From contig MFFQ01000023.1 in the NCBI GenBank assembly GCA_001780165.1, positions 5,215-69,214 of the forward strand: 64,000 nucleotides of DNA, read 5' to 3'. A model generated the notes under the pieces. That model saw only the letters and a list, made by a program, of their open reading frames with translations. It did not search any database and was not told the origin of the DNA. Shown here piece by piece: positions 1 through 64,000 of the stretch. The position numbers were made by a program, and so were the translations under genes. Origin of the DNA: Candidatus Eisenbacteria bacterium RBG_16_71_46 (lineage in GTDB: Bacteria; Eisenbacteria; RBG-16-71-46). How positions within the stretch are numbered: the first letter of the stretch is position 1; each line of letters opens with the position of its first letter.

Positions 1-1034
<1,034 letters not shown>

Positions 1035-1118
1035 CACCGGGACGCGCGGCACCGGGCCTCACGGGCTCCCCCGCCGGACTCCGGCCACGCATCGCGCCCC
1101 GCGGAGGCCATCATCCCC

Positions 1119-2594
1119 ATGCGCCGCACGCAGCGCCTCTCCAAGTCGCGCTTCACCGCCGGGCTCCAGTGCCTCAAGCAGCTCTGGTGGCGGGTGCACG
1201 AGCCGCAGGCGCCGGAGCTGGTGGTGGATCCTCGGACCCAGGCGATCTTCGACCAGGGAGCGAAGGTCGGTGTGGTCGCCCGGACCCACGTCCCCGGCGG
1301 CCGGCTGGTCGACCGTCCGTACAACGCCTACGCCGAGCGCCTGGCGCTCACGCGGCAGTTCCTCGACGAACGGGTGCCGGCGATCTACGAAGCCTGCTTC
1401 GTCGCCGATGACGTCTTCGTCGCGGTGGATATCCTCGAACGCTCGCGTGACGGCTTCCACCTCATCGAGGTCAAGTCCTCGACCAGCGTCAAGGACGAGC
1501 ACCTTCCCGACGCCGCCATCCAGCTGCACGTGCTCGGGCGCAGCGGGCTCGACGTCGGGCGCGCCGAGGTGATGCACCTCAATCGGGCGTGCGCCTATCC
1601 CGACCTCCACGATCTCTTCGTCCGGCAGGACGTGACAGCAGAGGCGGAGGCGCTGCTGCCCGGGATCCCCGGGTCGGTCCGCACCCAGCTCGAGGCGCTC
1701 GCGGGCCCGCTCCCGGAGGTGGCGATCGGGGACCACTGCAGCGCGCCCCGCGCCTGTCCGTTCATCGAGCGCTGCTGGCCGACGCCGCCGGCCCACCACG
1801 TCAGCACGCTCTACTTCATGAGGCAGCGCGCCGCCGCGCTCGAGGCGGAAGGCTACTCGACGATCTTCCAGCTCCCGCCCGACGTCTCGCTGAACCGCAC
1901 GGCGGCCCGGCAGGTGCGGGCCGTGCGGTCGGGCCGGATGGTCGTGGAGCCCGGGCTGGCCGAGGCGCTCGAGACCTTCGAGCCGCCCCTCGCCTACCTC
2001 GACTTCGAGACGGTGAATCCCGCGATTCCGGTGTGGGACGGGTGCCACCCCTATGACGCGATCCCGGCGCAGTTCAGCTGCCACGTCGAGAACGGGACCG
2101 GCGGGTTCGACCACCACGAGTGGATCGCCGAGGGATCGGGTGATCCCCGGCGCCCGATGGCCGAGCGGGTGATCGCGGCGTGCCGGGGGGCGCGCACCAT
2201 CGTCGCCTACAACGCGTCGTTCGAGAGCGGCTGCCTTCAGCGCGTCGCCGCGGCGCTTCCCGACCTGCGGGAGGAACTGGCCCGGGTCCAGGCCCGCCTC
2301 GCGGACCCGCTGCCCGTCGTCAGGAACTTCATCTACCACCCCGATTTCGGCGGGAGCTTCAGCCTCAAGTCGGTCTTGCCCGCCCTGGTGCCGGAACTCG
2401 AATACGACGAGCTGGAGGTCGCCGAGGGCAATGCCGCGAGCGTGCACCTGGCGCGCCTGATGTTCGAACCCCAGAGCCTCGACGCCGCCGAACGGACCCG
2501 CCTGCTGCGGGCCCTGTATCGCTACTGCGAACTCGACACCTGGGGGATGGTCAAGCTGCTCGAGCGCTTGCGGGGGATCGCGGCGCGCTCGTGA
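1119..2594 (+). CDS. DUF2779 / TM0106-family nuclease: N-terminal PD-(D/E)XK Cas4-like domain with Cys cluster plus C-terminal DnaQ-like exonuclease-fold domain
   Basis: LIEVK..., C-x-x-C...FIERCW Cys motif, later LDFET (DxE) motif; 491 aa. Confidence 0.7.
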   Translation: MRRTQRLSKSRFTAGLQCLKQLWWRVHEPQAPELVVDPRTQAIFDQGAKVGVVARTHVPGGRLVDRPYNAYAERLALTRQFLDERVPAIYEACFVADDVFVAVDILERSRDGFHLIEVKSSTSVKDEHLPDAAIQLHVLGRSGLDVGRAEVMHLNRACAYPDLHDLFVRQDVTAEAEALLPGIPGSVRTQLEALAGPLPEVAIGDHCSAPRACPFIERCWPTPPAHHVSTLYFMRQRAAALEAEGYSTIFQLPPDVSLNRTAARQVRAVRSGRMVVEPGLAEALETFEPPLAYLDFETVNPAIPVWDGCHPYDAIPAQFSCHVENGTGGFDHHEWIAEGSGDPRRPMAERVIAACRGARTIVAYNASFESGCLQRVAAALPDLREELARVQARLADPLPVVRNFIYHPDFGGSFSLKSVLPALVPELEYDELEVAEGNAASVHLARLMFEPQSLDAAERTRLLRALYRYCELDTWGMVKLLERLRGIAARS

Positions 2595-2603
2595 CCGACC
2601 AGG

Positions 2604-2825
2604 CTAGCCGGCGCTCTCCTCGTCCTCTTCTTCGCCGGCAGTCTCCTCGTCGAGATCCGGGACTTCGAAGTCCTCGAGGCTGCCGAATTCGTCCCCGGCG
2701 CCGCCCTGCTCCGCCTTGGCGTGCTTCCGCTGGCGGCGCGCCTCGCGCTTTTCCTCGGCTTTGGCCCGGCGCTTCTGTTCCTTTTGTCGCTTGAGAAAGG
2801 ACGGTCTCTTGGTTCCTGCCATCAG
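2604..2825 (-). CDS. Small bipartite charged protein: basic K/R-rich N-half, acidic D/E C-half; unknown function
   Basis: Start chosen at internal ATG preceded by GGAGCC; 73 aa MAGTKRPSFLKRQKEQKRRAKAEEKREARRQRKHAKAE...DEETAGEEEDEESAG. Confidence 0.5.
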   Translation of the reverse strand: MMAGTKRPSFLKRQKEQKRRAKAEEKREARRQRKHAKAEQGGAGDEFGSLEDFEVPDLDEETAGEEEDEESAG

Positions 2826-2987
2826 GGCTCCTCTCGTTCGATCGCACGTCTCGAACCTCCACCGCCGTCGATCGCGGCCGGCCGAATTTAACACAGGATC
2901 CGCGCGGAGTTGAGTCCCGGCCCGCCGGTCCAGTCGGGACCGGCCGGCCGGCCCTCGTAGTCCCCGGCCCCCAGGGGGGCTCCCGCC

Positions 2988-3026
2988 AGGGAGTTGGCAG
3001 GGAATTCCCGCGTTGCGCTAAACTGC
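2988..3026 (+). promoter_or_regulatory. Possible sigma70-type promoter for the KAS-III gene: TTGGCA -19 nt- TAAACT
   Basis: Seen in sequence 45-85 nt upstream of the 3072 start; spacer is long, so weak. Confidence 0.2.
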
Positions 3027-3071
3027 GAGCGTCCATAGCGGAACCAGCCGGACGACTGACGGAGGACTGCT

Positions 3072-4226
3072 TTGAGTTCGACCGCCCTGGGGATGCGCCT
3101 CGACGGTCTCGCCGCGTACGTACCCGAACAGGTGTGGAGCAATGCGCGCGTCGCCGCCCGACTGCGGCTCGAGCGCATGCGTCTCGGCGCCAGTAAGCGC
3201 ACCGCCGGATCCGGCAAGCTCCCCGCCGAAGAGGCCAAGCTCTTCGAGACCAGCGATCGCTGGGTGCGCCGTTTCATCGGCTTCGGCGAGCGCCGCTTCA
3301 GCCCCGAGGGCGAGGGCACGATCGACCTCGCGACGCGCGCGGCCCGCCTCCTGTTCGAGCGCTCCGGGCACTCCCCGAACGACGTCGATTCCATCGTGGT
3401 CGCCAGCGTCACGCCCTCCTACCTCTACAGCCCTCCGGACGCCGCGCTGCTCCAGCATGCGCTCGGCATCCCGGTCTGGCGCGGAGCGGACCCTCGCGAA
3501 CTACGAGGCGCCGACATCTCTTTGGCGTGCAGCAGCTGGGTGGCCTCGCTCACCATCTGCTACGCCCTGATCCGTTCCGGGATGGCCCGCCGCATCCTCC
3601 TGGTCGGCGCCGACCGGATGAGCGCCGCCATCAACTGGCGCGACCGCAGCTTCGCCACCGTGCTCGGGGACGCCGGCACCGCCACGCTGTGCACGGCCGT
3701 GCCGGCCGCGGAGGACTGGTTCTCGCCCACGCAGTTCTGGAGCTGGATGGACGGCGGACACGCCGGGATCATCCTCACCCCCGCGGGCGGCTCGCGGCGG
3801 CCTTCGCCCCTGCCGGAGGAGGTGGAGGCGGGCAAGCACCGGCTGGCCATGGATGGCGCCGCGGTGAAGGAAGTTCTCGTCCCCTTCACCGGAGGCCCGG
3901 CCATGGATGCCGCGCTGGCCAAGGCCGGCTGGCGGCTCGAGGATCTCGACTTCGCCACGCTGCACGAAGCCAACCTGGTGCTCAACGCCTCCATCATCCG
4001 GATGTGGCGCGAGCGCGGGTTCCGCGGCCAGGTGCTGGACGCGGGCGGCCGATTCGGCAACACGACCAGCGCCTCGATCCCGCTGGCGCTGGCGATGAAC
4101 CCCGGCGAGTTGGTGGTCGGCCGGAAGTTCGGACTGCTGGGCTTCGGAGGGGGCCTGTCGGCGAGCTTCGCCTTCGGCACGATCCTCCACCCGCTTCCCG
4201 CCTGGAACAACCTGCGCTCACCCTGA
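3072..4226 (+). CDS. 3-oxoacyl-ACP synthase III (FabH-like KAS III) family protein, long 384-aa variant
   Basis: Cys (..ACSSW..), His (HEANLVLN) and Asn (GNTTSASIP) catalytic-triad contexts; GFGGGLS C-terminus. Confidence 0.75.
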   Translation: MSSTALGMRLDGLAAYVPEQVWSNARVAARLRLERMRLGASKRTAGSGKLPAEEAKLFETSDRWVRRFIGFGERRFSPEGEGTIDLATRAARLLFERSGHSPNDVDSIVVASVTPSYLYSPPDAALLQHALGIPVWRGADPRELRGADISLACSSWVASLTICYALIRSGMARRILLVGADRMSAAINWRDRSFATVLGDAGTATLCTAVPAAEDWFSPTQFWSWMDGGHAGIILTPAGGSRRPSPLPEEVEAGKHRLAMDGAAVKEVLVPFTGGPAMDAALAKAGWRLEDLDFATLHEANLVLNASIIRMWRERGFRGQVLDAGGRFGNTTSASIPLALAMNPGELVVGRKFGLLGFGGGLSASFAFGTILHPLPAWNNLRSP

Positions 4227-4290
4227 CGATCGCCCCGCCGGCTCCGGAGGGCACGCGCCGCGCCTCCCGGGGTCCGAGGCGGCGGGACCG

Positions 4291-7200
4291 TCAGGCGGGA
4301 GCGGCCCCCGGCTTGTAGATCACGCCTTGGTTCCGCCGGCCGTTCATCTTGACCACGATCGGCTTCTCGAACCGAAGATGCCGGACCGAGTCGCGGCGGG
4401 TCTTGGCGGGCTGAGACTCGATCCACTCCCAGTCCACGAAGCCCTCGCCCGCGTCGGCGTTGACGGTGAAGTAGCCGACCTGGAACGAGGTCAGGTTCTG
4501 GAAGAAGTGGCTGCCCTGGGAGGGCGTGACCCGGAAGTCCCGAAAGCCCGACTCGACGATGACCCGGGCGCCCGAGATCTGGTCCCAGGCCACCGGGATC
4601 CCGAGCCAGGGCTCCCTCGACCCCCAGCGACCCACGCCGATCAGCAGGTAAGGCCGGCGCTGCGCCCATAACTCGGCGTTGAAGCGGGCGACCGCGTCCG
4701 CGGCGTCGCTGCTGCGGGAACGCTCGAAGCGGTGGAAGTCGACCACCACCAAGTCCCGCAGGCCGTCGATCCTGCCATTTCCCAGCACGCTTGGGCTGCG
4801 GCACAGCAGCAGCTCCGAGTGGATCTCGTCCACGTCCAGCTCTTCGGTCTCGCGGCTGAGCACGAGCGGGCGCATTTGCAGGAAGCCGAACTGGTGCGGC
4901 TCCTCCGCGGCGCGGCCGAGGCGCACGGCGAACTCGATTTCGACCGGACGGTTCATCCCGCGGCTCCCGACATCGAGGATGTGGCTCAGGGTTTCGGCGA
5001 GTGGAAAGACCCCATGCTTGAGGATCGGGGCCAGCGTCACCAATGGCCGGCCGGGTCGCGAGAGCCCGTCCTGGATCGTGCCGTTCTCGGCGGAGTAGGT
5101 GGAGCCCACCGCCAGGAGCGTTCCATCCTCGGCAGCGGTCTCGAGGCCGAAGCGCGTCTCGCGCGTGGCGGGTGCCGCGGCCGCGCTCTCCCCCCGATCG
5201 AGCTCGAGGGCCCAGAAGGCCTGCTGGGAGTTGCCGAGCACGTCCTCGACCGCCGACGAATGGATGGGATGAAGCGGATACCGTGGGCAGAAGACCACGC
5301 ACCGCTCGCCCTCCACGACCGCCCGCCCCATTCCCAGCGCCACGGCCGCGACACCGTCCTCGGAGGTGAGGGGCGGCGCCGGGTAGAAGTTGTGCGAACG
5401 CGCCACTCCGGCGAAATCCGGATAGTGTCGCGGACCGTGGGCGGCGCCCACGACCTTTTGGAGGATGACGGCCATCTTCTCCTCCTCCAGACGATAGGGC
5501 GTCGCGCGCAAATAGCCCTTGGCGTGCTGGGAGAAGGTCGAGGCATAGACCAGCTTGATCGCCCGCATGAGCCGTTCGAGGCGCACGCCGAGGTCGGGGT
5601 GGTTGTTCGGGAGCATGAAGGTCTCGTACACGCCGGTGAACGGCTGGTGCTGCGAGTCCTCGAGCAGGCTCGAGGAGCGCACCGCGACCGGCCAGTCCAC
5701 GGCATCCAGGAAGGACACGAGGTCCTGCACCGCGTCCGGCGGAAGCTGCGCCGCGAGGAACCGGCGCTGGATCTCGGCGTCGTCCCGCGAGCGCAGCGCG
5801 TAGTCGAGGAGTGCGCTGTCGGCCAGGAACTGGTCGAACACGTCGGTCGCCAGCACCACCGACGGCGGCACCGCGATCTCCACCCCGGGGAAGCGGTGGC
5901 CGATCCGATGATAGTTGAGCAGGTAGCGCACGAACGCGAGCCCGCGCGCCTTGCCGCCGATGGAGCCGCCCCCGATCCGCGAGAAGAACGTGCCCGTGGG
6001 ATCGAATTGGGACCGCGCGTAGTCGACGATCAACAGGGCGCTCTGCGCATGCCGGTAACGGACGATGGACTGGATCATGTCGCGCCGCAGGTCCTCGAGG
6101 CTCGCGAAGTCCGAGACCTTGCGCGGCCTGAGCTCGTGAGCGAGCGCGAATTCGGTCCGGGCGCTGAACCAGTTCGAGAAGTGATTGCGCTCCCCGTGGA
6201 AGGCGATGCTCTCGGCCGGGACCGTGCGGAGCATCGCTTCGAGGCTCTTGAGGTCGCCCGCCCGGCCCACCTCGGTTCCGTCCGGAAGGCGGAACACGAA
6301 GTCGCCGAACGCGAAGTTCTCGGTGACGAAGCCGCGGAGATCGGACAGCAGGGTGGGCGAATCCTTGAGCAGGAACGCCGCGCCGACCTCCCGCGCCCCG
6401 CGCGCGTTCTCCGAATGGCTGGATTGAAGCAGGATGGGGAGGTCCCAGATCGCCTCCCGTGCCGCGCGGGCAAGATCGAACCCCGCCTGGGGGGAGAGCT
6501 GACCGCCGCGCGGGAACTGGATGTCGGAGATCAATCCGAGCACGTGGTCCCGGTAGCGTATCAGGACGTCCCAGGCCTCTTCGAAGGTGCGGCACAGCAG
6601 GATCTTGGGCCGCGCACGCAGCCGCACGATCTTGTGCGAGAGATTGACGCCCTCGCTGACCAGGCGCTCGGACTGGCGAATGATCTCGGTGTAGATCGTC
6701 GGCAGGAACGAGGAGGCGTAGCGGATGTTGTCCTCCACCACGAGGATGACCCGCACCCCCACCGCGGCCGTGTCGTGGGCGACGTTGCGACGGTCCTCGA
6801 CGAACTTGACGATGGCGACGAGGATCCGCGCGTTGCCCTGCCACAGGAAGATGCCCTCGACCTCCGAGACCCCATGCCGCGCGACGAAACGTTTGGCCTC
6901 GTCGTTGTCGTAGGCCAACACGACGACCGGCACGTCCAGCCCCGCGCGACGGACTTCGCGCGCCAGCTCGCTGGCGCTCATGTCGCCCGCATCGATGGCG
7001 GTGATGATCAGGTTGAAGCGGGGCGCGGCCTTGGCGAGCGCCAGCGCCTCGGCGCCGCTCGAGACGTGGGTGAGGCCCGGCGGCTGGTGGAGGCTCAGCT
7101 CGAGGAATTCCCCGAGGATGAGTTCGTTGAGACGGCCGTCCTCCTGGAGCGTGAAGGACTCGTAGAGGCTCGACACCAGGAGGATGTCCTGGACCCGGAA

Positions 7201-7338
7201 GGGCATCAGGTCCTGAAAGCCCCCGAACGGGTTGCTCGGAGCCTGCGGGACGGATCCGTCGGCGATGGTCGGCATCCTCTCACCCGGGTAGAACGAAGTC
7301 GCGGGGCGGAGGATATCCGCCCCGCGCTCCAGGACCAA
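4291..7338 (-). CDS. Response-regulator-like protein: degenerate receiver, then canonical CheY-like receiver (..LISDIQFP..), then PEP/pyruvate-binding ATP-grasp domain (PPDK_N-like, GGKARGLAF); no recognisable swivel His domain
   Basis: TTG start at 7338 lies 9 nt after the gdhA stop; alternative ATG at 7212 preceded by GGTGAGAGG; 1015 aa. Confidence 0.65.
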   Translation of the reverse strand: MVLERGADILRPATSFYPGERMPTIADGSVPQAPSNPFGGFQDLMPFRVQDILLVSSLYESFTLQEDGRLNELILGEFLELSLHQPPGLTHVSSGAEALALAKAAPRFNLIITAIDAGDMSASELAREVRRAGLDVPVVVLAYDNDEAKRFVARHGVSEVEGIFLWQGNARILVAIVKFVEDRRNVAHDTAAVGVRVILVVEDNIRYASSFLPTIYTEIIRQSERLVSEGVNLSHKIVRLRARPKILLCRTFEEAWDVLIRYRDHVLGLISDIQFPRGGQLSPQAGFDLARAAREAIWDLPILLQSSHSENARGAREVGAAFLLKDSPTLLSDLRGFVTENFAFGDFVFRLPDGTEVGRAGDLKSLEAMLRTVPAESIAFHGERNHFSNWFSARTEFALAHELRPRKVSDFASLEDLRRDMIQSIVRYRHAQSALLIVDYARSQFDPTGTFFSRIGGGSIGGKARGLAFVRYLLNYHRIGHRFPGVEIAVPPSVVLATDVFDQFLADSALLDYALRSRDDAEIQRRFLAAQLPPDAVQDLVSFLDAVDWPVAVRSSSLLEDSQHQPFTGVYETFMLPNNHPDLGVRLERLMRAIKLVYASTFSQHAKGYLRATPYRLEEEKMAVILQKVVGAAHGPRHYPDFAGVARSHNFYPAPPLTSEDGVAAVALGMGRAVVEGERCVVFCPRYPLHPIHSSAVEDVLGNSQQAFWALELDRGESAAAAPATRETRFGLETAAEDGTLLAVGSTYSAENGTIQDGLSRPGRPLVTLAPILKHGVFPLAETLSHILDVGSRGMNRPVEIEFAVRLGRAAEEPHQFGFLQMRPLVLSRETEELDVDEIHSELLLCRSPSVLGNGRIDGLRDLVVVDFHRFERSRSSDAADAVARFNAELWAQRRPYLLIGVGRWGSREPWLGIPVAWDQISGARVIVESGFRDFRVTPSQGSHFFQNLTSFQVGYFTVNADAGEGFVDWEWIESQPAKTRRDSVRHLRFEKPIVVKMNGRRNQGVIYKPGAAPA

Positions 7339-7347
7339 CCCCGATGA

Positions 7348-10624
<3,277 letters not shown>

Positions 10625-10797
10625 GCGTGTCTCCTCTTGATGGGGGGTCCTGGGTTTCATCCCGAGCCCGGCGCCCGGATCGGGCCCAGTCTGCGCGGCG
10701 GACGGCATCTGCGGCAAGCCCAAACACGCCGCCGGTCGTGGCGGTTCGCGTTTGGCCGTCCGGCGCCGGGGTCCGGCCCCCTGGGGAGGCCAAGAGA

Positions 10798-10827
10798 AGC
10801 CCCCGAGGCCTTGGAGCCACGGGGGCT
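10798..10827 (-). terminator. GC hairpin (8-bp stem AGCCCCCG/CGGGGGCT) followed on the minus strand by UUCUCUUGG; candidate terminator of the helicase gene
   Basis: Inverted repeat read directly; 63 nt downstream of the helicase stop. Confidence 0.3.
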
Positions 10828-10889
10828 GGAAAGGGGTCCGGTGCGGCTTCCGCGGGCGCCGGACCGGCCGAACGGCGGGTGCCGGTGCG

Positions 10890-12173
10890 CTACATCCGCT
10901 TCCGGCTCCGTCGGGTCGTCACGTTGAGGCGGCGCTTGCGTCCGTGCGCCTCACCGGCCGGTGCGAGCGCCGGCTCGGGGCGCGCCCGCACCTCGTGGCG
11001 GCCCGTCCTCGGCCGCGGCTCGCGCAGCGGGCGGACCGCCGAAGCGCGCCGCTCGTAGTCGAACCCGGGGATCGTCACCCGCGGCACGATGATGCCGACC
11101 GTGCGCTCGATCGCCGCGACCTCCTTGCGGTCCTCGGGGCAAACCAAGGTCAGGGCGTCGCCTGTGGCATCCATGCGCCCGGTGCGCCCGATGCGGTGCA
11201 CGTAGTCTTCGGGGGTGCGCGGAACGTCGTAGTTGATGACGTGCGTGATGTCGTCGACGTCGATCCCCCGCGACGCGATGTCGGTGGCCACCAGGATGTC
11301 CACCCGGCCGCGCTTGAAATCGGAGAGCGCGCGTTCGCGCTGGCCCTGGCTGCGGTCGCCGTGGAGTGCCGCCACCGCGTGGCCGCTGGTCTTGAGTCGC
11401 CGCGCGAGGCGCTCGGCGCCGTGCTTGGTGCGGGTGAACACGATCGTGCTGTGGTCGCCCGCGCGCTCGAAGATCGCCTGCAGCAGATCCGCCTTGAGAT
11501 GGCTCGGGACCGGGTAGAAGAACTGGTCGATCCCCGCCGCCGGACGCGTGGGCGGCGCCAGCTCGAGCCGCCGGGGGTTGGTGAGCGCTTCGCGCGCCAC
11601 GGTGTTGAGCTCCGGCGGCATCGTCGCCGAGAACATCAGGGTCTGGCGCTTCTTCGGCAGCAGTCGGAGGATGCGCTTGAGGTCCGGCGCGAAGCCCATG
11701 TCCACCATGCGGTCGGCTTCGTCGAGCACCAGGATCTCGATGTCCTCGAAGGCCAGCGCCTGGCGGCCGTGGAGATCCAGCAGCCGGCCGGGGGTCGCGA
11801 CCAGCAGTTCGACGCCCTCACGCCGGAGCATGCGCTCCTGCGGACCGAGCGGCACGCCGCCGTACACGGCGCCGACCCGCACCGGAGAGAAGCGCGCGTA
11901 CTCGCGCGCGGCGGACTCGACCTGCGCGGCGAGCTCGCGCGTGGGCACGAGGACCAGCGCCCGCAGGGCCGGTGGGCCGTCGAGCAGGCGCGTGAGGATG
12001 GGCAGCACGAAGGCGGCGGTCTTGCCGCTGCCGGTCTGCGCAGCGGCGACCAGGTCGTGGCCGGGAAGAATGAGAGGGATGGCCTGCGCCTGGATCGGCG
12101 TGGGCACGGTGTAGCCGGCCGCCCGTACGCCCTGGGTAATGGGCTCGGGCAGGCCGAGTGCGGTGAACGACAT
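10890..12173 (-). CDS. rhlE: DEAD-box ATP-dependent RNA helicase with Arg-rich C-terminal tail
   Basis: AQTGSGKT, VLDEADRM, SAT, HRIGRTGR motifs; start ATG after CTAGGAG. Confidence 0.85.
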   Translation of the reverse strand: MSFTALGLPEPITQGVRAAGYTVPTPIQAQAIPLILPGHDLVAAAQTGSGKTAAFVLPILTRLLDGPPALRALVLVPTRELAAQVESAAREYARFSPVRVGAVYGGVPLGPQERMLRREGVELLVATPGRLLDLHGRQALAFEDIEILVLDEADRMVDMGFAPDLKRILRLLPKKRQTLMFSATMPPELNTVAREALTNPRRLELAPPTRPAAGIDQFFYPVPSHLKADLLQAIFERAGDHSTIVFTRTKHGAERLARRLKTSGHAVAALHGDRSQGQRERALSDFKRGRVDILVATDIASRGIDVDDITHVINYDVPRTPEDYVHRIGRTGRMDATGDALTLVCPEDRKEVAAIERTVGIIVPRVTIPGFDYERRASAVRPLREPRPRTGRHEVRARPEPALAPAGEAHGRKRRLNVTTRRSRKRM

Positions 12174-12265
12174 GATGTCTCCTAGTGGGTGCGTGGGTGC
12201 GGCAGTGGCGCCGGTTGGCACGCGGTGGCCCGAAGGCCGGGGATGGGACGAGCGCTTGCGGCGTT

Positions 12266-12895
12266 CTATCGTGCGCCGCCTTGAATGCCCTTCCCGAACC
12301 GGCTGTGACGCCGCGCCAGCCGCCGTGCGGTATCGGGCGTGGGCGCCGGTGCCGGCTCCTCGACGACGAGGGTGCCGATCACGAGATCGGCGAGGGGAAG
12401 CAGCACGTTGAGGTTGCGGTCCATGCGCAGGTGATGGATGCGATGGTGCCGCTTGATGAACTGGAAGTACCGCCCGCGCTCGACGACGCCGAGCGCGGGC
12501 TTGCGCATGAGGAAGTGCAGCCCCTCGTAGCCGAGGTAGTAAAGCGCCATGGTCGCGCCGAAGGCGATCACGAATGCGGCGACCGGAAGCGAGACGCCCA
12601 GCGCGGCAAACCCCCACGCCAGCAGGGCCCAGGGGAGGACGTTGATGAGAACGAGCGCGGGCCCTCCCCACCACTCGAAGCTCGGCGCCTCGCGCTGCGC
12701 TTCGTCTTCCACGTGGAAGGTGTCTTCGATCTTGCGGAGCTGGTGGTGGACCAGGGTGTGCGAGGCCAAGCGGCCCCCGGGCTGCCCGGGCCGATGCAGC
12801 CAGAAGCGGTGAAAGGTCCACTCGAAGAAACTGGCCTGAACGACGGCGACGGCGATCCCTGCGAGAACAGCGAGGAGGGTGAAGGGGATGGGCAT
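12266..12895 (-). CDS. Fatty-acid hydroxylase / sterol-desaturase superfamily membrane protein
   Basis: Three His boxes (HRFWLH, HTLVHH, HHRIHH) and hydrophobic segments; 209 aa. Confidence 0.6.
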   Translation of the reverse strand: MPIPFTLLAVLAGIAVAVVQASFFEWTFHRFWLHRPGQPGGRLASHTLVHHQLRKIEDTFHVEDEAQREAPSFEWWGGPALVLINVLPWALLAWGFAALGVSLPVAAFVIAFGATMALYYLGYEGLHFLMRKPALGVVERGRYFQFIKRHHRIHHLRMDRNLNVLLPLADLVIGTLVVEEPAPAPTPDTARRLARRHSRFGKGIQGGAR

Positions 12896-12982
12896 GAAGC
12901 TCCGGGGAAGCAGGAAGGCGCGCAGGTCGCGCGCGCCGTGTCCGGCCTCACTGACCGGACCTTACGATCGGATGGATGGCAC

Positions 12983-13015
12983 AAAAAAACCGCCAGGGTC
13001 GTCCTGGACGGACTC
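12983..13015 (-). terminator. Strong Rho-independent terminator on the minus strand: stem-loop CCGUCCAGG-ACGAC-CCUGGCGG followed by U7
   Basis: Only A7/T7 run in the window; hairpin plus U-tract read directly. Confidence 0.6.
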
Positions 13016-13245
13016 GAACGCGAGCGGCACATCCAACCTCGACCGAAGACTGCAGGGACTATCGGACCCTCGGCCCCCCAAATCAAGTGAATTCGTTGTG
13101 AACCGCCCCGTGCGGCCACGCGAACGGTCCACCCCGGCCGCCGGCCGACCCTCTCCCAAGGCCTTCCCCACCCACGACTCGCGCCGGCGCGCCCACGCCC
13201 CGGCCGGCGGCCGGGACCGCATCCGCGCGGGAGCCGCCCCGCGGC

Positions 13246-13647
13246 TCAGCCTCCGGCCGCGGCACCGGCCCGGCTCGCCATGACCAGGGCGGCCCCGGTC
13301 ACGTAGGCCACCACCCACCAGGAGTAGGCGTAGCGGGAGTAGAGGTGAAGGCCGCGCGGGACGCTCCCCGACCCGTGGCGACGGTACTGCCGCCAGACCA
13401 GCACCGTGTCGGTGAGCATCGCCGCCAGCGCCGAGTAGCCGAGGAAACCGTGCAGCGTGAACAGCGAGCGGCTGGTGCCGAGGATCATGCAGGTGGTGGC
13501 GATCACGTCGAACCCCACGCCCACGGTGAGAAAGGCGAGGATGCCCGGAGTGACCTGCCGGCGCCGCTGTTCGCGGATGATGCCGATCGAGTACGAGAGC
13601 AGCGCCAGATTGACGATGATCACACCGGCTCTGAGAAACGGATTCAC
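13246..13647 (-). CDS. Small integral membrane protein, unknown function
   Basis: GTG start 5 nt after GGAGG; 3-4 predicted TM segments; 133 aa. Confidence 0.5.
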   Translation of the reverse strand: MNPFLRAGVIIVNLALLSYSIGIIREQRRRQVTPGILAFLTVGVGFDVIATTCMILGTSRSLFTLHGFLGYSALAAMLTDTVLVWRQYRRHGSGSVPRGLHLYSRYAYSWWVVAYVTGAALVMASRAGAAAGG

Positions 13648-13720
13648 GCGGTCCTCCCGTGGAATGATGTCCCCCCGCGCGACGCCGGGTGCCACCCGCG
13701 GCGGGCGGCGCTCCGTCGCC

Positions 13721-14689
13721 TCAGGGAATGAGCAGGATCTTGCCCGTGGTGGCCCTTGCCTCCAGCCTGCGATGGGCCTCCGCGGCGTGCTCGAGCGGTA
13801 GCTCGGCCCCGACGCGAAGGACGAGCCTCCCCTCCCGCACCCAGCCCAGCACCTCGCCCGCGCGCGCCAGCAGCTCCGCGCGCGTCGCGACGTAGTGGGT
13901 GAGGCTCGGCCTCGTGAGGGAGAGCGAGCCGCGCTGGCTCAGCAGCTGGGGATCGAATGGCGCGACCGGCCCGCTCGACTGGCCGAACAGCACCAGCGTC
14001 CCGCGCGGCGCCAGGCAGCGCAGGCTCTTCTCGAACGTCGTCCGCCCCACCGAGTCGTACACCACCTGCACCCCGGCGCCGCCCGTGAGGCGCCTCACCT
14101 CGGCCTCGAAATCCTGTTCGGCATAGAGAATCACGTCGTCGGCGTGGGCTTCGCGCGCCAGGGCCGCCTTCGCCGGGGTGGACACGGTGCCGATCACGCG
14201 CGCGCCGCGCATCCGGGCGATCTGGCACAACAGCAGCCCGACCCCTCCGGCCGCGGCATGGACCAGGCAGGTGTCGCCCGGCCCGAGCGGACGGGTCGTG
14301 CAGGCGAGGTAGTGCGCGGTCATGCCCTGGAGCATCGCCGCGGCGCCCTGGCGCGCGCCCACGCCCTCCGGCAGGCGGACGAGACGCTCGGCGGCTACCA
14401 CCGCCAGGCCGGCGTAGGATCCGAGCGTGCCCTGGTAGGCGACGCGATCCCCGAGACGCACGCCGGCGACCCCGCGGCCGACGGCGGCCACCGTCCCCGC
14501 CGCTTCGGAGCCCAGGGTGCAGGGAAGCTCCACCGGATACGCGCCGGTCCGACGATAGATGTCGATGAAGTTGACGCCCACCGCTTCGATGCGGACCAGC
14601 GCCTGACCCGCCCCCGGCAGGGGATCGGGCACCTCCTCGTAGCTGAGCGCCTCCGGTCCTCCGAAGGCATGCAGGCGGATCGCTTTCAT
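13721..14689 (-). CDS. qor: NADPH:quinone oxidoreductase (zeta-crystallin / MDR family)
   Basis: GAAGGVG cofactor motif, MDR fold signature; 322 aa. Confidence 0.85.
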   Translation of the reverse strand: MKAIRLHAFGGPEALSYEEVPDPLPGAGQALVRIEAVGVNFIDIYRRTGAYPVELPCTLGSEAAGTVAAVGRGVAGVRLGDRVAYQGTLGSYAGLAVVAAERLVRLPEGVGARQGAAAMLQGMTAHYLACTTRPLGPGDTCLVHAAAGGVGLLLCQIARMRGARVIGTVSTPAKAALAREAHADDVILYAEQDFEAEVRRLTGGAGVQVVYDSVGRTTFEKSLRCLAPRGTLVLFGQSSGPVAPFDPQLLSQRGSLSLTRPSLTHYVATRAELLARAGEVLGWVREGRLVLRVGAELPLEHAAEAHRRLEARATTGKILLIP

Positions 14690-14802
14690 GGGTCTCCTCC
14701 CGGCCGCGCCGCCCGGCGGGGCGCTGCGCGCGGCCGGCCCGGGGCCGCGAAGGCCGAGGCAGCATGATACAGTGCGCGACGATGGATGCGGAGGGGCGTT
14801 CG

Positions 14803-15801
14803 ATGGCCGATGAGAATCTGCAGGTCGTCTTTGGCGCGGGACAGGTCGGACCGCCTCTCGCCGCCATCCTGCGGGAGAGCGGCCTGCAGGTGCGGATCGT
14901 GCGGCGCTCGTCGGGCGGGGACCTCGGCGGCATCCCGGTGGTCGAGGGCGATGCCGGCGATCCCGCGTTCGCGACCGCGGTCTCGAGCGGTGCGGCCGCG
15001 ATCTACCACTGCCTCAATCCCGCCTACGACGAGAAGGAATGGGCACGGGAGCTACCGCGGTTCATGGAAGCCCTGATCGCGGCGGCCTCGCGCACCGGCG
15101 CCCGGCTGGTCGTGCTCGACAATCTCTACTCGCTCGGCAGCACCGAGGGTCGTCCGATCAACGAGGACACGCCGACGAATCCGATTTCGCGCAAGGGCGA
15201 GATCCGGGCCCGGGTCGCGGCGACGCTGTTCGAGGCCCATCGCCGAGGGGACGCGCGCGCGGTCGTGGGGCGCGCTTCCGACTTCTACGGACCCCGCGGG
15301 CACGGGACGTTCTTCGGCGACCTGTTCTGGAACCGGGTGCTCGCCGGGAAGAGCGCGCAGGCGCCGATGAACCCCGACACGCGCCACAGCTGGCATTACA
15401 TCCCCGACGTCGCCGCCGGCCTGGCCACGCTCGGGAGCGCCTCCGACGACGTGTGCGGGAGCGCGTGGATGTTGCCGGTGGCGCCTGCCGTCACGACGCG
15501 CGACATGGTGGAGCGACTGGGCGAGGCGCTCGGCCGGGAGATCCGGATCGAACGGGTCCCGTCGTGGATGCTGGCCGCGATGGGGTGGTTCGTCCCCGTG
15601 CTGCGCGAAGTGTCGGAGATGCTCTATCAATGGGACGAGCCGTTCGTCGTCGACGACTCGCGGTTCCGCGCGCGCTTCAGCCACATGCCGACCGCGCTCG
15701 ATGCCGGCGTCCGCGAGACCGTGGCCTGGGCGCGGGCGACCTTCGGCGCCGCCGGCAAGCGGACCGCCGGCGCGCAGCCGGCGGGCGTGGAAAGCCGCTA
15801 G
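14803..15801 (+). CDS. NAD-dependent epimerase/dehydratase family (SDR-like) protein
   Basis: N-terminal VVFGAGQVG Rossmann motif; start ATG with GGAGG 8 nt upstream. Confidence 0.7.
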   Translation: MADENLQVVFGAGQVGPPLAAILRESGLQVRIVRRSSGGDLGGIPVVEGDAGDPAFATAVSSGAAAIYHCLNPAYDEKEWARELPRFMEALIAAASRTGARLVVLDNLYSLGSTEGRPINEDTPTNPISRKGEIRARVAATLFEAHRRGDARAVVGRASDFYGPRGHGTFFGDLFWNRVLAGKSAQAPMNPDTRHSWHYIPDVAAGLATLGSASDDVCGSAWMLPVAPAVTTRDMVERLGEALGREIRIERVPSWMLAAMGWFVPVLREVSEMLYQWDEPFVVDDSRFRARFSHMPTALDAGVRETVAWARATFGAAGKRTAGAQPAGVESR

Positions 15802-15843
15802 CCCACCGGCGCGTCCGCCCCCCGCTCACGGTCCACTCGTCGC

Positions 15844-16215
15844 GTGTCGCTTCCGGACAAGCCGCTCCTCGTCTACGATGGCGATTGCGGCTTCTGCCGC
15901 GTGTGGATCGCGCGCTGGCGCCGCACCACGGGCGACCGCGTCGAATACGCGCCGTACCAGGAGGCCGCCGCCCGCTTCCCCGAGATGCCGATCGAGCGCT
16001 TTCGCGGCGCGGTCCAGCTGGTGGAGCCGGACGGACGCTGGTCCGCCGGGGCGGAGGCGGTGTTCCGCTCGCTCGCCCACGCGCCCGGCCGCGGCTGGGG
16101 TCTGTGGCTCTACCTTCGGCTGCCAGGCTTCGCCCCGGTGAGCGAGTGGTGCTACCGGCGGGTGGCGCGGCACCGTTCCGCGCTCGAGCGGATCACCCGC
16201 TGGATCGGGTGGTGA
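15844..16215 (+). CDS. DCC-family thiol-disulfide oxidoreductase (DUF393)
   Basis: YDGDCGFC motif; 123 aa. Confidence 0.7.
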   Translation: MSLPDKPLLVYDGDCGFCRVWIARWRRTTGDRVEYAPYQEAAARFPEMPIERFRGAVQLVEPDGRWSAGAEAVFRSLAHAPGRGWGLWLYLRLPGFAPVSEWCYRRVARHRSALERITRWIGW

Positions 16216-16350
16216 TCATCCGGTCGCGCGGCGCGAGCCCGGCAAGCCCCCACGCGGCCCCGGGTGCGAGGAGGCCTGGAGCCGAAGCGTCGCGGCGCTC
16301 GCGGCGGGCGGACCCTCGGACTACGGGACGACCCGACTCCACCGGAGAAC

Positions 16351-16515
16351 CTAGTGCGAGTCCCCCGCGCCCCCGTGCTGCCCCTGCTCGAGCGCGCGCT
16401 CGCGCTTCTTCGAGAGCGCGCCCACACCGATGAACAGCGCCACCAGCACCAGCACCCAGAAGGCGCCGAAGATCGTGAACACGGCGCGGAGGGCCGAACC
16501 GAAATCGAGAATCAT
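16351..16515 (-). CDS. Possible 54-aa single-TM membrane peptide
   Basis: Hydrophobic core FTIFGAFWVLVLVALFIGVGAL; GGAG upstream of ATG; weak call. Confidence 0.3.
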   Translation of the reverse strand: MILDFGSALRAVFTIFGAFWVLVLVALFIGVGALSKKRERALEQGQHGGAGDSH

Positions 16516-16702
16516 GACCGTGGATCTCCGTGAACCCAGGTGTGCGAACCGGTGCCGCGAGCGCGGCGCCACGGACCGGATGGACCGCGGCGCATCCTAG
16601 CACCTCCCGGGCGCGGCCGGCAGCCCGGGGGCCTGCCGCGTGGGCTCGGGTCCGACCGCGGTGCGACCCGGCCTCCGCGGACATGCCGCGATCCCCAACG
16701 CG

Positions 16703-16738
16703 CCTCGCCCCACGCGGCCGAAGCCTCGTGGGGCGAGG
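16703..16738 (-). terminator. Long GC hairpin with UUCG tetraloop (CCUCGCCCCACG...CGUGGGGCGAGG) downstream of the secreted-protein gene
   Basis: 12-bp outer stem plus inner GGC/GCC around UUCG; 48 nt after the stop; no strong U-tract. Confidence 0.35.
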
Positions 16739-16785
16739 GTGTCACATCCGCACCGGAAACGGCCAAGCCGCGCCGGCTGAAGCTG

Positions 16786-17589
16786 CTACCGATAAATCGC
16801 CTTGATCGTGCCCCAGGTGGATGCCTTGACCGCGGTCGGGGCGGTGTTGAGGAAGAAGATGTCGAAGAACGAGGAAACCGCGTGGGCGCTGGGATCGCCG
16901 TTGGTCAGCCGGTGCTGCGCGAATCCGCCGAGGCGCGCGTTGTCCATGATGCCGTAGCAGCCGTGCCACTCCTCACCCAGGGTGCAGTTACCGAAGGTCA
17001 GCCAGGGGCTGGTGTAGGTGTTGCCCAGATAGACGACCTCGTACTGGACACGACCCTCGTCGCCCACCGTATTGGACCGGGGGTCGTACTGGATCTCGAG
17101 GCTGATCGGATTGCCCTTGGTGTAGTGAAGGTTGAAACCACCCGGATCCGAGAACGAATAGAACGGCAGCACGCCGCCGAAGGCGGCGATCTCGCCGTCC
17201 GGGACGCGCACGTTGAAGCGGCCATCCACGTTGGGGCTCCACCAGGGGCCGACGCGCAGGCCGGCTTCGCTGCCGTTGACGTCGTTGCCGCTGATGACCA
17301 GCGTCGCCCTGAGCGTGAAGGCGTCGCCGTTGCCGTACCAGTGCGGGTTCACACCGTCCTGCGACAGCGTCCAGTTGTGGAGATTGGCGAAGCCGAAGCA
17401 GTCGAGTCCGTCTTCGTCGAACTCGACCAGGGCCGGGTAGGTGTTCGTGGGGATGAGAACCGAGCCGGGGCAATCGTTGAAGATGCGCGTCTTCAAGACG
17501 ACGCTGTTGGCCCACGGCGTCGCGAATGCGGTCGATGCCACGAGCAACAGCGCGGCAAAGCCGAGAATGGTGTAGCTGATCCGCTTCAT
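16786..17589 (-). CDS. Secreted protein of unknown function (beta-rich, signal peptide) under its own LacI-type operator; ends ...TWGTIKAIYR
   Basis: Signal peptide MKRISYTILGFAALLLVASTAFA; AGGAGG 7 nt upstream of ATG; 267 aa. Confidence 0.65.
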   Translation of the reverse strand: MKRISYTILGFAALLLVASTAFATPWANSVVLKTRIFNDCPGSVLIPTNTYPALVEFDEDGLDCFGFANLHNWTLSQDGVNPHWYGNGDAFTLRATLVISGNDVNGSEAGLRVGPWWSPNVDGRFNVRVPDGEIAAFGGVLPFYSFSDPGGFNLHYTKGNPISLEIQYDPRSNTVGDEGRVQYEVVYLGNTYTSPWLTFGNCTLGEEWHGCYGIMDNARLGGFAQHRLTNGDPSAHAVSSFFDIFFLNTAPTAVKASTWGTIKAIYR

Positions 17590-17839
17590 GATGTTCCTCC
17601 TGGGGTTTGAAGGACGACGACGAACGAGGTGCCTGCGGATCGAACGGTTTCTGCCGGCGTCTGGGATCGCCGGCGATTGCTGCTCCCGAGAGGGTCTCGC
17701 GGCACGGCCGGCCTCGCCGGCCCGCCGCGACTCCCGCACGAGAGGCGCTGCTCCAGCATGTCGCGCCGATCGCGTGATCCGGCGGACAAGCCACCGGCCG
17801 CGGATGAGGCCGCCACCCGAAACCGGTCACTCCTACGCC

Positions 17840-17876
17840 TGTAAACGGTTACATAGATGATGCAACTTTGTCAAGC
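17840..17876. promoter_or_regulatory. LacI-family operator copy A (TGTAAACGGTTACA, 17840-17853) plus TTGTCAAGC box (17868-17876) upstream of the orphan secreted-protein gene
   Basis: 14-bp CG-centred imperfect palindrome; same bipartite motif at 32765-32800 and 43195-43222. Confidence 0.55.
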
Positions 17877-17889
17877 GCTCGTCGGCCTT

Positions 17890-20800
17890 CTATTCCATTG
17901 GCTCGCGGGGCTCTCGGGTCCCGCGGGGCGCTCGTTTCCTCTCGTCGGGGGCCCCGCCGAGGGTGACCTCCACCCGATGGAGTCCCCCGTCGTGGACCAG
18001 CGGCACGCGGGCCGCGCCGTCCCGGACCGTCACCGTCGCGCCGTCCGCGCTCGCCGCGATCACCGCCGCGGCGCTGGCGCCCGGGTTCTCGATCACGATC
18101 TCGTAGCGCGTGGTCTCGTCCGGGAGCCGGTAGTCGATCGTGCAGCGGTGCCACGGGTCGGGAATGCACGGACGGATGACGAGCGCTTCGCCGCCCTCGA
18201 CCCGGACTCCGAGCACGGATTCGACGGCGGTCCGGAACATCCAGCCGGCGGAGCCCGTGTACCACGTCCAGCCTCCGCGGCCGACGTGGGGCGGCTCGCC
18301 GTAGACGTCGGCGGCGATGACGTAGGGCTCGACCCGGTAGGTCGACACCTGCTCCGGGGTGAGGGCATGGCTCACCGGGCTCAGCATCTCGAGCAGCTTC
18401 GCCGCGCGCTCCCGGCGGCCGGCTTGCGCCAGCGCGCCCACGAACCACAGCGCCGCGTGGGTGTACTGACCCCCGTTCTCGCGCACGCCAGGCACGTAGC
18501 CCTTGATGTAGCCCGGCTCGCGGGGCGTGCGGTCGAACGGCGGCGCGAGCAGCCGAACGATGCCGTCCCGCTCGGACACCAGCAGGCGCTCCACCGCGTC
18601 GAGCGCCCGCGCGGCGCGCGCCGGCGGAGCGGCGCCGGAGAGCACGGCCCAGGCCTGGGCGAGCGCGTCGATCCGGCACTCGTCGCTCGCCCGCGAGCCG
18701 AGCGGGGCGCCGTCGTCGTAGAAGCCTCGGCGGTACCATTCGCCGTCCCATCCCGCGTCGTTCACCGCCGCGCGGAGCGCTTCGCGATGGCGGCGATAGC
18801 GCGCCCCCCGCTCGCGATCGCCCCGGCGCTCACACAGCGGGGCGAACTCGCCGAGGATGGCGTGGAGGAAGAAGCCCATCCACACGCTCTCGCCCCTGCC
18901 TTCATGACCGACCAGGTTCATGCCGTCGTTCCAGTCCCCGGCGCCGAAGAGGGGCAGTCCGTGCGCGCCGCACTCCAGCGAGCGGTCGATCGCGCGGCAG
19001 CAGTGCTCGTAGAGGCTCGCCGACTGGCCCGAGTCCTCGGGCTCGAGGAACGCCTCGTCCTCCCCCTCCTCGAGCGGGCGCGCCACGAGGAAGGGTGCCA
19101 CCCGCTCCAGGATCTCCTCGTCCCCGGTGGCGCGGACGTACTGCGCCGTGATGTGGGGCAGCCACAGCAGATCGTCGGCGAAGCGCGTGCGCAAGCCGCG
19201 ATCGAGCGGTGGGTGCCACCAGTGGAGCACGTCGCCCTCGACGAACTGGTGCCCGGCATGCAGCAGGATCTGCTCGCGGGCGAGCCGAGGGCGGACCCCG
19301 GCGAAGGCGGCGGCGTCCTGGAGCTGGTCGCGGAAGCCGAAGGCCCCCCCCGACTGGTAGAAGGCGGAGCGCCCCCAGATGCGGCAGGCGAGGTCCTGGT
19401 AGAGCAGCCAGCCGTTGACCATGAGGTCGATCGCGGGCACGGGGGTGTGGACCCGGACGCGCGAGAGGAGATCGGACCAGAACCCCCGGACCTCGTCGAA
19501 CGCGCGATCGATCGCTCCGGGCTCGCGGTAGCGCGCGATCAGCGCGCGCGCCTGGTCGTCACCCGCGCCCTCGCCGAGCAGGAACGCGCACTCCACGCTC
19601 GCTCCGGCCGGGATCTCCAGCTCGCACTGCTCGGCGAAGCAGGGATCGAGGCCGGCGCCCGTGCGGCCGTCGAGGGTCGCCCCGCGCCGGAGTACCAGCG
19701 GTCGCTCGGGTCCGCCGCCCCGGCCGATGAACGCCTCGCGGTCGCCGCTGAAATGGACCGGCAAAGGGCTCCCGCGGGTCACGACGGCGGCGAAGGCGAC
19801 CCGGTCCGCATGCTCGCCGGCGGCCGGATTGCGGGCGAGCAAGGCCTTCACTCCCGCGTCGAAACCGGTGACCACGAAACGCCCGCTTTCCCCAGGCGAC
19901 CCGCCGAGCACCAGCCGCTGGTAGCCGAACAACGACAGGCGCCGCGTTCGGCGGCCGCGGTTGTGGAGTCGCACCCGGGTGATCTTCACCGGGTCGTGGC
20001 GGGGGACGAAGACGCAGACCTCCTGCTCGAGCCCCTCGCTCACGTGCCGGCAGCGGCTGTACCCGAAACCATGCCGCATCTCGTAGTCGGCCGGCTGCGG
20101 CACGGGCCCCGGCAGCGGCGACCAGTACGCCCCGGACTCCTCGTCGCGCAGGTAGAGCGCCTCGCCGTGCGGGTCCAGCACCGGATCGTTGGACCAGGGT
20201 GTGAGGCGATGCTCGCGGCTGTTGCAGCTCCAGGTGCAGCCGGCGCCGGTCTCGCTGACGATGAAGCCGAATCCCTCGTTGGCCACCACGTTCACCCACG
20301 GCAGCGGCGGTTGCAGCAGCCCCGCGTGTGGCCGGTGCGCGAGGCGGATCACGTACTCGCCGCCCTCGCCGAAGCCGCCGAAGCCGTTGAAGCACTCGAG
20401 CGGTTCGGTGAACAGGCCGCCCGCCCCGCTCAACGCCTCGCCCACCGCGGGGCGCCCGTCGCCGGGCCCGGGCGGCGGGGCCGGCGGCGGGCGCGCCGCG
20501 ACCTCGTGCAGGTCGATCGCCGTGGGCGAGGGGCGCGAGCCGTCCACCAGCAGGTGCGCGGCGGCGAGGAGCAGGTCCACCTCCGCCTCCGGCATGTCCC
20601 GGGTGCTACGGACCTGCACGCCCTCGCCTCCCGCCCGCGGCACGCCGCCTGGCAGGCGCTCCGGATCGGCGCACAGCACGACCAGATCCACGTCGAGCCC
20701 GAGCGCCCGCCAGTAGCGATGCGCGGCGAGCAGCGCGGCGAGCCCCTCGAGATCCACCGGCGCGCGCGCATCGGCGACCGCCAGGGGCCTCTGCGGGGAG

Positions 20801-21870
20801 AGCCCGAGTGCCGCGAGGCTGGCGCGGGAGCCGCTCGCCCGCGCGATCCGCTCGGGATCCGCCCGCAGGCGCGGGTGGGCGTAGAGCAGCCCACCGGCCA
20901 GCGCCTGGTAGCGCTCCGCCTCCTCGGGCGAGATCCCGAGGCGGCGCAGCTCCTCCCCCGCGGCGGACTCGGCCGCGGCGAGCATCTCCTCCACGCGCGC
21001 CGGCGCCGAGACGTGGTCGAGCAGTCCCAATGCCTCGCTCCGCCCGGGTGCGGCGCCGAGTACGAACACCAGCTGCGCGCTCGCCCCCGGGCCGAGATCC
21101 ACCGCGCGCCGCAGGGCGAAGATGGGGTCGAGCACGCTTCCGGTCGCACCCGACAACGGCGCACCCGGTCGCAGGGCCTGGGGCCGGTCGAGGCCGGCGC
21201 CGCGTCCGATGAAGCGCGCGCGGTCGGTCTCGTGCTCGAGCGCGCCGTCGCCGAGCAGCGCGTGCACCATCCACGGGAGGCGCTCGCCGCGCTCACGCGG
21301 CCGGCGGCGCGCGAGCAGCGCGCCGCTCCCGGGATCGAATTCGGTCTGGACGAAGAGCTTCGAGAACGCCAGGTGGCTCCGGTCGGCGGCGCGCCCGGCG
21401 AGCACGACTTCGACGTAGCTGGCCAGGTCGAGCGCGCGCGAGCGCGCGGAGCGGTTGCGCAGCGTGATCCGCCGCATCTCCAGCGCCGCCCGCGGCGCCA
21501 CCACGGCCTCGAGGCGCGCCTCGATGCCGTCGTCGTCGCGCGCGATCTCCACCCGCCCCGGCCGCCAGGTCGCCCGGTAGTCGCCCGCCGGGCGCCGGAC
21601 CGGCTGAGATCCGAGCGACCACAGGGCGCCCGACTCCCGGTCACGCAGGTAGAGGAAGCAGCCGTCGCGATCCTCGACCCGGTCGCCGGCCCAGCGGGTG
21701 AGCGCCAGCTCCCCCAGCCACGAGCCCCCGGTTCCGGCGGCGCTGAGGAGGGTGGTGTAGTCGCCGTTCGAGAGCAGCCATGCCGGCGGCGCCGGAGCAT
21801 CGAGCGGATCCGGCGTGGCGCTCGCGAGCGCGCCCGCGAGGCGCGAGCCGGCTTCACGCATGGCGACCAC
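17890..21870 (-). CDS. GH94 glycoside phosphorylase, 1326 aa, two N-terminal beta-sandwich repeats plus (alpha/alpha)6 catalytic domain; cyclic-beta-1,2-glucan-synthase C-terminal-like
   Basis: Catalytic-region motif FGAGDWNDGMN; repeated FxxGxGxF...YVI N-domains; RBS GAAGGTGG. Confidence 0.8.
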   Translation of the reverse strand: MVAMREAGSRLAGALASATPDPLDAPAPPAWLLSNGDYTTLLSAAGTGGSWLGELALTRWAGDRVEDRDGCFLYLRDRESGALWSLGSQPVRRPAGDYRATWRPGRVEIARDDDGIEARLEAVVAPRAALEMRRITLRNRSARSRALDLASYVEVVLAGRAADRSHLAFSKLFVQTEFDPGSGALLARRRPRERGERLPWMVHALLGDGALEHETDRARFIGRGAGLDRPQALRPGAPLSGATGSVLDPIFALRRAVDLGPGASAQLVFVLGAAPGRSEALGLLDHVSAPARVEEMLAAAESAAGEELRRLGISPEEAERYQALAGGLLYAHPRLRADPERIARASGSRASLAALGLSPQRPLAVADARAPVDLEGLAALLAAHRYWRALGLDVDLVVLCADPERLPGGVPRAGGEGVQVRSTRDMPEAEVDLLLAAAHLLVDGSRPSPTAIDLHEVAARPPPAPPPGPGDGRPAVGEALSGAGGLFTEPLECFNGFGGFGEGGEYVIRLAHRPHAGLLQPPLPWVNVVANEGFGFIVSETGAGCTWSCNSREHRLTPWSNDPVLDPHGEALYLRDEESGAYWSPLPGPVPQPADYEMRHGFGYSRCRHVSEGLEQEVCVFVPRHDPVKITRVRLHNRGRRTRRLSLFGYQRLVLGGSPGESGRFVVTGFDAGVKALLARNPAAGEHADRVAFAAVVTRGSPLPVHFSGDREAFIGRGGGPERPLVLRRGATLDGRTGAGLDPCFAEQCELEIPAGASVECAFLLGEGAGDDQARALIARYREPGAIDRAFDEVRGFWSDLLSRVRVHTPVPAIDLMVNGWLLYQDLACRIWGRSAFYQSGGAFGFRDQLQDAAAFAGVRPRLAREQILLHAGHQFVEGDVLHWWHPPLDRGLRTRFADDLLWLPHITAQYVRATGDEEILERVAPFLVARPLEEGEDEAFLEPEDSGQSASLYEHCCRAIDRSLECGAHGLPLFGAGDWNDGMNLVGHEGRGESVWMGFFLHAILGEFAPLCERRGDRERGARYRRHREALRAAVNDAGWDGEWYRRGFYDDGAPLGSRASDECRIDALAQAWAVLSGAAPPARAARALDAVERLLVSERDGIVRLLAPPFDRTPREPGYIKGYVPGVRENGGQYTHAALWFVGALAQAGRRERAAKLLEMLSPVSHALTPEQVSTYRVEPYVIAADVYGEPPHVGRGGWTWYTGSAGWMFRTAVESVLGVRVEGGEALVIRPCIPDPWHRCTIDYRLPDETTRYEIVIENPGASAAAVIAASADGATVTVRDGAARVPLVHDGGLHRVEVTLGGAPDERKRAPRGTREPREPME

Positions 21871-21914
21871 CTTCTCGAACCGCGCCCGTCCCGGCGGCCG
21901 GTTCGCTCATCGAC

Positions 21915-23486
21915 TCAGCGCAGCAGGACGCAGGGCTTCCAGGCGGAGGTTCCGCCGTAGTCGATCCGGTACCGATACACGCCGCTGGGGAGCCCCGCGC
22001 CCCGCAGGGTCGCCTGGTGGAGGCCGGCGGAGAGCTCGCCGTCGACGAGCCGCGCGATCTCACGACCCGCCACGTCGTAGACCGTGAGGCGCACGTGTCC
22101 CGGCTGTGCCAGACGGAAACGGATCGTGGTGGCGCTGGAGAACGGATTGGGCTCGCTGCGATGGAGCTCGAGCCGCCCGGCCCCGGGCGCCGGGCGGGGC
22201 ACGTCCGTGGTCTGAACGAAGCCCGCGCGATCCAGGCCGAGCTGGATTTCGGGGCTCTGCATGAAGCGGTTCCACACCGACTGGGTCGCGTAGTTCTCGA
22301 TCATCAGGATGATCGGGCCCTGGTCGATGCCGATGACGTCGGTGGCCCACCACCCCAGCGTGAGATTGAACCCGTCGCGGAAGCCGTAGGGACCCCACAG
22401 GGAGGCCTTGTAGTTGTCGTAGAGGTTGGCGATCGTCGGGATCACGACCTCGGGCGCGAACGGGATCGAACCGATCGCCGCGGTGGGCGTGATCGTTCCG
22501 TTGTCGCCCTCGGGCGGGGGCGCGCCGCGCGCGGCGTAGCCGTAGGGCCCGTCCCCGGCGGTGAGCCCCCACAGGACGTCGCTGTAGCCGGTGAACCCGC
22601 CCGGGTTCGCGATGCAGTAGGCGCGCTGGGCAAGCGTCGCGCGGCGGGAATTCTCGAAGTAGTCGATGCCCGTGCCCATCATGTAGGCGTCCTGCTTGCC
22701 GCGGAAGTCGATCCAGCAGTGCGAGTACTGGTGGCCGAACAGGGGCGGGAAGCGCACGTAGGAGTAGCCGTACTGGGTGTGCCAGATGTAGCCGCTGGTC
22801 CAGGCCGACCAGGCCGAGGGCGCCACCGCGTGCGTCGGCGAGCCCAGCGCCAGGATGTAGAGGATCATCGCCTCGTTGTAGCCGATCCACTGGCCGAAGC
22901 CGCTGAAGCCGGTACCCGGCTTCCACCCCATGAGGATCCCGGGGTTGAAGTTCTGCATGAACTTCCAGTTCACGCGCCGGTAGATCTGATCGGCCAGGAT
23001 GCGGATCTGATCCTCGGTGGGGTCGACGGCGTCGAAGTACCGCCCGGCGTCGAGGATCCCCGCAAGCAGGAGTGCGGTGTCGATGGAGGACAGCTCGGTC
23101 GTGCCGGACCGCGTCGCCGTGTTCATGTCGAGGAAGTGGTAGAAGAAGCCCTGGTAGCCGATGGTGCCGCTCGCGGCACTGCTCTGCGGCCCGTTCCAGA
23201 ACGTCTGCAGGGTGGTGAGCACCCGGCTCGCCGCGGCCGGACGCGAGACCCAACCGTGGTCCACGCCGACGCAGATGGCGGAGAGCCCGAAGCCGACCGA
23301 GGCGATGCTGCACGGCGACCCCGGGGTACTGCGGTCGCGGATCAGGCCGTTCGCGGGGTTGGCCTCGGTCCAGAAGAACTGGAACGCGGTGCGCTCCAGG
23401 CTGTCGAGCATGGCGCCGGTGGTTTCGGCCCGGGCCATGGGGGCGACGGCGAGGAGCAGGACGAGGGTGGTCAGGATGCGCTTCAT
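21915..23486 (-). CDS. DUF3131 / GH144-like (alpha/alpha)6 glycoside hydrolase (putative endo-beta-1,2-glucanase family), secreted via T9SS C-terminal domain
   Basis: Signal peptide; conserved GFFYHFLD, GYNEAMILY, IDYFENSRRATL, GIDQGPI blocks shared with paralogue 40551-42056; C-terminal NPFSSATTIRF...YDVAGREIARL...SGVYRYRI CTD. Confidence 0.7.
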   Translation of the reverse strand: MKRILTTLVLLLAVAPMARAETTGAMLDSLERTAFQFFWTEANPANGLIRDRSTPGSPCSIASVGFGLSAICVGVDHGWVSRPAAASRVLTTLQTFWNGPQSSAASGTIGYQGFFYHFLDMNTATRSGTTELSSIDTALLLAGILDAGRYFDAVDPTEDQIRILADQIYRRVNWKFMQNFNPGILMGWKPGTGFSGFGQWIGYNEAMILYILALGSPTHAVAPSAWSAWTSGYIWHTQYGYSYVRFPPLFGHQYSHCWIDFRGKQDAYMMGTGIDYFENSRRATLAQRAYCIANPGGFTGYSDVLWGLTAGDGPYGYAARGAPPPEGDNGTITPTAAIGSIPFAPEVVIPTIANLYDNYKASLWGPYGFRDGFNLTLGWWATDVIGIDQGPIILMIENYATQSVWNRFMQSPEIQLGLDRAGFVQTTDVPRPAPGAGRLELHRSEPNPFSSATTIRFRLAQPGHVRLTVYDVAGREIARLVDGELSAGLHQATLRGAGLPSGVYRYRIDYGGTSAWKPCVLLR

Positions 23487-23539
23487 GAGAGCCTTTCATG
23501 GCGGCGCCGTGCGCCGGGATGCAGGAGCGGGCTGCCGCG

Positions 23540-24577
23540 CTAGAACGTGACGCCCACCGTCAGTCGATGCGTTGCCTCCAAGCGGCCCTGGTCGGCCCAG
23601 GCGTAGTCGAGGCGATAGTGGAAGGTGTCGAGCCCTCCCTGGACCCCGGCTCCGAGCGTGAGGCCCACTTCCGAATCCTCCTGGAACAGGCTCTGGTAGC
23701 CCGCTCGCAGGGCAATCATCTCACGAATGGTCAGCTCCGCGCCGAGGCTCGCGCTCTCGGTGTTGTCGCTGGGGTGCGCGACGTCCGCCACCACCAGGAG
23801 CCGGGAGCGCCCCGCGAGCCGATAGGGCATCCCGAGCCCCACCCGGAAGACCTGCGGCAGCGAGTAGTTCTGGGTGTAGCGCTCGCCGGGCAGCGTGTTG
23901 TTGTCCCCCAAGCGCGAGGGGTCGTTGTCGTAGTCGATGCGCAGGTCGAGGCCGCTGAAGCGCTCGCTGGTCCCGAAGTTCGACAGGCTGGCGCCGATGA
24001 GCAGGCCGTTGGGCGAGAGCTGGTAGAGCGTGCCGACGTTCAGCGTGAACGTGCTCGCCGAGGTGTGCCAGATCGTCTCCTGGACGAAGTTGATCTGGGC
24101 GCCCGCGGCGACGCGGTCGGTGATCTGGAATCCGTACCCGACGCCGAGCGCCACGTTGGTCACGCTGTAGCGCTCGCCCGTGCCGAGCGGCTGCGTGACC
24201 GTGCGGACCTCGATCTCCCCCGAATTCAGCGCCGTGACGCTGGCGACGGCGTTGCCCCAGCGCCCGAGCGGCACCGTCATCGCCGCATGGTCGAAGCGGA
24301 TGCCCGCCAGCCAATCGGCGCGAGAGAAGGCCAGCTCGTAGCGATCGAGATGGCCGATGACTCCGGGGTTGTAGTAGACCGCCTGGAGACCGTCGACGAT
24401 GGAGACCCCCGCATTGCCCATTCCGGTGATGCGGGCGCTGGGCTCGATGAGCAGGAACTGGCCCACCGCCGTGCCGGTCTTGGTCTGGGCCGAGGCTGGC
24501 GCCGCGCTCGAGGCCAGGGCCGCGAGGGTCGCCAGCGCCGCGAGCAGGGTCCGGTTCATGGGCGGTCGCTTCCTCAC
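23540..24577 (-). CDS. Outer-membrane beta-barrel protein (PorV/PorQ/PorP-like, T9SS-associated), ATGA-coupled to the upstream surface protein
   Basis: Signal peptide ...ASSAAPASAQ; alternating amphipathic beta strands; C-terminal ...TVGVTF. Confidence 0.55.
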   Translation of the reverse strand: MRKRPPMNRTLLAALATLAALASSAAPASAQTKTGTAVGQFLLIEPSARITGMGNAGVSIVDGLQAVYYNPGVIGHLDRYELAFSRADWLAGIRFDHAAMTVPLGRWGNAVASVTALNSGEIEVRTVTQPLGTGERYSVTNVALGVGYGFQITDRVAAGAQINFVQETIWHTSASTFTLNVGTLYQLSPNGLLIGASLSNFGTSERFSGLDLRIDYDNDPSRLGDNNTLPGERYTQNYSLPQVFRVGLGMPYRLAGRSRLLVVADVAHPSDNTESASLGAELTIREMIALRAGYQSLFQEDSEVGLTLGAGVQGGLDTFHYRLDYAWADQGRLEATHRLTVGVTF

Positions 24578-27500
24578 TTGATGATCGCGAACTTGCCAAC
24601 GTGGGTGCCCAACCCGGGCGCCTCGACGTGGAAGATGTAGAGACCCGGCGCGACGTCCAGATTGTCCTTCGTCCGCAGGTTCCAGGCGATGAATCCGTCG
24701 AGGGACCCGTCGTGGCGCAAGCTCTGCACCAAATCACCGCGGACGGTGTAGATGCGGATGGTGCAGGTCTGCGGCAACCCGCGGAACTCGATGCGCCGGT
24801 CCCCCCGCCCCGAGATCGCGAACCGCGAGGGCTCGAAGCTCGCCGCCTCGATGTAGGGGTTGGGAACAACGTAGGGCGCCTGGGTGAACTCGGAGCCGGC
24901 GCGCGCGGCATCCACGCGCTGGCCGCGGGTGTCGAACGCGTACACGTCGGCGGCGCCGAGCGGCAGGATCAGATCGAGATCGTAGACGTCGCCGAGCCGC
25001 GGAGGGAATATCGGGCCGCGCGCGCCCTGCCCGAGGGTGTCGAGCTGGACGCGCCAGGTGATCAGCGAATCGAGCCGCGTGATGTTCGGCACGCGGGTCA
25101 AGATGTCGACGTATTCGTCCGCCCGACTGAGCGTGCCGTCGTTGTCCAGGTCGCGGAAGCGGAAGTCGAGCTGGCGGTCTCCACCCGCGGTGTGGGCCAG
25201 GATCAGGAATTTCGCCGGCTTGGCGGCGATCGGGAAGATGAGCTGCCCGGTGTCGCGCACGACGTCGTCGAACACGACGCTGATGTCGTCCGGAAAACCC
25301 TCGCGCCGCAAGTCGATGGGCTGCACCGGCTGGTACAGCGTCTTGATCCGCGTGTTGGTCGGGCTGCCCGGCCGGTATCCCGAGCGGGTCTCGTCCACCT
25401 GGACCTGCCGGGGGCTCTGGGTGACGATCGGGAGCAGGCCCGCCCCGGTCGGCCCGATCCCCAACCCGTCGAGGTCGGAACCGGTCTCGAAGAGGATCGT
25501 CCCCGCCGTGCTGTCCTCGAGGGAGTAAGAGGTCGCGGCGATGCTCTGCTCGCTCGGAGCGGCGAACGTGATCTTGAACACGTGACCGTCCGGCACCTGG
25601 TTGGAGTTGACCACCTTCACCGCCACCGTGCCGGTTCCCCCGCCGGCGATGTGGGCGGCCGCGGTCACCGCGGCGCCGTCGAATCCCAGCACCCGCAGGT
25701 TTGGTCGCACGCGGACCACGTTGGGCGGGAGGATGAGCCCGCCGCGCGGAGTGCGCGTGATCGGGGCAATGGCATTCTCGGACGGGAAGATCGCGATGGA
25801 ATCGGCGTAAGGGACGGTCTCGTACCCGAAGTCGAAGGCGGTCACCGAGTAGTAGTACTCCTGGCCGTTGGTGACCGTTGAATCGGTCCAGGTGTGGGTG
25901 ATCCCCGAGTCGTCCCCGAGGTAGAAGGCGACGCCTTCGATGTTCTTGCGCGTGTAGCTCTTGAGCCCGTCGGCGAGGTCGAACTGGACCGCCGGCTTGC
26001 GCAGCCCGATGTCGTTGCCGCGCGCGGTGGTGATGACCTCCGGGTCGCGGAATTCGGGGTCGGTCGAGCGGTAGATCTTGTAGCCCTCGAAGTCGCGCAG
26101 GTGGGTCACCGGATCGACCCCGCGCTCGGCGGCGTCGTCCCACGACAGCCGCACGTAGCGGTCGCCGGCCTCGGCGGTCACCGTCGGCACCGGGGGAGGC
26201 ACGGCGAACTGGTAGTTGGCATTGTAGATTTGCTGCACGGTTGCGACCGTGGTGCGCAGCTGCTCGAGGTCGGCGCCGTAGGCGAGGGCGAGGCTGAAGC
26301 GCTCGGTCTTGCCAGCCTTGAGCCGGAAGGGACCCGAGGCGAACAGGAACGCGATGTTGTAGTTCGAGGCCAACGCGGAGTCGAAGCGCGCGGGGGTGAA
26401 GGGATTCGTGAACTTGTCCCAGAGTTTCTCCGGCCAGTTGTTGCTGTCGGTGTAGAACACGATGCCGTCCACCTGCGGGTTGGGATTGCCCTGGCCGGCG
26501 CGGATGCGGTTCTGCTTGAAGCCGGTGAGCCCGATCTGGTCGGACTCGTTGAGGTCGGTCTGGTCGAAGTTGGGCTCCCCCGCGGTCGGGATGCCGTCGC
26601 TCTCGCCGGTGTCGTGGGTGTCCTCCACGCCGTCCGCGCCGACGTCGTCGAACTCGCGGTCCCAGTCCAGGTCCTCGTCGCCCGGATACCAGCGGCCGGC
26701 CTTGTAGCCGGGCAGCTGTTCGAGCGGACCGTAGGCGCGCTCGAACTTGACGATGTCGTAGTGCGCCAGGACCGAGTCGCGAATCGCCTGCTGGCCGACG
26801 ACGACATGGAGCGTGTCCGGCCCGCTGTCGCGCCGCTCGTCGATGATGCCGTCGTCGTCGTTGTCGATGCCGTCGAAAGGATTTCCGGGGGTCTCGAGGT
26901 AGGCGTAGCCGAGGTAGCCAGTCCGGGAGCAGTTGCCCGCCAGGTCCACGCCGTGGCCGAAGCGATCCCAGGTGTAGACCAGGTTGAGCCGCGACCCGGT
27001 GGAGGCGTAGGAGCGGTCCCAGAACGCGTTGTCGTCGTCGGATTCGAAGATGCCGTCGCACGAGATTTGCGAGCCGCCGACGCCCGAGTCCATGTAGAGG
27101 CCGAAGATGATGTCGTCGTCGTAGTCGGTCGTGCCCTCGTTGGTGATATCGTAGAGCCAGAAGACGACGTTCCCCGCCTGGGGATTGGCCCACTGGAGGC
27201 CCCGCACCTGGATGCGCAGGCCGAGGCCGCGCCGCGTCAGGTCGGTGCTGTCGGGGAAGTAGTCCCAGGCGTCGTAGAACTGGTCGTCCATGATCGAGAA
27301 GCTCTCCTGGTCGGCGGCGGGACGCTTGCCGAAGTAGCCGTTCCAGCTGCCCTCCCAGCCCGGGTCGTCCGGGTCGTCCAGCTTGTCGGGCCACGACGGC
27401 GGCCAGGTGCGCGGGTCGTTGCTGATCGCCGGAGAGCGCGCCTGGTTGATGCGCGGATCGGCCTGGAAGTAACCGGGGCGCGGCTCGAAGCGCATGACGC

Positions 27501-27882
27501 GGTTGAAGTAGGGGCTGTTGCCCTGCCGCTCGCGATACCCGGTCTCCATGATGAAGGACTCCTGGCCGTCGCGCTGCTTGATCTTGGCCAGGACGAACGG
27601 CGTGATGCCGTCGGTGTAGTTCATGCCCGAACCCTTGGGCACCTCGGCCGAGTGGAAGACGCTGAGGTCGACGTTGCCGGGGTCCGGCGGGTAGTCGCCG
27701 ACCATGCCGAAGTTCCAGAAGACGGTGCGGATGTTCGCGGCATCGTGGAATCCGGAGCGCTCGGCGTCGCTCCTGCCGCGCTCCTCGGGAGGCGGACTCG
27801 AACCCGGCGTCGAGCCGGCCGGCGCGGACGCGAGCATCAGGACGAGGGCCGCGACGGCGAGGCCCGAGCGACCGCGGATCAT
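24574..27882 (-). CDS. Large (1102 aa) T9SS-sorted surface protein with FN3-like region and acidic Dx[DN]xDG calcium-binding-type repeats; possible SusD/E/F functional analogue
   Basis: Signal peptide; YKIYRSTDPEF FN3 signature; D-rich repeats; C-terminal ...RIYTVRGDLV...GLYIFHV...KFAIIK CTD; ATGA overlaps on both sides. Confidence 0.7.
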   Translation of the reverse strand: MIRGRSGLAVAALVLMLASAPAGSTPGSSPPPEERGRSDAERSGFHDAANIRTVFWNFGMVGDYPPDPGNVDLSVFHSAEVPKGSGMNYTDGITPFVLAKIKQRDGQESFIMETGYRERQGNSPYFNRVMRFEPRPGYFQADPRINQARSPAISNDPRTWPPSWPDKLDDPDDPGWEGSWNGYFGKRPAADQESFSIMDDQFYDAWDYFPDSTDLTRRGLGLRIQVRGLQWANPQAGNVVFWLYDITNEGTTDYDDDIIFGLYMDSGVGGSQISCDGIFESDDDNAFWDRSYASTGSRLNLVYTWDRFGHGVDLAGNCSRTGYLGYAYLETPGNPFDGIDNDDDGIIDERRDSGPDTLHVVVGQQAIRDSVLAHYDIVKFERAYGPLEQLPGYKAGRWYPGDEDLDWDREFDDVGADGVEDTHDTGESDGIPTAGEPNFDQTDLNESDQIGLTGFKQNRIRAGQGNPNPQVDGIVFYTDSNNWPEKLWDKFTNPFTPARFDSALASNYNIAFLFASGPFRLKAGKTERFSLALAYGADLEQLRTTVATVQQIYNANYQFAVPPPVPTVTAEAGDRYVRLSWDDAAERGVDPVTHLRDFEGYKIYRSTDPEFRDPEVITTARGNDIGLRKPAVQFDLADGLKSYTRKNIEGVAFYLGDDSGITHTWTDSTVTNGQEYYYSVTAFDFGYETVPYADSIAIFPSENAIAPITRTPRGGLILPPNVVRVRPNLRVLGFDGAAVTAAAHIAGGGTGTVAVKVVNSNQVPDGHVFKITFAAPSEQSIAATSYSLEDSTAGTILFETGSDLDGLGIGPTGAGLLPIVTQSPRQVQVDETRSGYRPGSPTNTRIKTLYQPVQPIDLRREGFPDDISVVFDDVVRDTGQLIFPIAAKPAKFLILAHTAGGDRQLDFRFRDLDNDGTLSRADEYVDILTRVPNITRLDSLITWRVQLDTLGQGARGPIFPPRLGDVYDLDLILPLGAADVYAFDTRGQRVDAARAGSEFTQAPYVVPNPYIEAASFEPSRFAISGRGDRRIEFRGLPQTCTIRIYTVRGDLVQSLRHDGSLDGFIAWNLRTKDNLDVAPGLYIFHVEAPGLGTHVGKFAIIK

Positions 27883-30542
27883 GGCGTGCGCCCCGCGCCG
27901 AACGTCACACCGGCCTCGATGCGGCGCGGCGCGTAGAAGCGGGTCGGATCCTCGAGGGCGGCCAGGTCTCTCGACGGGTCGCGCGAGTAGTAGGGGCTGC
28001 CGGTGCTGTTGAAGACCGACCCGTTGAAGAAGCGGGTGTCGAAGGCGTTGAACACCCGGCCGAAGAGGCTCCCCCGCAGACCGCCGACGTTGAGCCGTTT
28101 CTCGGCCCGCAGGTCGAGTGCCAGCGCGTCGGGCTTGCGACCCGAGTTGGTCTCCTGGCCGCCGCCGAAGATCGCCGTGATCGTCGGCGTGTAGGGCTGC
28201 CCGCTGGCCACTCTCAGGATCGCGCTGAGGTTGAAGTCCTCGGGCCGCGCGAGGGTGACGGTCATGTTGAGCGTGTGCCGCTGGTCCCAGTCGAGCGGGA
28301 CCTCGCGCGGGCGCGGATCTTCCTTGTTCTCGGCCCGGGTTGCGGTCTCGCGCGGGTCGCTGGAGTTGCCCTCGGCGATCTGCCAGGTGTAGTCGAGCGA
28401 CGCGCTGAGGAGCCCGATCGCGCGCTGGTCCAGGCTCACGGTGAACCCGACGACGTTGCCGAAGTCGACGTTCGTGAGTCGCGTATACTCGGCATCGTTG
28501 TAGGTGGAGATGAACTCGACTCCGAGCAGGTCGCGAATGTCCTTGTAGAAGATGTTCACGTCGAGCCCGAGCCGGTCATTCAGCTCCTGCTTGTAGCCGA
28601 ACTGGTACTGGACGGTTTTCTCCGGCTTGACGTCGGGGTTTCCGAGCACCCCGTACTTGCCCAGGTTGTCCACGGCCTGGAGCCGTTCGAGCACCGTGTA
28701 GTCCGCGTTCGAATAGATGTCGCCGAGCGGGGGCATCTGGGTGAAGTGTCCGTAGGCGAAGTACACCGCGGCCTTGTGGGTGATCGGATACGAGACCCCG
28801 ATCCGCGGCATCAGCGAGACCTTGGGGGTCGCCGCGCGCGGGACCGAAACCGGGGCGCCCTGGATCGCGTTCGCGGGATTGCTCAGATCGCTCGGCAGCC
28901 ACGCACGCGGATCGAAGACCTCGAGCCGCAGCCCGGCGCGGAGCCGGAGATCGCTCCAGTCGATGTCGTCCTGGGCGTAGGTGGCGCCGATGAGCGGGCG
29001 GTAGGTGCGGACCCCCGGAAAATCGGGCGGCTGGTTTTGGATCCGCTGGAGCGTCTCCGTCCCCCCCTCCTGGTTGAAGACCAGGCTCCCGTCTTTCCCG
29101 AACGACAGCCACGGCACCTGCAGCTCGGCCCCGACCTTGACCAGATGCTCTCGCGTGACCTGGCTCACCGCGGAGGCATCGAAGACGAATGCGCTCGTCT
29201 GCTGCCGGTAGCGGGTGAAGTCCACGCCCTGGACGAAGACCCCGTCGGGGATGAATGGATAGCTCCGCGGCGGACCGGCGAGGTAGCGGGGATCGTAGAG
29301 GTCGTCGTGGGCCATGTCCCGGTAGTCGATGAGATTCTGCCGGAGGCTGAGCTTGTAGTAGGACGCCTTGCTCAGCGTGTGGGTCCAGTCCAACCCGTGC
29401 ACGATCGAGAACGTGCGTTGCTTGGCGAGCCCGTCGGGATCGAAGCGGTACAGGTAGCTGCTCCTCCGCGCCTCGATGACGTTGAGGATCGCCTGGTAGT
29501 TGAGCTCCACGTCCGGGATCGAGCGATTGGTCAACTTGGCCACCCCGGACCATTCGCGGGAGTGGCCGAGCGTGACGTCGCCGAAGTCGCCCGAGGGCTG
29601 AAGGACACCATTGGAGTCGGGGCGGTCCGTGGGCCGGAAGACGCGGATTCCCCGGACGTAGTCGTCGAACAGGTAGCGGCGCCCGCTGAGCAGGAAGACC
29701 GTCTTGGGCAGCGGCGCCGGGCCGGTCAGCGTGAGCTGGTAGTTCTGGATCCCCGACGGCTGCCAGTCGAATTCAACGTTGCGGCGGTCCCCGCCGAAGA
29801 CGAAGCCCCCGGAAAACGCCTCGCCCGACCAGTCGAACCTCTCCGTGCCGCGCTTGAGGACGGCATTCACCACGCCGCTCATCGCCTGTCCGTACTCGGC
29901 GTCGAAGGTGCCGCTGACGATCTGCACCTCCTCGAGCAGCGAACGATCGAGGCGCACGGTCGAGGCATTGTTGAACAGGTTGTTTACGGTGACCCCGTCC
30001 ACCTGGTACTGGACCTCCCCGGTCCGCCCGCCGCGGAAGTGCCCATCGACCACGCCGGCCTGCAGGTTGACCACGTCCTGCAGCTCCTGCACCGGCAGGT
30101 TCTCGATCTGCTGGCGGCTCAAGGTGGCGATGTTGCTGGTGAGATTGACGTCCACGACCGGTCGCGTGGCGGTGATGACGATCTCCTCCATCGGGAGCGG
30201 GGCTTCCACCAGGGTCAGGTCGAGACGCGTCGTCTGGTCCGAGGTGACCACGACGTCCTCCACCGCGACCGGCCGATAGCCGATGAGATTGAACCTCACA
30301 CGGTAGGTTCCGGCGGGGATGTTGAGCACGCTGTAGCGGCCGTCGAGATCGGTGACCGCCCCGAGCCGGGCCTCCGGAATGGCCACGTTGGCGCCGGCCA
30401 GCGGCTCCTTCCTGCCGTCCACCACCACCCCGACGAGCTTCCCCGTGGTGCCCGCGTGGGCGGCGCACGGAAACGCGAGCAGCAGAAGGGCTGCACGAGC
30501 CGCCGCGCCGCCCGACGTCCATCCGCGCTCCCGCCGATCCAT
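27879..30542 (-). CDS. SusC-like TonB-dependent receptor with N-terminal carboxypeptidase-regulatory-like domain
   Basis: Signal peptide; GKLVGVVVD...LDGRYSV...AGTYRVRFNLIGYRP then plug and barrel; 887 aa. Confidence 0.8.
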   Translation of the reverse strand: MDRRERGWTSGGAAARAALLLLAFPCAAHAGTTGKLVGVVVDGRKEPLAGANVAIPEARLGAVTDLDGRYSVLNIPAGTYRVRFNLIGYRPVAVEDVVVTSDQTTRLDLTLVEAPLPMEEIVITATRPVVDVNLTSNIATLSRQQIENLPVQELQDVVNLQAGVVDGHFRGGRTGEVQYQVDGVTVNNLFNNASTVRLDRSLLEEVQIVSGTFDAEYGQAMSGVVNAVLKRGTERFDWSGEAFSGGFVFGGDRRNVEFDWQPSGIQNYQLTLTGPAPLPKTVFLLSGRRYLFDDYVRGIRVFRPTDRPDSNGVLQPSGDFGDVTLGHSREWSGVAKLTNRSIPDVELNYQAILNVIEARRSSYLYRFDPDGLAKQRTFSIVHGLDWTHTLSKASYYKLSLRQNLIDYRDMAHDDLYDPRYLAGPPRSYPFIPDGVFVQGVDFTRYRQQTSAFVFDASAVSQVTREHLVKVGAELQVPWLSFGKDGSLVFNQEGGTETLQRIQNQPPDFPGVRTYRPLIGATYAQDDIDWSDLRLRAGLRLEVFDPRAWLPSDLSNPANAIQGAPVSVPRAATPKVSLMPRIGVSYPITHKAAVYFAYGHFTQMPPLGDIYSNADYTVLERLQAVDNLGKYGVLGNPDVKPEKTVQYQFGYKQELNDRLGLDVNIFYKDIRDLLGVEFISTYNDAEYTRLTNVDFGNVVGFTVSLDQRAIGLLSASLDYTWQIAEGNSSDPRETATRAENKEDPRPREVPLDWDQRHTLNMTVTLARPEDFNLSAILRVASGQPYTPTITAIFGGGQETNSGRKPDALALDLRAEKRLNVGGLRGSLFGRVFNAFDTRFFNGSVFNSTGSPYYSRDPSRDLAALEDPTRFYAPRRIEAGVTFGAGRTP

Positions 30543-30578
30543 GCCGAGTCGACCGTCCGCCGTTCGATTTCCGAAACG

Positions 30579-30616
30579 CGCCCGGCGGGACGGGTGCGAG
30601 CGTCCGTCCCGCCGGG
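30579..30616 (-). terminator. Perfect 14-bp GC hairpin (GCCCGGCGGGACGG ... CCGTCCCGCCGGGC) between the CBM9-like gene and the TonB receptor gene; partial terminator/attenuator candidate
   Basis: Inverted repeat read directly; followed on the mRNA strand by GCGUUUCGGAAAUCG. Confidence 0.35.
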
Positions 30617-30639
30617 CCCTTCCGCAGTACCCGCGTGGA

Positions 30640-32544
30640 CTACCTGACCACCATCATCTTTCCCGAGAGCGTGGACCGCGCCGTGCCCGTCGCCGGATCC
30701 GCCACCCGGAGGCGGTAGAGGTAGAGCCCGGTCCCCATGTCCCCGCGGTTGAACAGGGCGTGCTGATCGCCCGCCGTCCGCACCCCGAGCGACCTCGAGA
30801 CGACCAGGCGGCCTTGCAGGTCGAAGACCTCGAGCGTCACCGCTCCCGGCTGGTTCAGTGCGAAGCGGATGGTGGTGTTCGCCTGGAACGGGTTGGGGAA
30901 GTTGCCGCGCAGCGCGGTGACGCCGGCGCGCGGACCTGCCGGCTGGTCGTCCACCCCGACCACGCCGAGCGAGGGATCGAGATAGGCCCAGACCGGACCG
31001 TTCTCCCCTTCGTACTGGCGGAACCACCAGGTGCGGGAGCCGTAGCTGTCGGTGAAGGGCGTGAACGAGTCGCCATCGAGCAAGGTGATGCCGAGGAACA
31101 GCCGCCCGTCGCCGCGCCCGTGCGGATAGCCGAGCTTGGTGAGGTCCACCGCCAGCTCCGCGGTGTAGCCCTCGTCCGCGGTCGCCCCGGTCGTGTCCAC
31201 CGTGGTGTTGGGCTTGAGCGCGAGGGCCAGCTTGGCGCCGAGCAGCGTGTCGCGCAGGAACGGCAGGTAGTCCTGCGCCTTGGCCTGCCCGTTCTGATCG
31301 ACCTGGAAGCTCAGACGCTGGGTGAGGAGCTGCTTGTCGGGCCCGCGCTTCGAGTACTCGGTCAGGGTCACGATGAAGCCGTCCCAGCGGTCGAAGGTCG
31401 AGACGTACTGGACTACCTGGTCGCGCACGTCGAACCCGAGGTAGAGCGTGTCCTCCTTGAAGAAGTACTTCACCGTCGCGTCGCCCGGGTCCAGGATCGC
31501 CGCCTGTCCGCCGTTGACGTCCGGTTGGAACTGGCCGCTGCGGTACCTCCCGACACCGGGATAGCTGTTGCGCAGCGCCTGGTCGCCGTAGCGGATGTCG
31601 AACGACGGCGCGAACGACCACACCGGCTCGGTGAGCGCGCCGTCGATCGCCGGCGGCAGGAACCCGGCCGCGACCGGGATGCGCAGGTCGGGCCCGATGG
31701 ACGGCACCGGCCCGGAGTTGATCGTGACGTCCGGGCGGGCATGGATCTTGACTTCGCTGTACCACGAGGTGTTGCCCCAGGGGTTCTGCCACCACGTCCG
31801 GTTAGCGCTGAACTTGGCGACGTCGAGCGGCCACAGCCAGTCGCAGTCGTAGAGCGAGAGGTTCCACTCGACGACGTCGCCGCCGGGCTGGGTGACGTCG
31901 TAGCCGTCGGCGGTGAGGTTGAACTTCATCTCCACGGTGTAGCCCGTGTCGGTCCCGCTGTCGTCGTTCGACTGGCCGTGGACCACGGTTACCGCGTTCC
32001 AGTTGGCGATCTGCGCCGAATCCCGCGGCACCGTCGGGTCGGTCGGCGCCCACTTGCCCTGGAACCGGGGCAGCAAGCCCGGGGCCGTGGGATTGGTGAG
32101 GGGCGGTGGATACCACCACGAGTAGAAGTGCTCGAGCGGCGGCGTCGGCCGGTCGAGGCTCACGTGATCCATGATCATCATCAGGAAGCCATCGAATTTG
32201 TTGAAGTCCGCCGATCCGCCGACGGAGGCGTCGCTGACCTCGGCGCCCAGGTAGAGGGTATTGCCGTCGACGAGGAACTTGAGGGTGGCGAAGCTCGGGT
32301 CGACCGGCAGCTTGCCGCCCTCGGGCTTGTACCCGCTGCCCGGGATGCCGTTGTCCACGCCCCACTGGATCACCTTGCTCTCGGCGGCCGCCCAGGCGGC
32401 CTCGTTGAGCACGCCGTCGAGGGTAATGGGCTGCCCGGCGGTGGACCGCGCCCAGATGACGTCCAAGCGCGGGGGCTGCGCCGCGGCCGGCAGCGCGAAC
32501 GCGAGGGCCGCGAACGCGAGTATCGTGATCGTTCCGGATCTCAT
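30640..32544 (-). CDS. T9SS-sorted protein with two CBM9/DOMON-like carbohydrate-binding modules
   Basis: Start at internal ATG after GTAGGAGG; signal peptide MRSGTITILAFAALAFALPAAAQ; two ...LDG.L.E..W... modules; C-terminal NPFQANTTIRF...FDLQGRLV...GLYLYRL...KMMVVR. Confidence 0.7.
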   Translation of the reverse strand: MRSGTITILAFAALAFALPAAAQPPRLDVIWARSTAGQPITLDGVLNEAAWAAAESKVIQWGVDNGIPGSGYKPEGGKLPVDPSFATLKFLVDGNTLYLGAEVSDASVGGSADFNKFDGFLMMIMDHVSLDRPTPPLEHFYSWWYPPPLTNPTAPGLLPRFQGKWAPTDPTVPRDSAQIANWNAVTVVHGQSNDDSGTDTGYTVEMKFNLTADGYDVTQPGGDVVEWNLSLYDCDWLWPLDVAKFSANRTWWQNPWGNTSWYSEVKIHARPDVTINSGPVPSIGPDLRIPVAAGFLPPAIDGALTEPVWSFAPSFDIRYGDQALRNSYPGVGRYRSGQFQPDVNGGQAAILDPGDATVKYFFKEDTLYLGFDVRDQVVQYVSTFDRWDGFIVTLTEYSKRGPDKQLLTQRLSFQVDQNGQAKAQDYLPFLRDTLLGAKLALALKPNTTVDTTGATADEGYTAELAVDLTKLGYPHGRGDGRLFLGITLLDGDSFTPFTDSYGSRTWWFRQYEGENGPVWAYLDPSLGVVGVDDQPAGPRAGVTALRGNFPNPFQANTTIRFALNQPGAVTLEVFDLQGRLVVSRSLGVRTAGDQHALFNRGDMGTGLYLYRLRVADPATGTARSTLSGKMMVVR

Positions 32545-32764
32545 GGTGGAGCCTCCTACGCAGTGATGTGGTGCCATGGCAAACGGATGGATGCGCACGG
32601 ACGAAGGAACGGAAGCGTGCCGCGCGAGACACGGTGGCCGGAAGGGATTCTCGCTCTGGCTGCCAAGGTCATTTCCGGCTCCACCGCAACGGGTCCGCGC
32701 AGGGCGAATGCGTCGCGGCCGACGACTCCCTCATCCGGTCCTGCGAGCGGACCGGGGCGCTTCT

Positions 32765-32800
32765 TGTAAACGATTACAAACCTGTATGACGTTGTCAAGC
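32765..32800. promoter_or_regulatory. LacI-family operator copy B (TGTAAACGATTACA, 32765-32778) plus TTGTCAAGC box (32792-32800) in the divergent region between the CBM9-like operon and the GH1 gene
   Basis: Same bipartite architecture as copy A (spacing 13 vs 14 nt). Confidence 0.55.
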
Positions 32801-32835
32801 AGGGCCTTCCTCGCCCGCCGCCGGCGGCGTGTGGA

Positions 32836-32864
32836 CGCCCTTCCAGGGCTCCGCTATCCTGCGC
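32836..32864 (+). promoter_or_regulatory. Candidate sigma70 promoter for GH1 gene (TGGACG -17- TATCCT)
   Basis: Hexamers read directly about 40 nt upstream of the 32904 ATG. Confidence 0.2.
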
Positions 32865-32903
32865 CGCCTGCGATGGACACCCTAGGACGATCCCGCCCGC
32901 GCG

Positions 32904-34274
32904 ATGCCCGCTGAATCGCGATTCCCCGAGGGGTTCCTCTGGGGTGCGGCCACCTCCGCCTACCAGATCGAGGGGTCGCCGCTCGCCGACGGTGCGGGTC
33001 CCAGCATCTGGCACCGCTTCTCCCACACCCCGGGCCGCACCCTGGGGGGTGCCATCGCCGACGTGGCGTGCGATCACTACCGGCGGGCGGACGCGGACGT
33101 GGAGCTGATGCACGATCTGGGGCTCGCGGCCTACCGCTTCAGCCTGTCGTGGAGCCGGATCCTCCCGCAGGGGCGCGGGGCGGTGAACGCCGCGGGTCTG
33201 GACTTCTACGCCCGGCTCGTCGACCGCCTGCTCGCGCGCGGCATCCAGCCGATGATCACCCTCTACCACTGGGACCTGCCGGCGGCGCTGGACGATCTGG
33301 GCGGCTGGCGCAATCCCGAGATCGCGGACTGGTTCGCGGACTACGCGACGGCGGCCTTCGAAGCCCTCGGCGACCGCGTGCCGCTGTGGGCGACGATCAA
33401 CGAGCCGTGGGTGATCGCCCACGACGGCCACATCACCGGCGTCAACGCGCCCGGACACCGCAATCTCTACGAGGCGCCCCTGGTCTCGCACCAGCTGCTG
33501 CGCGCCCACGGCGCGGCCGTGCAGCGCTACCGCTCCGGCTGCAAGGGGGGCATCGGCCTGGTCGTGAACCTCGAGCCGAAGGACCCTGCCTCCGACCACC
33601 CTGCCGACCGCGCGGCGGCCGCGCGCGCGGACGTCTACTTCAACCGCCAGTACCTCGACCCGCTGATTCATGGGCGCTACCCCGACGGCCTGCGCGAGAT
33701 CTTCCGCGACGCTTGGCCCGAATTCCCGGAGCGCGACTTCGACCTCATCCGCCAGCCGGTCGACTTCCTCGGAATCAACTACTACACGCGCAAGGTCGTG
33801 CGGCACGACGACGCGGACTGGCCGGTGCGCGCGAGCGGCGTGCGGGTGCCGCACCGAACCTACACCGAGACCGGCTGGGAGGTGCACCCCGAGAGCTTCA
33901 CCCGCACCCTGTGCTGGGTGCGCGAGAACTACGGCGACATTCCGCTCTACGTCACCGAGAACGGCGCGGCCTTCGAGGACTCGCCGGCGGAGGGCGGGCG
34001 GGTGGACGATCTGCCGCGGATCGCCTACCTGCGGGAGCATCTGCGCGCGGCACGCGAGGCGCTCCGCCGCGGCGTCGACCTGCGCGGATACTTCGTCTGG
34101 TCGCTGATGGACAACCTGGAGTGGAGCAGCGGCACGGACAAGCGCTTCGGCCTGTTCCACGTGGACTTCGAGACCCAACGCCGCACCCCGAAGGCGAGCG
34201 CCGGCTTCTACCGCGAGGTCATCCGCACGCACGGCGCGTCGCTCGACGAGCCGCCCGCACCCGCCGGGTCCTGA
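32904..34274 (+). CDS. GH1 beta-glucosidase
   Basis: TLYHWDLP, TINEPW (acid/base Glu), YVTENGAA (nucleophile Glu); 456 aa. Confidence 0.9.
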   Translation: MPAESRFPEGFLWGAATSAYQIEGSPLADGAGPSIWHRFSHTPGRTLGGAIADVACDHYRRADADVELMHDLGLAAYRFSLSWSRILPQGRGAVNAAGLDFYARLVDRLLARGIQPMITLYHWDLPAALDDLGGWRNPEIADWFADYATAAFEALGDRVPLWATINEPWVIAHDGHITGVNAPGHRNLYEAPLVSHQLLRAHGAAVQRYRSGCKGGIGLVVNLEPKDPASDHPADRAAAARADVYFNRQYLDPLIHGRYPDGLREIFRDAWPEFPERDFDLIRQPVDFLGINYYTRKVVRHDDADWPVRASGVRVPHRTYTETGWEVHPESFTRTLCWVRENYGDIPLYVTENGAAFEDSPAEGGRVDDLPRIAYLREHLRAAREALRRGVDLRGYFVWSLMDNLEWSSGTDKRFGLFHVDFETQRRTPKASAGFYREVIRTHGASLDEPPAPAGS

Positions 34275-34355
34275 GCCGGGGGCCGTGCGGGCGCGGTGCC
34301 CGCCGGGCCCGCGCGGCGGAGCCGTGCGGGGGCGCGCCGGTTCGCGCCGCGTGCT

Positions 34356-37300
34356 TCAGCGGCTGAGCACCACGGTCGCGGGCACGCGACGGACCACCAC
34401 CTCGCCTGCCGCCGTCAGCGGCACCGCCGTGCCGTCGATGGTGGCGCGGCGAAATCCCGCGGGGGGCGGACGCAGCACGATCCCGCCGCGCGGCACGCGC
34501 AGGCCGCCCGCGAGGCTCACTTCGAGCGCCGCGCCGTGCAGGCGCATGGTGTAGCTGAGGAGTCCGTACGGCGTCGGCAGGTCCCGCACCACGACGCCCG
34601 GCGCCCGCGACACCCACGCCAGCGGCACCCCGGCGCCCAGCACCAGCGTCTGCTCGTCCTCGCGCGCATAGGCCAGCATGTCGAGCACCGCGCGCACGAA
34701 ATCCGATCCGACCCAGGTGTGGGGCATGTCGCCGATGAACTTCGCGGCGCGCGCGTCCCGCCACACCACCTCGGCCCACTCGGCCCAGCCCGCCGGACGG
34801 CGGCAGGCCATGAAGAAGCGCAGCAGCTCCTGGGCGCGGTCCCGCCAGCCGAGATGAACGAACGCGCCGAGGTTGCGCAGTTCGTACGGGGTCAAGGCCT
34901 CCCAGCCGGCCTCGCCGTCGCGCCGCGCGCGGAAGAACTCCCAGTACTTCTCGAAGGTGCGCACCAGCGCCGCCCGGGGCAGCGCCCGGTCCGCCTCCAC
35001 CGGCGTGATCGCGATGGTGGTGGAGGTGGCGTCGAAGTCGCCCAGGTCGGCGGCCCCGGGGATGTAGTCGATGCCGTGCACTCGCATCGCGGCGCGGATC
35101 GAGGCGACCAGCTCGCCCTGGAACTGGTCGCGGATCGCGGCCAGGCGCGCGCGCTCGCGGCCCTGTCCCAGGACGCCCGCCAGGTAGGCGGCGTCCTTGA
35201 ATCCGCGCAGCGCGAAGAAGTCGTCCCAGTACGAGTGCATCGGCTTCGCCGAGTATCCCTCGTGGCTGATCGAGGGCGGCAGCAGGCCGAAGAAGACGGC
35301 ACGGCCGGGGGCGCGGTACTCGGCGGTGCGGCGCAGCCGGCGCAACGAATCGAGGTAGGCGGCGGCCCGCGCCACGTGCGGCCACATGCGCTCCACCAGG
35401 GCGCGATCCCCGGTGTAGCGGTAGTACTCGGCGACCAGGTAGATGAACTCGCCGCTGCTGTCGTGCTCCGGCACCGGGTCCGAGCCGCGCTCGTCGACGC
35501 AGCAGGGCACCTTGCCGTCGGCGTACTGGTAGGGCGCGAACCACTCGATGTACTCGCGCACCGTCTCCGGGTGCCCGAGCCGCAACAGGGCGGACGACGT
35601 GAGGGCCCCGTCGCGGATCCACGAACGGTCGTAGGCGCGCGAGCCGGGCTGGATCGCCGCACCGTCGCGGTTGATCAGGATGTAGGCGAGCTGCGCCTCC
35701 AGCGTGCGGACGACATCCGCCGCCGAGTCGGGCAGCATGATCGTCACCCGCCCCAGCCGCTCGCGCCAGCCCCGCCGGCAGACCGCGAGCCGCTCGGCCA
35801 CTTCGCGCCTCACGTCGGCCTCGGCGGCGGGACGCGGCGGCCCGGGCACGCCGTAGAGCGGAACCTGCAGGTCCACCTCGCGCTCCTCCCCCGGCGCCAG
35901 CTCGAGCCGGTAGGCCAGCGCTCCAGACGCATGCTCGAACGGATCGCGCACCCGCCGCCCCGGCGGCAGGCGGCCGGCGCGCAGGTACTCGACGACGTCA
36001 CCCTGGTCGAAGGTGGCGGCCCCGAAGCCGCTCGGGGCGGTCAGGCTGGCCACCCCGCGGTCGCCGTTGACGCGGACCACGCGCCCGGCCTGCTCCAGCT
36101 CGCGGATCGGCGCAGTTCCCCCCGGCGAGCCCAGGAACTGCGCCGGCGGGTTGACCTGGAACGGCCGCAGCGCCAGGAAGAGCGTGGCGCGCGTCGCGCG
36201 GTCGCCGCGATTGGCGACGCGGTAGCGAGCGAAAACGGACGAGGCGCCGGGCGCACCGGTGGCGATCGACGTGACCGACAATTCCATGGCTCCCGCGCGC
36301 CACCGCACCGTGGGGATCGGCCGCCCGCCGCCGTCGAGCGACTGCGCGATCTCGGCGTTCGCCCAGGTGACGAGACGGCCGCCCGTGAACAGGAACGGCT
36401 CGACCGAGAAGCCGCCCTGGCCGCTCTCGATCATCCCGTCCTCGTTGACCAGCGACTCGCGCTCGTCGCCGTCCACGCCCACGATCGTCCAGTACGACTG
36501 CTCGCCGAGGATCGCGCGCGGATAGCTTCCGCGCGGCGCGTCGCCGGCGATCGACCGGTAGAACGTCTCGAGCGAGGCCGACCAGGCCAGCGGCTCGACG
36601 ATGACCTCGCGCACCGCGACGCCCCCCGGCCCTGCCGCCTTCAGCACCCGCAGGCGCACGTGGCGCGTCTCGCTCTCGGGCAGGAACAGGGGGTCGCGGC
36701 CGCCGTTCCCCCCCCGCGCCTCGCGCACCGTCCGCCAGCGCGCACCGTCGGACGAGAACTCCACGTCGTAGTCGGTCGCCGCCCGGCCGGGGCCCCAGTC
36801 CACCACCAGCCCGCCGAACTCCCGCTCCCCACCCAGGTCGAGCGCCAGCCACGGCGCGCGGTCCCCGGGGGCCGCCACCCAGTCGGTCGCGGCATTCCCG
36901 TCCACCGCGCCGCCCGGGGCATGGCCGGACCGCGACGAGGAGGCGCGGGCGAGCGGCGCCCGCGCCACGGAGTCCGGCGGCGGCAGCGACTCCAGCTCGA
37001 GCTGGTCGAGCCACACCGATCCGGCACCCCCGCCGCCGGCGGTGACGGCGAACTCGATGGCCGCCACGTGCCGGATCTCGCCACCGCCCGCCGGTCCCCA
37101 GGCGAACGAGATGTGGCGCTGGCGGAGCGTCACGGAATCCCAGGAGGCGGAAAAGCGGACGTTGCGCCGATTGGACCACCACACGTTCGCGCCGGTCGAG
37201 TCGATGAGCTTGAACTCGAGGTTGTTGGGCGGGCAGTTGCCGCGGATGCGGAAGCGGAAGCGGTAGTGGTCGGGCAGGTCGAGCGCGAGGTCCTTGTGGA

Positions 37301-37535
37301 CCACCGCGTAGCCCCCGCCCTTGACGAAGCGGACATCGAGCCGCATCGCCCGGCCGACCAGCCCGGAATCCGGGTGGATCGCGAGCTCGACGCCATCGCT
37401 GGGGCGCGCCGACCACCCGTCGAGGCTCTCGAAGCCGTCCACCAGCAGGGCGCCGCGCGGCCCCGCGGCGGCGGCGATCCCGAGCGTGGAGGGCGTCAGC
37501 CCGAGAACCAGGAGCACGGCGCATCGGTTCCGCAT
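34356..37535 (-). CDS. Secreted glycoside hydrolase: N-terminal F5/8-type-C (discoidin/CBM32-like) domains plus C-terminal glucoamylase-like (alpha/alpha)6 domain
   Basis: Signal peptide; ...DGNAATDWVAAPGDRAPWLALDLG... discoidin signature; ...AYDRSWIRDGA... (GH15-like WxRD); 1059 aa. Confidence 0.65.
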   Translation of the reverse strand: MRNRCAVLLVLGLTPSTLGIAAAAGPRGALLVDGFESLDGWSARPSDGVELAIHPDSGLVGRAMRLDVRFVKGGGYAVVHKDLALDLPDHYRFRFRIRGNCPPNNLEFKLIDSTGANVWWSNRRNVRFSASWDSVTLRQRHISFAWGPAGGGEIRHVAAIEFAVTAGGGGAGSVWLDQLELESLPPPDSVARAPLARASSSRSGHAPGGAVDGNAATDWVAAPGDRAPWLALDLGGEREFGGLVVDWGPGRAATDYDVEFSSDGARWRTVREARGGNGGRDPLFLPESETRHVRLRVLKAAGPGGVAVREVIVEPLAWSASLETFYRSIAGDAPRGSYPRAILGEQSYWTIVGVDGDERESLVNEDGMIESGQGGFSVEPFLFTGGRLVTWANAEIAQSLDGGGRPIPTVRWRAGAMELSVTSIATGAPGASSVFARYRVANRGDRATRATLFLALRPFQVNPPAQFLGSPGGTAPIRELEQAGRVVRVNGDRGVASLTAPSGFGAATFDQGDVVEYLRAGRLPPGRRVRDPFEHASGALAYRLELAPGEEREVDLQVPLYGVPGPPRPAAEADVRREVAERLAVCRRGWRERLGRVTIMLPDSAADVVRTLEAQLAYILINRDGAAIQPGSRAYDRSWIRDGALTSSALLRLGHPETVREYIEWFAPYQYADGKVPCCVDERGSDPVPEHDSSGEFIYLVAEYYRYTGDRALVERMWPHVARAAAYLDSLRRLRRTAEYRAPGRAVFFGLLPPSISHEGYSAKPMHSYWDDFFALRGFKDAAYLAGVLGQGRERARLAAIRDQFQGELVASIRAAMRVHGIDYIPGAADLGDFDATSTTIAITPVEADRALPRAALVRTFEKYWEFFRARRDGEAGWEALTPYELRNLGAFVHLGWRDRAQELLRFFMACRRPAGWAEWAEVVWRDARAAKFIGDMPHTWVGSDFVRAVLDMLAYAREDEQTLVLGAGVPLAWVSRAPGVVVRDLPTPYGLLSYTMRLHGAALEVSLAGGLRVPRGGIVLRPPPAGFRRATIDGTAVPLTAAGEVVVRRVPATVVLSR

Positions 37536-37541
37536 CGCGAC

Positions 37542-38363
37542 TCAGCCCTTGATGCTGCCCATCATGACGCCGCGGATGTAAGAGCGCTGCAGGAAGAGGA
37601 AGACCAGCAGGGCGGGCAGCACCGTGAGCACCGAGCCCGCCATCATGAGCTCCGTGTCCTGGACGTGTTCGCCCACCAGATTGGCGAGCGCCACCGGGAG
37701 CGTGTACTTGGCATCGTCGCTCAGCACGATGAGCGGCCACATGAAGTCGTTCCACGAGCTGAGGAAGCTGAACACCGCGAGCGTGACGAGAATGGGTCGG
37801 ATGATCGGCAGCACGATGGTCCGGAAGATCCGGAACTCCCCGGCGCCGTCGATGCGCGCGGCGTCGAGCAGGTCGTCCGGAATGCTGAGCGCGTACTGGC
37901 GGATGAGGAAGATGCCGAAGATGCTCGCCATCCCGGGCACGATCACCCCCATCATCGTGTTCACCAGCCCTAAGCCCTTGAGCATCAGGAACAACGGCAG
38001 CATGCCCACCTGGGCCGGGATCACGAGCCCGGCGAGCAGCCCGCGGAACACCCGCTCGCGCCCGGGAAAACGCAGCTTGGCGAAGGCGTAGCCGGCCATC
38101 GAGTTCACCAGCAGCGAGATGAGCGTCGTGGCGACGGCGATCACGGCGCTGTTGAGCAGGTGCCGGTACAGGGCCAGTCGCGTGAACAGCTCGACGTAGT
38201 GTCCCGCGGTCGGGGCGCGCGGCAGGAGCTGGGGCGGGTAGCTGTTCGCCGAGCCGGCGGGCATGAACGAGGCCGACACCATCCACAGCAGCGGCGTGAG
38301 AGTGAGCAGCGCGCCGAGCAGGACGAGCGCGTGCAGCGCCACCACCCGGATCGGTCGCCTCAT
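37542..38363 (-). CDS. Carbohydrate ABC transporter permease (second TMD)
   Basis: EAA-loop region ...ARIDGAGEFRIFRTIVLP...; ATGA overlap with upstream permease. Confidence 0.85.
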   Translation of the reverse strand: MRRPIRVVALHALVLLGALLTLTPLLWMVSASFMPAGSANSYPPQLLPRAPTAGHYVELFTRLALYRHLLNSAVIAVATTLISLLVNSMAGYAFAKLRFPGRERVFRGLLAGLVIPAQVGMLPLFLMLKGLGLVNTMMGVIVPGMASIFGIFLIRQYALSIPDDLLDAARIDGAGEFRIFRTIVLPIIRPILVTLAVFSFLSSWNDFMWPLIVLSDDAKYTLPVALANLVGEHVQDTELMMAGSVLTVLPALLVFLFLQRSYIRGVMMGSIKG

Positions 38364-39253
38364 GTGCCGTGGCCCCGTTGCAGTCGAAGCTGCAGCATCG
38401 TCCCCAGCAGCATGATCACGAACAGCACGAAGGCGATGGCCGCCGCCATCCCCATGCGCCACCAGCGGAAGCCCTCCTCGTACATGAGGAGCACGACGCT
38501 GGTCGTGCTCTTCAGCGGACCGCCCTGGGTCATGACGTACGGCTCGGAGAAGAGCTGGAACTGGCCGATCATGGTGAGCACGCCGACGAACAGGAAGGTC
38601 GGGGCCAGGCTCGGCATCGTGATGTGCACGAAGCGCGACCAGGCGCCGGCGCCGTCGAGGTGGGCGGCCTCGTACAAGTCGTCGGGAACGCTCTGCAGCC
38701 CGGCGATGAAGATGAGCATGTTGTAGCCGAAGTTCTTCCACACCGAGAGCAGGATGATCGCCGGCATCGCCCAGTGCGGGTCGCCGAGCCAGTCGATGGG
38801 CCGGATGCCGAACGCGCCGAGCGCGTAGTCGAGCAGTCCGTAGCGCGGGTGATAGAGGTAGCGCCAGACGATCGCCACCGCCACCAGCGTCGTCACCACC
38901 GGGGCGAAGAGCACGGTGCGGAACAGCCCCTTGGCGCGCAGCAGCCGCGCGTTCAGCAGCAGGGCGGCCGCCAGCGAGGCGATCACCGAAAGCGGTCCGC
39001 CGACCAGCACGAAGTAGAAGGTGTTGCCGAGCGCCTTCCAGAAGACCGGGTTGGAGAGCACCTCGGCGAAGTTGCGCAGGCCGACGAACCGCGCGGTCTC
39101 CGGGGCGCCGATGGCGTAGATGTCGAAATCCGTGAGGCTGAGCAGCAGGCCGGCCACTACCGGCACCGCGAAGAACGCGCCGATGAGCCCGAGCGCCGGG
39201 GCCAGGAACAGCCACGCCGCCCGGGTCTGCCGGCGCGCCGGGGCGCGGCTCAC
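38360..39253 (-). CDS. Carbohydrate ABC transporter permease (first TMD)
   Basis: ...AAHLDGAGAWSRFVHITMP... EAA loop; GTG start overlapping the SBP stop (GTGA). Confidence 0.8.
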   Translation of the reverse strand: MSRAPARRQTRAAWLFLAPALGLIGAFFAVPVVAGLLLSLTDFDIYAIGAPETARFVGLRNFAEVLSNPVFWKALGNTFYFVLVGGPLSVIASLAAALLLNARLLRAKGLFRTVLFAPVVTTLVAVAIVWRYLYHPRYGLLDYALGAFGIRPIDWLGDPHWAMPAIILLSVWKNFGYNMLIFIAGLQSVPDDLYEAAHLDGAGAWSRFVHITMPSLAPTFLFVGVLTMIGQFQLFSEPYVMTQGGPLKSTTSVVLLMYEEGFRWWRMGMAAAIAFVLFVIMLLGTMLQLRLQRGHGT

Positions 39254-40554
39254 CGGCCCTCCCGTGCGGCACGAACACCCCCGCCGCGCGAGCGCTCGAG
39301 CAGCCAGCGTCGCTTCTCGAGGATCCGTCCCACGTCGCGGTCGAGGCGCGCGAGCGCCGAGTCGGGCGGCACGCCGCCGCGGATCGCGCCTTCGGTGGAG
39401 TCGAGCAGCCGGTTGGCGATCAGCTCCCATTCCGGGATCTTCGGCGTGGATACGACGCGCTGGAGTTGTTCCCAGAAGGCGCGGGTGGTCGCGTCGCGCG
39501 CCAGCGAGGAATCCTGCCAGGCCTCGCGCCGCGCGGGGAGGTCCCCGGTGAGGCGGTAGAAGCGCACCTGCTGCTCGGGCCGCGACAGGAACTCGATCAG
39601 CTTCCAGGCCTCGGCCTGGTGGCGCGAGGCGCGGAACAGCACCAGGCTCGAGCCACCCGCCAGCGACAGCCCCGAGCCCGGGCCGTCCGGTCCGGGCAAG
39701 GGTGCCGTGTCCCATGCGTTCTGCATCTCCGGCGGCAGCCGCCGCCGGAACTCGCCCAGGTTCCACGGGCCGCTGATGTACATGGAGAAGTAGCCGCGCG
39801 CGAATTCCTGGTAGAGGTTGGCGACCTCGTTGTTCCCCACCGCCGGCGCCAGCCCGCTGCGGAACAGATCCAGGTAGAAGAGGAACGCGCGCCGAAACGG
39901 GGCGGCGCTGAAGGCGCCGCGCGTGTCGTGGTCGGCGAGCAGCGGGGAGCCCGACTGCAGGCCGAAGATGATCGGCTGGGTGAACTCGTTCGCCGGCAGG
40001 AAGATGGCGAAGCGATCCGCGCCCACCAGGCGTTTGACCGCCTCCATCGAACGCCGCCATTCACTCCAGCTCCCGGGCATGCTCGGGTATCCCGCGCGGG
40101 CCAGGATGTCCTTGCGGTAGAACAGCACCCGCGTGTCCACGTACCACGGCACGCCATAGGTCGCTCCCTCGATGACGTTGGTCTCCCAGATGCCCCGGAA
40201 GTATCCGGCGGAGTCCACGCCCGTCCCGGAGGCGAGCCGGTCGTCGATCGGCTCGATCGCGCGCAGCGCGGCGAATTCGGCGATCCAGGTGTTGCCGAGC
40301 TGGCAGACGTCGGGGGTGGCGTTGCCGACGTAGGCGGTCAGCAGCTTCTCGTGCGCCGCGGACCACGGGATCTGCTGCACCTGCACCCGCAGCGTCGGGT
40401 TTTCGCGCTCGAAATCGCGGACCAGCTCCTGCACCACCTCGCCCTCCCGCCCCATCGCCCAGAAGCGCAGCGTGGTGCGCGGGCCATCCGCGCGCGGACC
40501 GCATCCCGCGGCGAGTGCCATGGCGGCGAGCAGTCCGAGGGCCGGCGCCTTCAT
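39250..40554 (-). CDS. Sugar ABC transporter substrate-binding lipoprotein (family 1)
   Basis: Lipoprotein signal MKAPALGLLAAMALAAGC; start ATG overlaps stop of upstream GH144-like gene (ATGA); the six-frame ORF extends spuriously upstream. Confidence 0.8.
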   Translation of the reverse strand: MKAPALGLLAAMALAAGCGPRADGPRTTLRFWAMGREGEVVQELVRDFERENPTLRVQVQQIPWSAAHEKLLTAYVGNATPDVCQLGNTWIAEFAALRAIEPIDDRLASGTGVDSAGYFRGIWETNVIEGATYGVPWYVDTRVLFYRKDILARAGYPSMPGSWSEWRRSMEAVKRLVGADRFAIFLPANEFTQPIIFGLQSGSPLLADHDTRGAFSAAPFRRAFLFYLDLFRSGLAPAVGNNEVANLYQEFARGYFSMYISGPWNLGEFRRRLPPEMQNAWDTAPLPGPDGPGSGLSLAGGSSLVLFRASRHQAEAWKLIEFLSRPEQQVRFYRLTGDLPARREAWQDSSLARDATTRAFWEQLQRVVSTPKIPEWELIANRLLDSTEGAIRGGVPPDSALARLDRDVGRILEKRRWLLERSRGGGVRAAREGR

Positions 40555-42056
40555 CGCCCGGCCGCGATCGAATCCAGCCATCCGCCGGCGAAACCCGCGC
40601 GCCGCAGGCCGCGCACGACGTGGGCGTTGCCCCGCATGTACCGCCACACCAGCCCGCTGCGGGCGTTCTCGGCCATCGCCAGGATCGGGCCCTGATCGAT
40701 GCCTAGGTAGTCGGTGTCGAACCAGCCGGCGGAGGGATCCACCCGTCCATGGTGGACCGGGACGTTGCGGGTGAGCGTGGGGTTGAACGCGTCCAGGAAG
40801 CCGTAGGTCGAGAAGATGCGGTCGCCGTAGGCCTCGCGGATCGCGATCAGCGTGCGGATCGTGGGCCCGGGGGCGAAGGGGATGGACCCGCCCGCGGCCG
40901 TCGGGGCGATGGTGCCGTCGTCCTCCACGGTGGTGAACGACGCGCCACGCGCGGCATAGGTGCGGAAGGCACGCTCGCGCCCGCCGATCGTCACCGTGCC
41001 GTCCAGCGGCCCGTCGCATGCGGTGAGCCCCCACAAGCGCTCGCCGTATCCGGCGAACCCGCCGGGATTCTCCACCGCGTAGGCCCGCTGGGAGAGGGTG
41101 GCGCGTCGCGAATTCTCGAAATAGTCGATGCCGCGCGCCCGCATGGTGGAGTCCCGCACGCCGCGCAGGTCGAGCCACACCTGGGTGTACTGGTGGCCGA
41201 AGAGCGGCGCGAATCCGACCTGTGGGTAGCCGTGAAAGGTGCCCCAGCGGTAGCCGCTGGTCCATGCGTCCCAGGTGTCCGCGCCGACCGGGTGGCTCGG
41301 CGATCCAAGTGCCAGGACGTGGAGCAACATCGCCTCGTTGTATCCGCGCCAGTCGTAGGGCAGGAAGCCCTCCTCCGGCGTCCAGCCCAGCACGATGGTC
41401 GGGGGCCGCGGCTGGGCCCAGCGCCAGTCCACGCGCGCGTAGAGCGAATCCGCGAGCGCGCGGATGGTGTCCTCCACGGCGTCGGACCGTTCGAAGTAGG
41501 ACTGGCAGAAGAGCACTCCGGCCATGAGCAGCGCCGTGTCCATGGTGGAGAGCTCCACGCGCTCCCAGCGCACACCGCGGTCGGGGTCGAGGAAGTGGTA
41601 GAAGAAGCCGTGATGGCCGATGCAGCCTGCGGCGTCCGCTCCCTGCCGCGCCTGCCACAGGAAGCGCAGGGTGGCGAGAACCCGTTCGCGCGCCTGGGCG
41701 CGCGTGATCCAGCCCCGCTCGGCGCCGATCGGGTAGGCGGTGAGCGCGAACCCCATGGCGCCGACGCTCGCGAACGACCGCGTGGGGGCGCGATCCGGCG
41801 TGAGGCCGGTGCGCGCATCGCTCAGATCCCAGAAATAGCCGAAGGTGCGCCGCTCGAGCGTGTCGAGGAAGGCCGTCTCGCGGGCCGTGAGCGCCAGCGA
41901 ATCCGCGGCAAGGGAGGTGGCACCACCCGCCGCGCGCGGCGCGGAGTGCGACGGTCCCCGAACGCAGCCCGACAGCGCCAGCAGCAGCAGCAGCAGCAGT
42001 GCCGCCGCCGCGGGCTCGCCGCGGATCAGGTGCCGCCGGTCGGCCCGGACGCGCAC
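40551..42056 (-). CDS. DUF3131 / GH144-like (alpha/alpha)6 glycoside hydrolase paralogue, lipoprotein, no T9SS CTD
   Basis: Lipobox LALSGC; shares GFFYHFLD, GYNEAMLLHVLALGSP, IDYFENSRRATLSQRAY, GIDQGPI blocks with 21915-23486. Confidence 0.7.
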   Translation of the reverse strand: MRVRADRRHLIRGEPAAAALLLLLLLALSGCVRGPSHSAPRAAGGATSLAADSLALTARETAFLDTLERRTFGYFWDLSDARTGLTPDRAPTRSFASVGAMGFALTAYPIGAERGWITRAQARERVLATLRFLWQARQGADAAGCIGHHGFFYHFLDPDRGVRWERVELSTMDTALLMAGVLFCQSYFERSDAVEDTIRALADSLYARVDWRWAQPRPPTIVLGWTPEEGFLPYDWRGYNEAMLLHVLALGSPSHPVGADTWDAWTSGYRWGTFHGYPQVGFAPLFGHQYTQVWLDLRGVRDSTMRARGIDYFENSRRATLSQRAYAVENPGGFAGYGERLWGLTACDGPLDGTVTIGGRERAFRTYAARGASFTTVEDDGTIAPTAAGGSIPFAPGPTIRTLIAIREAYGDRIFSTYGFLDAFNPTLTRNVPVHHGRVDPSAGWFDTDYLGIDQGPILAMAENARSGLVWRYMRGNAHVVRGLRRAGFAGGWLDSIAAGR

Positions 42057-42062
42057 GCCGCC

Positions 42063-43106
42063 TCAGCCGCCCTGGGTACGGCCGCCGCGTCCTCGCGCCC
42101 CGTCCGCCATCGGGGATCCGCAGGACCTCCGGACCACCAGGGTGGTGGGCAGGATCTCGCATGGGCGGCTGCCGCCCTGGGGCGACCCCTGCCTGGCGAG
42201 CAGGTGATGCACCGCCCGCTCGCCGAGCCGGAACGCGTCCACGTGGACGGTGGTCAGCGGCGGGGTGAGATGGCGCGCGAGCGCGATGTCGTCGAATCCG
42301 GTCACCGCGATGTCCTCCGGCACGCGCACGCCGGCCTCGCCGAGCGCGCCGAGGAGGCCCACCGCCATGGAGTCGTTGGCGGCGAACACCGCCGTGGGCC
42401 GCCGCGCGAGCGCGAGCAGGCGCGCCCCGGCATCGTGTCCCGAGCGCTCCGAGAAGTCGCCGGGGATCTCCAGCTCCGGGTCCGGCGCGACGCCGGCGTC
42501 TCGCAGCGCGGCGCGATAGCCCTCCAGGCGTTGCTGCGCGTCGCTGTTGCGTGGCGGACCGGTGATCACGGCGATCCGGCGGTGCCCGAGGCCGAGCAGG
42601 TGGCGGATCATCACGGCGGCCCCGTCGAGATTGGCGATGCAGATCGCGTCGAGGTCGTCCCCGGTGGCGGCGGGATCGATGAGCACCAGCGGAGTGTGCG
42701 CGGCACCCGCGCGGATCGCGGCCGGGGCGTCCGCGTCGGGCGCCATGACGATGAGACCGTCGATCCGCCCGCGCATCGCCCGCAGCGCCGACAGCAGGTC
42801 GCGGGTGTCGGAGTGCGAGCTGGAGACCAGCAGGTGGAGGTTCTCCTTCCGCGCGGCGAGGTCGATGCCGCGGATGATCTCGGAGAAGAACTCGCCGTGA
42901 AGATCGGGCAGCAGGACGCCGACCGCGTGCGTACGGTTGGTGATGAGGCTGCGGGCGACGCCGTTCGGCCAGTAATTGAGGCGCGTCGCGACCTCGCGCA
43001 CCTGCCGGCGGGTCTGCGAGCTCACCGCGGCGCTCTCGTTGAAGACTCGGGAGACCGTGGCGATGGATACCCCGGCGTCGCGGGCCACGTCTTTGATCGT
43101 CGCCAT
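42063..43106 (-). CDS. LacI-family transcriptional repressor
   Basis: N-terminal HTH MATIKDVARDAGVSIATVSRVFN; periplasmic-binding-fold C-domain; start could be 43118. Confidence 0.85.
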   Translation of the reverse strand: MATIKDVARDAGVSIATVSRVFNESAAVSSQTRRQVREVATRLNYWPNGVARSLITNRTHAVGVLLPDLHGEFFSEIIRGIDLAARKENLHLLVSSSHSDTRDLLSALRAMRGRIDGLIVMAPDADAPAAIRAGAAHTPLVLIDPAATGDDLDAICIANLDGAAVMIRHLLGLGHRRIAVITGPPRNSDAQQRLEGYRAALRDAGVAPDPELEIPGDFSERSGHDAGARLLALARRPTAVFAANDSMAVGLLGALGEAGVRVPEDIAVTGFDDIALARHLTPPLTTVHVDAFRLGERAVHHLLARQGSPQGGSRPCEILPTTLVVRRSCGSPMADGARGRGGRTQGG

Positions 43107-43194
43107 GGTCGGATCCACTGGGGAGGATCGGGGAACGGCCGGAGCGTATACCCCGGCGGGCGCGCACAGGCGCCGAATCCTCTAGCGAGGCAAA

Positions 43195-43222
43195 TGTAAA
43201 CGATTACGGTCGCTCTTGACAA
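43195..43222. promoter_or_regulatory. LacI-family operator copy C (TGTAAACGATTACG, 43195-43208) plus inverted TTGACAA box (43216-43222), ~90 nt upstream of the LacI gene (autoregulation)
   Basis: Third copy of the motif; box orientation inverted and spacing 7 nt. Confidence 0.5.
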
Positions 43223-43289
43223 TGCGGGCGGGCAGCCACCCCCGGGCCCACCCCGCCGACCCGTCGCCGCGCCGGCGCCGGCCCGGGCC

Positions 43290-44069
43290 TCAGCCGGAGG
43301 CCTCGAGGTTCAGCCAACCCAGGCGCTGGCAGCAGAGGACGTACTTGGAGCATCGCGTCCGCCGCGGCGTGAGCGGATGGAGGATCTGCCGGACGAGATC
43401 CACGTCGATGCTCGCCGCCTTGACCTCGATCACCACCAGCCCCTCCAGCGCGGATGGAACCCCCCGCCGCGGGCTCGCGCAACCGGTCTGGTCGTAGCCG
43501 ACGATGTCGTAGTCGAGGGTGGCGCGGACCCCCGTCGACCGGTCGCTGAAGTGCTGGCGCCGGTAGGAGACCAGGACCACCGGCTGGTCGCGCCCGCAAA
43601 GATGGGACGCCTGGCTCTCGGAGAGCCGGCTGCCGATCTGCCGCAGCAGGTCCGGGTAGGGGCGCGCGGCCAGCGGACCCTGGGCGGAGATCAAGACGCG
43701 CTCCTTCCACGAGACCTGGTTGCGGCGGGACTTGAGCTCGAAAAAGAGCCGGTCGTCCGGCAACGGCCGGTCGTACCAGCGCAGGCGCACCTTGGACCGG
43801 CGCCCGATCCCCGAGATGGACTCGTGGCACGCGGACAGGCTGGCGTCGTCGAAGTAGATGCTGTTGACCTGCGAGACCGGGGTGCGGCCGAACGTCTCGC
43901 GCCGGGCGTTGGCGCCGAGGATGGCGCTGATCTTCCCCACGTCCGCCCCCGGGAGGGCGAACTTGATCTCGCACCGCCCGGGGCCGCGGGTGGAGTCGGC
44001 CTCCCGCGACCGGGCGCCCGCCGGCTCGCCCACGGCGGCGACACCGGGAGCCGGGACGCCCGCGCTCAC
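43290..44069 (-). CDS. VTC-domain protein (triphosphate-tunnel-metalloenzyme fold, polyphosphate-polymerase-like)
   Basis: ExK-type start of tunnel (CEIKFAL), basic tunnel residues; GTG start chosen to form GTGA overlap with upstream stop; ATG at 44105 also possible. Confidence 0.6.
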   Translation of the reverse strand: MSAGVPAPGVAAVGEPAGARSREADSTRGPGRCEIKFALPGADVGKISAILGANARRETFGRTPVSQVNSIYFDDASLSACHESISGIGRRSKVRLRWYDRPLPDDRLFFELKSRRNQVSWKERVLISAQGPLAARPYPDLLRQIGSRLSESQASHLCGRDQPVVLVSYRRQHFSDRSTGVRATLDYDIVGYDQTGCASPRRGVPSALEGLVVIEVKAASIDVDLVRQILHPLTPRRTRCSKYVLCCQRLGWLNLEASG

Positions 44070-44755
44070 AGCAGGCTCTTGAGGTTGACGTAGGAGATCT
44101 GGCACATGGGCAGGCGCGCTTGCAGCCCGGCCACCATCGCGCCGACCGCATCGGGGCTCTCGGGAAAGACCGCGATGCGATAGCGCACCTGGCCGTCCTC
44201 GACGTCGAGCCGCTGCACGTCATGGCGGCCGACGAGCTCCGCGACCGAGCGGGAGAAGCGGGTGAGATCTCCCCCGAAGATCTCCGGCTGCGCTCCCGAG
44301 ATGGTCAGCAGCAGTTGCTGGGCGCCCGCCCGGCCGCGCAGGTGGTGGCCGAGGACGACGAACAGCGAGAAGACCACCATGCCGGCCAGCGCGAGCGGAA
44401 TGAACCGCGCGCCCAGGGCGATGCCGATGGAGATGCAGAAGAAGAGATAGACGATTTCCTCGGGCTCCTTGATCGCCGCCCGGAAGCGCACGATCGAGAG
44501 CGCGCCGACCAGCCCCAGGGACAGGGCCAGCGACGACTTGATCACCGAGATGACCAGGATGGTGGCGACGGTCAGCAGCGGAAAGGTGCTGCTGAAGGAA
44601 TCCCGGTTCGACAGGGTGGTGGCGAAGCGCCGGTAGAGCACCCGGACCCAGTAGCCGATGACGCCGCCCGCGAGCATCGACCCGATCAGATAGACCGCTT
44701 CCCGTAAGGCGCCGCCCTGAGGCAGGCCCACCAGCAGATCACGCAGTTGTTGCAA
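44066..44755 (-). CDS. DUF4956-like polytopic membrane protein, partner of VTC-domain proteins
   Basis: Four or more TM segments, conserved ...LSIVRFRAAIKEPEE...; start uncertain (TTG after AAGGCGGA, or upstream ATG 44848). Confidence 0.55.
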   Translation of the reverse strand: MQQLRDLLVGLPQGGALREAVYLIGSMLAGGVIGYWVRVLYRRFATTLSNRDSFSSTFPLLTVATILVISVIKSSLALSLGLVGALSIVRFRAAIKEPEEIVYLFFCISIGIALGARFIPLALAGMVVFSLFVVLGHHLRGRAGAQQLLLTISGAQPEIFGGDLTRFSRSVAELVGRHDVQRLDVEDGQVRYRIAVFPESPDAVGAMVAGLQARLPMCQISYVNLKSLL

Positions 44756-44896
44756 CCCATCCGCCTTTCGTCCGTTCCGCCCGGGCCGCGGCCCGCGTGA
44801 TCCTGGGGCTGCCGGGAGCCCCGCCCGCGGTCCCCCCCCCGTCGTCACGCGGCCCCCGCCCCACGGACGTCGGGCCGGGGCGACGTCCGGGGAGGA

Positions 44897-46138
44897 TCAT
44901 CCTCCGCGGGTCAGCCATTCCGCCTTCCGCTGCACGATGAACCGGCGCACCCGGTCGACGGCCCCGTCGAACCTCGCCAGGTCCGCCTGGGTGCGCGGAT
45001 CGGCGCGGGTCGTCGAGTGGAGCGTGCGCCCCACCCGGTCGATCCGCTCCATCAGGGCCCGCTCGTCCCACGCCTCGCGGAGCACGCGCTGGATCGCCCG
45101 CTCGTACGCCCCGGCGAGCGCGGGCGCCTCGCGCACGTCCTCCGCGAGCCGGCCCTTGGGCGGCGCGAACGGGCTGCGCACTTCGATGTCGGGGTAGACG
45201 CCGTCCACACCGAACAACGAGTCCATGCCGTGGGGGATGAAGACGAAGCGCCCGTCGCTCGAGCGGTCGTACATGAAGTAGTTGTTGACGTTGCCGGAGT
45301 AGCTGTCCCAGTGGTTCGCCAGGGCGTCGATGGCGCACCCGGTGAGGAAGCCGTCGAGATCGAGGCGCTCGCGCACCGCCCTCACCCACTCGGCTTCGGG
45401 CGTCTCGCGGACGACCTTGACCAGGGCGCGGAGATCGTCGCGGTTGCGGCGCTCCTCCCCCTGGCGCTTCAGCTCCATGCGCTGGGGTTGCTCGAGGAAA
45501 TCGGTGCACGGATCGTCGAATGGACACGACCCCTCGTAGAGATTGCCGCCCGCGTCCGCGACACCGAAATTCCTGACCAGGAACTGCCGGTCGACGGCTT
45601 CCTTGATGACGTAGACGCCGCGTGGCTCACCGTTGAAGGTCACCACCGCGTGCGCCGTCAAGGGGGCGGGCAGATGCGCGCGGCGGTAGAGCTCGTAGCC
45701 GAGGTGCTCGTTGAGGAAGGCGACATCCTGCCGGGCATTGTTGAGGATCAGCTTGTCGATGCCGAACAGGCGCTGGTGCTTGATGAACGCGTTGAGCTTG
45801 ATGCTGAAGGCCGGTTTCTCGGAGAGCGGCGAGAGCGAGTTGATGCCGCCCTTGCGGCGGATCCCCACCATCACGTAGGCGTGGCCGTCGAAGCTGAAGG
45901 TGCAGGGGACGCGCCGCGACCAGTCCCGGTCCAGCGTGGCGAGATCCTTCTCCTCGACCGTGATCGCGATCTCGTGGAGGACCCTGGTGTCGAAGACGGT
46001 CGCGACCGCCGGCGGCGATCCGGGAGACCAGACCGTGGCCCGAGCGTCCGGCCCCGCCGATCCGCCCGGCCACCCAATGCCGCCGAGAACAGCGGCCAGC
46101 AGGAGCAGCTTCGCGTCCGCGCGCCACGCGCATCGCAT
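44897..46138 (-). CDS. CotH-family protein kinase-like protein, secreted
   Basis: Signal-like N-terminus; CotH fold blocks (...NNYFMYD..., ...DLDGFLTGCAIDALANHWD...); GGGAGG upstream of chosen ATG. Confidence 0.7.
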   Translation of the reverse strand: MRCAWRADAKLLLLAAVLGGIGWPGGSAGPDARATVWSPGSPPAVATVFDTRVLHEIAITVEEKDLATLDRDWSRRVPCTFSFDGHAYVMVGIRRKGGINSLSPLSEKPAFSIKLNAFIKHQRLFGIDKLILNNARQDVAFLNEHLGYELYRRAHLPAPLTAHAVVTFNGEPRGVYVIKEAVDRQFLVRNFGVADAGGNLYEGSCPFDDPCTDFLEQPQRMELKRQGEERRNRDDLRALVKVVRETPEAEWVRAVRERLDLDGFLTGCAIDALANHWDSYSGNVNNYFMYDRSSDGRFVFIPHGMDSLFGVDGVYPDIEVRSPFAPPKGRLAEDVREAPALAGAYERAIQRVLREAWDERALMERIDRVGRTLHSTTRADPRTQADLARFDGAVDRVRRFIVQRKAEWLTRGG

Positions 46139-46268
46139 GGGTTTTCGTGCCTCCCGCATGAGTGGCCGGTGGCCGCGGGGCGTCGCCGCCCCGCCCCGGG
46201 AGCCGGCGCCCGCGCCGCCCTCCGGGAGCCCGGCGCCCGCGGGGCGGGCTACGACCGCCGCCGCGCGC

Positions 46269-47834
46269 TCAATGCACCACCGGCTTCAGCGCGCCGCGAT
46301 CGTGGGCCCCGACGATGCGATCGATCGGGCGGCTGATGAGGAAGATCACGATCCCGGTGGCGATGCCGAGCACGGTGAGCATCAGGAAGAACTGGCCGCG
46401 CGGCATGCGCGTCCAGAACGTGCCGAGATATCCCGAGAGGTAGTTGCCGAAGAAGCTGGACAGGAACCACACCCCCATCATCATGGACACCATCCGCGCG
46501 GGCGCCACCTTGGTGACGAAGGAGAGCCCGATCGGCGACAGGTAAAGCTCGCCCATCGTGAGGACGACCGTGGTGCTGCCGAGCCACATGACGCTGCGGC
46601 GCATGTCCGCGGTGAGCCCCTGCGACGCCACGATCATGATGATGAACGACAGCCCGAGCAGGAAGCACCCGATCGCCATCTTGGTGACGCTGTTGGGCTC
46701 CTGGTTCCGCCTCGCCTGCCACACCCAGAAGGCGCTCAACCCCGGCGCGAACAGGAAGATCATCGCGGGGTTGAAGGCCTGGTACCAGGTCGAGGGAATC
46801 GTGAGCCCGAGCAGATTCCAGTTGGTGTTCTGATCGGCGAACAGCTGCATGGTATTGCCCTGCTGCTCGTAGCAGGCCCAGAAGACGATGTTGAGACCGC
46901 ACAGCACGATGATCGCGCCGATCCGCAGGCGCTCCTCCCGCGGCATGGTCATCATCCAGCGGAAGAAGTAGACACCGAAGACCACCACCGCGGCCGCCAG
47001 CAAACCCCAGCGGACCAGTGCCGGGATCGCCCCGAGCAGGGCTGGCAGGCCGAGAATCAGGAAGAGCAATCCACCGACGATGCCCACCAGGTAGATCCCG
47101 ATGCTGGCCGTGGCGCGGGCCGGCGTCGAACGCACGGTCGAGGGCGCCACGCCCAGGTAGCGCCGTCCCCACAGGTAGAGCAGAAGACCGAGCACCATGC
47201 CGACACCGGCCGCGGCGAAGCCGTAGTGCCAGCCGATGGTCTGTCCCAGCGTGCCGCACACCAGCGGTGAGAAGAAAGCGCCGAGGTTGATGCCCATGTA
47301 GAAGATCGTGAAGGCCCCGTCCCGTCGCGGATCGCCCTGCGGGTACAGGCTCCCCACCTGGGTCGAGATGTTGGGCTTGAACGCGCCGTTGCCGAGGATC
47401 AGGAAGATCAGGGCGACGAAGAACAGGTGCTCGACCGCCATCAGGAAATGCCCGATGGCCATGAGCACCGCACCCAGGATGACGGCCTTCCTCTGGCCCA
47501 GCACTCGATCGGCGAGCAGGCCGCCGAAGAACGGCGTCAGATACACGAACGCCGTGTAGAGGCCGTAGATCTGGGAGGAGAGCGGTTGCACGGGGAGCGG
47601 CCCGAACACGCCCTCGAGCGAGCCCTTGAGGGCGGTGAAGCCCAGCACGCGCTGGCCCACGTCGGGTTGGATGAAGAGGAAGTTGACCATGTACAGCACC
47701 AGCAGGGAGCGCATCCCATAGTAGGAGAAGCGCTCCCACATCTCCGTGAAGAACAGGACGAAGAGCCCCTTCGGGTGTCCGAAGATGGTGCCCTCGCGCC
47801 GGGGCAGGGGCTCGCTGGCGGCGGCCGTGGCCAT
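46269..47834 (-). CDS. POT/PTR2-family di-/tripeptide:proton symporter
   Basis: EMWERFSYYGMR signature; 14 TM; 521 aa. Confidence 0.85.
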   Translation of the reverse strand: MATAAASEPLPRREGTIFGHPKGLFVLFFTEMWERFSYYGMRSLLVLYMVNFLFIQPDVGQRVLGFTALKGSLEGVFGPLPVQPLSSQIYGLYTAFVYLTPFFGGLLADRVLGQRKAVILGAVLMAIGHFLMAVEHLFFVALIFLILGNGAFKPNISTQVGSLYPQGDPRRDGAFTIFYMGINLGAFFSPLVCGTLGQTIGWHYGFAAAGVGMVLGLLLYLWGRRYLGVAPSTVRSTPARATASIGIYLVGIVGGLLFLILGLPALLGAIPALVRWGLLAAAVVVFGVYFFRWMMTMPREERLRIGAIIVLCGLNIVFWACYEQQGNTMQLFADQNTNWNLLGLTIPSTWYQAFNPAMIFLFAPGLSAFWVWQARRNQEPNSVTKMAIGCFLLGLSFIIMIVASQGLTADMRRSVMWLGSTTVVLTMGELYLSPIGLSFVTKVAPARMVSMMMGVWFLSSFFGNYLSGYLGTFWTRMPRGQFFLMLTVLGIATGIVIFLISRPIDRIVGAHDRGALKPVVH

Positions 47835-47979
47835 GGGTATCTCCTCAGAGGGTCTGCGAAGGATCGGCCCGTGAATCCGGGAAGCTATTCAATTGCGCGA
47901 CGGGAAACAAGCCCTCTCGCCACGGACGCGGATCGACTCCCGCGGGGCGCGGGGCCCCGCGAGCGATCCTCCCGACCGC

Positions 47980-48014
47980 CCGGGGCCCGGGCGCGCGTGG
48001 CGCCCGGGCCCCGG
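47980..48014 (-). terminator. Perfect 15-bp GC hairpin (CCGGGGCCCGGGCGC-gcgtg-GCGCCCGGGCCCCGG) 24 nt downstream of pckG
   Basis: Inverted repeat read directly; no U-tract. Confidence 0.3.
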
Positions 48015-48037
48015 AGCCGTGCAGCGCCCGGTGGGGT

Positions 48038-49849
48038 TCAGTGGCCGCCGGCTCCCACCGCCGCCGCCTGGAGGCGCTGCTCCAGCGCCCCCAGCTCGTC
48101 GCGTAGGCCCCGAGGAAGCTTCGAGCCGAACCGCTCGTAGTGCTTGCGGATGGCCGGCAGCTCGGCGATCCAGCCCTCGACGTCCACGCGCAGCAGCTCC
48201 GCCATCTGGGCGTCCTGGATCCGCAGCCCCGAAAGGTCGATCGCCCCCGGCGCCGGCAGGCGGCCGATCGGCGTGTCCACCGCCTTGCCGGTTCCGGCCA
48301 CGCGCTCGAAGATCCACTTGAGCACCCGACTGTTCTCCCCGTAGCCGGGCCACAGGAAGCGGCCGTCGTCGTCCTTGCGGAACCAGTTCACGTAGAAGAC
48401 CTTCGGCAGCTTGGCCGCGTCGGTCTTGGCCCCCACCGCCAGCCAGTGCGCGAAATAGTCCCCCATGTGATAGCCGCAGAACGGCAGCATCGCAAACGGA
48501 TCGTGCCTCAGGTTGCCGACCTTGCCGGCGGCGGCGGCGGTGGTCTCGCTGCTCATGATGGATCCGAGGAACGTGCCCTGCCGCCACGAGGTCGCCTCGT
48601 TCACCAGCGGCACGACTCCCGCGCGCCGGCCGCCGAACAGCACGGCCGAGATCGGCACGCCGCCGGGCTTCTCCCAGTCCGGCGAGATCACCGGGCATTG
48701 CCGCGCCGGCGTGGTGAAGCGGGCGTTGGGATGCGCGGCCTTGCGCGTCGCCTTGGGCGTCCAGGGGCGGCGCAGCCAATCCACCAGCTCGAGGGGCGGC
48801 GTCTCGGTCATCTCTTCCCACCACACGTCCCCGTCCGGTGTGACGGCGCAATTGGTGAAGATGGAGTTCGCCTCGGCGGCGCGCATGGCGTTGGGGTTGC
48901 TCTTCAAGCTGGTGCCGGGAGCGACGCCGAAGAAACCGGCTTCGGGATTGATGGCGTAGAGCCTGCCGTCGGCGCCGAACTTCATCCACGCGATGTCATC
49001 GCCGACGGTCTCGATCTTCCAGCCCGGCAGCGTCGGGTTCATCATCGCGAGATTGGTCTTGCCGCAGGCCGACGGGAACGCCGCCGCGACGAAGATCTTC
49101 CGCCCCTCGGGGTTGGTGAGCCCGAGGATCAGCATGTGCTCGGCGAGCCACCCTTCGTCCCGCGCCTGCACCGACGCGATGCGGAGCGCGTGGCACTTCT
49201 TGCCGAGCAGGGCGTTGCCGCCGTAACCCGACCCGTAGGACCAGATCTCGCGGGTCTCGGGGAAGTGGCAGATGTACTTGTTCTTGGGATTGCACGGCCA
49301 CGGCGAGTCGGGGGCGTTGGCCTCGAGCGGCGCGCCCACCGAGTGCAGCCCTTTCACGAACTCGCCGGCGGCGCCGAGCGTCTCCAGCACCCGCGAGCCG
49401 ACGCGGGCCATGACGTGCATGTTGGCGACGACGTAGGGCGAGTCCGTGATCTCGATGCCGATCTTCGCGATCGGCGACCCGATCGGACCCATGCTGTAGG
49501 GGATCACGTACATGGTGCGGCCCTTCATCGCGCCGCTGAACAGCGGCGTCAGGGTCCGCTTCATGTCCGCCGGGTCGCGCCAGTTGTTGGTCGGGCCGGC
49601 GTCGTCCTTGCTCCGCGAGCAGATGAACGTGAACTCCTCGACGCGGGCCACGTCGCCGGGGTCGGATCGCACCAGAACGCTGTTGGGGCGCTTGCCCTGA
49701 TCCAGCCACAGGGCGGTGCCCGCCTGCACCATCAGGCGCAGCATGGTGGCGTACTCCGGCTCGGAGCCGTTGCACCAGACGACCTGCTCCGGCTGACACA
49801 TGGTGGCGACGTCGTTCACCCAGGCTTCGAGCAGCTCATGTTGGCTCAT
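48038..49849 (-). CDS. pckG: Phosphoenolpyruvate carboxykinase (GTP)
   Basis: ...[13 protein letters not shown]... kinase-1a motif, PEPCK-GTP blocks throughout; 603 aa from internal ATG. Confidence 0.9.
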
Positions 49850-50052
49850 GGCGTTGGCCTTTTCGTGACTGCGGTGAAGCGCCGTCCGGACGCGCACGCT
49901 CTCGCGCGCTTCCGGCGATAGGCGCCATTGCGATGGCATGCCGGGTCCGGTTCGAGAACCCGACGCCGGGAAAGCCCGGTCGCTCCTCGCTGCGACCTGT
50001 CCTCCGGGCGCGCCGCGGCCCGGCAGGCCGCCCGGTGTTCCGCCGCCGGCGA

Positions 50053-51357
50053 CTACCCCCGCTTGGCCATCGGCACGTACGCCCGCTGGGTGGCTCCGGT
50101 GTAGATCTGGCGCGGGCGAGCGATCTTGGTGTCGGGGTCGTTTCGCATCTCCAGCCACTGCGCGATCCAGCCCGGCATCCGGCCCATGGCGAACATGACG
50201 GTGAACATGTTCATCGGGATGCCCATCGCCTTGTAGATGACGCCGGAGTAGAAGTCGACGTTGGGATAGAGCTTGTGGCTCACGAAGTAGTCGTCCTTGA
50301 GCGCGATCTCCTCGAGCCGCATCGCGATGTCGAGCATGCGGCTCGCGCTCTTCATCCGGCCGATCACCTCACCGCAGGCCTTCTTGAGAATCGCGGCGCG
50401 CGGGTCGTAGCTCTTGTAGACGCGGTGCCCGAAACCCATCAGGCGGGTGGTGTCGTTCTTGTCCTTGGCGCGGTTGAGGAAGACCTCGGCGCTGCCCTCC
50501 TCCGCCGCGATCCGCTCGAGCATCTCGATGACCTTCTGGTTCGCGCCACCGTGGAGCGGCCCCCACAACGCGCTGATGCCGGCTGAGACGCTGGCGAACA
50601 GGTTGGCGCGCGAGCTGCCGACCATGCGCACCGTGCTGGTGGAGCAGTTCTGCTCGTGGTCGGCGTGGAGGATGAGCAGCAGGTCGATCGCCCGCGCCAG
50701 TGTGGGGTCCACCTCGTACTCCTCGCAGGGCGTGGCGAACATCATGCGCAGGAAGTTCGACGCGTAGTCGAGCCGGTTCTGCGGATACATGGACGGCTGC
50801 CCGATCGAGTGCTTGTACGAATACGCCGCGATGGTGGGCATCTTCGCGATCAGTCGGACGATCGCATCGCGGAGGTTGTCTTCGGTTTCGGGATCCTGGT
50901 AATAGGTCGCCAAGGCCCCCACCGCCGCGGCCGCCACCGGCATCGGATGCGCGTCCTTCGGCATGGCGTCGAAGAAGCGGTCGAAGTCCTCGTGGAGCAG
51001 GGTGTGGTGCGTGACGTCGTGGGTGAACGTGCCGAGCTCCGCGCGGGTGGGAAGCGCGCCGTGGAGCAGCAGCCAGGCTACCTCGAGGAAGCTGCTGTGC
51101 TGGGCCAGGTCATCGATCGGGTAGCCGCGATAGCGCAGGATGCCCTTCTCCCCGTCGATGAAGGTGATGGCGCTGCGGCAGGAGCCGGTGTTGGCGAAGC
51201 CCGGATCCAGGGTGATCATACCGGTCTTGGCGCGCAACTGCTGGACGTCGACTGCGGTTTCCCCTTCGCTTCCCCGCACGACAGGGAGGGTGAGCGACTT
51301 TCCGTCCAGGCTCAGCGTGGCGCCGGCTTGGGTCTCCGGGGTGGTTTGGGGTGCCAT
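50053..51357 (-). CDS. gltA: Citrate synthase
   Basis: ...[14 protein letters not shown]... catalytic His region; AAGGAG 7 nt upstream of ATG. Confidence 0.9.
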
Positions 51358-51486
51358 GGTGGTTCTCCTTGAGCAAGGCGTTATCGCCTATGGACTCCGG
51401 CGGGCCGGCCCCCGCTCCGCGAAACCGGCCCGCCGCTCGAACGCGGCGGTCGCGCGCGGCCGTGGAACTGCCGCGCAGCGTCGAAC

Positions 51487-51516
51487 AGAGTACAAGGAAA
51501 CGAAACGAGGGCAAGA
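51487..51516 (-). promoter_or_regulatory. Candidate gltA promoter on minus strand (TTGCCC -17- TACTCT) leaving a ~190-nt structured 5' leader
   Basis: Hexamers read from the reverse complement; weak. Confidence 0.2.
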
Positions 51517-51755
51517 GCCGTACCGGTGCGGGTATCCGGCGCGCCGCTCCCGCTTTCGCGCGTCCGGCCGCAGAGTTAGCCCCGCTCGGCGCCCGTGGGG
51601 TAGCCCTCTCGTGGCCCCCTCGCGCGGGAGCACCGGTCAATCTGTCAGGAGCGAGGCGATTCCGTCAGCCGGCGGGACTCGGCGGCGAGGGCTACCCGCC
51701 GCGCGGGGCTCGCCACCGGCCGGTTCTGGGCGCCGCCGTGGAACCCGGACCGGCC

Positions 51756-53135
51756 TCACGCGGCCGCGGGCGCGGAGGCCGGTCGGGCCCGCCGGTCCGC
51801 CCATGAGTGGAGCGCCCGCGCGTAGGCGGCGGCGGCCACGGCGATCAGCAGGGGATCCATCGGCAGCCGGTAGCGGGTGGCCGAGATGGTCGCGGCCTGC
51901 GTCGCCGTGAACAGCAGGCAGAACATCGCGATCAGTCCCAGCATGCGCCGCTCAGCGGCCGGCGCCCGGCGAAGTCCCGTGAAGAGGTAGAGGACCACAC
52001 CCGAGAGCACCACGATCCAGTGCAGGACCTGGACGCGGACGAAGAAGGTATCGGTGCGCCGGTAACCGCTGAGCGCCGCCCTTCCGCCGCGATCCACGAG
52101 CTCCGCCTTGCCGAGCGGGGTCGGCCAGGGCGAATGGAGCGCCAGGGTCTTCACCGCCACGCCTTCGAGGAACGCGAGCGGGTGCCCGCGGATGTAGTCG
52201 AACGCCGCCGCGCGCAGCGCCCGGTCCCGCGCCACCTCGTCGTCCGCGGTACCGCGCGCACGCAGTTCGCGCTCGATCCACGGCTGATAGGCGTCGAGCC
52301 AGACGTAGGGGCAGAGCGTGAGCAGGTCGGGGTTGTTGCCCTTGTAGACGTTCTCGCCGCCGGTGGTGGAGGACAGCAGGGTGGCCACTCCCAGCTCGCG
52401 ATGAAGCGTGAGCTGCCACGGCAGCGCCACGGCGAGGAACGAAGCCCCGGCGAGCGCGGCGCCAACGGCCGCCGCGGGCCAGCGGCCGCGCCGACATTCC
52501 CGCGCCAGCACCGGGATCAGCAGCGGCAGCAGCAGCCACCCGGTGGGGCGCGTGAGGTGCGCCAGCCCCGCCAGCATCCCCAGCCCGGCGAGGCGCGCCC
52601 GCGGGCGATCCGCGCGCGCGAGAAGATAGAAGAAGCCCATCACCAGCGCGACGAACAGCGGCGTCTCGATCTGGGCCAGCACTTCATTCCAGTAGAAGAA
52701 GTCGCCGAGGTAGAGCAGGGCGGCCGCGATCATCGCCAGCCGATCGTCGAACACGCGCCTGACGAACAGCAGCAATAAGACGCCCGTGGCCAGGGCGATC
52801 GCCGACTGCGTGACGGCGGCGGCGGCCAGCCAGTGCGTCCCAAACGCCCACTGGTGCGCGGCCAGGAACAGCGGGTAGAGCGGCGGACGGTAGGCGGTGA
52901 AACGCACCCCGTCGAGGGAGTAGAGGCCGCGCTCGAGCAGGTTGCGCGCGAGCGTGCCGTAGCTCGGACTCCCGCCGTATGCGCCGGCGCGATCGAGGAT
53001 GCGGACCGCCCGCGCCAGGTAGATCCCCTGCACCGCGGCCATCACGAGCGCGAGGCCGGCTGCGCATCGGCCGAAGCTCAGGCGGTCGAGGCGGTCGAGC
53101 GCGCGCCCGAGGAACGAATCGGATCGCCCGGACAT
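51756..53135 (-). CDS. GT39/ArnT/PMT-like integral-membrane glycosyltransferase
   Basis: About 12 TM segments; N-terminal loop with RxxxxxDG; 459 aa. Confidence 0.6.
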   Translation of the reverse strand: MSGRSDSFLGRALDRLDRLSFGRCAAGLALVMAAVQGIYLARAVRILDRAGAYGGSPSYGTLARNLLERGLYSLDGVRFTAYRPPLYPLFLAAHQWAFGTHWLAAAAVTQSAIALATGVLLLLFVRRVFDDRLAMIAAALLYLGDFFYWNEVLAQIETPLFVALVMGFFYLLARADRPRARLAGLGMLAGLAHLTRPTGWLLLPLLIPVLARECRRGRWPAAAVGAALAGASFLAVALPWQLTLHRELGVATLLSSTTGGENVYKGNNPDLLTLCPYVWLDAYQPWIERELRARGTADDEVARDRALRAAAFDYIRGHPLAFLEGVAVKTLALHSPWPTPLGKAELVDRGGRAALSGYRRTDTFFVRVQVLHWIVVLSGVVLYLFTGLRRAPAAERRMLGLIAMFCLLFTATQAATISATRYRLPMDPLLIAVAAAAYARALHSWADRRARPASAPAAA

Positions 53136-53199
53136 CCCGCATCCTCCCCCGCGCCACTCCCGTCGGGCGATCGGCGCCGCGCCGCCCGACGGGCCACGC

Positions 53200-54438
53200 T
53201 CACGTTGCGGCCGCGGCCCCGGCCGCGACCAGCCGCAGCGTGTCGCGGGCGATGAGAAGCTCCTCGTTGGTCGGAATGACCAGGACGTTCACCGGGGAAC
53301 CGGGCGCAGAGATCTCCCCCTCCCGTCCCACCGTGTCGCGGTTGCGGCCCGGATCGAGGCGCACCCCCATGAACTCGAGCCCGGTCAGCGCGCGCTCGCG
53401 CACCGCGGCGGCGTTTTCGCCGATCCCGCCGGTGAGGATCACGGCGTCCGCCCCGCCCATCGCGCCCGCGTAAGCGGCGACGTACTTGCGCAACCGGTAG
53501 CAGAACAGGTCCACGGCCAGCCGGGCCCGCTCGTGTCCCTTGGCCTCCTCGGCCAGCAACTCCGCCATGTCGTTCGACACCCCCGAGATGCCGAAGAGGC
53601 CCGAGTGCTTGTTCAAGAGGGTGGTGGCCTGGTGCTCGCTGAGATCCTCCTTGTGCATCACGTAGAAGATGAGCGCGGGGTCGAGATCGCCGCAGCGCGT
53701 CCCCATGAGCAGGCCCTCGAGCGGGGTGAAACCCATCGAGGTGTCCACCGAGCGACCGCGGTCGACCGCGCACACGCTCGCCCCGTTGCCGAGATGGCAG
53801 GTGATGAGCCGGGTCTCCGCCCGGGGCCGGCCCAGCAGCGCCTCGGAGCGCCAGGCCACGAAGCGGTGCGAGGTGCCGTGGAATCCGTAGCGCCGGATCC
53901 CGTGGCGCTTGTAGAGGACGTAGGGCAGGCCGTAGAGGAATGCGTGGGGCGGCATGGTCTGGTGGAAGGCGGTGTCGAACACCGCCACGTGCGGCACCCC
54001 GGGCAGGATCTCCTTCGCCGCGAGGAATCCCCGCAGGTTGTGGGGATTGTGCAGCGGCGCCAGCTCGATGCACTCCTCGATCTGCCGGACCACCTCCGGC
54101 GTCATGAAGACCGAGCGCGCGAACGCCTCGCCGCCGTGGACCACGCGGTGACCGACCGCCTCGATCGCCCCCGAGTGCTCCACCACCCCCGACGCCGGGT
54201 CGGTCAAGGTGCGCAGGATCTCGGCGATCGCGGCGCCGTGTTCCAGGATCTCGCTGACCGCGGAGATCCGCGGGCGGCCCTCGGGCCGGTAGGTATGGCT
54301 CGCGCTCTCGCTGCCGATGCGCTCGACGATGCCCTGTGCGAGCGCGCGGTCGGCATTGGCCGCGATCGCCTCGAGCGTGGTCTCGATCAGCTGGTATTTC
54401 ACCGACGACGAGCCGCAGTTGAGGACCAGGACCTTCAT
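53200..54438 (-). CDS. ackA: Acetate kinase
   Basis: MKVLVLNCGSSSVKYQL N-terminus; ASKHA fold blocks. Confidence 0.9.
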   Translation of the reverse strand: MKVLVLNCGSSSVKYQLIETTLEAIAANADRALAQGIVERIGSESASHTYRPEGRPRISAVSEILEHGAAIAEILRTLTDPASGVVEHSGAIEAVGHRVVHGGEAFARSVFMTPEVVRQIEECIELAPLHNPHNLRGFLAAKEILPGVPHVAVFDTAFHQTMPPHAFLYGLPYVLYKRHGIRRYGFHGTSHRFVAWRSEALLGRPRAETRLITCHLGNGASVCAVDRGRSVDTSMGFTPLEGLLMGTRCGDLDPALIFYVMHKEDLSEHQATTLLNKHSGLFGISGVSNDMAELLAEEAKGHERARLAVDLFCYRLRKYVAAYAGAMGGADAVILTGGIGENAAAVRERALTGLEFMGVRLDPGRNRDTVGREGEISAPGSPVNVLVIPTNEELLIARDTLRLVAAGAAAAT

Positions 54439-55367
54439 CGTGCGCCTTCCACCGGTCGGATGCGCTCGTAACCGCGGTAGAGGAAGAACCCACGCCCGCT
54501 CTTGCGGCCCAGATGACCGGCGCGCACCATCTTGCGGAGCAGCGGGCAGGGACGGTACTTGACGTCGCCCAGCTCGCGGAACAGGTGCTCCATCCAGCTC
54601 ATGACCGTATCGAGCCCGACGCGGTCGGCGAATTCGAGCGGGCCGAGCTTGAACTCGAAGCCGAGCCGCAGCGCGAGATCCACGTCCTCCGCGCTCGCCA
54701 CCCCCTCCATCACGATGTACATCGCCTCGTTGAGAAACGGCACGATGGCGCGCGTCACCACGTAGCCCGGGTACTCGGACACCCCGATCGGGGTCTTCTC
54801 GAGCACGCGGGCCAGCTCCAGCGCCGTGGCGTAGGTCTGCTCCGAGGTCTCGACCCCGCGCACGATCTCGACGATCGGGCTACGCGGCACCGGATGAAGG
54901 AAGTGCATGCCGATGACCCGATCCGGACGGCCGGAGGCGGCGGCGATCTCGGTGATGCTGAGGGTGCCGGTGTTGGTGATGAAGATGCGGTCGGGCGGGC
55001 AGAGCGCCCCGAGACGGCGCATGACGTCCTGCTTGACCTCGAGGTCCTCGTTCACGGTCTCGATCACGAGGTCGGCCTGCGCCAGCTCCTCGAGCCCGGC
55101 CACGAAGCGCACGCGGTTGAGGATCACCTTCTTCTCGGACAGGGTGATCCCCCACTTCTCCAGCTCGTGGTCGAGGCTGGCGACCAGCTCCTCTCGGGCG
55201 GCACGTGCCCGAGGCTCCGACACCTCGGCCAGCACGACCGCGATCCCGCTCGACGCCACCTTCTCCGCGATCGAGCGGCCCATGACCCCGCCGCCCACCA
55301 TACCCAGTGTCCGGATCTCCAACGGTCTGCCTCCTCGCGTCCCGCCGCCGGGGACGGCGCGGACCAT
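54435..55367 (-). CDS. hbd: 3-hydroxybutyryl-/3-hydroxyacyl-CoA dehydrogenase
   Basis: ...LGMVGGGVMGRSIAEKVA... Rossmann, ...HFLHPVPRSPIVEIV...; ATGA-coupled to ackA; TTG at 55322 after GAGGAGG is an alternative start. Confidence 0.85.
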   Translation of the reverse strand: MVRAVPGGGTRGGRPLEIRTLGMVGGGVMGRSIAEKVASSGIAVVLAEVSEPRARAAREELVASLDHELEKWGITLSEKKVILNRVRFVAGLEELAQADLVIETVNEDLEVKQDVMRRLGALCPPDRIFITNTGTLSITEIAAASGRPDRVIGMHFLHPVPRSPIVEIVRGVETSEQTYATALELARVLEKTPIGVSEYPGYVVTRAIVPFLNEAMYIVMEGVASAEDVDLALRLGFEFKLGPLEFADRVGLDTVMSWMEHLFRELGDVKYRPCPLLRKMVRAGHLGRKSGRGFFLYRGYERIRPVEGAR

Positions 55368-55539
55368 CCCGCTCCCGGCAATCGCCGCCGGGCATTCTAT
55401 TCAATCCGGGCGGCGATTGCCCGTCGCCCGGGCATCGCCCGGGCGTCGCCCGGGCGGATGGCGCCAGGCCTTCGCTTGCACTACTCTTGGAGACTCCGGC
55501 CGTAGACCATGACCGATCCCCCGCAGAGGATCGCATCCC

Positions 55540-56420
<881 letters not shown>

Positions 56421-56424
<4 letters not shown>

Positions 56425-56888
56425 CCGGCGTGCCGGTTCCGCTCGCGGAGGTGCTCGAGGACATTGCCCACCTCGATCGCCGCGAACGCGCGGAGACTCT
56501 GATCGATTACGCGGACCGCTTCCGCGAGGTGCCGCCCGCTGTCGCGACGCGCCCGTTCCCCGAGCAGCACCGCGTGCCGGCCTGCGAGTCGGACGCCTTC
56601 GTGTGGTCGAGCCCGCGTCCGGATGGCACGCTCCAGTTCCATTTCGCGGTCGAGAACCCGCAGGGGATCTCGGCGCGGGCCCTGTGCGCGCTGCTCGACG
56701 AGACGCTGAGCGGACAGCCGCTCGAGCAGGTGGCGAAGGTCTCGCCCGAGATCGTCTTCGCCCTGTTCGGCGCCGAGGTGACGATGGGCAAGGGCCAGGG
56801 CCTGATGGGTATCGTGGACCTGGTGACGCGCGAGGCGCGGCAGCGACTCAGCGCAGGAGAAGCGCCACCACGATGTCGATCGCGATGA
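56421..56888 (+). CDS. sufE: SufE-like sulfur acceptor protein
   Basis: ...[10 protein letters not shown]... conserved Cys loop; ATGA-coupled to the rhodanese gene. Confidence 0.7.
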
Positions 56889-58005
56889 GCACCACGATCG
56901 CCACCTCCAGCAGCTCCGTGCGCGAGGCCTGCGCCAGAGCGTTGAGCATCCCGTAGGTGTCGCGCAGGATGCCGAGCTTGCGGTCCACGCCGCTGCGCCA
57001 CACGCGCCCGCGGAACACGTCGAGCGCCGCGGCGTAGATGCGAGCCAGGTAGACGTCGTTGGTCACCTTGAGCGAGTTCTCCACTCGCTCGATCACGTCG
57101 GTGGTGTCGGCGACCAGCGCCTGGAGCTCGGCGAGCAGCCGCGGGAAGCGCCGTCCGACGCGGCCCCACAGGGTCCGCCGCACACCTGCGATGCGCTCGT
57201 ACACGCGCCGCAGCTCCGTGTCGAGCACCGCGTCAAAATAGCGCAGCTCGAGCAACTGCGCGTTGGCGAATTCCAGGACGTACTCGACGTCGGCATCCTC
57301 CGGCGACGGCTCGACGATCAGCGCGTTGTTCCAGGTGAGGATCGCGAGATCATCCGGATAATACGAGAAGCGGTGCGGCAACAGCTCGCGGCGCGCGGCC
57401 TCCGACAGGGCCCGCCGCTCGTCGAGCAGCAGCGGCACCAGCTCCTCGTCGTGCAGCGCCCCCGGCGGGAGCGGCTCGCCATTCTCCGCGAGCAGGCGGC
57501 GGATGCGGAAAACGACGTAGTCCTCGCTGACCGGCGCCACCGCCGGGCGCGCGATGGCCGGAGCGATGCGATCGAGGAGCGGGACCAGGTGCTTCTGCAC
57601 GATCGGCGTCCAGTTCACCCCGACGTCCACGCTGTTGCCGAAGGCGGTGAAGTCGGCCCACGAGGGCTCCCCGGGAGCGCTGACCGCGAATCCGATCGAG
57701 ACCACCCCGAAGTCGAACAGTCGGGCCGAGACCTCGACGTCGCACGACGCGCCGCCGACCACGACGCGCTCGGTCGCGAGCGAGATCGCGACCGGCGGAT
57801 TCTTGATCCGAATCGCCTGCGCCTCGCTGCGCACCGGCCGCTTGCGCTCGGGGGCGCTCGAGGCCAGCAGGTGGGATGCCTGCTGCAGGTCGAGCTCGTA
57901 ACCGACGTCGAATTGGCGGTAGACGACCGCGGCGCCAGCCTGGACCCGCAGGCCTCGGGGCCGGGCCGCGGATGGGGCGGGCGGGGTCTGGGCGAGCGTC
58001 ATCAC
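56848..58005 (-). CDS. Hypothetical protein with C-terminal TM helix, DUF155/RMD1-like
   Basis: ...DVYLARIYAAALDVFRGRVW...[21 protein letters not shown]-terminus; 385 aa. Confidence 0.45.
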   Translation of the reverse strand: MMTLAQTPPAPSAARPRGLRVQAGAAVVYRQFDVGYELDLQQASHLLASSAPERKRPVRSEAQAIRIKNPPVAISLATERVVVGGASCDVEVSARLFDFGVVSIGFAVSAPGEPSWADFTAFGNSVDVGVNWTPIVQKHLVPLLDRIAPAIARPAVAPVSEDYVVFRIRRLLAENGEPLPPGALHDEELVPLLLDERRALSEAARRELLPHRFSYYPDDLAILTWNNALIVEPSPEDADVEYVLEFANAQLLELRYFDAVLDTELRRVYERIAGVRRTLWGRVGRRFPRLLAELQALVADTTDVIERVENSLKVTNDVYLARIYAAALDVFRGRVWRSGVDRKLGILRDTYGMLNALAQASRTELLEVAIVVLIAIDIVVALLLR

Positions 58006-58301
58006 GCCTCCGGGACGGGGTGAATGCGCGCGCGGGCGCGCGGGTGGGATCGGGGTCGCGGCGGGAGCGGCGACGACGTTGCTCCGCCGATCCCCGGACG
58101 CTCATGCTTTCACTTCGCCCGCCACCTCCGCAACCCCACCCCGCGGCGCCCTCCGTCCAGTCGATCCACGGGATCGCCGGGTGGCGTCCGACCCACGATT
58201 TCGGCTAGTGTTGTTGTCGTCCGACCAGGTCTCCACCGCCCCATCCGCCCGACCGGTTCCGCGGGGTGCCGCCGAGGGGCCATCGTCGCGGAGGAAACCC
58301 C

Positions 58302-60785
58302 ATGCGTCGCATCCTGTTCGCCGTCCTCGCGGTGCTCGCTCTCCCGAGCGTCGCCGGAGCCGCCGCGGCCGATAACAACGTGGAGTGGAACGGCGTCAGC
58401 CACGTCGGCTGGCAGGATCGCCGGCCCCTGTGCCCGGTCGGCGGCGAGTCGTTCCAGGTGCGGTTTCAGACCTACGTCAACGACATCACCTCGGCGCGGG
58501 TCCACGCGGACGACGGGACCGTCACCTGGGTCACCGCGGCGAAGGTCGGCACCCGCAGCGTGTACGACGTCTGGGCCGCGGCCATCCCGGCCAGCACGCC
58601 GGGGGGCACGGTGCGCTACTGGATCGAGCTGACCGACGGATCGGATACCGACTACTACAGCGTGGGCGGCACGTCGGACGGCACGCCCGTGGACGGCGGA
58701 TTCGTCGTCGACTTCGCCACGCTCGAGCATGCCCCGATCGGCGCGACACGCACCAGCGGCGGCGGCGCCGTGTTCAAGGTGTGGGCGCCGACCCGGGTCT
58801 CCACCTACGCGCGCGGCGACTTCAACGGCTGGAGCCTCGCCAACCCGCTCACCAAGGTCGGCGAGCACTTCATCGGCCTGGTCCCGGTCGTGGGGGCCGG
58901 CCAGGAGTACAAGTTCTTCTTCAACAACAGCGTCTACAACACCGACGCCCGCGGGCGGGCGATGAATCCCGCCGACAACAACAATTCGATCGTTGCCGAT
59001 CCCTTCGCCTACGGTTGGAACGACGCCGGCTTCGTGACCCCCTCGATCGAGCGGATGATCGTCTACCAGCTTCAGATCGGCACCTTCGCCGGGCGCAACG
59101 ATCCGCTCGGCTCCACCCCGTTTCCCTCGCGCTACGTGGATGTCGCCGCGCGCGCCGGGCAGCTCGCGCAGCTTGGCATCAACGCGGTGATGTTCAACCC
59201 CTTCACCGAGTTCCCGGGCGACCTCTCGGCGGGATACAACCCCAAGTCCCTGTGGGCGCCGGAGTGGAAGTACGGCACGCCCGACGAGTGCAAGGCGATG
59301 GTGGACTCGCTCCACCGGCACGGCATCGCGGCCCTGCTCGACATCGTGTGGAACCACTTCACGTTCAACGAGAACTTCATGTGGAACTACGACGGCTCGC
59401 AGATCTACTTCGACTCGCCGGCGGTGGACACGCCGTGGGGGTCGCAGGCGGACTTCGACCAAAGCGCGGTGCGCGACTACTACGTGGACAGTGCCCTCTA
59501 CTGGCTCGAGGAGTTCCACCTCGACGGCTTCCGCATGGACGCCACCTCCTACATGAACTTGCCCGCCCAGGCGGCCGCGGGCTGGGCCCTGATGCAGCGG
59601 CTCAACGACACGGTGGACAACCGCTGGGTGGACAAGGTCGTGATCGCCGAGCAGCTTCCCGACGACCCCGGGATCACCACCCCGACGAGCGCCGGCGGCG
59701 CCGGTTTCGACTGCCAGTACCGCGACGTGTTCGTGGACGACCTGCGGCAGGCGATCTTCGACGCCGCCTTCGGCGATCCGAGCATGGCCGCGGTGCGCAC
59801 CGCGATCCTCGGCGGGGGGACGTATCTCAGCGGCAACCGCGTGCTCAACTACCTCGAGCTGCACGACGAGGCCTGGCCGTCGAGCGGCGGGCAACGCATC
59901 GTGCGCGTCATCGACACCAGCGCGCCCTACGACGACCTCTACGCCAAGGGCCGGGTCAAGCTCGGCCAGGGCCTCGTGCTCACCGCCCCGGGCGTGCCCG
60001 CGATGCTCATGGGCAGCGAGTGGCTCGAGGACACCAACTTCGGCGCCGACGCGTCGAGCCGCATCGACTGGTCGAAGCGCACGACCTACGCCCCGATCTA
60101 CCGCTACTTCCAGGACCTGATCGCGCTGCGGCGCGACCAGCCGGAGCTCTACGCCTCGGCATCGGTGCACGTGTTCCACGTCAACGAGGGCGGCAACGTC
60201 ATCGCCTTCCGCCGCTACGACGCGCAGAACAACGCCTCGGTGGTGATCGCCAACTTCAGCAACACCAACTATGCCAGCTACCGCATCGGGCTGCCGCTCG
60301 CCGGCCCCTGGCACGAGCGGATCGACAGCCAGTCGAGCGTCTACGACGGCAACGGCCTCGACAATCCGGGCACCCTCGCGACCGACCCGATCACGGCCGA
60401 CGGCTTCGTCCAGTCGGTGGCAATCAACGTGCCGCAGATGGGGCTGCTGATGCTCGGGCCCGGCAACCCGACCGTCGGGGTGGACGACGTGCCGCGCCCC
60501 CCGGCGACGCGGCTCCGGATCGATCGCGTCACGCCCAGTCCCGCCCGCGGCAGCGCCACGCTCACCCTCAGCCTGCCGCGCGCCGTGGCGGTGAAACTCG
60601 CGATCTACGACGCGCGCGGGGCGCGCGTGGCGACGCTGCTCGACGGCCCGCGCGGCGCCGGCACCTGGAGCGTGCGCTGGGACGGCCGCGATGCGCGCGG
60701 CGGGCCGGCCCCGGCGGGGATCTACTTCGCGCGGATCGATGCCGGGAGCGAGTTCGCCACCTCGCGCTTCGCCCTGATCCGCTAG
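58302..60785 (+). CDS. Secreted GH13 alpha-glucan-active enzyme (CBM48-like N-domain + amylase catalytic domain) with T9SS C-terminal domain
   Basis: Signal peptide MRRILFAVLAVLALPSVAGA after GGAGG; ...GFRMDA... region II, ...ELHDE...; C-terminal ...ATLTLSLPRAVAVKLAIYDARGARVATLL...GIYFARI...RFALIR. Confidence 0.8.
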   Translation: MRRILFAVLAVLALPSVAGAAAADNNVEWNGVSHVGWQDRRPLCPVGGESFQVRFQTYVNDITSARVHADDGTVTWVTAAKVGTRSVYDVWAAAIPASTPGGTVRYWIELTDGSDTDYYSVGGTSDGTPVDGGFVVDFATLEHAPIGATRTSGGGAVFKVWAPTRVSTYARGDFNGWSLANPLTKVGEHFIGLVPVVGAGQEYKFFFNNSVYNTDARGRAMNPADNNNSIVADPFAYGWNDAGFVTPSIERMIVYQLQIGTFAGRNDPLGSTPFPSRYVDVAARAGQLAQLGINAVMFNPFTEFPGDLSAGYNPKSLWAPEWKYGTPDECKAMVDSLHRHGIAALLDIVWNHFTFNENFMWNYDGSQIYFDSPAVDTPWGSQADFDQSAVRDYYVDSALYWLEEFHLDGFRMDATSYMNLPAQAAAGWALMQRLNDTVDNRWVDKVVIAEQLPDDPGITTPTSAGGAGFDCQYRDVFVDDLRQAIFDAAFGDPSMAAVRTAILGGGTYLSGNRVLNYLELHDEAWPSSGGQRIVRVIDTSAPYDDLYAKGRVKLGQGLVLTAPGVPAMLMGSEWLEDTNFGADASSRIDWSKRTTYAPIYRYFQDLIALRRDQPELYASASVHVFHVNEGGNVIAFRRYDAQNNASVVIANFSNTNYASYRIGLPLAGPWHERIDSQSSVYDGNGLDNPGTLATDPITADGFVQSVAINVPQMGLLMLGPGNPTVGVDDVPRPPATRLRIDRVTPSPARGSATLTLSLPRAVAVKLAIYDARGARVATLLDGPRGAGTWSVRWDGRDARGGPAPAGIYFARIDAGSEFATSRFALIR

Positions 60786-60985
60786 TCGCGCCGCGAGACG
60801 CGGCGGGGGCATCAACCCTGTGCGCGCCCCGCCCGGTCGGCCGGACCGGCTCGGACCGGCGACAGGGCATTTTGGCCCCCGCCTCCAGCCGGTATAGGGT
60901 CGTCGCCTCGGGGGGTGCGCGCGCACCGGGCCCCCGGACCCGGCGCGGGCCCCGCGAGTCGGCGTGACCGTCCGGCGGCGCGTGC

Positions 60986-61972
60986 GTGGACGAACCACGG
61001 GGGGATGGCGTGACCGACGCGGGACTGCAGTCACGGATCGAGGTGCTCTCCGATCTCGAGCCGGTGGTGGACGAGCTCATCCTGACCCACGAGTCCAAGC
61101 GCGAGCTGTGGTGGCCGAGCGACCTGTTCGCCGAGGAGGAGCAGGCCTCGCCCGAGCGGACCCGCGAGGCGCTGCGCGAGCGCGCGCGCGGGCTCTCGGA
61201 CCCGGCGCGGATCGCGATCGCGCTCAACCTCGTCACCGAGGAGGGCCTGCCCCACTTTCACCGGCTGCTCGCGGTGCACTTCGGCGACGACACGTTCTGG
61301 CGCAAGTGGCAGAATCTGTGGACCGCCGAGGAAGACCGCCACGGCGTCGTGATCCACGACTACTGCCGCGAGTCTGGCATCCTGCACGCGGCGAGCCTCG
61401 ACCGCCTGCAGTTCGACTACCTGCGCAGCGGCTTCCACCCGTCGTGGGACTACGATCCCTACCGGGTGTTCGTCTACACCACGCTGCAGGAGCGCGCGAC
61501 CCAGGTCTCGCACGCCAATACCGGCCGCTACGCCGGCCCGTACGAGCCCAAGATCGAGTACATCCTCGGCCGCGTCGCCGGCGACGAGGCGCGCCACTAC
61601 GCCTTCTACCGCCAGATCTTCGCCGAGGTGCTCGAGCGCGATCCCGACCAGGCGCTCGATTCCGCCGCGCGCGTCATGCCGAGCATCGAGATGCCGGGGG
61701 TGAGCATGCCGCACTTCCGCGAATTCGCCGATGTCGTGCGCCGCGCGGGCATCTACGGACCGCGGGAGTACCTGCGCATCGTCCAGGAGCAGATCAAGTT
61801 CTGGAACATCGAGTCCCTCACCGGGCTCCGCGAGCTCGGCGCCCGGGCGCAGGAGAAGATCCTCGACATCCCGCGCCGGCTCGAGAAGATCGCCGAATAC
61901 GTCGAGAGCCGCAGCACGTCCAAGACCTTCTCGTTCGACCTCGTCTTCCAACGCGAATTCGCGATGGAGTGA
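60986..61972 (+). CDS. Soluble acyl-ACP desaturase (di-iron, stearoyl-ACP Delta9-desaturase family)
   Basis: Two E-E-x-R-H di-iron motifs (TAEEDRHGV, GDEARHYAFY); GTG start; GTG at 61010 is an alternative. Confidence 0.8.
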   Translation: MDEPRGDGVTDAGLQSRIEVLSDLEPVVDELILTHESKRELWWPSDLFAEEEQASPERTREALRERARGLSDPARIAIALNLVTEEGLPHFHRLLAVHFGDDTFWRKWQNLWTAEEDRHGVVIHDYCRESGILHAASLDRLQFDYLRSGFHPSWDYDPYRVFVYTTLQERATQVSHANTGRYAGPYEPKIEYILGRVAGDEARHYAFYRQIFAEVLERDPDQALDSAARVMPSIEMPGVSMPHFREFADVVRRAGIYGPREYLRIVQEQIKFWNIESLTGLRELGARAQEKILDIPRRLEKIAEYVESRSTSKTFSFDLVFQREFAME

Positions 61973-63213
61973 TGGATCGTCGCGTCGTCGTCAGCGGCCT
62001 CGGCATCGCGGCGCCGGTCGGGACCGGCGTGGAGCGCGCGTGGACGGCGCTCCTCGAGGGGCGCTCCGGGATCGGCCCGATCACGCTGTTCGAGGCCTCC
62101 GGGCTCCGCAGCCGCATCGCCGGCGAGGTGAACGACCTCCGCCCCGCCGAGCGGCTGCCCGCCAAGACCCTGAAGCGCAGCGCGCGCTTCACCCAGCTCG
62201 CCCTGGTGGCGGCCCTCGAGGCGCTGGTCCACGCCCGCCTCGACGACGAGGCGACGCGGAACGACACCGCGGTGGTCGTGGGCTCGGGCATCGGCGGCTT
62301 CGACATGCTCGAGCGCGAGCACCAGGTGTTCCTCGAGCGCGGTCCGGGGCGGTTCGCGCCCCTCACCGTGCCGATGATCATCCCCAACATGGCCGCGGGG
62401 GCGATCGCCATGGAAACCGGGTGCCGCGGACCGAGCCTGTGCCTGAGTACCGCCTGCGCGAGCGGCGGCAACGCCATCGGCACCGCGCTCGACCTCATCC
62501 GCAGCGGGCGGGCCGAGGTGGCCGTGGCCGGCGGCGCCGAGTGCACGATCTCCCCGTTCGCCGTGGACGGCTACTGCCAACTGCGCGCGCTCTCGACCCG
62601 CAACGACGCGCCGCAGGCCGCCTCGCGTCCCTTCAGCCTCGACCGCGACGGGTTCGTCATCGCCGAGGGCGCCGGGATCCTGGTGCTCGAGAGCCTCGAG
62701 CATGCGCGCGCGCGCGGCATGGAGCCGCGGGTCGAGGTCGCGGGCTACGGCGCGAGCGCCGACGGCTATCATCCGACGGCCCCCGACCCCGAGGGGCGCG
62801 GGGCCGCGCGCGCGATCCGCGCGGCACTCGCCGACGCGCGCATCGCGCCCGAGCAGGTCGAGGTGGTCAACGCCCACGGGACCTCGACGCCGCTCAACGA
62901 CGCCACCGAGACCGCGGTGCTCAAGCAGGTGTTCGGCCGCCACGCCTACCGGCTGGCGATCCACTCCACCAAGTCCATGACCGGTCACGCCCTGGGCGCC
63001 TCACCCGCGATCGAGGCGGTGGTGGCGGTGCTCACGATCGAGCGCGGGGTGATCCACCCCACGATCAACCTCGAGCAGCCGGATCCCGCGTGCGATCTCG
63101 ACTACGTGCCGCGCGAGGCGCGCGAAGCGAGGGTGCGGACGGTGGTCTCGAACTCATTCGGTTTCGGCGGCCATAACGCGGTGCTGGTGTTCCGGGCGCT
63201 GGACGGCCGCTGA
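61972..63213 (+). CDS. fabF: 3-oxoacyl-ACP synthase II
   Basis: TACASG (Cys), NAHGTSTP (His), GHALGAS motifs; ATG shares its A with the desaturase TGA (TGATG). Confidence 0.9.
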   Translation: MDRRVVVSGLGIAAPVGTGVERAWTALLEGRSGIGPITLFEASGLRSRIAGEVNDLRPAERLPAKTLKRSARFTQLALVAALEALVHARLDDEATRNDTAVVVGSGIGGFDMLEREHQVFLERGPGRFAPLTVPMIIPNMAAGAIAMETGCRGPSLCLSTACASGGNAIGTALDLIRSGRAEVAVAGGAECTISPFAVDGYCQLRALSTRNDAPQAASRPFSLDRDGFVIAEGAGILVLESLEHARARGMEPRVEVAGYGASADGYHPTAPDPEGRGAARAIRAALADARIAPEQVEVVNAHGTSTPLNDATETAVLKQVFGRHAYRLAIHSTKSMTGHALGASPAIEAVVAVLTIERGVIHPTINLEQPDPACDLDYVPREAREARVRTVVSNSFGFGGHNAVLVFRALDGR

Positions 63214-63223
63214 GCCTCGACCG

Positions 63224-64000
63224 TCACCGCAGCACGTCGGGGTGCGGCGCGGCCCGCAGCATCTCCTGCGTCTCGAGGTAGAGCCGCTCGCTCACCGACA
63301 CCTTGTACGGCGTGGGATTGAGCGGACGCAGGTGGTCCGGGCGCGTCTCGCGGAGCTGGGCGCGCACCCGGTCGCGCACCGCCGCGAGCGGGGGGCCGGC
63401 GACGCGGCGTCCGTCCCGCCACGCCGGGGCGAGCAGCCGCTCGACGGTCGCGGGGATCACCCGCGCGCGACGCGAGGGATCGAACGGGTGGCAGCACAGG
63501 ATCTCGCCTCCGGGCTGCGGCGCGGCCTCGTCGGCGAACGCCAGGAGGTCCAGCAGCGGCGTGCCGTCCGCGCCCCGCAGCCGCCAGATCTCCTTCTTCC
63601 CGGGCAGCGTGGTCTTCGCGGTGTCCTCGGAGAGCTTGATCCGCGGCGTGCCGTCGATCGCGACCAGCTTGTAGATGCCTCCAAGCGCCGGGTCCGAGCT
63701 GCAGGTCGCGAGGTGCGTGCCGATGCCGAAGGCGTTCACCTCGTGTCCCTCCTGCTTGAGCGACAGCAGCACGCTCTCGTCGATCTCGTTGCTGGCGAGG
63801 ATCACGAGCCGCCCGAAGGGTCGGCCGTGGCGCGCCCCGACCTCGGCGAAATGCCGCCGGGTCTGTTTCGACAGGTGCGCCAGGTCACCCGAATCCAGCC
63901 GCACGCCGACCGGCTCGTAGCCGGCCTCGGCCAGCGCCAGCGCCACGCAGAGGAAGTTGGGCACCCCCGAGCGCATCGTGTCGTAGGTGTCGACCAGCGC
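63224..64000 (-). CDS. pncB: Nicotinate phosphoribosyltransferase, C-terminal part; 5' end outside the window
   Basis: Window edge encodes ...ALVDTYDTMRSGVPNF...; ORF open at the right edge. Confidence 0.8.
   Translation of the reverse strand, partial: ALVDTYDTMRSGVPNFLCVALALAEAGYEPVGVRLDSGDLAHLSKQTRRHFAEVGARHGRPFGRLVILASNEIDESVLLSLKQEGHEVNAFGIGTHLATCSSDPALGGIYKLVAIDGTPRIKLSEDTAKTTLPGKKEIWRLRGADGTPLLDLLAFADEAAPQPGGEILCCHPFDPSRRARVIPATVERLLAPAWRDGRRVAGPPLAAVRDRVRAQLRETRPDHLRPLNPTPYKVSVSERLYLETQEMLRAAPHPDVLR

What the first reader, a model, noticed from the sequence alone, without database searches (positions are those of the whole stretch)
43290..46138. VTC-domain / DUF4956 membrane protein / CotH kinase trio: candidate bacterial polyphosphate-polymerase-plus-channel module with a secreted kinase
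Seen: three co-directional genes. VTC and DUF4956 are joined by a GTGA overlap; CotH is 49 nt upstream. Established: the VTC domain is the catalytic polyphosphate-polymerase (triphosphate-tunnel) core of eukaryotic Vtc4, which works with a membrane channel. CotH proteins are atypical protein kinases. Inference: the soluble VTC enzyme plus polytopic DUF4956 partner could be a split prokaryotic analogue of the VTC complex, synthesising and translocating polyP or another phospho-polymer, with CotH acting on the product or an envelope substrate. The function of this recurrent trio is, to my knowledge, not experimentally defined.
Basis: partly seen in the sequence, partly recalled or inferred. Interest (0 to 1): 0.55.

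Follow-up and report, generated by a model that had tools for sequence, protein, structure and literature searches.

The report
Bacterial VTC–DUF4956–CotH gene trio
Three neighbouring genes in an uncultured bacterium encode a relative of the yeast polyphosphate-making enzyme, its membrane partner and an exported kinase-like protein; the cluster type was already noted in the literature, its function is still untested, and it may supply phosphate chemistry outside the cell membrane.

Summary
On the minus strand lie CotH (44897-46138), DUF4956 (44066-44755) and VTC (43290-44069, GTGA overlap), all well above Pfam cut-offs. The source is Candidatus Eisenbacteria RBG_16_71_46.

The VTC protein keeps every Vtc4 tunnel and catalytic residue, and its model matches Vtc4/3/2 best. 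One systematic difference is an invariant Glu (R-x-E-x-K) where Vtc4 has Thr.

DUF4956 is not related to the eukaryotic VTC channel. It is a distant MgtC-like protein with five TM helices (N-out, C-in) and a cytoplasmic ACT-like domain.

VTC and DUF4956 are an obligate pair: adjacent in 78 of 80 species, and naturally fused in several lineages. CotH is a frequent but optional third part (32 of 46 fully flanked loci). It is nearly always signal-peptide-bearing, and in six loci an exported PPDK_N protein takes its place.

The trio was already described next to Gram-positive Pel operons, with ambiguous genetics. Here it stands alone.

Best reading, with low-to-moderate confidence: a membrane-coupled polyphosphate or phosphoryl supply module for exported phosphotransferases. 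No channel function is shown. The window's CotH lacks one canonical Asp by alignment. It is a new member of a known but uncharacterised cluster type, and moderately interesting.

The parts
44897..46138 (-). CotH-family kinase-like gene (413 aa from the ATG at 46138; the longest ORF starts at the ATG at 46159)
   Evidence: Pfam PF08757 E=6.7e-40. Matches B. cereus CotH 5JD9 at E=1.1e-10. Called as 413 aa on sister contigs.
46040..46138 (-). Predicted Sec-type signal peptide of CotH (MRCAWRADAKLLLLAAVLGGIGWPGGSAG...); the 3' limit is approximate
   Evidence: Heuristic: a basic n-region followed by an 11-residue uncharged hydrophobic stretch with mean Kyte-Doolittle 2.77. No dedicated signal-peptide predictor was available.
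45185..45316 (-). CotH active-site region CAIDALANHWDSYSGNVNNYFMYDRSSDGRFVFIPHGMDSLFGV. The catalytic Asp (HWD) is present. The second canonical Asp position is Gly, with an Asp two residues later. Coordinates are read off the sequence ruler.
   Evidence: Alignment with B. cereus CotH and 56 survey CotHs. The B. subtilis D228Q and D251A mutants are inactive.
44756..44896 (-). CotH-DUF4956 intergenic spacer (141 nt with the TTG start; 48 nt if the GTG at 44848 is used)
44066..44755 (-). DUF4956 membrane protein gene (229 aa, TTG start), 100% identical to a GenBank protein of Candidatus Eisenbacteria RBG_16_71_46
44339..44713 (-). DUF4956 membrane domain (residues 15-139). It has five helices and an N-out, C-in topology. 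The invariant motif LSLGxxGALSIVRFRAAIKxPE ends in a cytoplasmic loop.
   Evidence: AF2 model with pLDDT 84. Positive-inside count is 6.7 versus 2.0 K+R. Invariant columns. A sub-threshold full-length MgtC PF02308 match occurs in 46 of 49 members.
44069..44314 (-). DUF4956 C-terminal beta-alpha-beta-beta-alpha-beta (ACT/ferredoxin-like) cytoplasmic domain (residues 148-229)
   Evidence: AF2 secondary structure. Foldseek hits include ACT domain 3IBW and the MgtC C-terminal domain 2LQJ.
43290..44069 (-). VTC-domain (triphosphate tunnel) protein gene (259 aa). Its GTG start overlaps the DUF4956 stop (GTGA).
   Evidence: P0001, 259 aa, 99% identical.
43977..44069 (-). Disordered N-terminal 31 residues of the VTC protein. 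This region corresponds to the linker in natural DUF4956-VTC fusions, and its length differs in a sister strain.
   Evidence: pLDDT below 50 for residues 1-25. Fusion alignment. The sister contig calls a 286-aa gene.
43320..43976 (-). VTC tunnel domain (residues 32-250) with R32, E34, K36, R95, R97, E111, K113, Y169, R171, R182, E215, K217, S241 and K242
   Evidence: Profile-to-Vtc4 alignment. Invariance is 46 of 46 for all but S241, which is 45 of 46, and holds in distant members. AF2 pLDDT is 90, and the top 13 Foldseek hits are Vtc4/3/2.
43193..43222 (-). Boundary feature, not part of the module: a sigma-70-like promoter match next to the near-palindrome GTAATCGTTTAC, upstream of the lacI-family gene. 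It suggests the trio is a separate unit from the downstream glycan-utilisation genes.
   Evidence: 2 sites found against 0.2 expected.

Best explanation
The trio is a membrane-coupled phosphate-polymer or phosphoryl supply module for the cell envelope.

Proposed mechanism. The VTC protein is an active triphosphate-tunnel enzyme. It docks on the cytoplasmic face of the DUF4956 protein, next to that protein's ACT-like domain and the invariant basic loop RFRAAIKEPE. In some lineages the two are covalently tethered. The VTC enzyme most likely polymerises phosphate from a nucleoside triphosphate, as Vtc4 does. The DUF4956 partner, probably as an oligomer, anchors and regulates the enzyme through its ACT-like domain and passes the product across the inner membrane. 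There an exported enzyme of phosphotransfer fold (CotH here, a PPDK_N protein in other species) uses the product or acts together with it on envelope or matrix substrates.

Shown by tool results: the three families; conservation of the catalytic residues; the obligate pairing and natural fusion of VTC with DUF4956; the topology; and export signals on the third component.

Inferred: polyphosphate as the product, translocation across the membrane, and any use of the product by CotH.

My confidence in the sub-claims differs: VTC and DUF4956 act as one unit, about 0.9; VTC is catalytically active on a triphosphate substrate, about 0.8; the product is polyP, about 0.5; polyP is exported, about 0.3; CotH uses it, about 0.2.
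For: - The VTC family profile hits Vtc4 at E=2.9e-10. The residues aligned with Vtc4 K200, R264, R266, K281, Y359, R361, R373, E426, S457 and K458 are invariant in 46 close relatives, except S457 (45 of 46), and conserved in 58 distant ones.
- Vtc4 R264A/R266A/E426N is an inactive mutant, and K458 is described as the catalytic lysine.
- The AF2 model (pLDDT 90) matches Vtc4/3/2 tunnels at E of 3e-11 to 8e-9, ahead of the hydrolytic TTMs.
- K217 replaces the Glu found at the corresponding position in hydrolases, as K428 does in Vtc4.
- DUF4956 lies directly upstream of VTC on the same strand in 76 of 80 species, and within 1.5 kb in 78 of 80.
- All three unrelated DUF4956 proteins sampled had a VTC gene nearby.
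- Natural DUF4956-VTC fusions keep all tunnel residues, and one is encoded identically in three independent samples.
- DUF4956 has an N-out, C-in topology, so its ACT-like domain and basic loop face the cytoplasm where VTC sits.
- The third component is exported: 55 of 60 CotH ORFs and 6 of 6 PPDK_N proteins have signal-like N-termini, against 5 of 84 VTC controls. Several carry cell-surface domains such as PA14, LTD, PKD and EF-hand.
- Two different exported phosphotransfer folds occupy the same slot. Such enzymes face a phosphoryl-donor problem outside the cytoplasm. That last point is inference from general knowledge.
Against: - No assay exists for any bacterial VTC protein in the searchable literature.
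- DUF4956 shows no sequence or fold relation to the VTC channel.
- Its nearest family, MgtC, is characterised as acting on other proteins (it inhibits the F1Fo ATP synthase and targets PhoR) rather than as a transporter.
- The bacterial family has an invariant Glu (E34) at the position of the second Glu of the hydrolase motif ExExK. Vtc4 lacks it, and it could support hydrolysis through a second metal site.
- CotH is absent from 14 of 46 fully flanked loci.
- The window's CotH has Gly where B. subtilis D251 aligns.
- In S. intermedius the VTC deletion had no reported phenotype. The DUF4956 and CotH deletions changed Pel levels in opposite directions.
- The 80-locus survey was seeded with a single peptide pattern, so it samples one subfamily.
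Confidence: 0.35

Rival explanations
1. A membrane-anchored, ligand-regulated cytoplasmic polyphosphate synthase with no export. DUF4956 only tethers the VTC enzyme to the membrane and regulates it. Its ACT-like domain would play the sensing role that the SPX domain plays in eukaryotic VTC. PolyP stays in the cytoplasm, and CotH is only a loosely linked neighbour.
For: - DUF4956 is MgtC-like with an ACT-like domain.
- MgtC acts on other proteins (F1Fo ATP synthase, PhoR) rather than transporting.
- The pair occurs without CotH in 14 of 46 loci, and the fusion P0241 stands alone.
- The tunnel residues are fully Vtc4-like.
Against: - In 37 of the 46 fully flanked loci, CotH lies within 4 kb (32 loci) or an exported PPDK_N protein directly follows VTC (5 loci). 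In the window-like arrangement the junctions have 4-nt overlaps.
- An invariant basic loop and an extremely conserved membrane motif suggest more than an anchor.
Confidence: 0.3
2. The VTC-domain protein is not a polymerase. It would be a triphosphate-tunnel hydrolase or cyclase, for example a tripolyphosphatase, NTPase or nucleotide cyclase. Its activity would be controlled by, or signal through, the MgtC-like membrane protein. The module would then be a sensing or signalling device.
For: - The bacterial family invariantly keeps a Glu (R-x-E-x-K) at the position of the second Glu of the CYTH ExExK motif. Vtc4 has Thr there.
- Acidic-patch glutamates build the second, water-activating metal site in hydrolytic TTMs.
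- AtTTM3 shares the tunnel core with Vtc4 yet is a tripolyphosphatase and not a polymerase.
- The VTC deletion has no aggregation phenotype in S. intermedius.
Against: - Only one of the four acidic-patch positions is acidic. R32 and K217 are basic, as in Vtc4.
- By fold and by profile the closest relatives are Vtc4/3/2, ahead of YgiF and other hydrolases.
- The catalytic lysine equivalent K242 is invariant.
Confidence: 0.15
3. A dedicated accessory set of exopolysaccharide biosynthesis, as in the Gram-positive Pel loci. The three proteins would tune production or modification of a secreted glycan, for example by phosphorylation. The synthase would be encoded elsewhere in this genome.
For: - cotH, a 'polyphosphate polymerase' gene and DUF4956 are contiguous with pelDEADAFG in streptococci, clostridia and bifidobacteria.
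- The trio lies near a GT2 'chitin synthase' in C. perfringens NELoc-2.
- Deleting the DUF4956 or CotH homologue alters Pel level and aggregation.
- The cyanobacterial locus L094 has a GT2 gene nearby.
- Here the trio sits next to a LacI-controlled glycan-utilisation locus.
Against: - No Pel or synthase gene lies within about 6 kb of the trio, and none appeared among the 64-kb window ORFs I scanned, which was a partial scan.
- No glycosyltransferase or Pel cluster recurs within 7 kb in the 80 surveyed loci.
- The neighbouring glycan genes have their own promoter-like site and are catabolic.
Confidence: 0.15

Closest known systems
Eukaryotic VTC complex (yeast Vtc4/Vtc3/Vtc1 polyphosphate polymerase-translocase; PDB 3G3Q, 7YTJ, 8I6V)
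   Same: - The same tunnel fold and the same catalytic and tunnel residues.
- The enzyme is coupled to a membrane protein, covalently in some lineages, just as the Vtc4 tunnel is fused to its membrane domain.
- A cytoplasmic basic surface lies next to the membrane, analogous to the basic belt described for VTC.
   Different: - The membrane partner is unrelated. It is an MgtC-like 5-TM protein, not the 3-TM PF02656 domain.
- There is no SPX domain. An ACT-like domain sits on the partner instead.
- An invariant extra Glu (R-x-E-x-K against R-x-T-x-K in Vtc4) is present.
- An exported kinase-like third component has no equivalent among the VTC subunits (Vtc1-Vtc5) described in the papers read.
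- No activity has been shown.
Pel-locus accessory genes of Gram-positive bacteria (S. intermedius SIR_1592 DUF4956/MgtC-ACT, SIR_1593 VTC, SIR_1594 secreted CotH-FN3; the cotH/PPP/DUF4956/DUF4832 set of Whitfield et al.)
   Same: The same three families are adjacent, CotH is secreted, and DUF4956 shows the same MgtC-like plus ACT architecture.
   Different: - Here there is no pel operon and no DUF4832 among the Pfam-annotated neighbours.
- The host is a Gram-negative-type phylum.
- The S. intermedius authors reported finding the trio only at Pel loci. In my survey it is Pel-independent in the loci surveyed, which span Planctomycetota, Acidobacteriota, Verrucomicrobiota and other phyla.
MgtC/SapB/YhiD family (PF02308; M. 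tuberculosis MgtC C-terminal domain 2LQJ)
   Same: - A hydrophobic N-terminal domain with about five helices, followed by a small ACT-like cytoplasmic C-domain.
- A weak, full-length profile match in 46 of 49 DUF4956 members.
   Different: - Scores fall below the Pfam gathering cut-off (14 bits against 31.4 for the window protein).
- The membrane motif is distinct and invariant.
- The obligate pairing with a VTC enzyme was not mentioned for MgtC in the one paper I read that discusses it.
Bacillus CotH spore-coat Ser/Thr kinase (PDB 5JD9), distantly related to Fam20C secretory kinases
   Same: Pfam CotH domain at E=6.7e-40, a match to 5JD9 at E=1.1e-10, and the catalytic Asp conserved.
   Different: - The window's protein is exported through a signal peptide rather than acting in the mother cell.
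- The position of the second essential Asp is Gly, with an Asp two residues later. This is a subfamily trait, P(W/H)GxD.
- The substrate is unknown.
Hydrolytic triphosphate tunnel metalloenzymes (CYTH: E. coli YgiF, AtTTM3, ThTPase)
   Same: The same tunnel fold (YgiF at E=6e-8). One glutamate of the ExExK acidic patch is retained.
   Different: The other acidic-patch positions are basic, as in Vtc4, and these enzymes rank below all the Vtc proteins.

Membership tests
VTC-type polyphosphate polymerase (Vtc4-like TTM) | Closed eight-stranded beta-tunnel fold closest to the Vtc tunnel domains | tested here: met
   AF2 pLDDT is 89.9 and pTM 0.86. The top 13 Foldseek PDB hits are Vtc4/Vtc3/Vtc2, at E of 3e-11 to 8e-9. 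Pfam PF09359 scores 85 bits against a cut-off of 23.
VTC-type polyphosphate polymerase (Vtc4-like TTM) | Tunnel and catalytic residues K200, R264, R266, K281, Y359, R361, R373, E426, S457 and K458 (Vtc4 numbering) | tested here: met
   They align with K36, R95, R97, K113, Y169, R171, R182, E215, S241 and K242. All are invariant in 46 of 46 relatives, except S241 in 45 of 46. In 59 sequences at 21-32% identity they are invariant or at least 90% conserved.
VTC-type polyphosphate polymerase (Vtc4-like TTM) | Absence of the acidic patch (second metal site) that marks hydrolytic TTMs | tested here: inconclusive
   R32 and K217 are basic, as in Vtc4. E34 is an invariant Glu where Vtc4 has T198. No structure-based superposition was possible because model coordinates are not exposed.
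VTC-type polyphosphate polymerase (Vtc4-like TTM) | Synthesis of polyP from ATP | not testable with these tools
   This needs an enzyme assay. No published assay of a bacterial VTC protein was found.
Eukaryotic VTC complex (polymerase plus channel) | Membrane channel built from PF02656 (DUF202) three-helix domains of Vtc1/3/4 | tested here: not met
   No PF02656 hit at E<=1 among the families listed for the 49 DUF4956 members. No Vtc chain appears at E<=10 with the DUF4956 profile or among the 50 listed Foldseek hits.
Eukaryotic VTC complex (polymerase plus channel) | SPX domain sensing inositol pyrophosphates | tested here: not met
   Only PF09359 was found on the VTC protein, and only PF16316 on its partner. 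The partner carries an ACT-like domain instead.
Eukaryotic VTC complex (polymerase plus channel) | Physical coupling of the tunnel enzyme to a membrane domain | tested here: met
   Natural DUF4956-VTC fusions P0241, P0242, P0243, P0281, P0283 and P0360 exist. The two genes are adjacent in 78 of 80 loci. In the window itself the two are separate proteins, so contact between them is inferred.
Eukaryotic VTC complex (polymerase plus channel) | Translocation of the polymer through the membrane partner | not testable with these tools
   No multimer modelling or assay was available.
MgtC/SapB/YhiD family (PF02308) | Profile match above the curated cut-off | tested here: not met
   The window protein scores 14.2 bits against a cut-off of 31.4. 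A sub-threshold match spanning profile positions 4-118 of 121 occurs in 46 of 49 members, with a best E of 1.6e-5.
MgtC/SapB/YhiD family (PF02308) | Polytopic N-terminal domain plus a small ACT-like cytoplasmic C-terminal domain | tested here: met
   The AF2 model has five helices followed by a beta-alpha-beta-beta-alpha-beta domain. The MgtC C-domain 2LQJ and ACT domain 3IBW are among the Foldseek hits. Topology is N-out, C-in.
CotH protein kinases (PF08757) | CotH domain above the curated cut-off and similarity to the solved CotH structure | tested here: met
   138 bits against a cut-off of 23.8. Match to 5JD9 at E=1.1e-10 over residues 117-405.
CotH protein kinases (PF08757) | Catalytic Asp (B. 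subtilis D228) | tested here: met
   It aligns with the Asp of HWD in the window. That column is Asp in at least 90% of the survey CotHs. The equivalence of Bs D228 with Bc D224 is inferred from the identical 23-residue spacing.
CotH protein kinases (PF08757) | Second essential Asp (B. subtilis D251) | tested here: inconclusive
   By alignment the window has Gly there (IPHGMDSLF), with a conserved Asp two residues later. The same P(W/H)GxD motif defines a subfamily of about a dozen survey CotHs. No structure was available to tell whether the shifted Asp substitutes.
Pel-associated cotH/PPP/DUF4956(/DUF4832) accessory cluster | The three families adjacent and co-directional | tested here: met
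Pel-associated cotH/PPP/DUF4956(/DUF4832) accessory cluster | Contiguity with pelDEADAFG, and presence of DUF4832 | tested here: not met
   The neighbours are citrate synthase, PEPCK, a POT permease, LacI, a glycoamylase and ABC sugar permeases. The other large window ORFs I scanned show no Pel or GT2 synthase. No such cluster recurs in the 80 loci.
Known anti-phage defence systems (PADLOC) | Match to any defence-system protein model | tested here: not met
   No hits for any of the three proteins at E<=0.01.

The most novel reading that the evidence does not exclude
Bacteria possess a VTC-type polyphosphate polymerase. It is tethered or fused to an MgtC-like membrane protein that is unrelated to the eukaryotic VTC channel and threads polyP across the cytoplasmic membrane. 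Exported CotH-type enzymes, or alternatively PPDK_N-type enzymes, use this polyP as their phosphoryl donor. This would be an ATP-independent supply line for phosphorylation in the periplasm or on the cell surface. It would also explain how the many secreted bacterial CotH proteins can work where there is no ATP.
Probability: 0.2. Interest if true: 0.85.

Novelty: new member of a known kind. Interest (0 to 1): 0.5.

Why it matters
Polyphosphate synthesis is taught as PPK in prokaryotes and VTC in eukaryotes. Yet a VTC-type tunnel enzyme with a complete catalytic residue set is widespread in bacteria (6,626 representative clusters at E<=1e-10). It is almost always wired to one particular membrane protein. 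If it makes polyP, that adds a second bacterial route to polyP, one located at the membrane. If the product crosses the membrane, it would explain the origin of extracellular or periplasmic polyP. It would also give exported CotH kinases a phosphoryl donor, which is an open problem for secreted bacterial kinases. It bears too on the biology of MgtC-like proteins, whose molecular activity is poorly defined, and on the unexplained accessory genes of Pel biofilm loci in streptococci and clostridia. Finally, the work identifies ready experimental handles: natural single-chain fusions and a cultured carrier, Stieleria marina K23_9.

Tried and rejected
- A single-sequence search of the VTC protein against the PDB gave only E=0.09 to Vtc4. 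A family profile was needed.
- NCBIfam has no model for any of the three proteins.
- Homology of DUF4956 to the VTC channel is rejected.
- An anti-phage defence system is rejected.
- Pel or exopolysaccharide-synthase adjacency in this genome and in the survey is rejected.
- Other recurrent neighbours (Ser/Thr kinases, ECF sigma factors, sulfatases, DUF1501; present in at most 18 of 80 loci) belong to families I know to be generally expanded in Planctomycetota. I treated them as background. That judgement rests on my own knowledge, not on a test.
- The original CotH structure paper (Nguyen et al. 2016) is not held. The CotH residue equivalences are therefore inferred from residue spacing and from a later paper.
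- Model coordinates are not exposed, so I could not check side-chain orientation in the tunnel or look for a pore.
- Multimer prediction of VTC with DUF4956 was not possible with the tools.

Full report
**1. Observation**

The minus strand of the window carries three co-directional ORFs:
- CotH, 44897-46159. The likely start is the ATG at 46138, giving 413 aa.
- DUF4956, 44066-44848 as the longest ORF.
- VTC, 43290-44105 as the longest ORF.

Pfam assigns all three well above the curated cut-offs: CotH E=6.7e-40, DUF4956 E=4.1e-15, VTC E=8.6e-24. NCBIfam has no model for any of them. The DUF4956 stop and a VTC GTG start overlap as GTGA at 44069-44066. Independent gene calls on a sister contig show the same 4-nt overlap.

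The DUF4956 protein is 100% identical to a GenBank protein of Candidatus Eisenbacteria bacterium RBG_16_71_46, annotated as 229 aa. That corresponds to a TTG start at 44755. The extra 31 residues of the longest ORF are not shared by homologues.

The neighbours are citrate synthase, PEPCK and a POT permease upstream. Downstream lie a LacI regulator, a PF10091 glycoamylase and ABC sugar permeases. A promoter-like site and a near-palindrome sit between VTC and lacI. This suggests the trio is a unit of its own.

**2. The VTC protein**

Alone, the protein barely finds Vtc4 (E=0.09). A profile of 46 relatives finds Vtc4 at E=2.9e-10 and Vtc2 at E=2e-7. Reading that alignment with the numbering of chain 8I6V_E gives these equivalences (window = Vtc4):

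| Window | Vtc4 |
|---|---|
| R32 | R196 |
| E34 | T198 |
| K36 | K200 |
| R95 | R264 |
| R97 | R266 |
| E111 | E279 |
| K113 | K281 |
| Y169 | Y359 |
| R171 | R361 |
| R182 | R373 |
| E215 | E426 |
| K217 | K428 |
| S241 | S457 |
| K242 | K458 |

All of these are invariant in the 46 relatives, except S241, which is Ser in 45 of 46. They remain invariant or at least 90% conserved in 59 sequences that are only 21-32% identical to the window protein. Vtc4 R264A/R266A/E426N is the published inactive mutant, and K458 is described as the catalytic lysine.

The AlphaFold model (pLDDT 89.9) has Vtc4, Vtc3 and Vtc2 as its 13 best PDB matches (E of 3e-11 to 8e-9). These rank ahead of the hydrolase YgiF (6e-8) and other CYTH enzymes.

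There is one systematic difference. The bacterial family reads R-x-E-x-K on the first strand, Vtc4 reads R-x-T-x-K, and hydrolytic tunnel enzymes read E-x-E-x-K. In the hydrolases these glutamates belong to the acidic patch that binds the second, water-activating metal, which Vtc4 lacks. The bacterial proteins keep one of those glutamates. Their other patch positions are basic, as in Vtc4. Polymerase chemistry is therefore likely but not assured. No paper in the searchable library reports an assay of a bacterial VTC protein. A 2025 review still treats VTC as the eukaryote-type enzyme. The family is large, with 12,624 representative clusters at E<=1e-3 and 6,626 at E<=1e-10.

**3. The DUF4956 protein**

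The family has an almost invariant membrane motif, LSLGxxGALSIVRFRAAIKxPE. The AlphaFold model (pLDDT 84) shows five membrane helices followed by a beta-alpha-beta-beta-alpha-beta domain.

Only that C-terminal domain finds solved structures. The hits are ACT and ferredoxin-like folds, including the MgtC C-terminal domain 2LQJ. No VTC channel subunit appears among the listed hits. The family profile finds no Vtc chain in the PDB even at E<=10. No member hits PF02656, the Vtc membrane domain. By contrast, 46 of 49 members give a sub-threshold but full-length match to MgtC PF02308, with a best E of 1.6e-5.

Positive-inside counting (6.7 versus 2.0 K+R) gives an N-out, C-in topology. The basic RFRAAIKEPE loop and the ACT-like domain then face the cytoplasm. 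Relatives with an N-terminal DUF1080 lectin-like domain fit this topology.

DUF4956 is therefore a distant MgtC-like protein and not a homologue of the eukaryotic channel. A channel role is possible only by analogy.

**4. Linkage**

I fetched 80 loci from different species by scanning reference genomes with a VTC peptide pattern. They span Planctomycetota, Acidobacteriota, Verrucomicrobiota, deltaproteobacterial MAGs, Hydrogenedentota and Nitrospirales, and include one cultured strain, Stieleria marina K23_9. I scored them with local HMMs.
- DUF4956 lies within 1.5 kb of VTC in 78 of 80 loci, and directly upstream on the same strand in 76. One of the two exceptions is cut by a contig end.
- CotH lies within 4 kb in 53 of 80 loci. 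Among the 46 loci with at least 4 kb on both sides, 32 have it.
- The usual order is DUF4956-VTC-CotH. The window's order, CotH-DUF4956-VTC, occurs in a minority of loci and in L090/L091, where both junctions overlap by 4 nt.

The link is reciprocal. All three diverse DUF4956 proteins I sampled had a VTC gene nearby.

A concatenated DUF4956+VTC query retrieved natural single-chain fusions: P0241, P0242, P0243, P0281 and P0283, and a further one, P0360. They have a variable linker and keep all tunnel residues. P0242 is encoded identically on contigs from three independent samples, so the fusions are not assembly artefacts.

The window VTC has a disordered N-terminal segment of about 30 residues, which corresponds to this linker. 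VTC and DUF4956 are therefore one functional unit. The survey was seeded with a single pattern, so it samples one subfamily. The distant fusions and the literature on Firmicutes extend the picture.

**5. The third component**

By a simple n-region plus h-region heuristic, CotH ORFs in the survey have signal-peptide-like N-termini in 55 of 60 cases, against 5 of 84 for the VTC controls. Several carry cell-surface domains: PA14, CHB_HEX_C, Fn3_assoc, LTD, PKD and EF-hand.

In six CotH-less loci, including S. marina, the ORF 26-122 nt after VTC is a 655-790-aa signal-peptide protein. Its representative has a PPDK_N ATP-grasp domain and an EF-hand. So 37 of the 46 fully flanked loci have an exported enzyme of phosphotransfer fold: CotH within 4 kb, or PPDK_N directly after VTC.

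The window's CotH keeps the catalytic Asp, which aligns with B. cereus D224 and is inferred to equal B. subtilis D228. It has Gly at the position of the second essential Asp (Bc D247, inferred to equal Bs D251), with a conserved Asp two residues later. About a dozen survey CotHs share this P(W/H)GxD motif. Whether this subfamily is an active kinase cannot be decided here.

**6. What is already known**

The trio is not new as a gene cluster. Whitfield et al. listed cotH, a 'polyphosphate polymerase' gene, DUF4956 and DUF4832 as accessory genes contiguous with pelDEADAFG in streptococci and clostridia; in bifidobacteria a DGC/PDE gene replaces DUF4832. C. perfringens NELoc-2 has VTC genes, membrane proteins annotated 'tubulin/FtsZ' and CotH near a GT2 synthase.

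A 2025 mBio paper describes S. intermedius SIR_1592 (MgtC-like plus ACT), SIR_1593 (VTC) and SIR_1594 (secreted CotH-FN3). Deleting SIR_1592 or SIR_1594 halves aggregation in artificial sputum medium and shifts Pel levels in opposite directions. Deleting SIR_1593 gave no reported phenotype. The authors state that they could not find the trio outside Pel loci.

Here, and in the 80 surveyed loci, no Pel or glycosyltransferase cluster recurs next to the trio. So the module is not intrinsically a Pel accessory. None of the three proteins matches a defence-system model.

**7. Interpretation**

The best-supported reading is a membrane-coupled tunnel enzyme that works as one unit with an MgtC-like membrane protein. 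It most likely makes polyphosphate at the cytoplasmic face. It is functionally tied to an exported phosphotransfer enzyme, which would need a phosphoryl donor outside the cytoplasm. Export of the polymer through DUF4956 would supply that donor.

The steps that are shown: family membership, residue conservation, pairing and fusion, topology, and export signals. The steps that are inferred: the product, its translocation, and its use by CotH.

I give the complete model 0.35. Three rivals remain live:
- a regulated cytoplasmic polyP synthase with no export (0.3);
- a non-polymerase tunnel enzyme in a signalling module (0.15);
- a dedicated exopolysaccharide accessory set (0.15).

**8. Verdict**

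The instance is a new member of a gene-cluster type that is already noted but uncharacterised.

New elements from this analysis:
- complete conservation of the Vtc4 residue set, plus the hallmark extra Glu;
- the MgtC-like, non-Vtc nature and the topology of the partner;
- natural fusions of DUF4956 with VTC;
- Pel-independence in Gram-negative phyla;
- substitution of CotH by an exported PPDK_N protein.

Interest is moderate (0.5). It would be high if polyP export to exported kinases were demonstrated.

Noticed in passing
L034 10695-12929, L063 2166-4535, L066 10719-12707 (Stieleria marina K23_9), L072 5759-7771, L077 10710-12752, L078 5101-7065: In six loci without CotH, the gene directly after VTC encodes a signal-peptide protein of 655-790 aa. 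The scanned representative (L034) has an EF-hand and a PPDK_N (ATP-grasp phosphotransfer) domain. An exported PPDK_N protein is unusual in itself.
   Followed up: partly
P0241 (L085 8001-9524), P0242 (L087-L089), P0243, P0281 (L086 8001-9392), P0283, P0360: Natural single-chain DUF4956-VTC fusions of 463-523 aa, with a variable linker between the ACT-like domain and the tunnel. P0242 is identical in three independent samples and sits next to a 965-aa PA14/CHB_HEX_C/Fn3_assoc/CotH/LTD protein.
   Followed up: yes
L020 10996-13767, L030 10468-13440, L031 10584-12935, L058 10679-13420 and other planctomycete CotH genes: Many CotH partners have long Gly/Pro-rich low-complexity stretches (GGPGGFGGPGG...) directly after the active-site motif PHDMNEAF.
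   Followed up: no
L021 9563-10330, L043 8813-9520, L045 13006-13602, L048 13615-14430, L049 5869-6987, L052 12700-13497, L068 11796-12578; also L086 6230-7966: Small secreted proteins with EF-hand-like DxDxDG repeats recur downstream of CotH in seven loci, and an EF-hand is fused to CotH in L086. Calcium-binding modules therefore accompany the exported partners repeatedly.
   Followed up: no
L004/L007, L012, L023, L032, L035, L039, L047, L062; L087 9579-10265: Loci of Acidobacteriota and Marinacidobacterales carry two or three DUF4956 paralogues, often with one convergent right after VTC. This hints at hetero-oligomeric membrane partners.
   Followed up: no
L090 6001-7341 and about a dozen proteins (e.g. 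P0322, P0333, P0338-P0342): A DUF4956 subfamily carries an N-terminal DUF1080 (PF06439, 3-keto-disaccharide hydrolase, lectin-like) domain. In L090 it lies between CotH and VTC, with 4-nt overlaps at both junctions.
   Followed up: partly
window 43977-44069 versus L001 7411-7552: The VTC gene on a sister contig of the same species is called as 286 aa, against 259 aa in the window. The difference lies in the disordered Ala/Gly/Pro-rich N-terminal segment.
   Followed up: partly
window 43160-43230: A near-palindrome, GTAATCGTTTAC, resembling a LacI-type operator, sits next to a sigma-70-like promoter match upstream of the lacI-family gene (42063-43118).
   Followed up: no
window 27879-43118: A probable LacI-controlled glycan-utilisation locus lies next to the trio. 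It comprises a TonB-dependent receptor (27879-30542), an F5/8 type C domain protein (34356-37535), ABC sugar permeases and a binding protein (about 37.5-40.5 kb) and a PF10091 glycoamylase (40551-42056).
   Followed up: partly
L094 847-7626 (cyanobacterial MAG): A variant locus with the order DUF4956, a 738-aa protein without any Pfam hit, VTC, a 648-aa Metallophos phosphoesterase and a GT2 glycosyltransferase.
   Followed up: no
window 24574-27882, 30640-32598, 32556-34232, 58110-61034 (all minus strand): Four long ORFs (558-1102 aa) have no Pfam hit at E<=1e-5. In this 70% GC sequence some may be shadow ORFs rather than genes.
   Followed up: no
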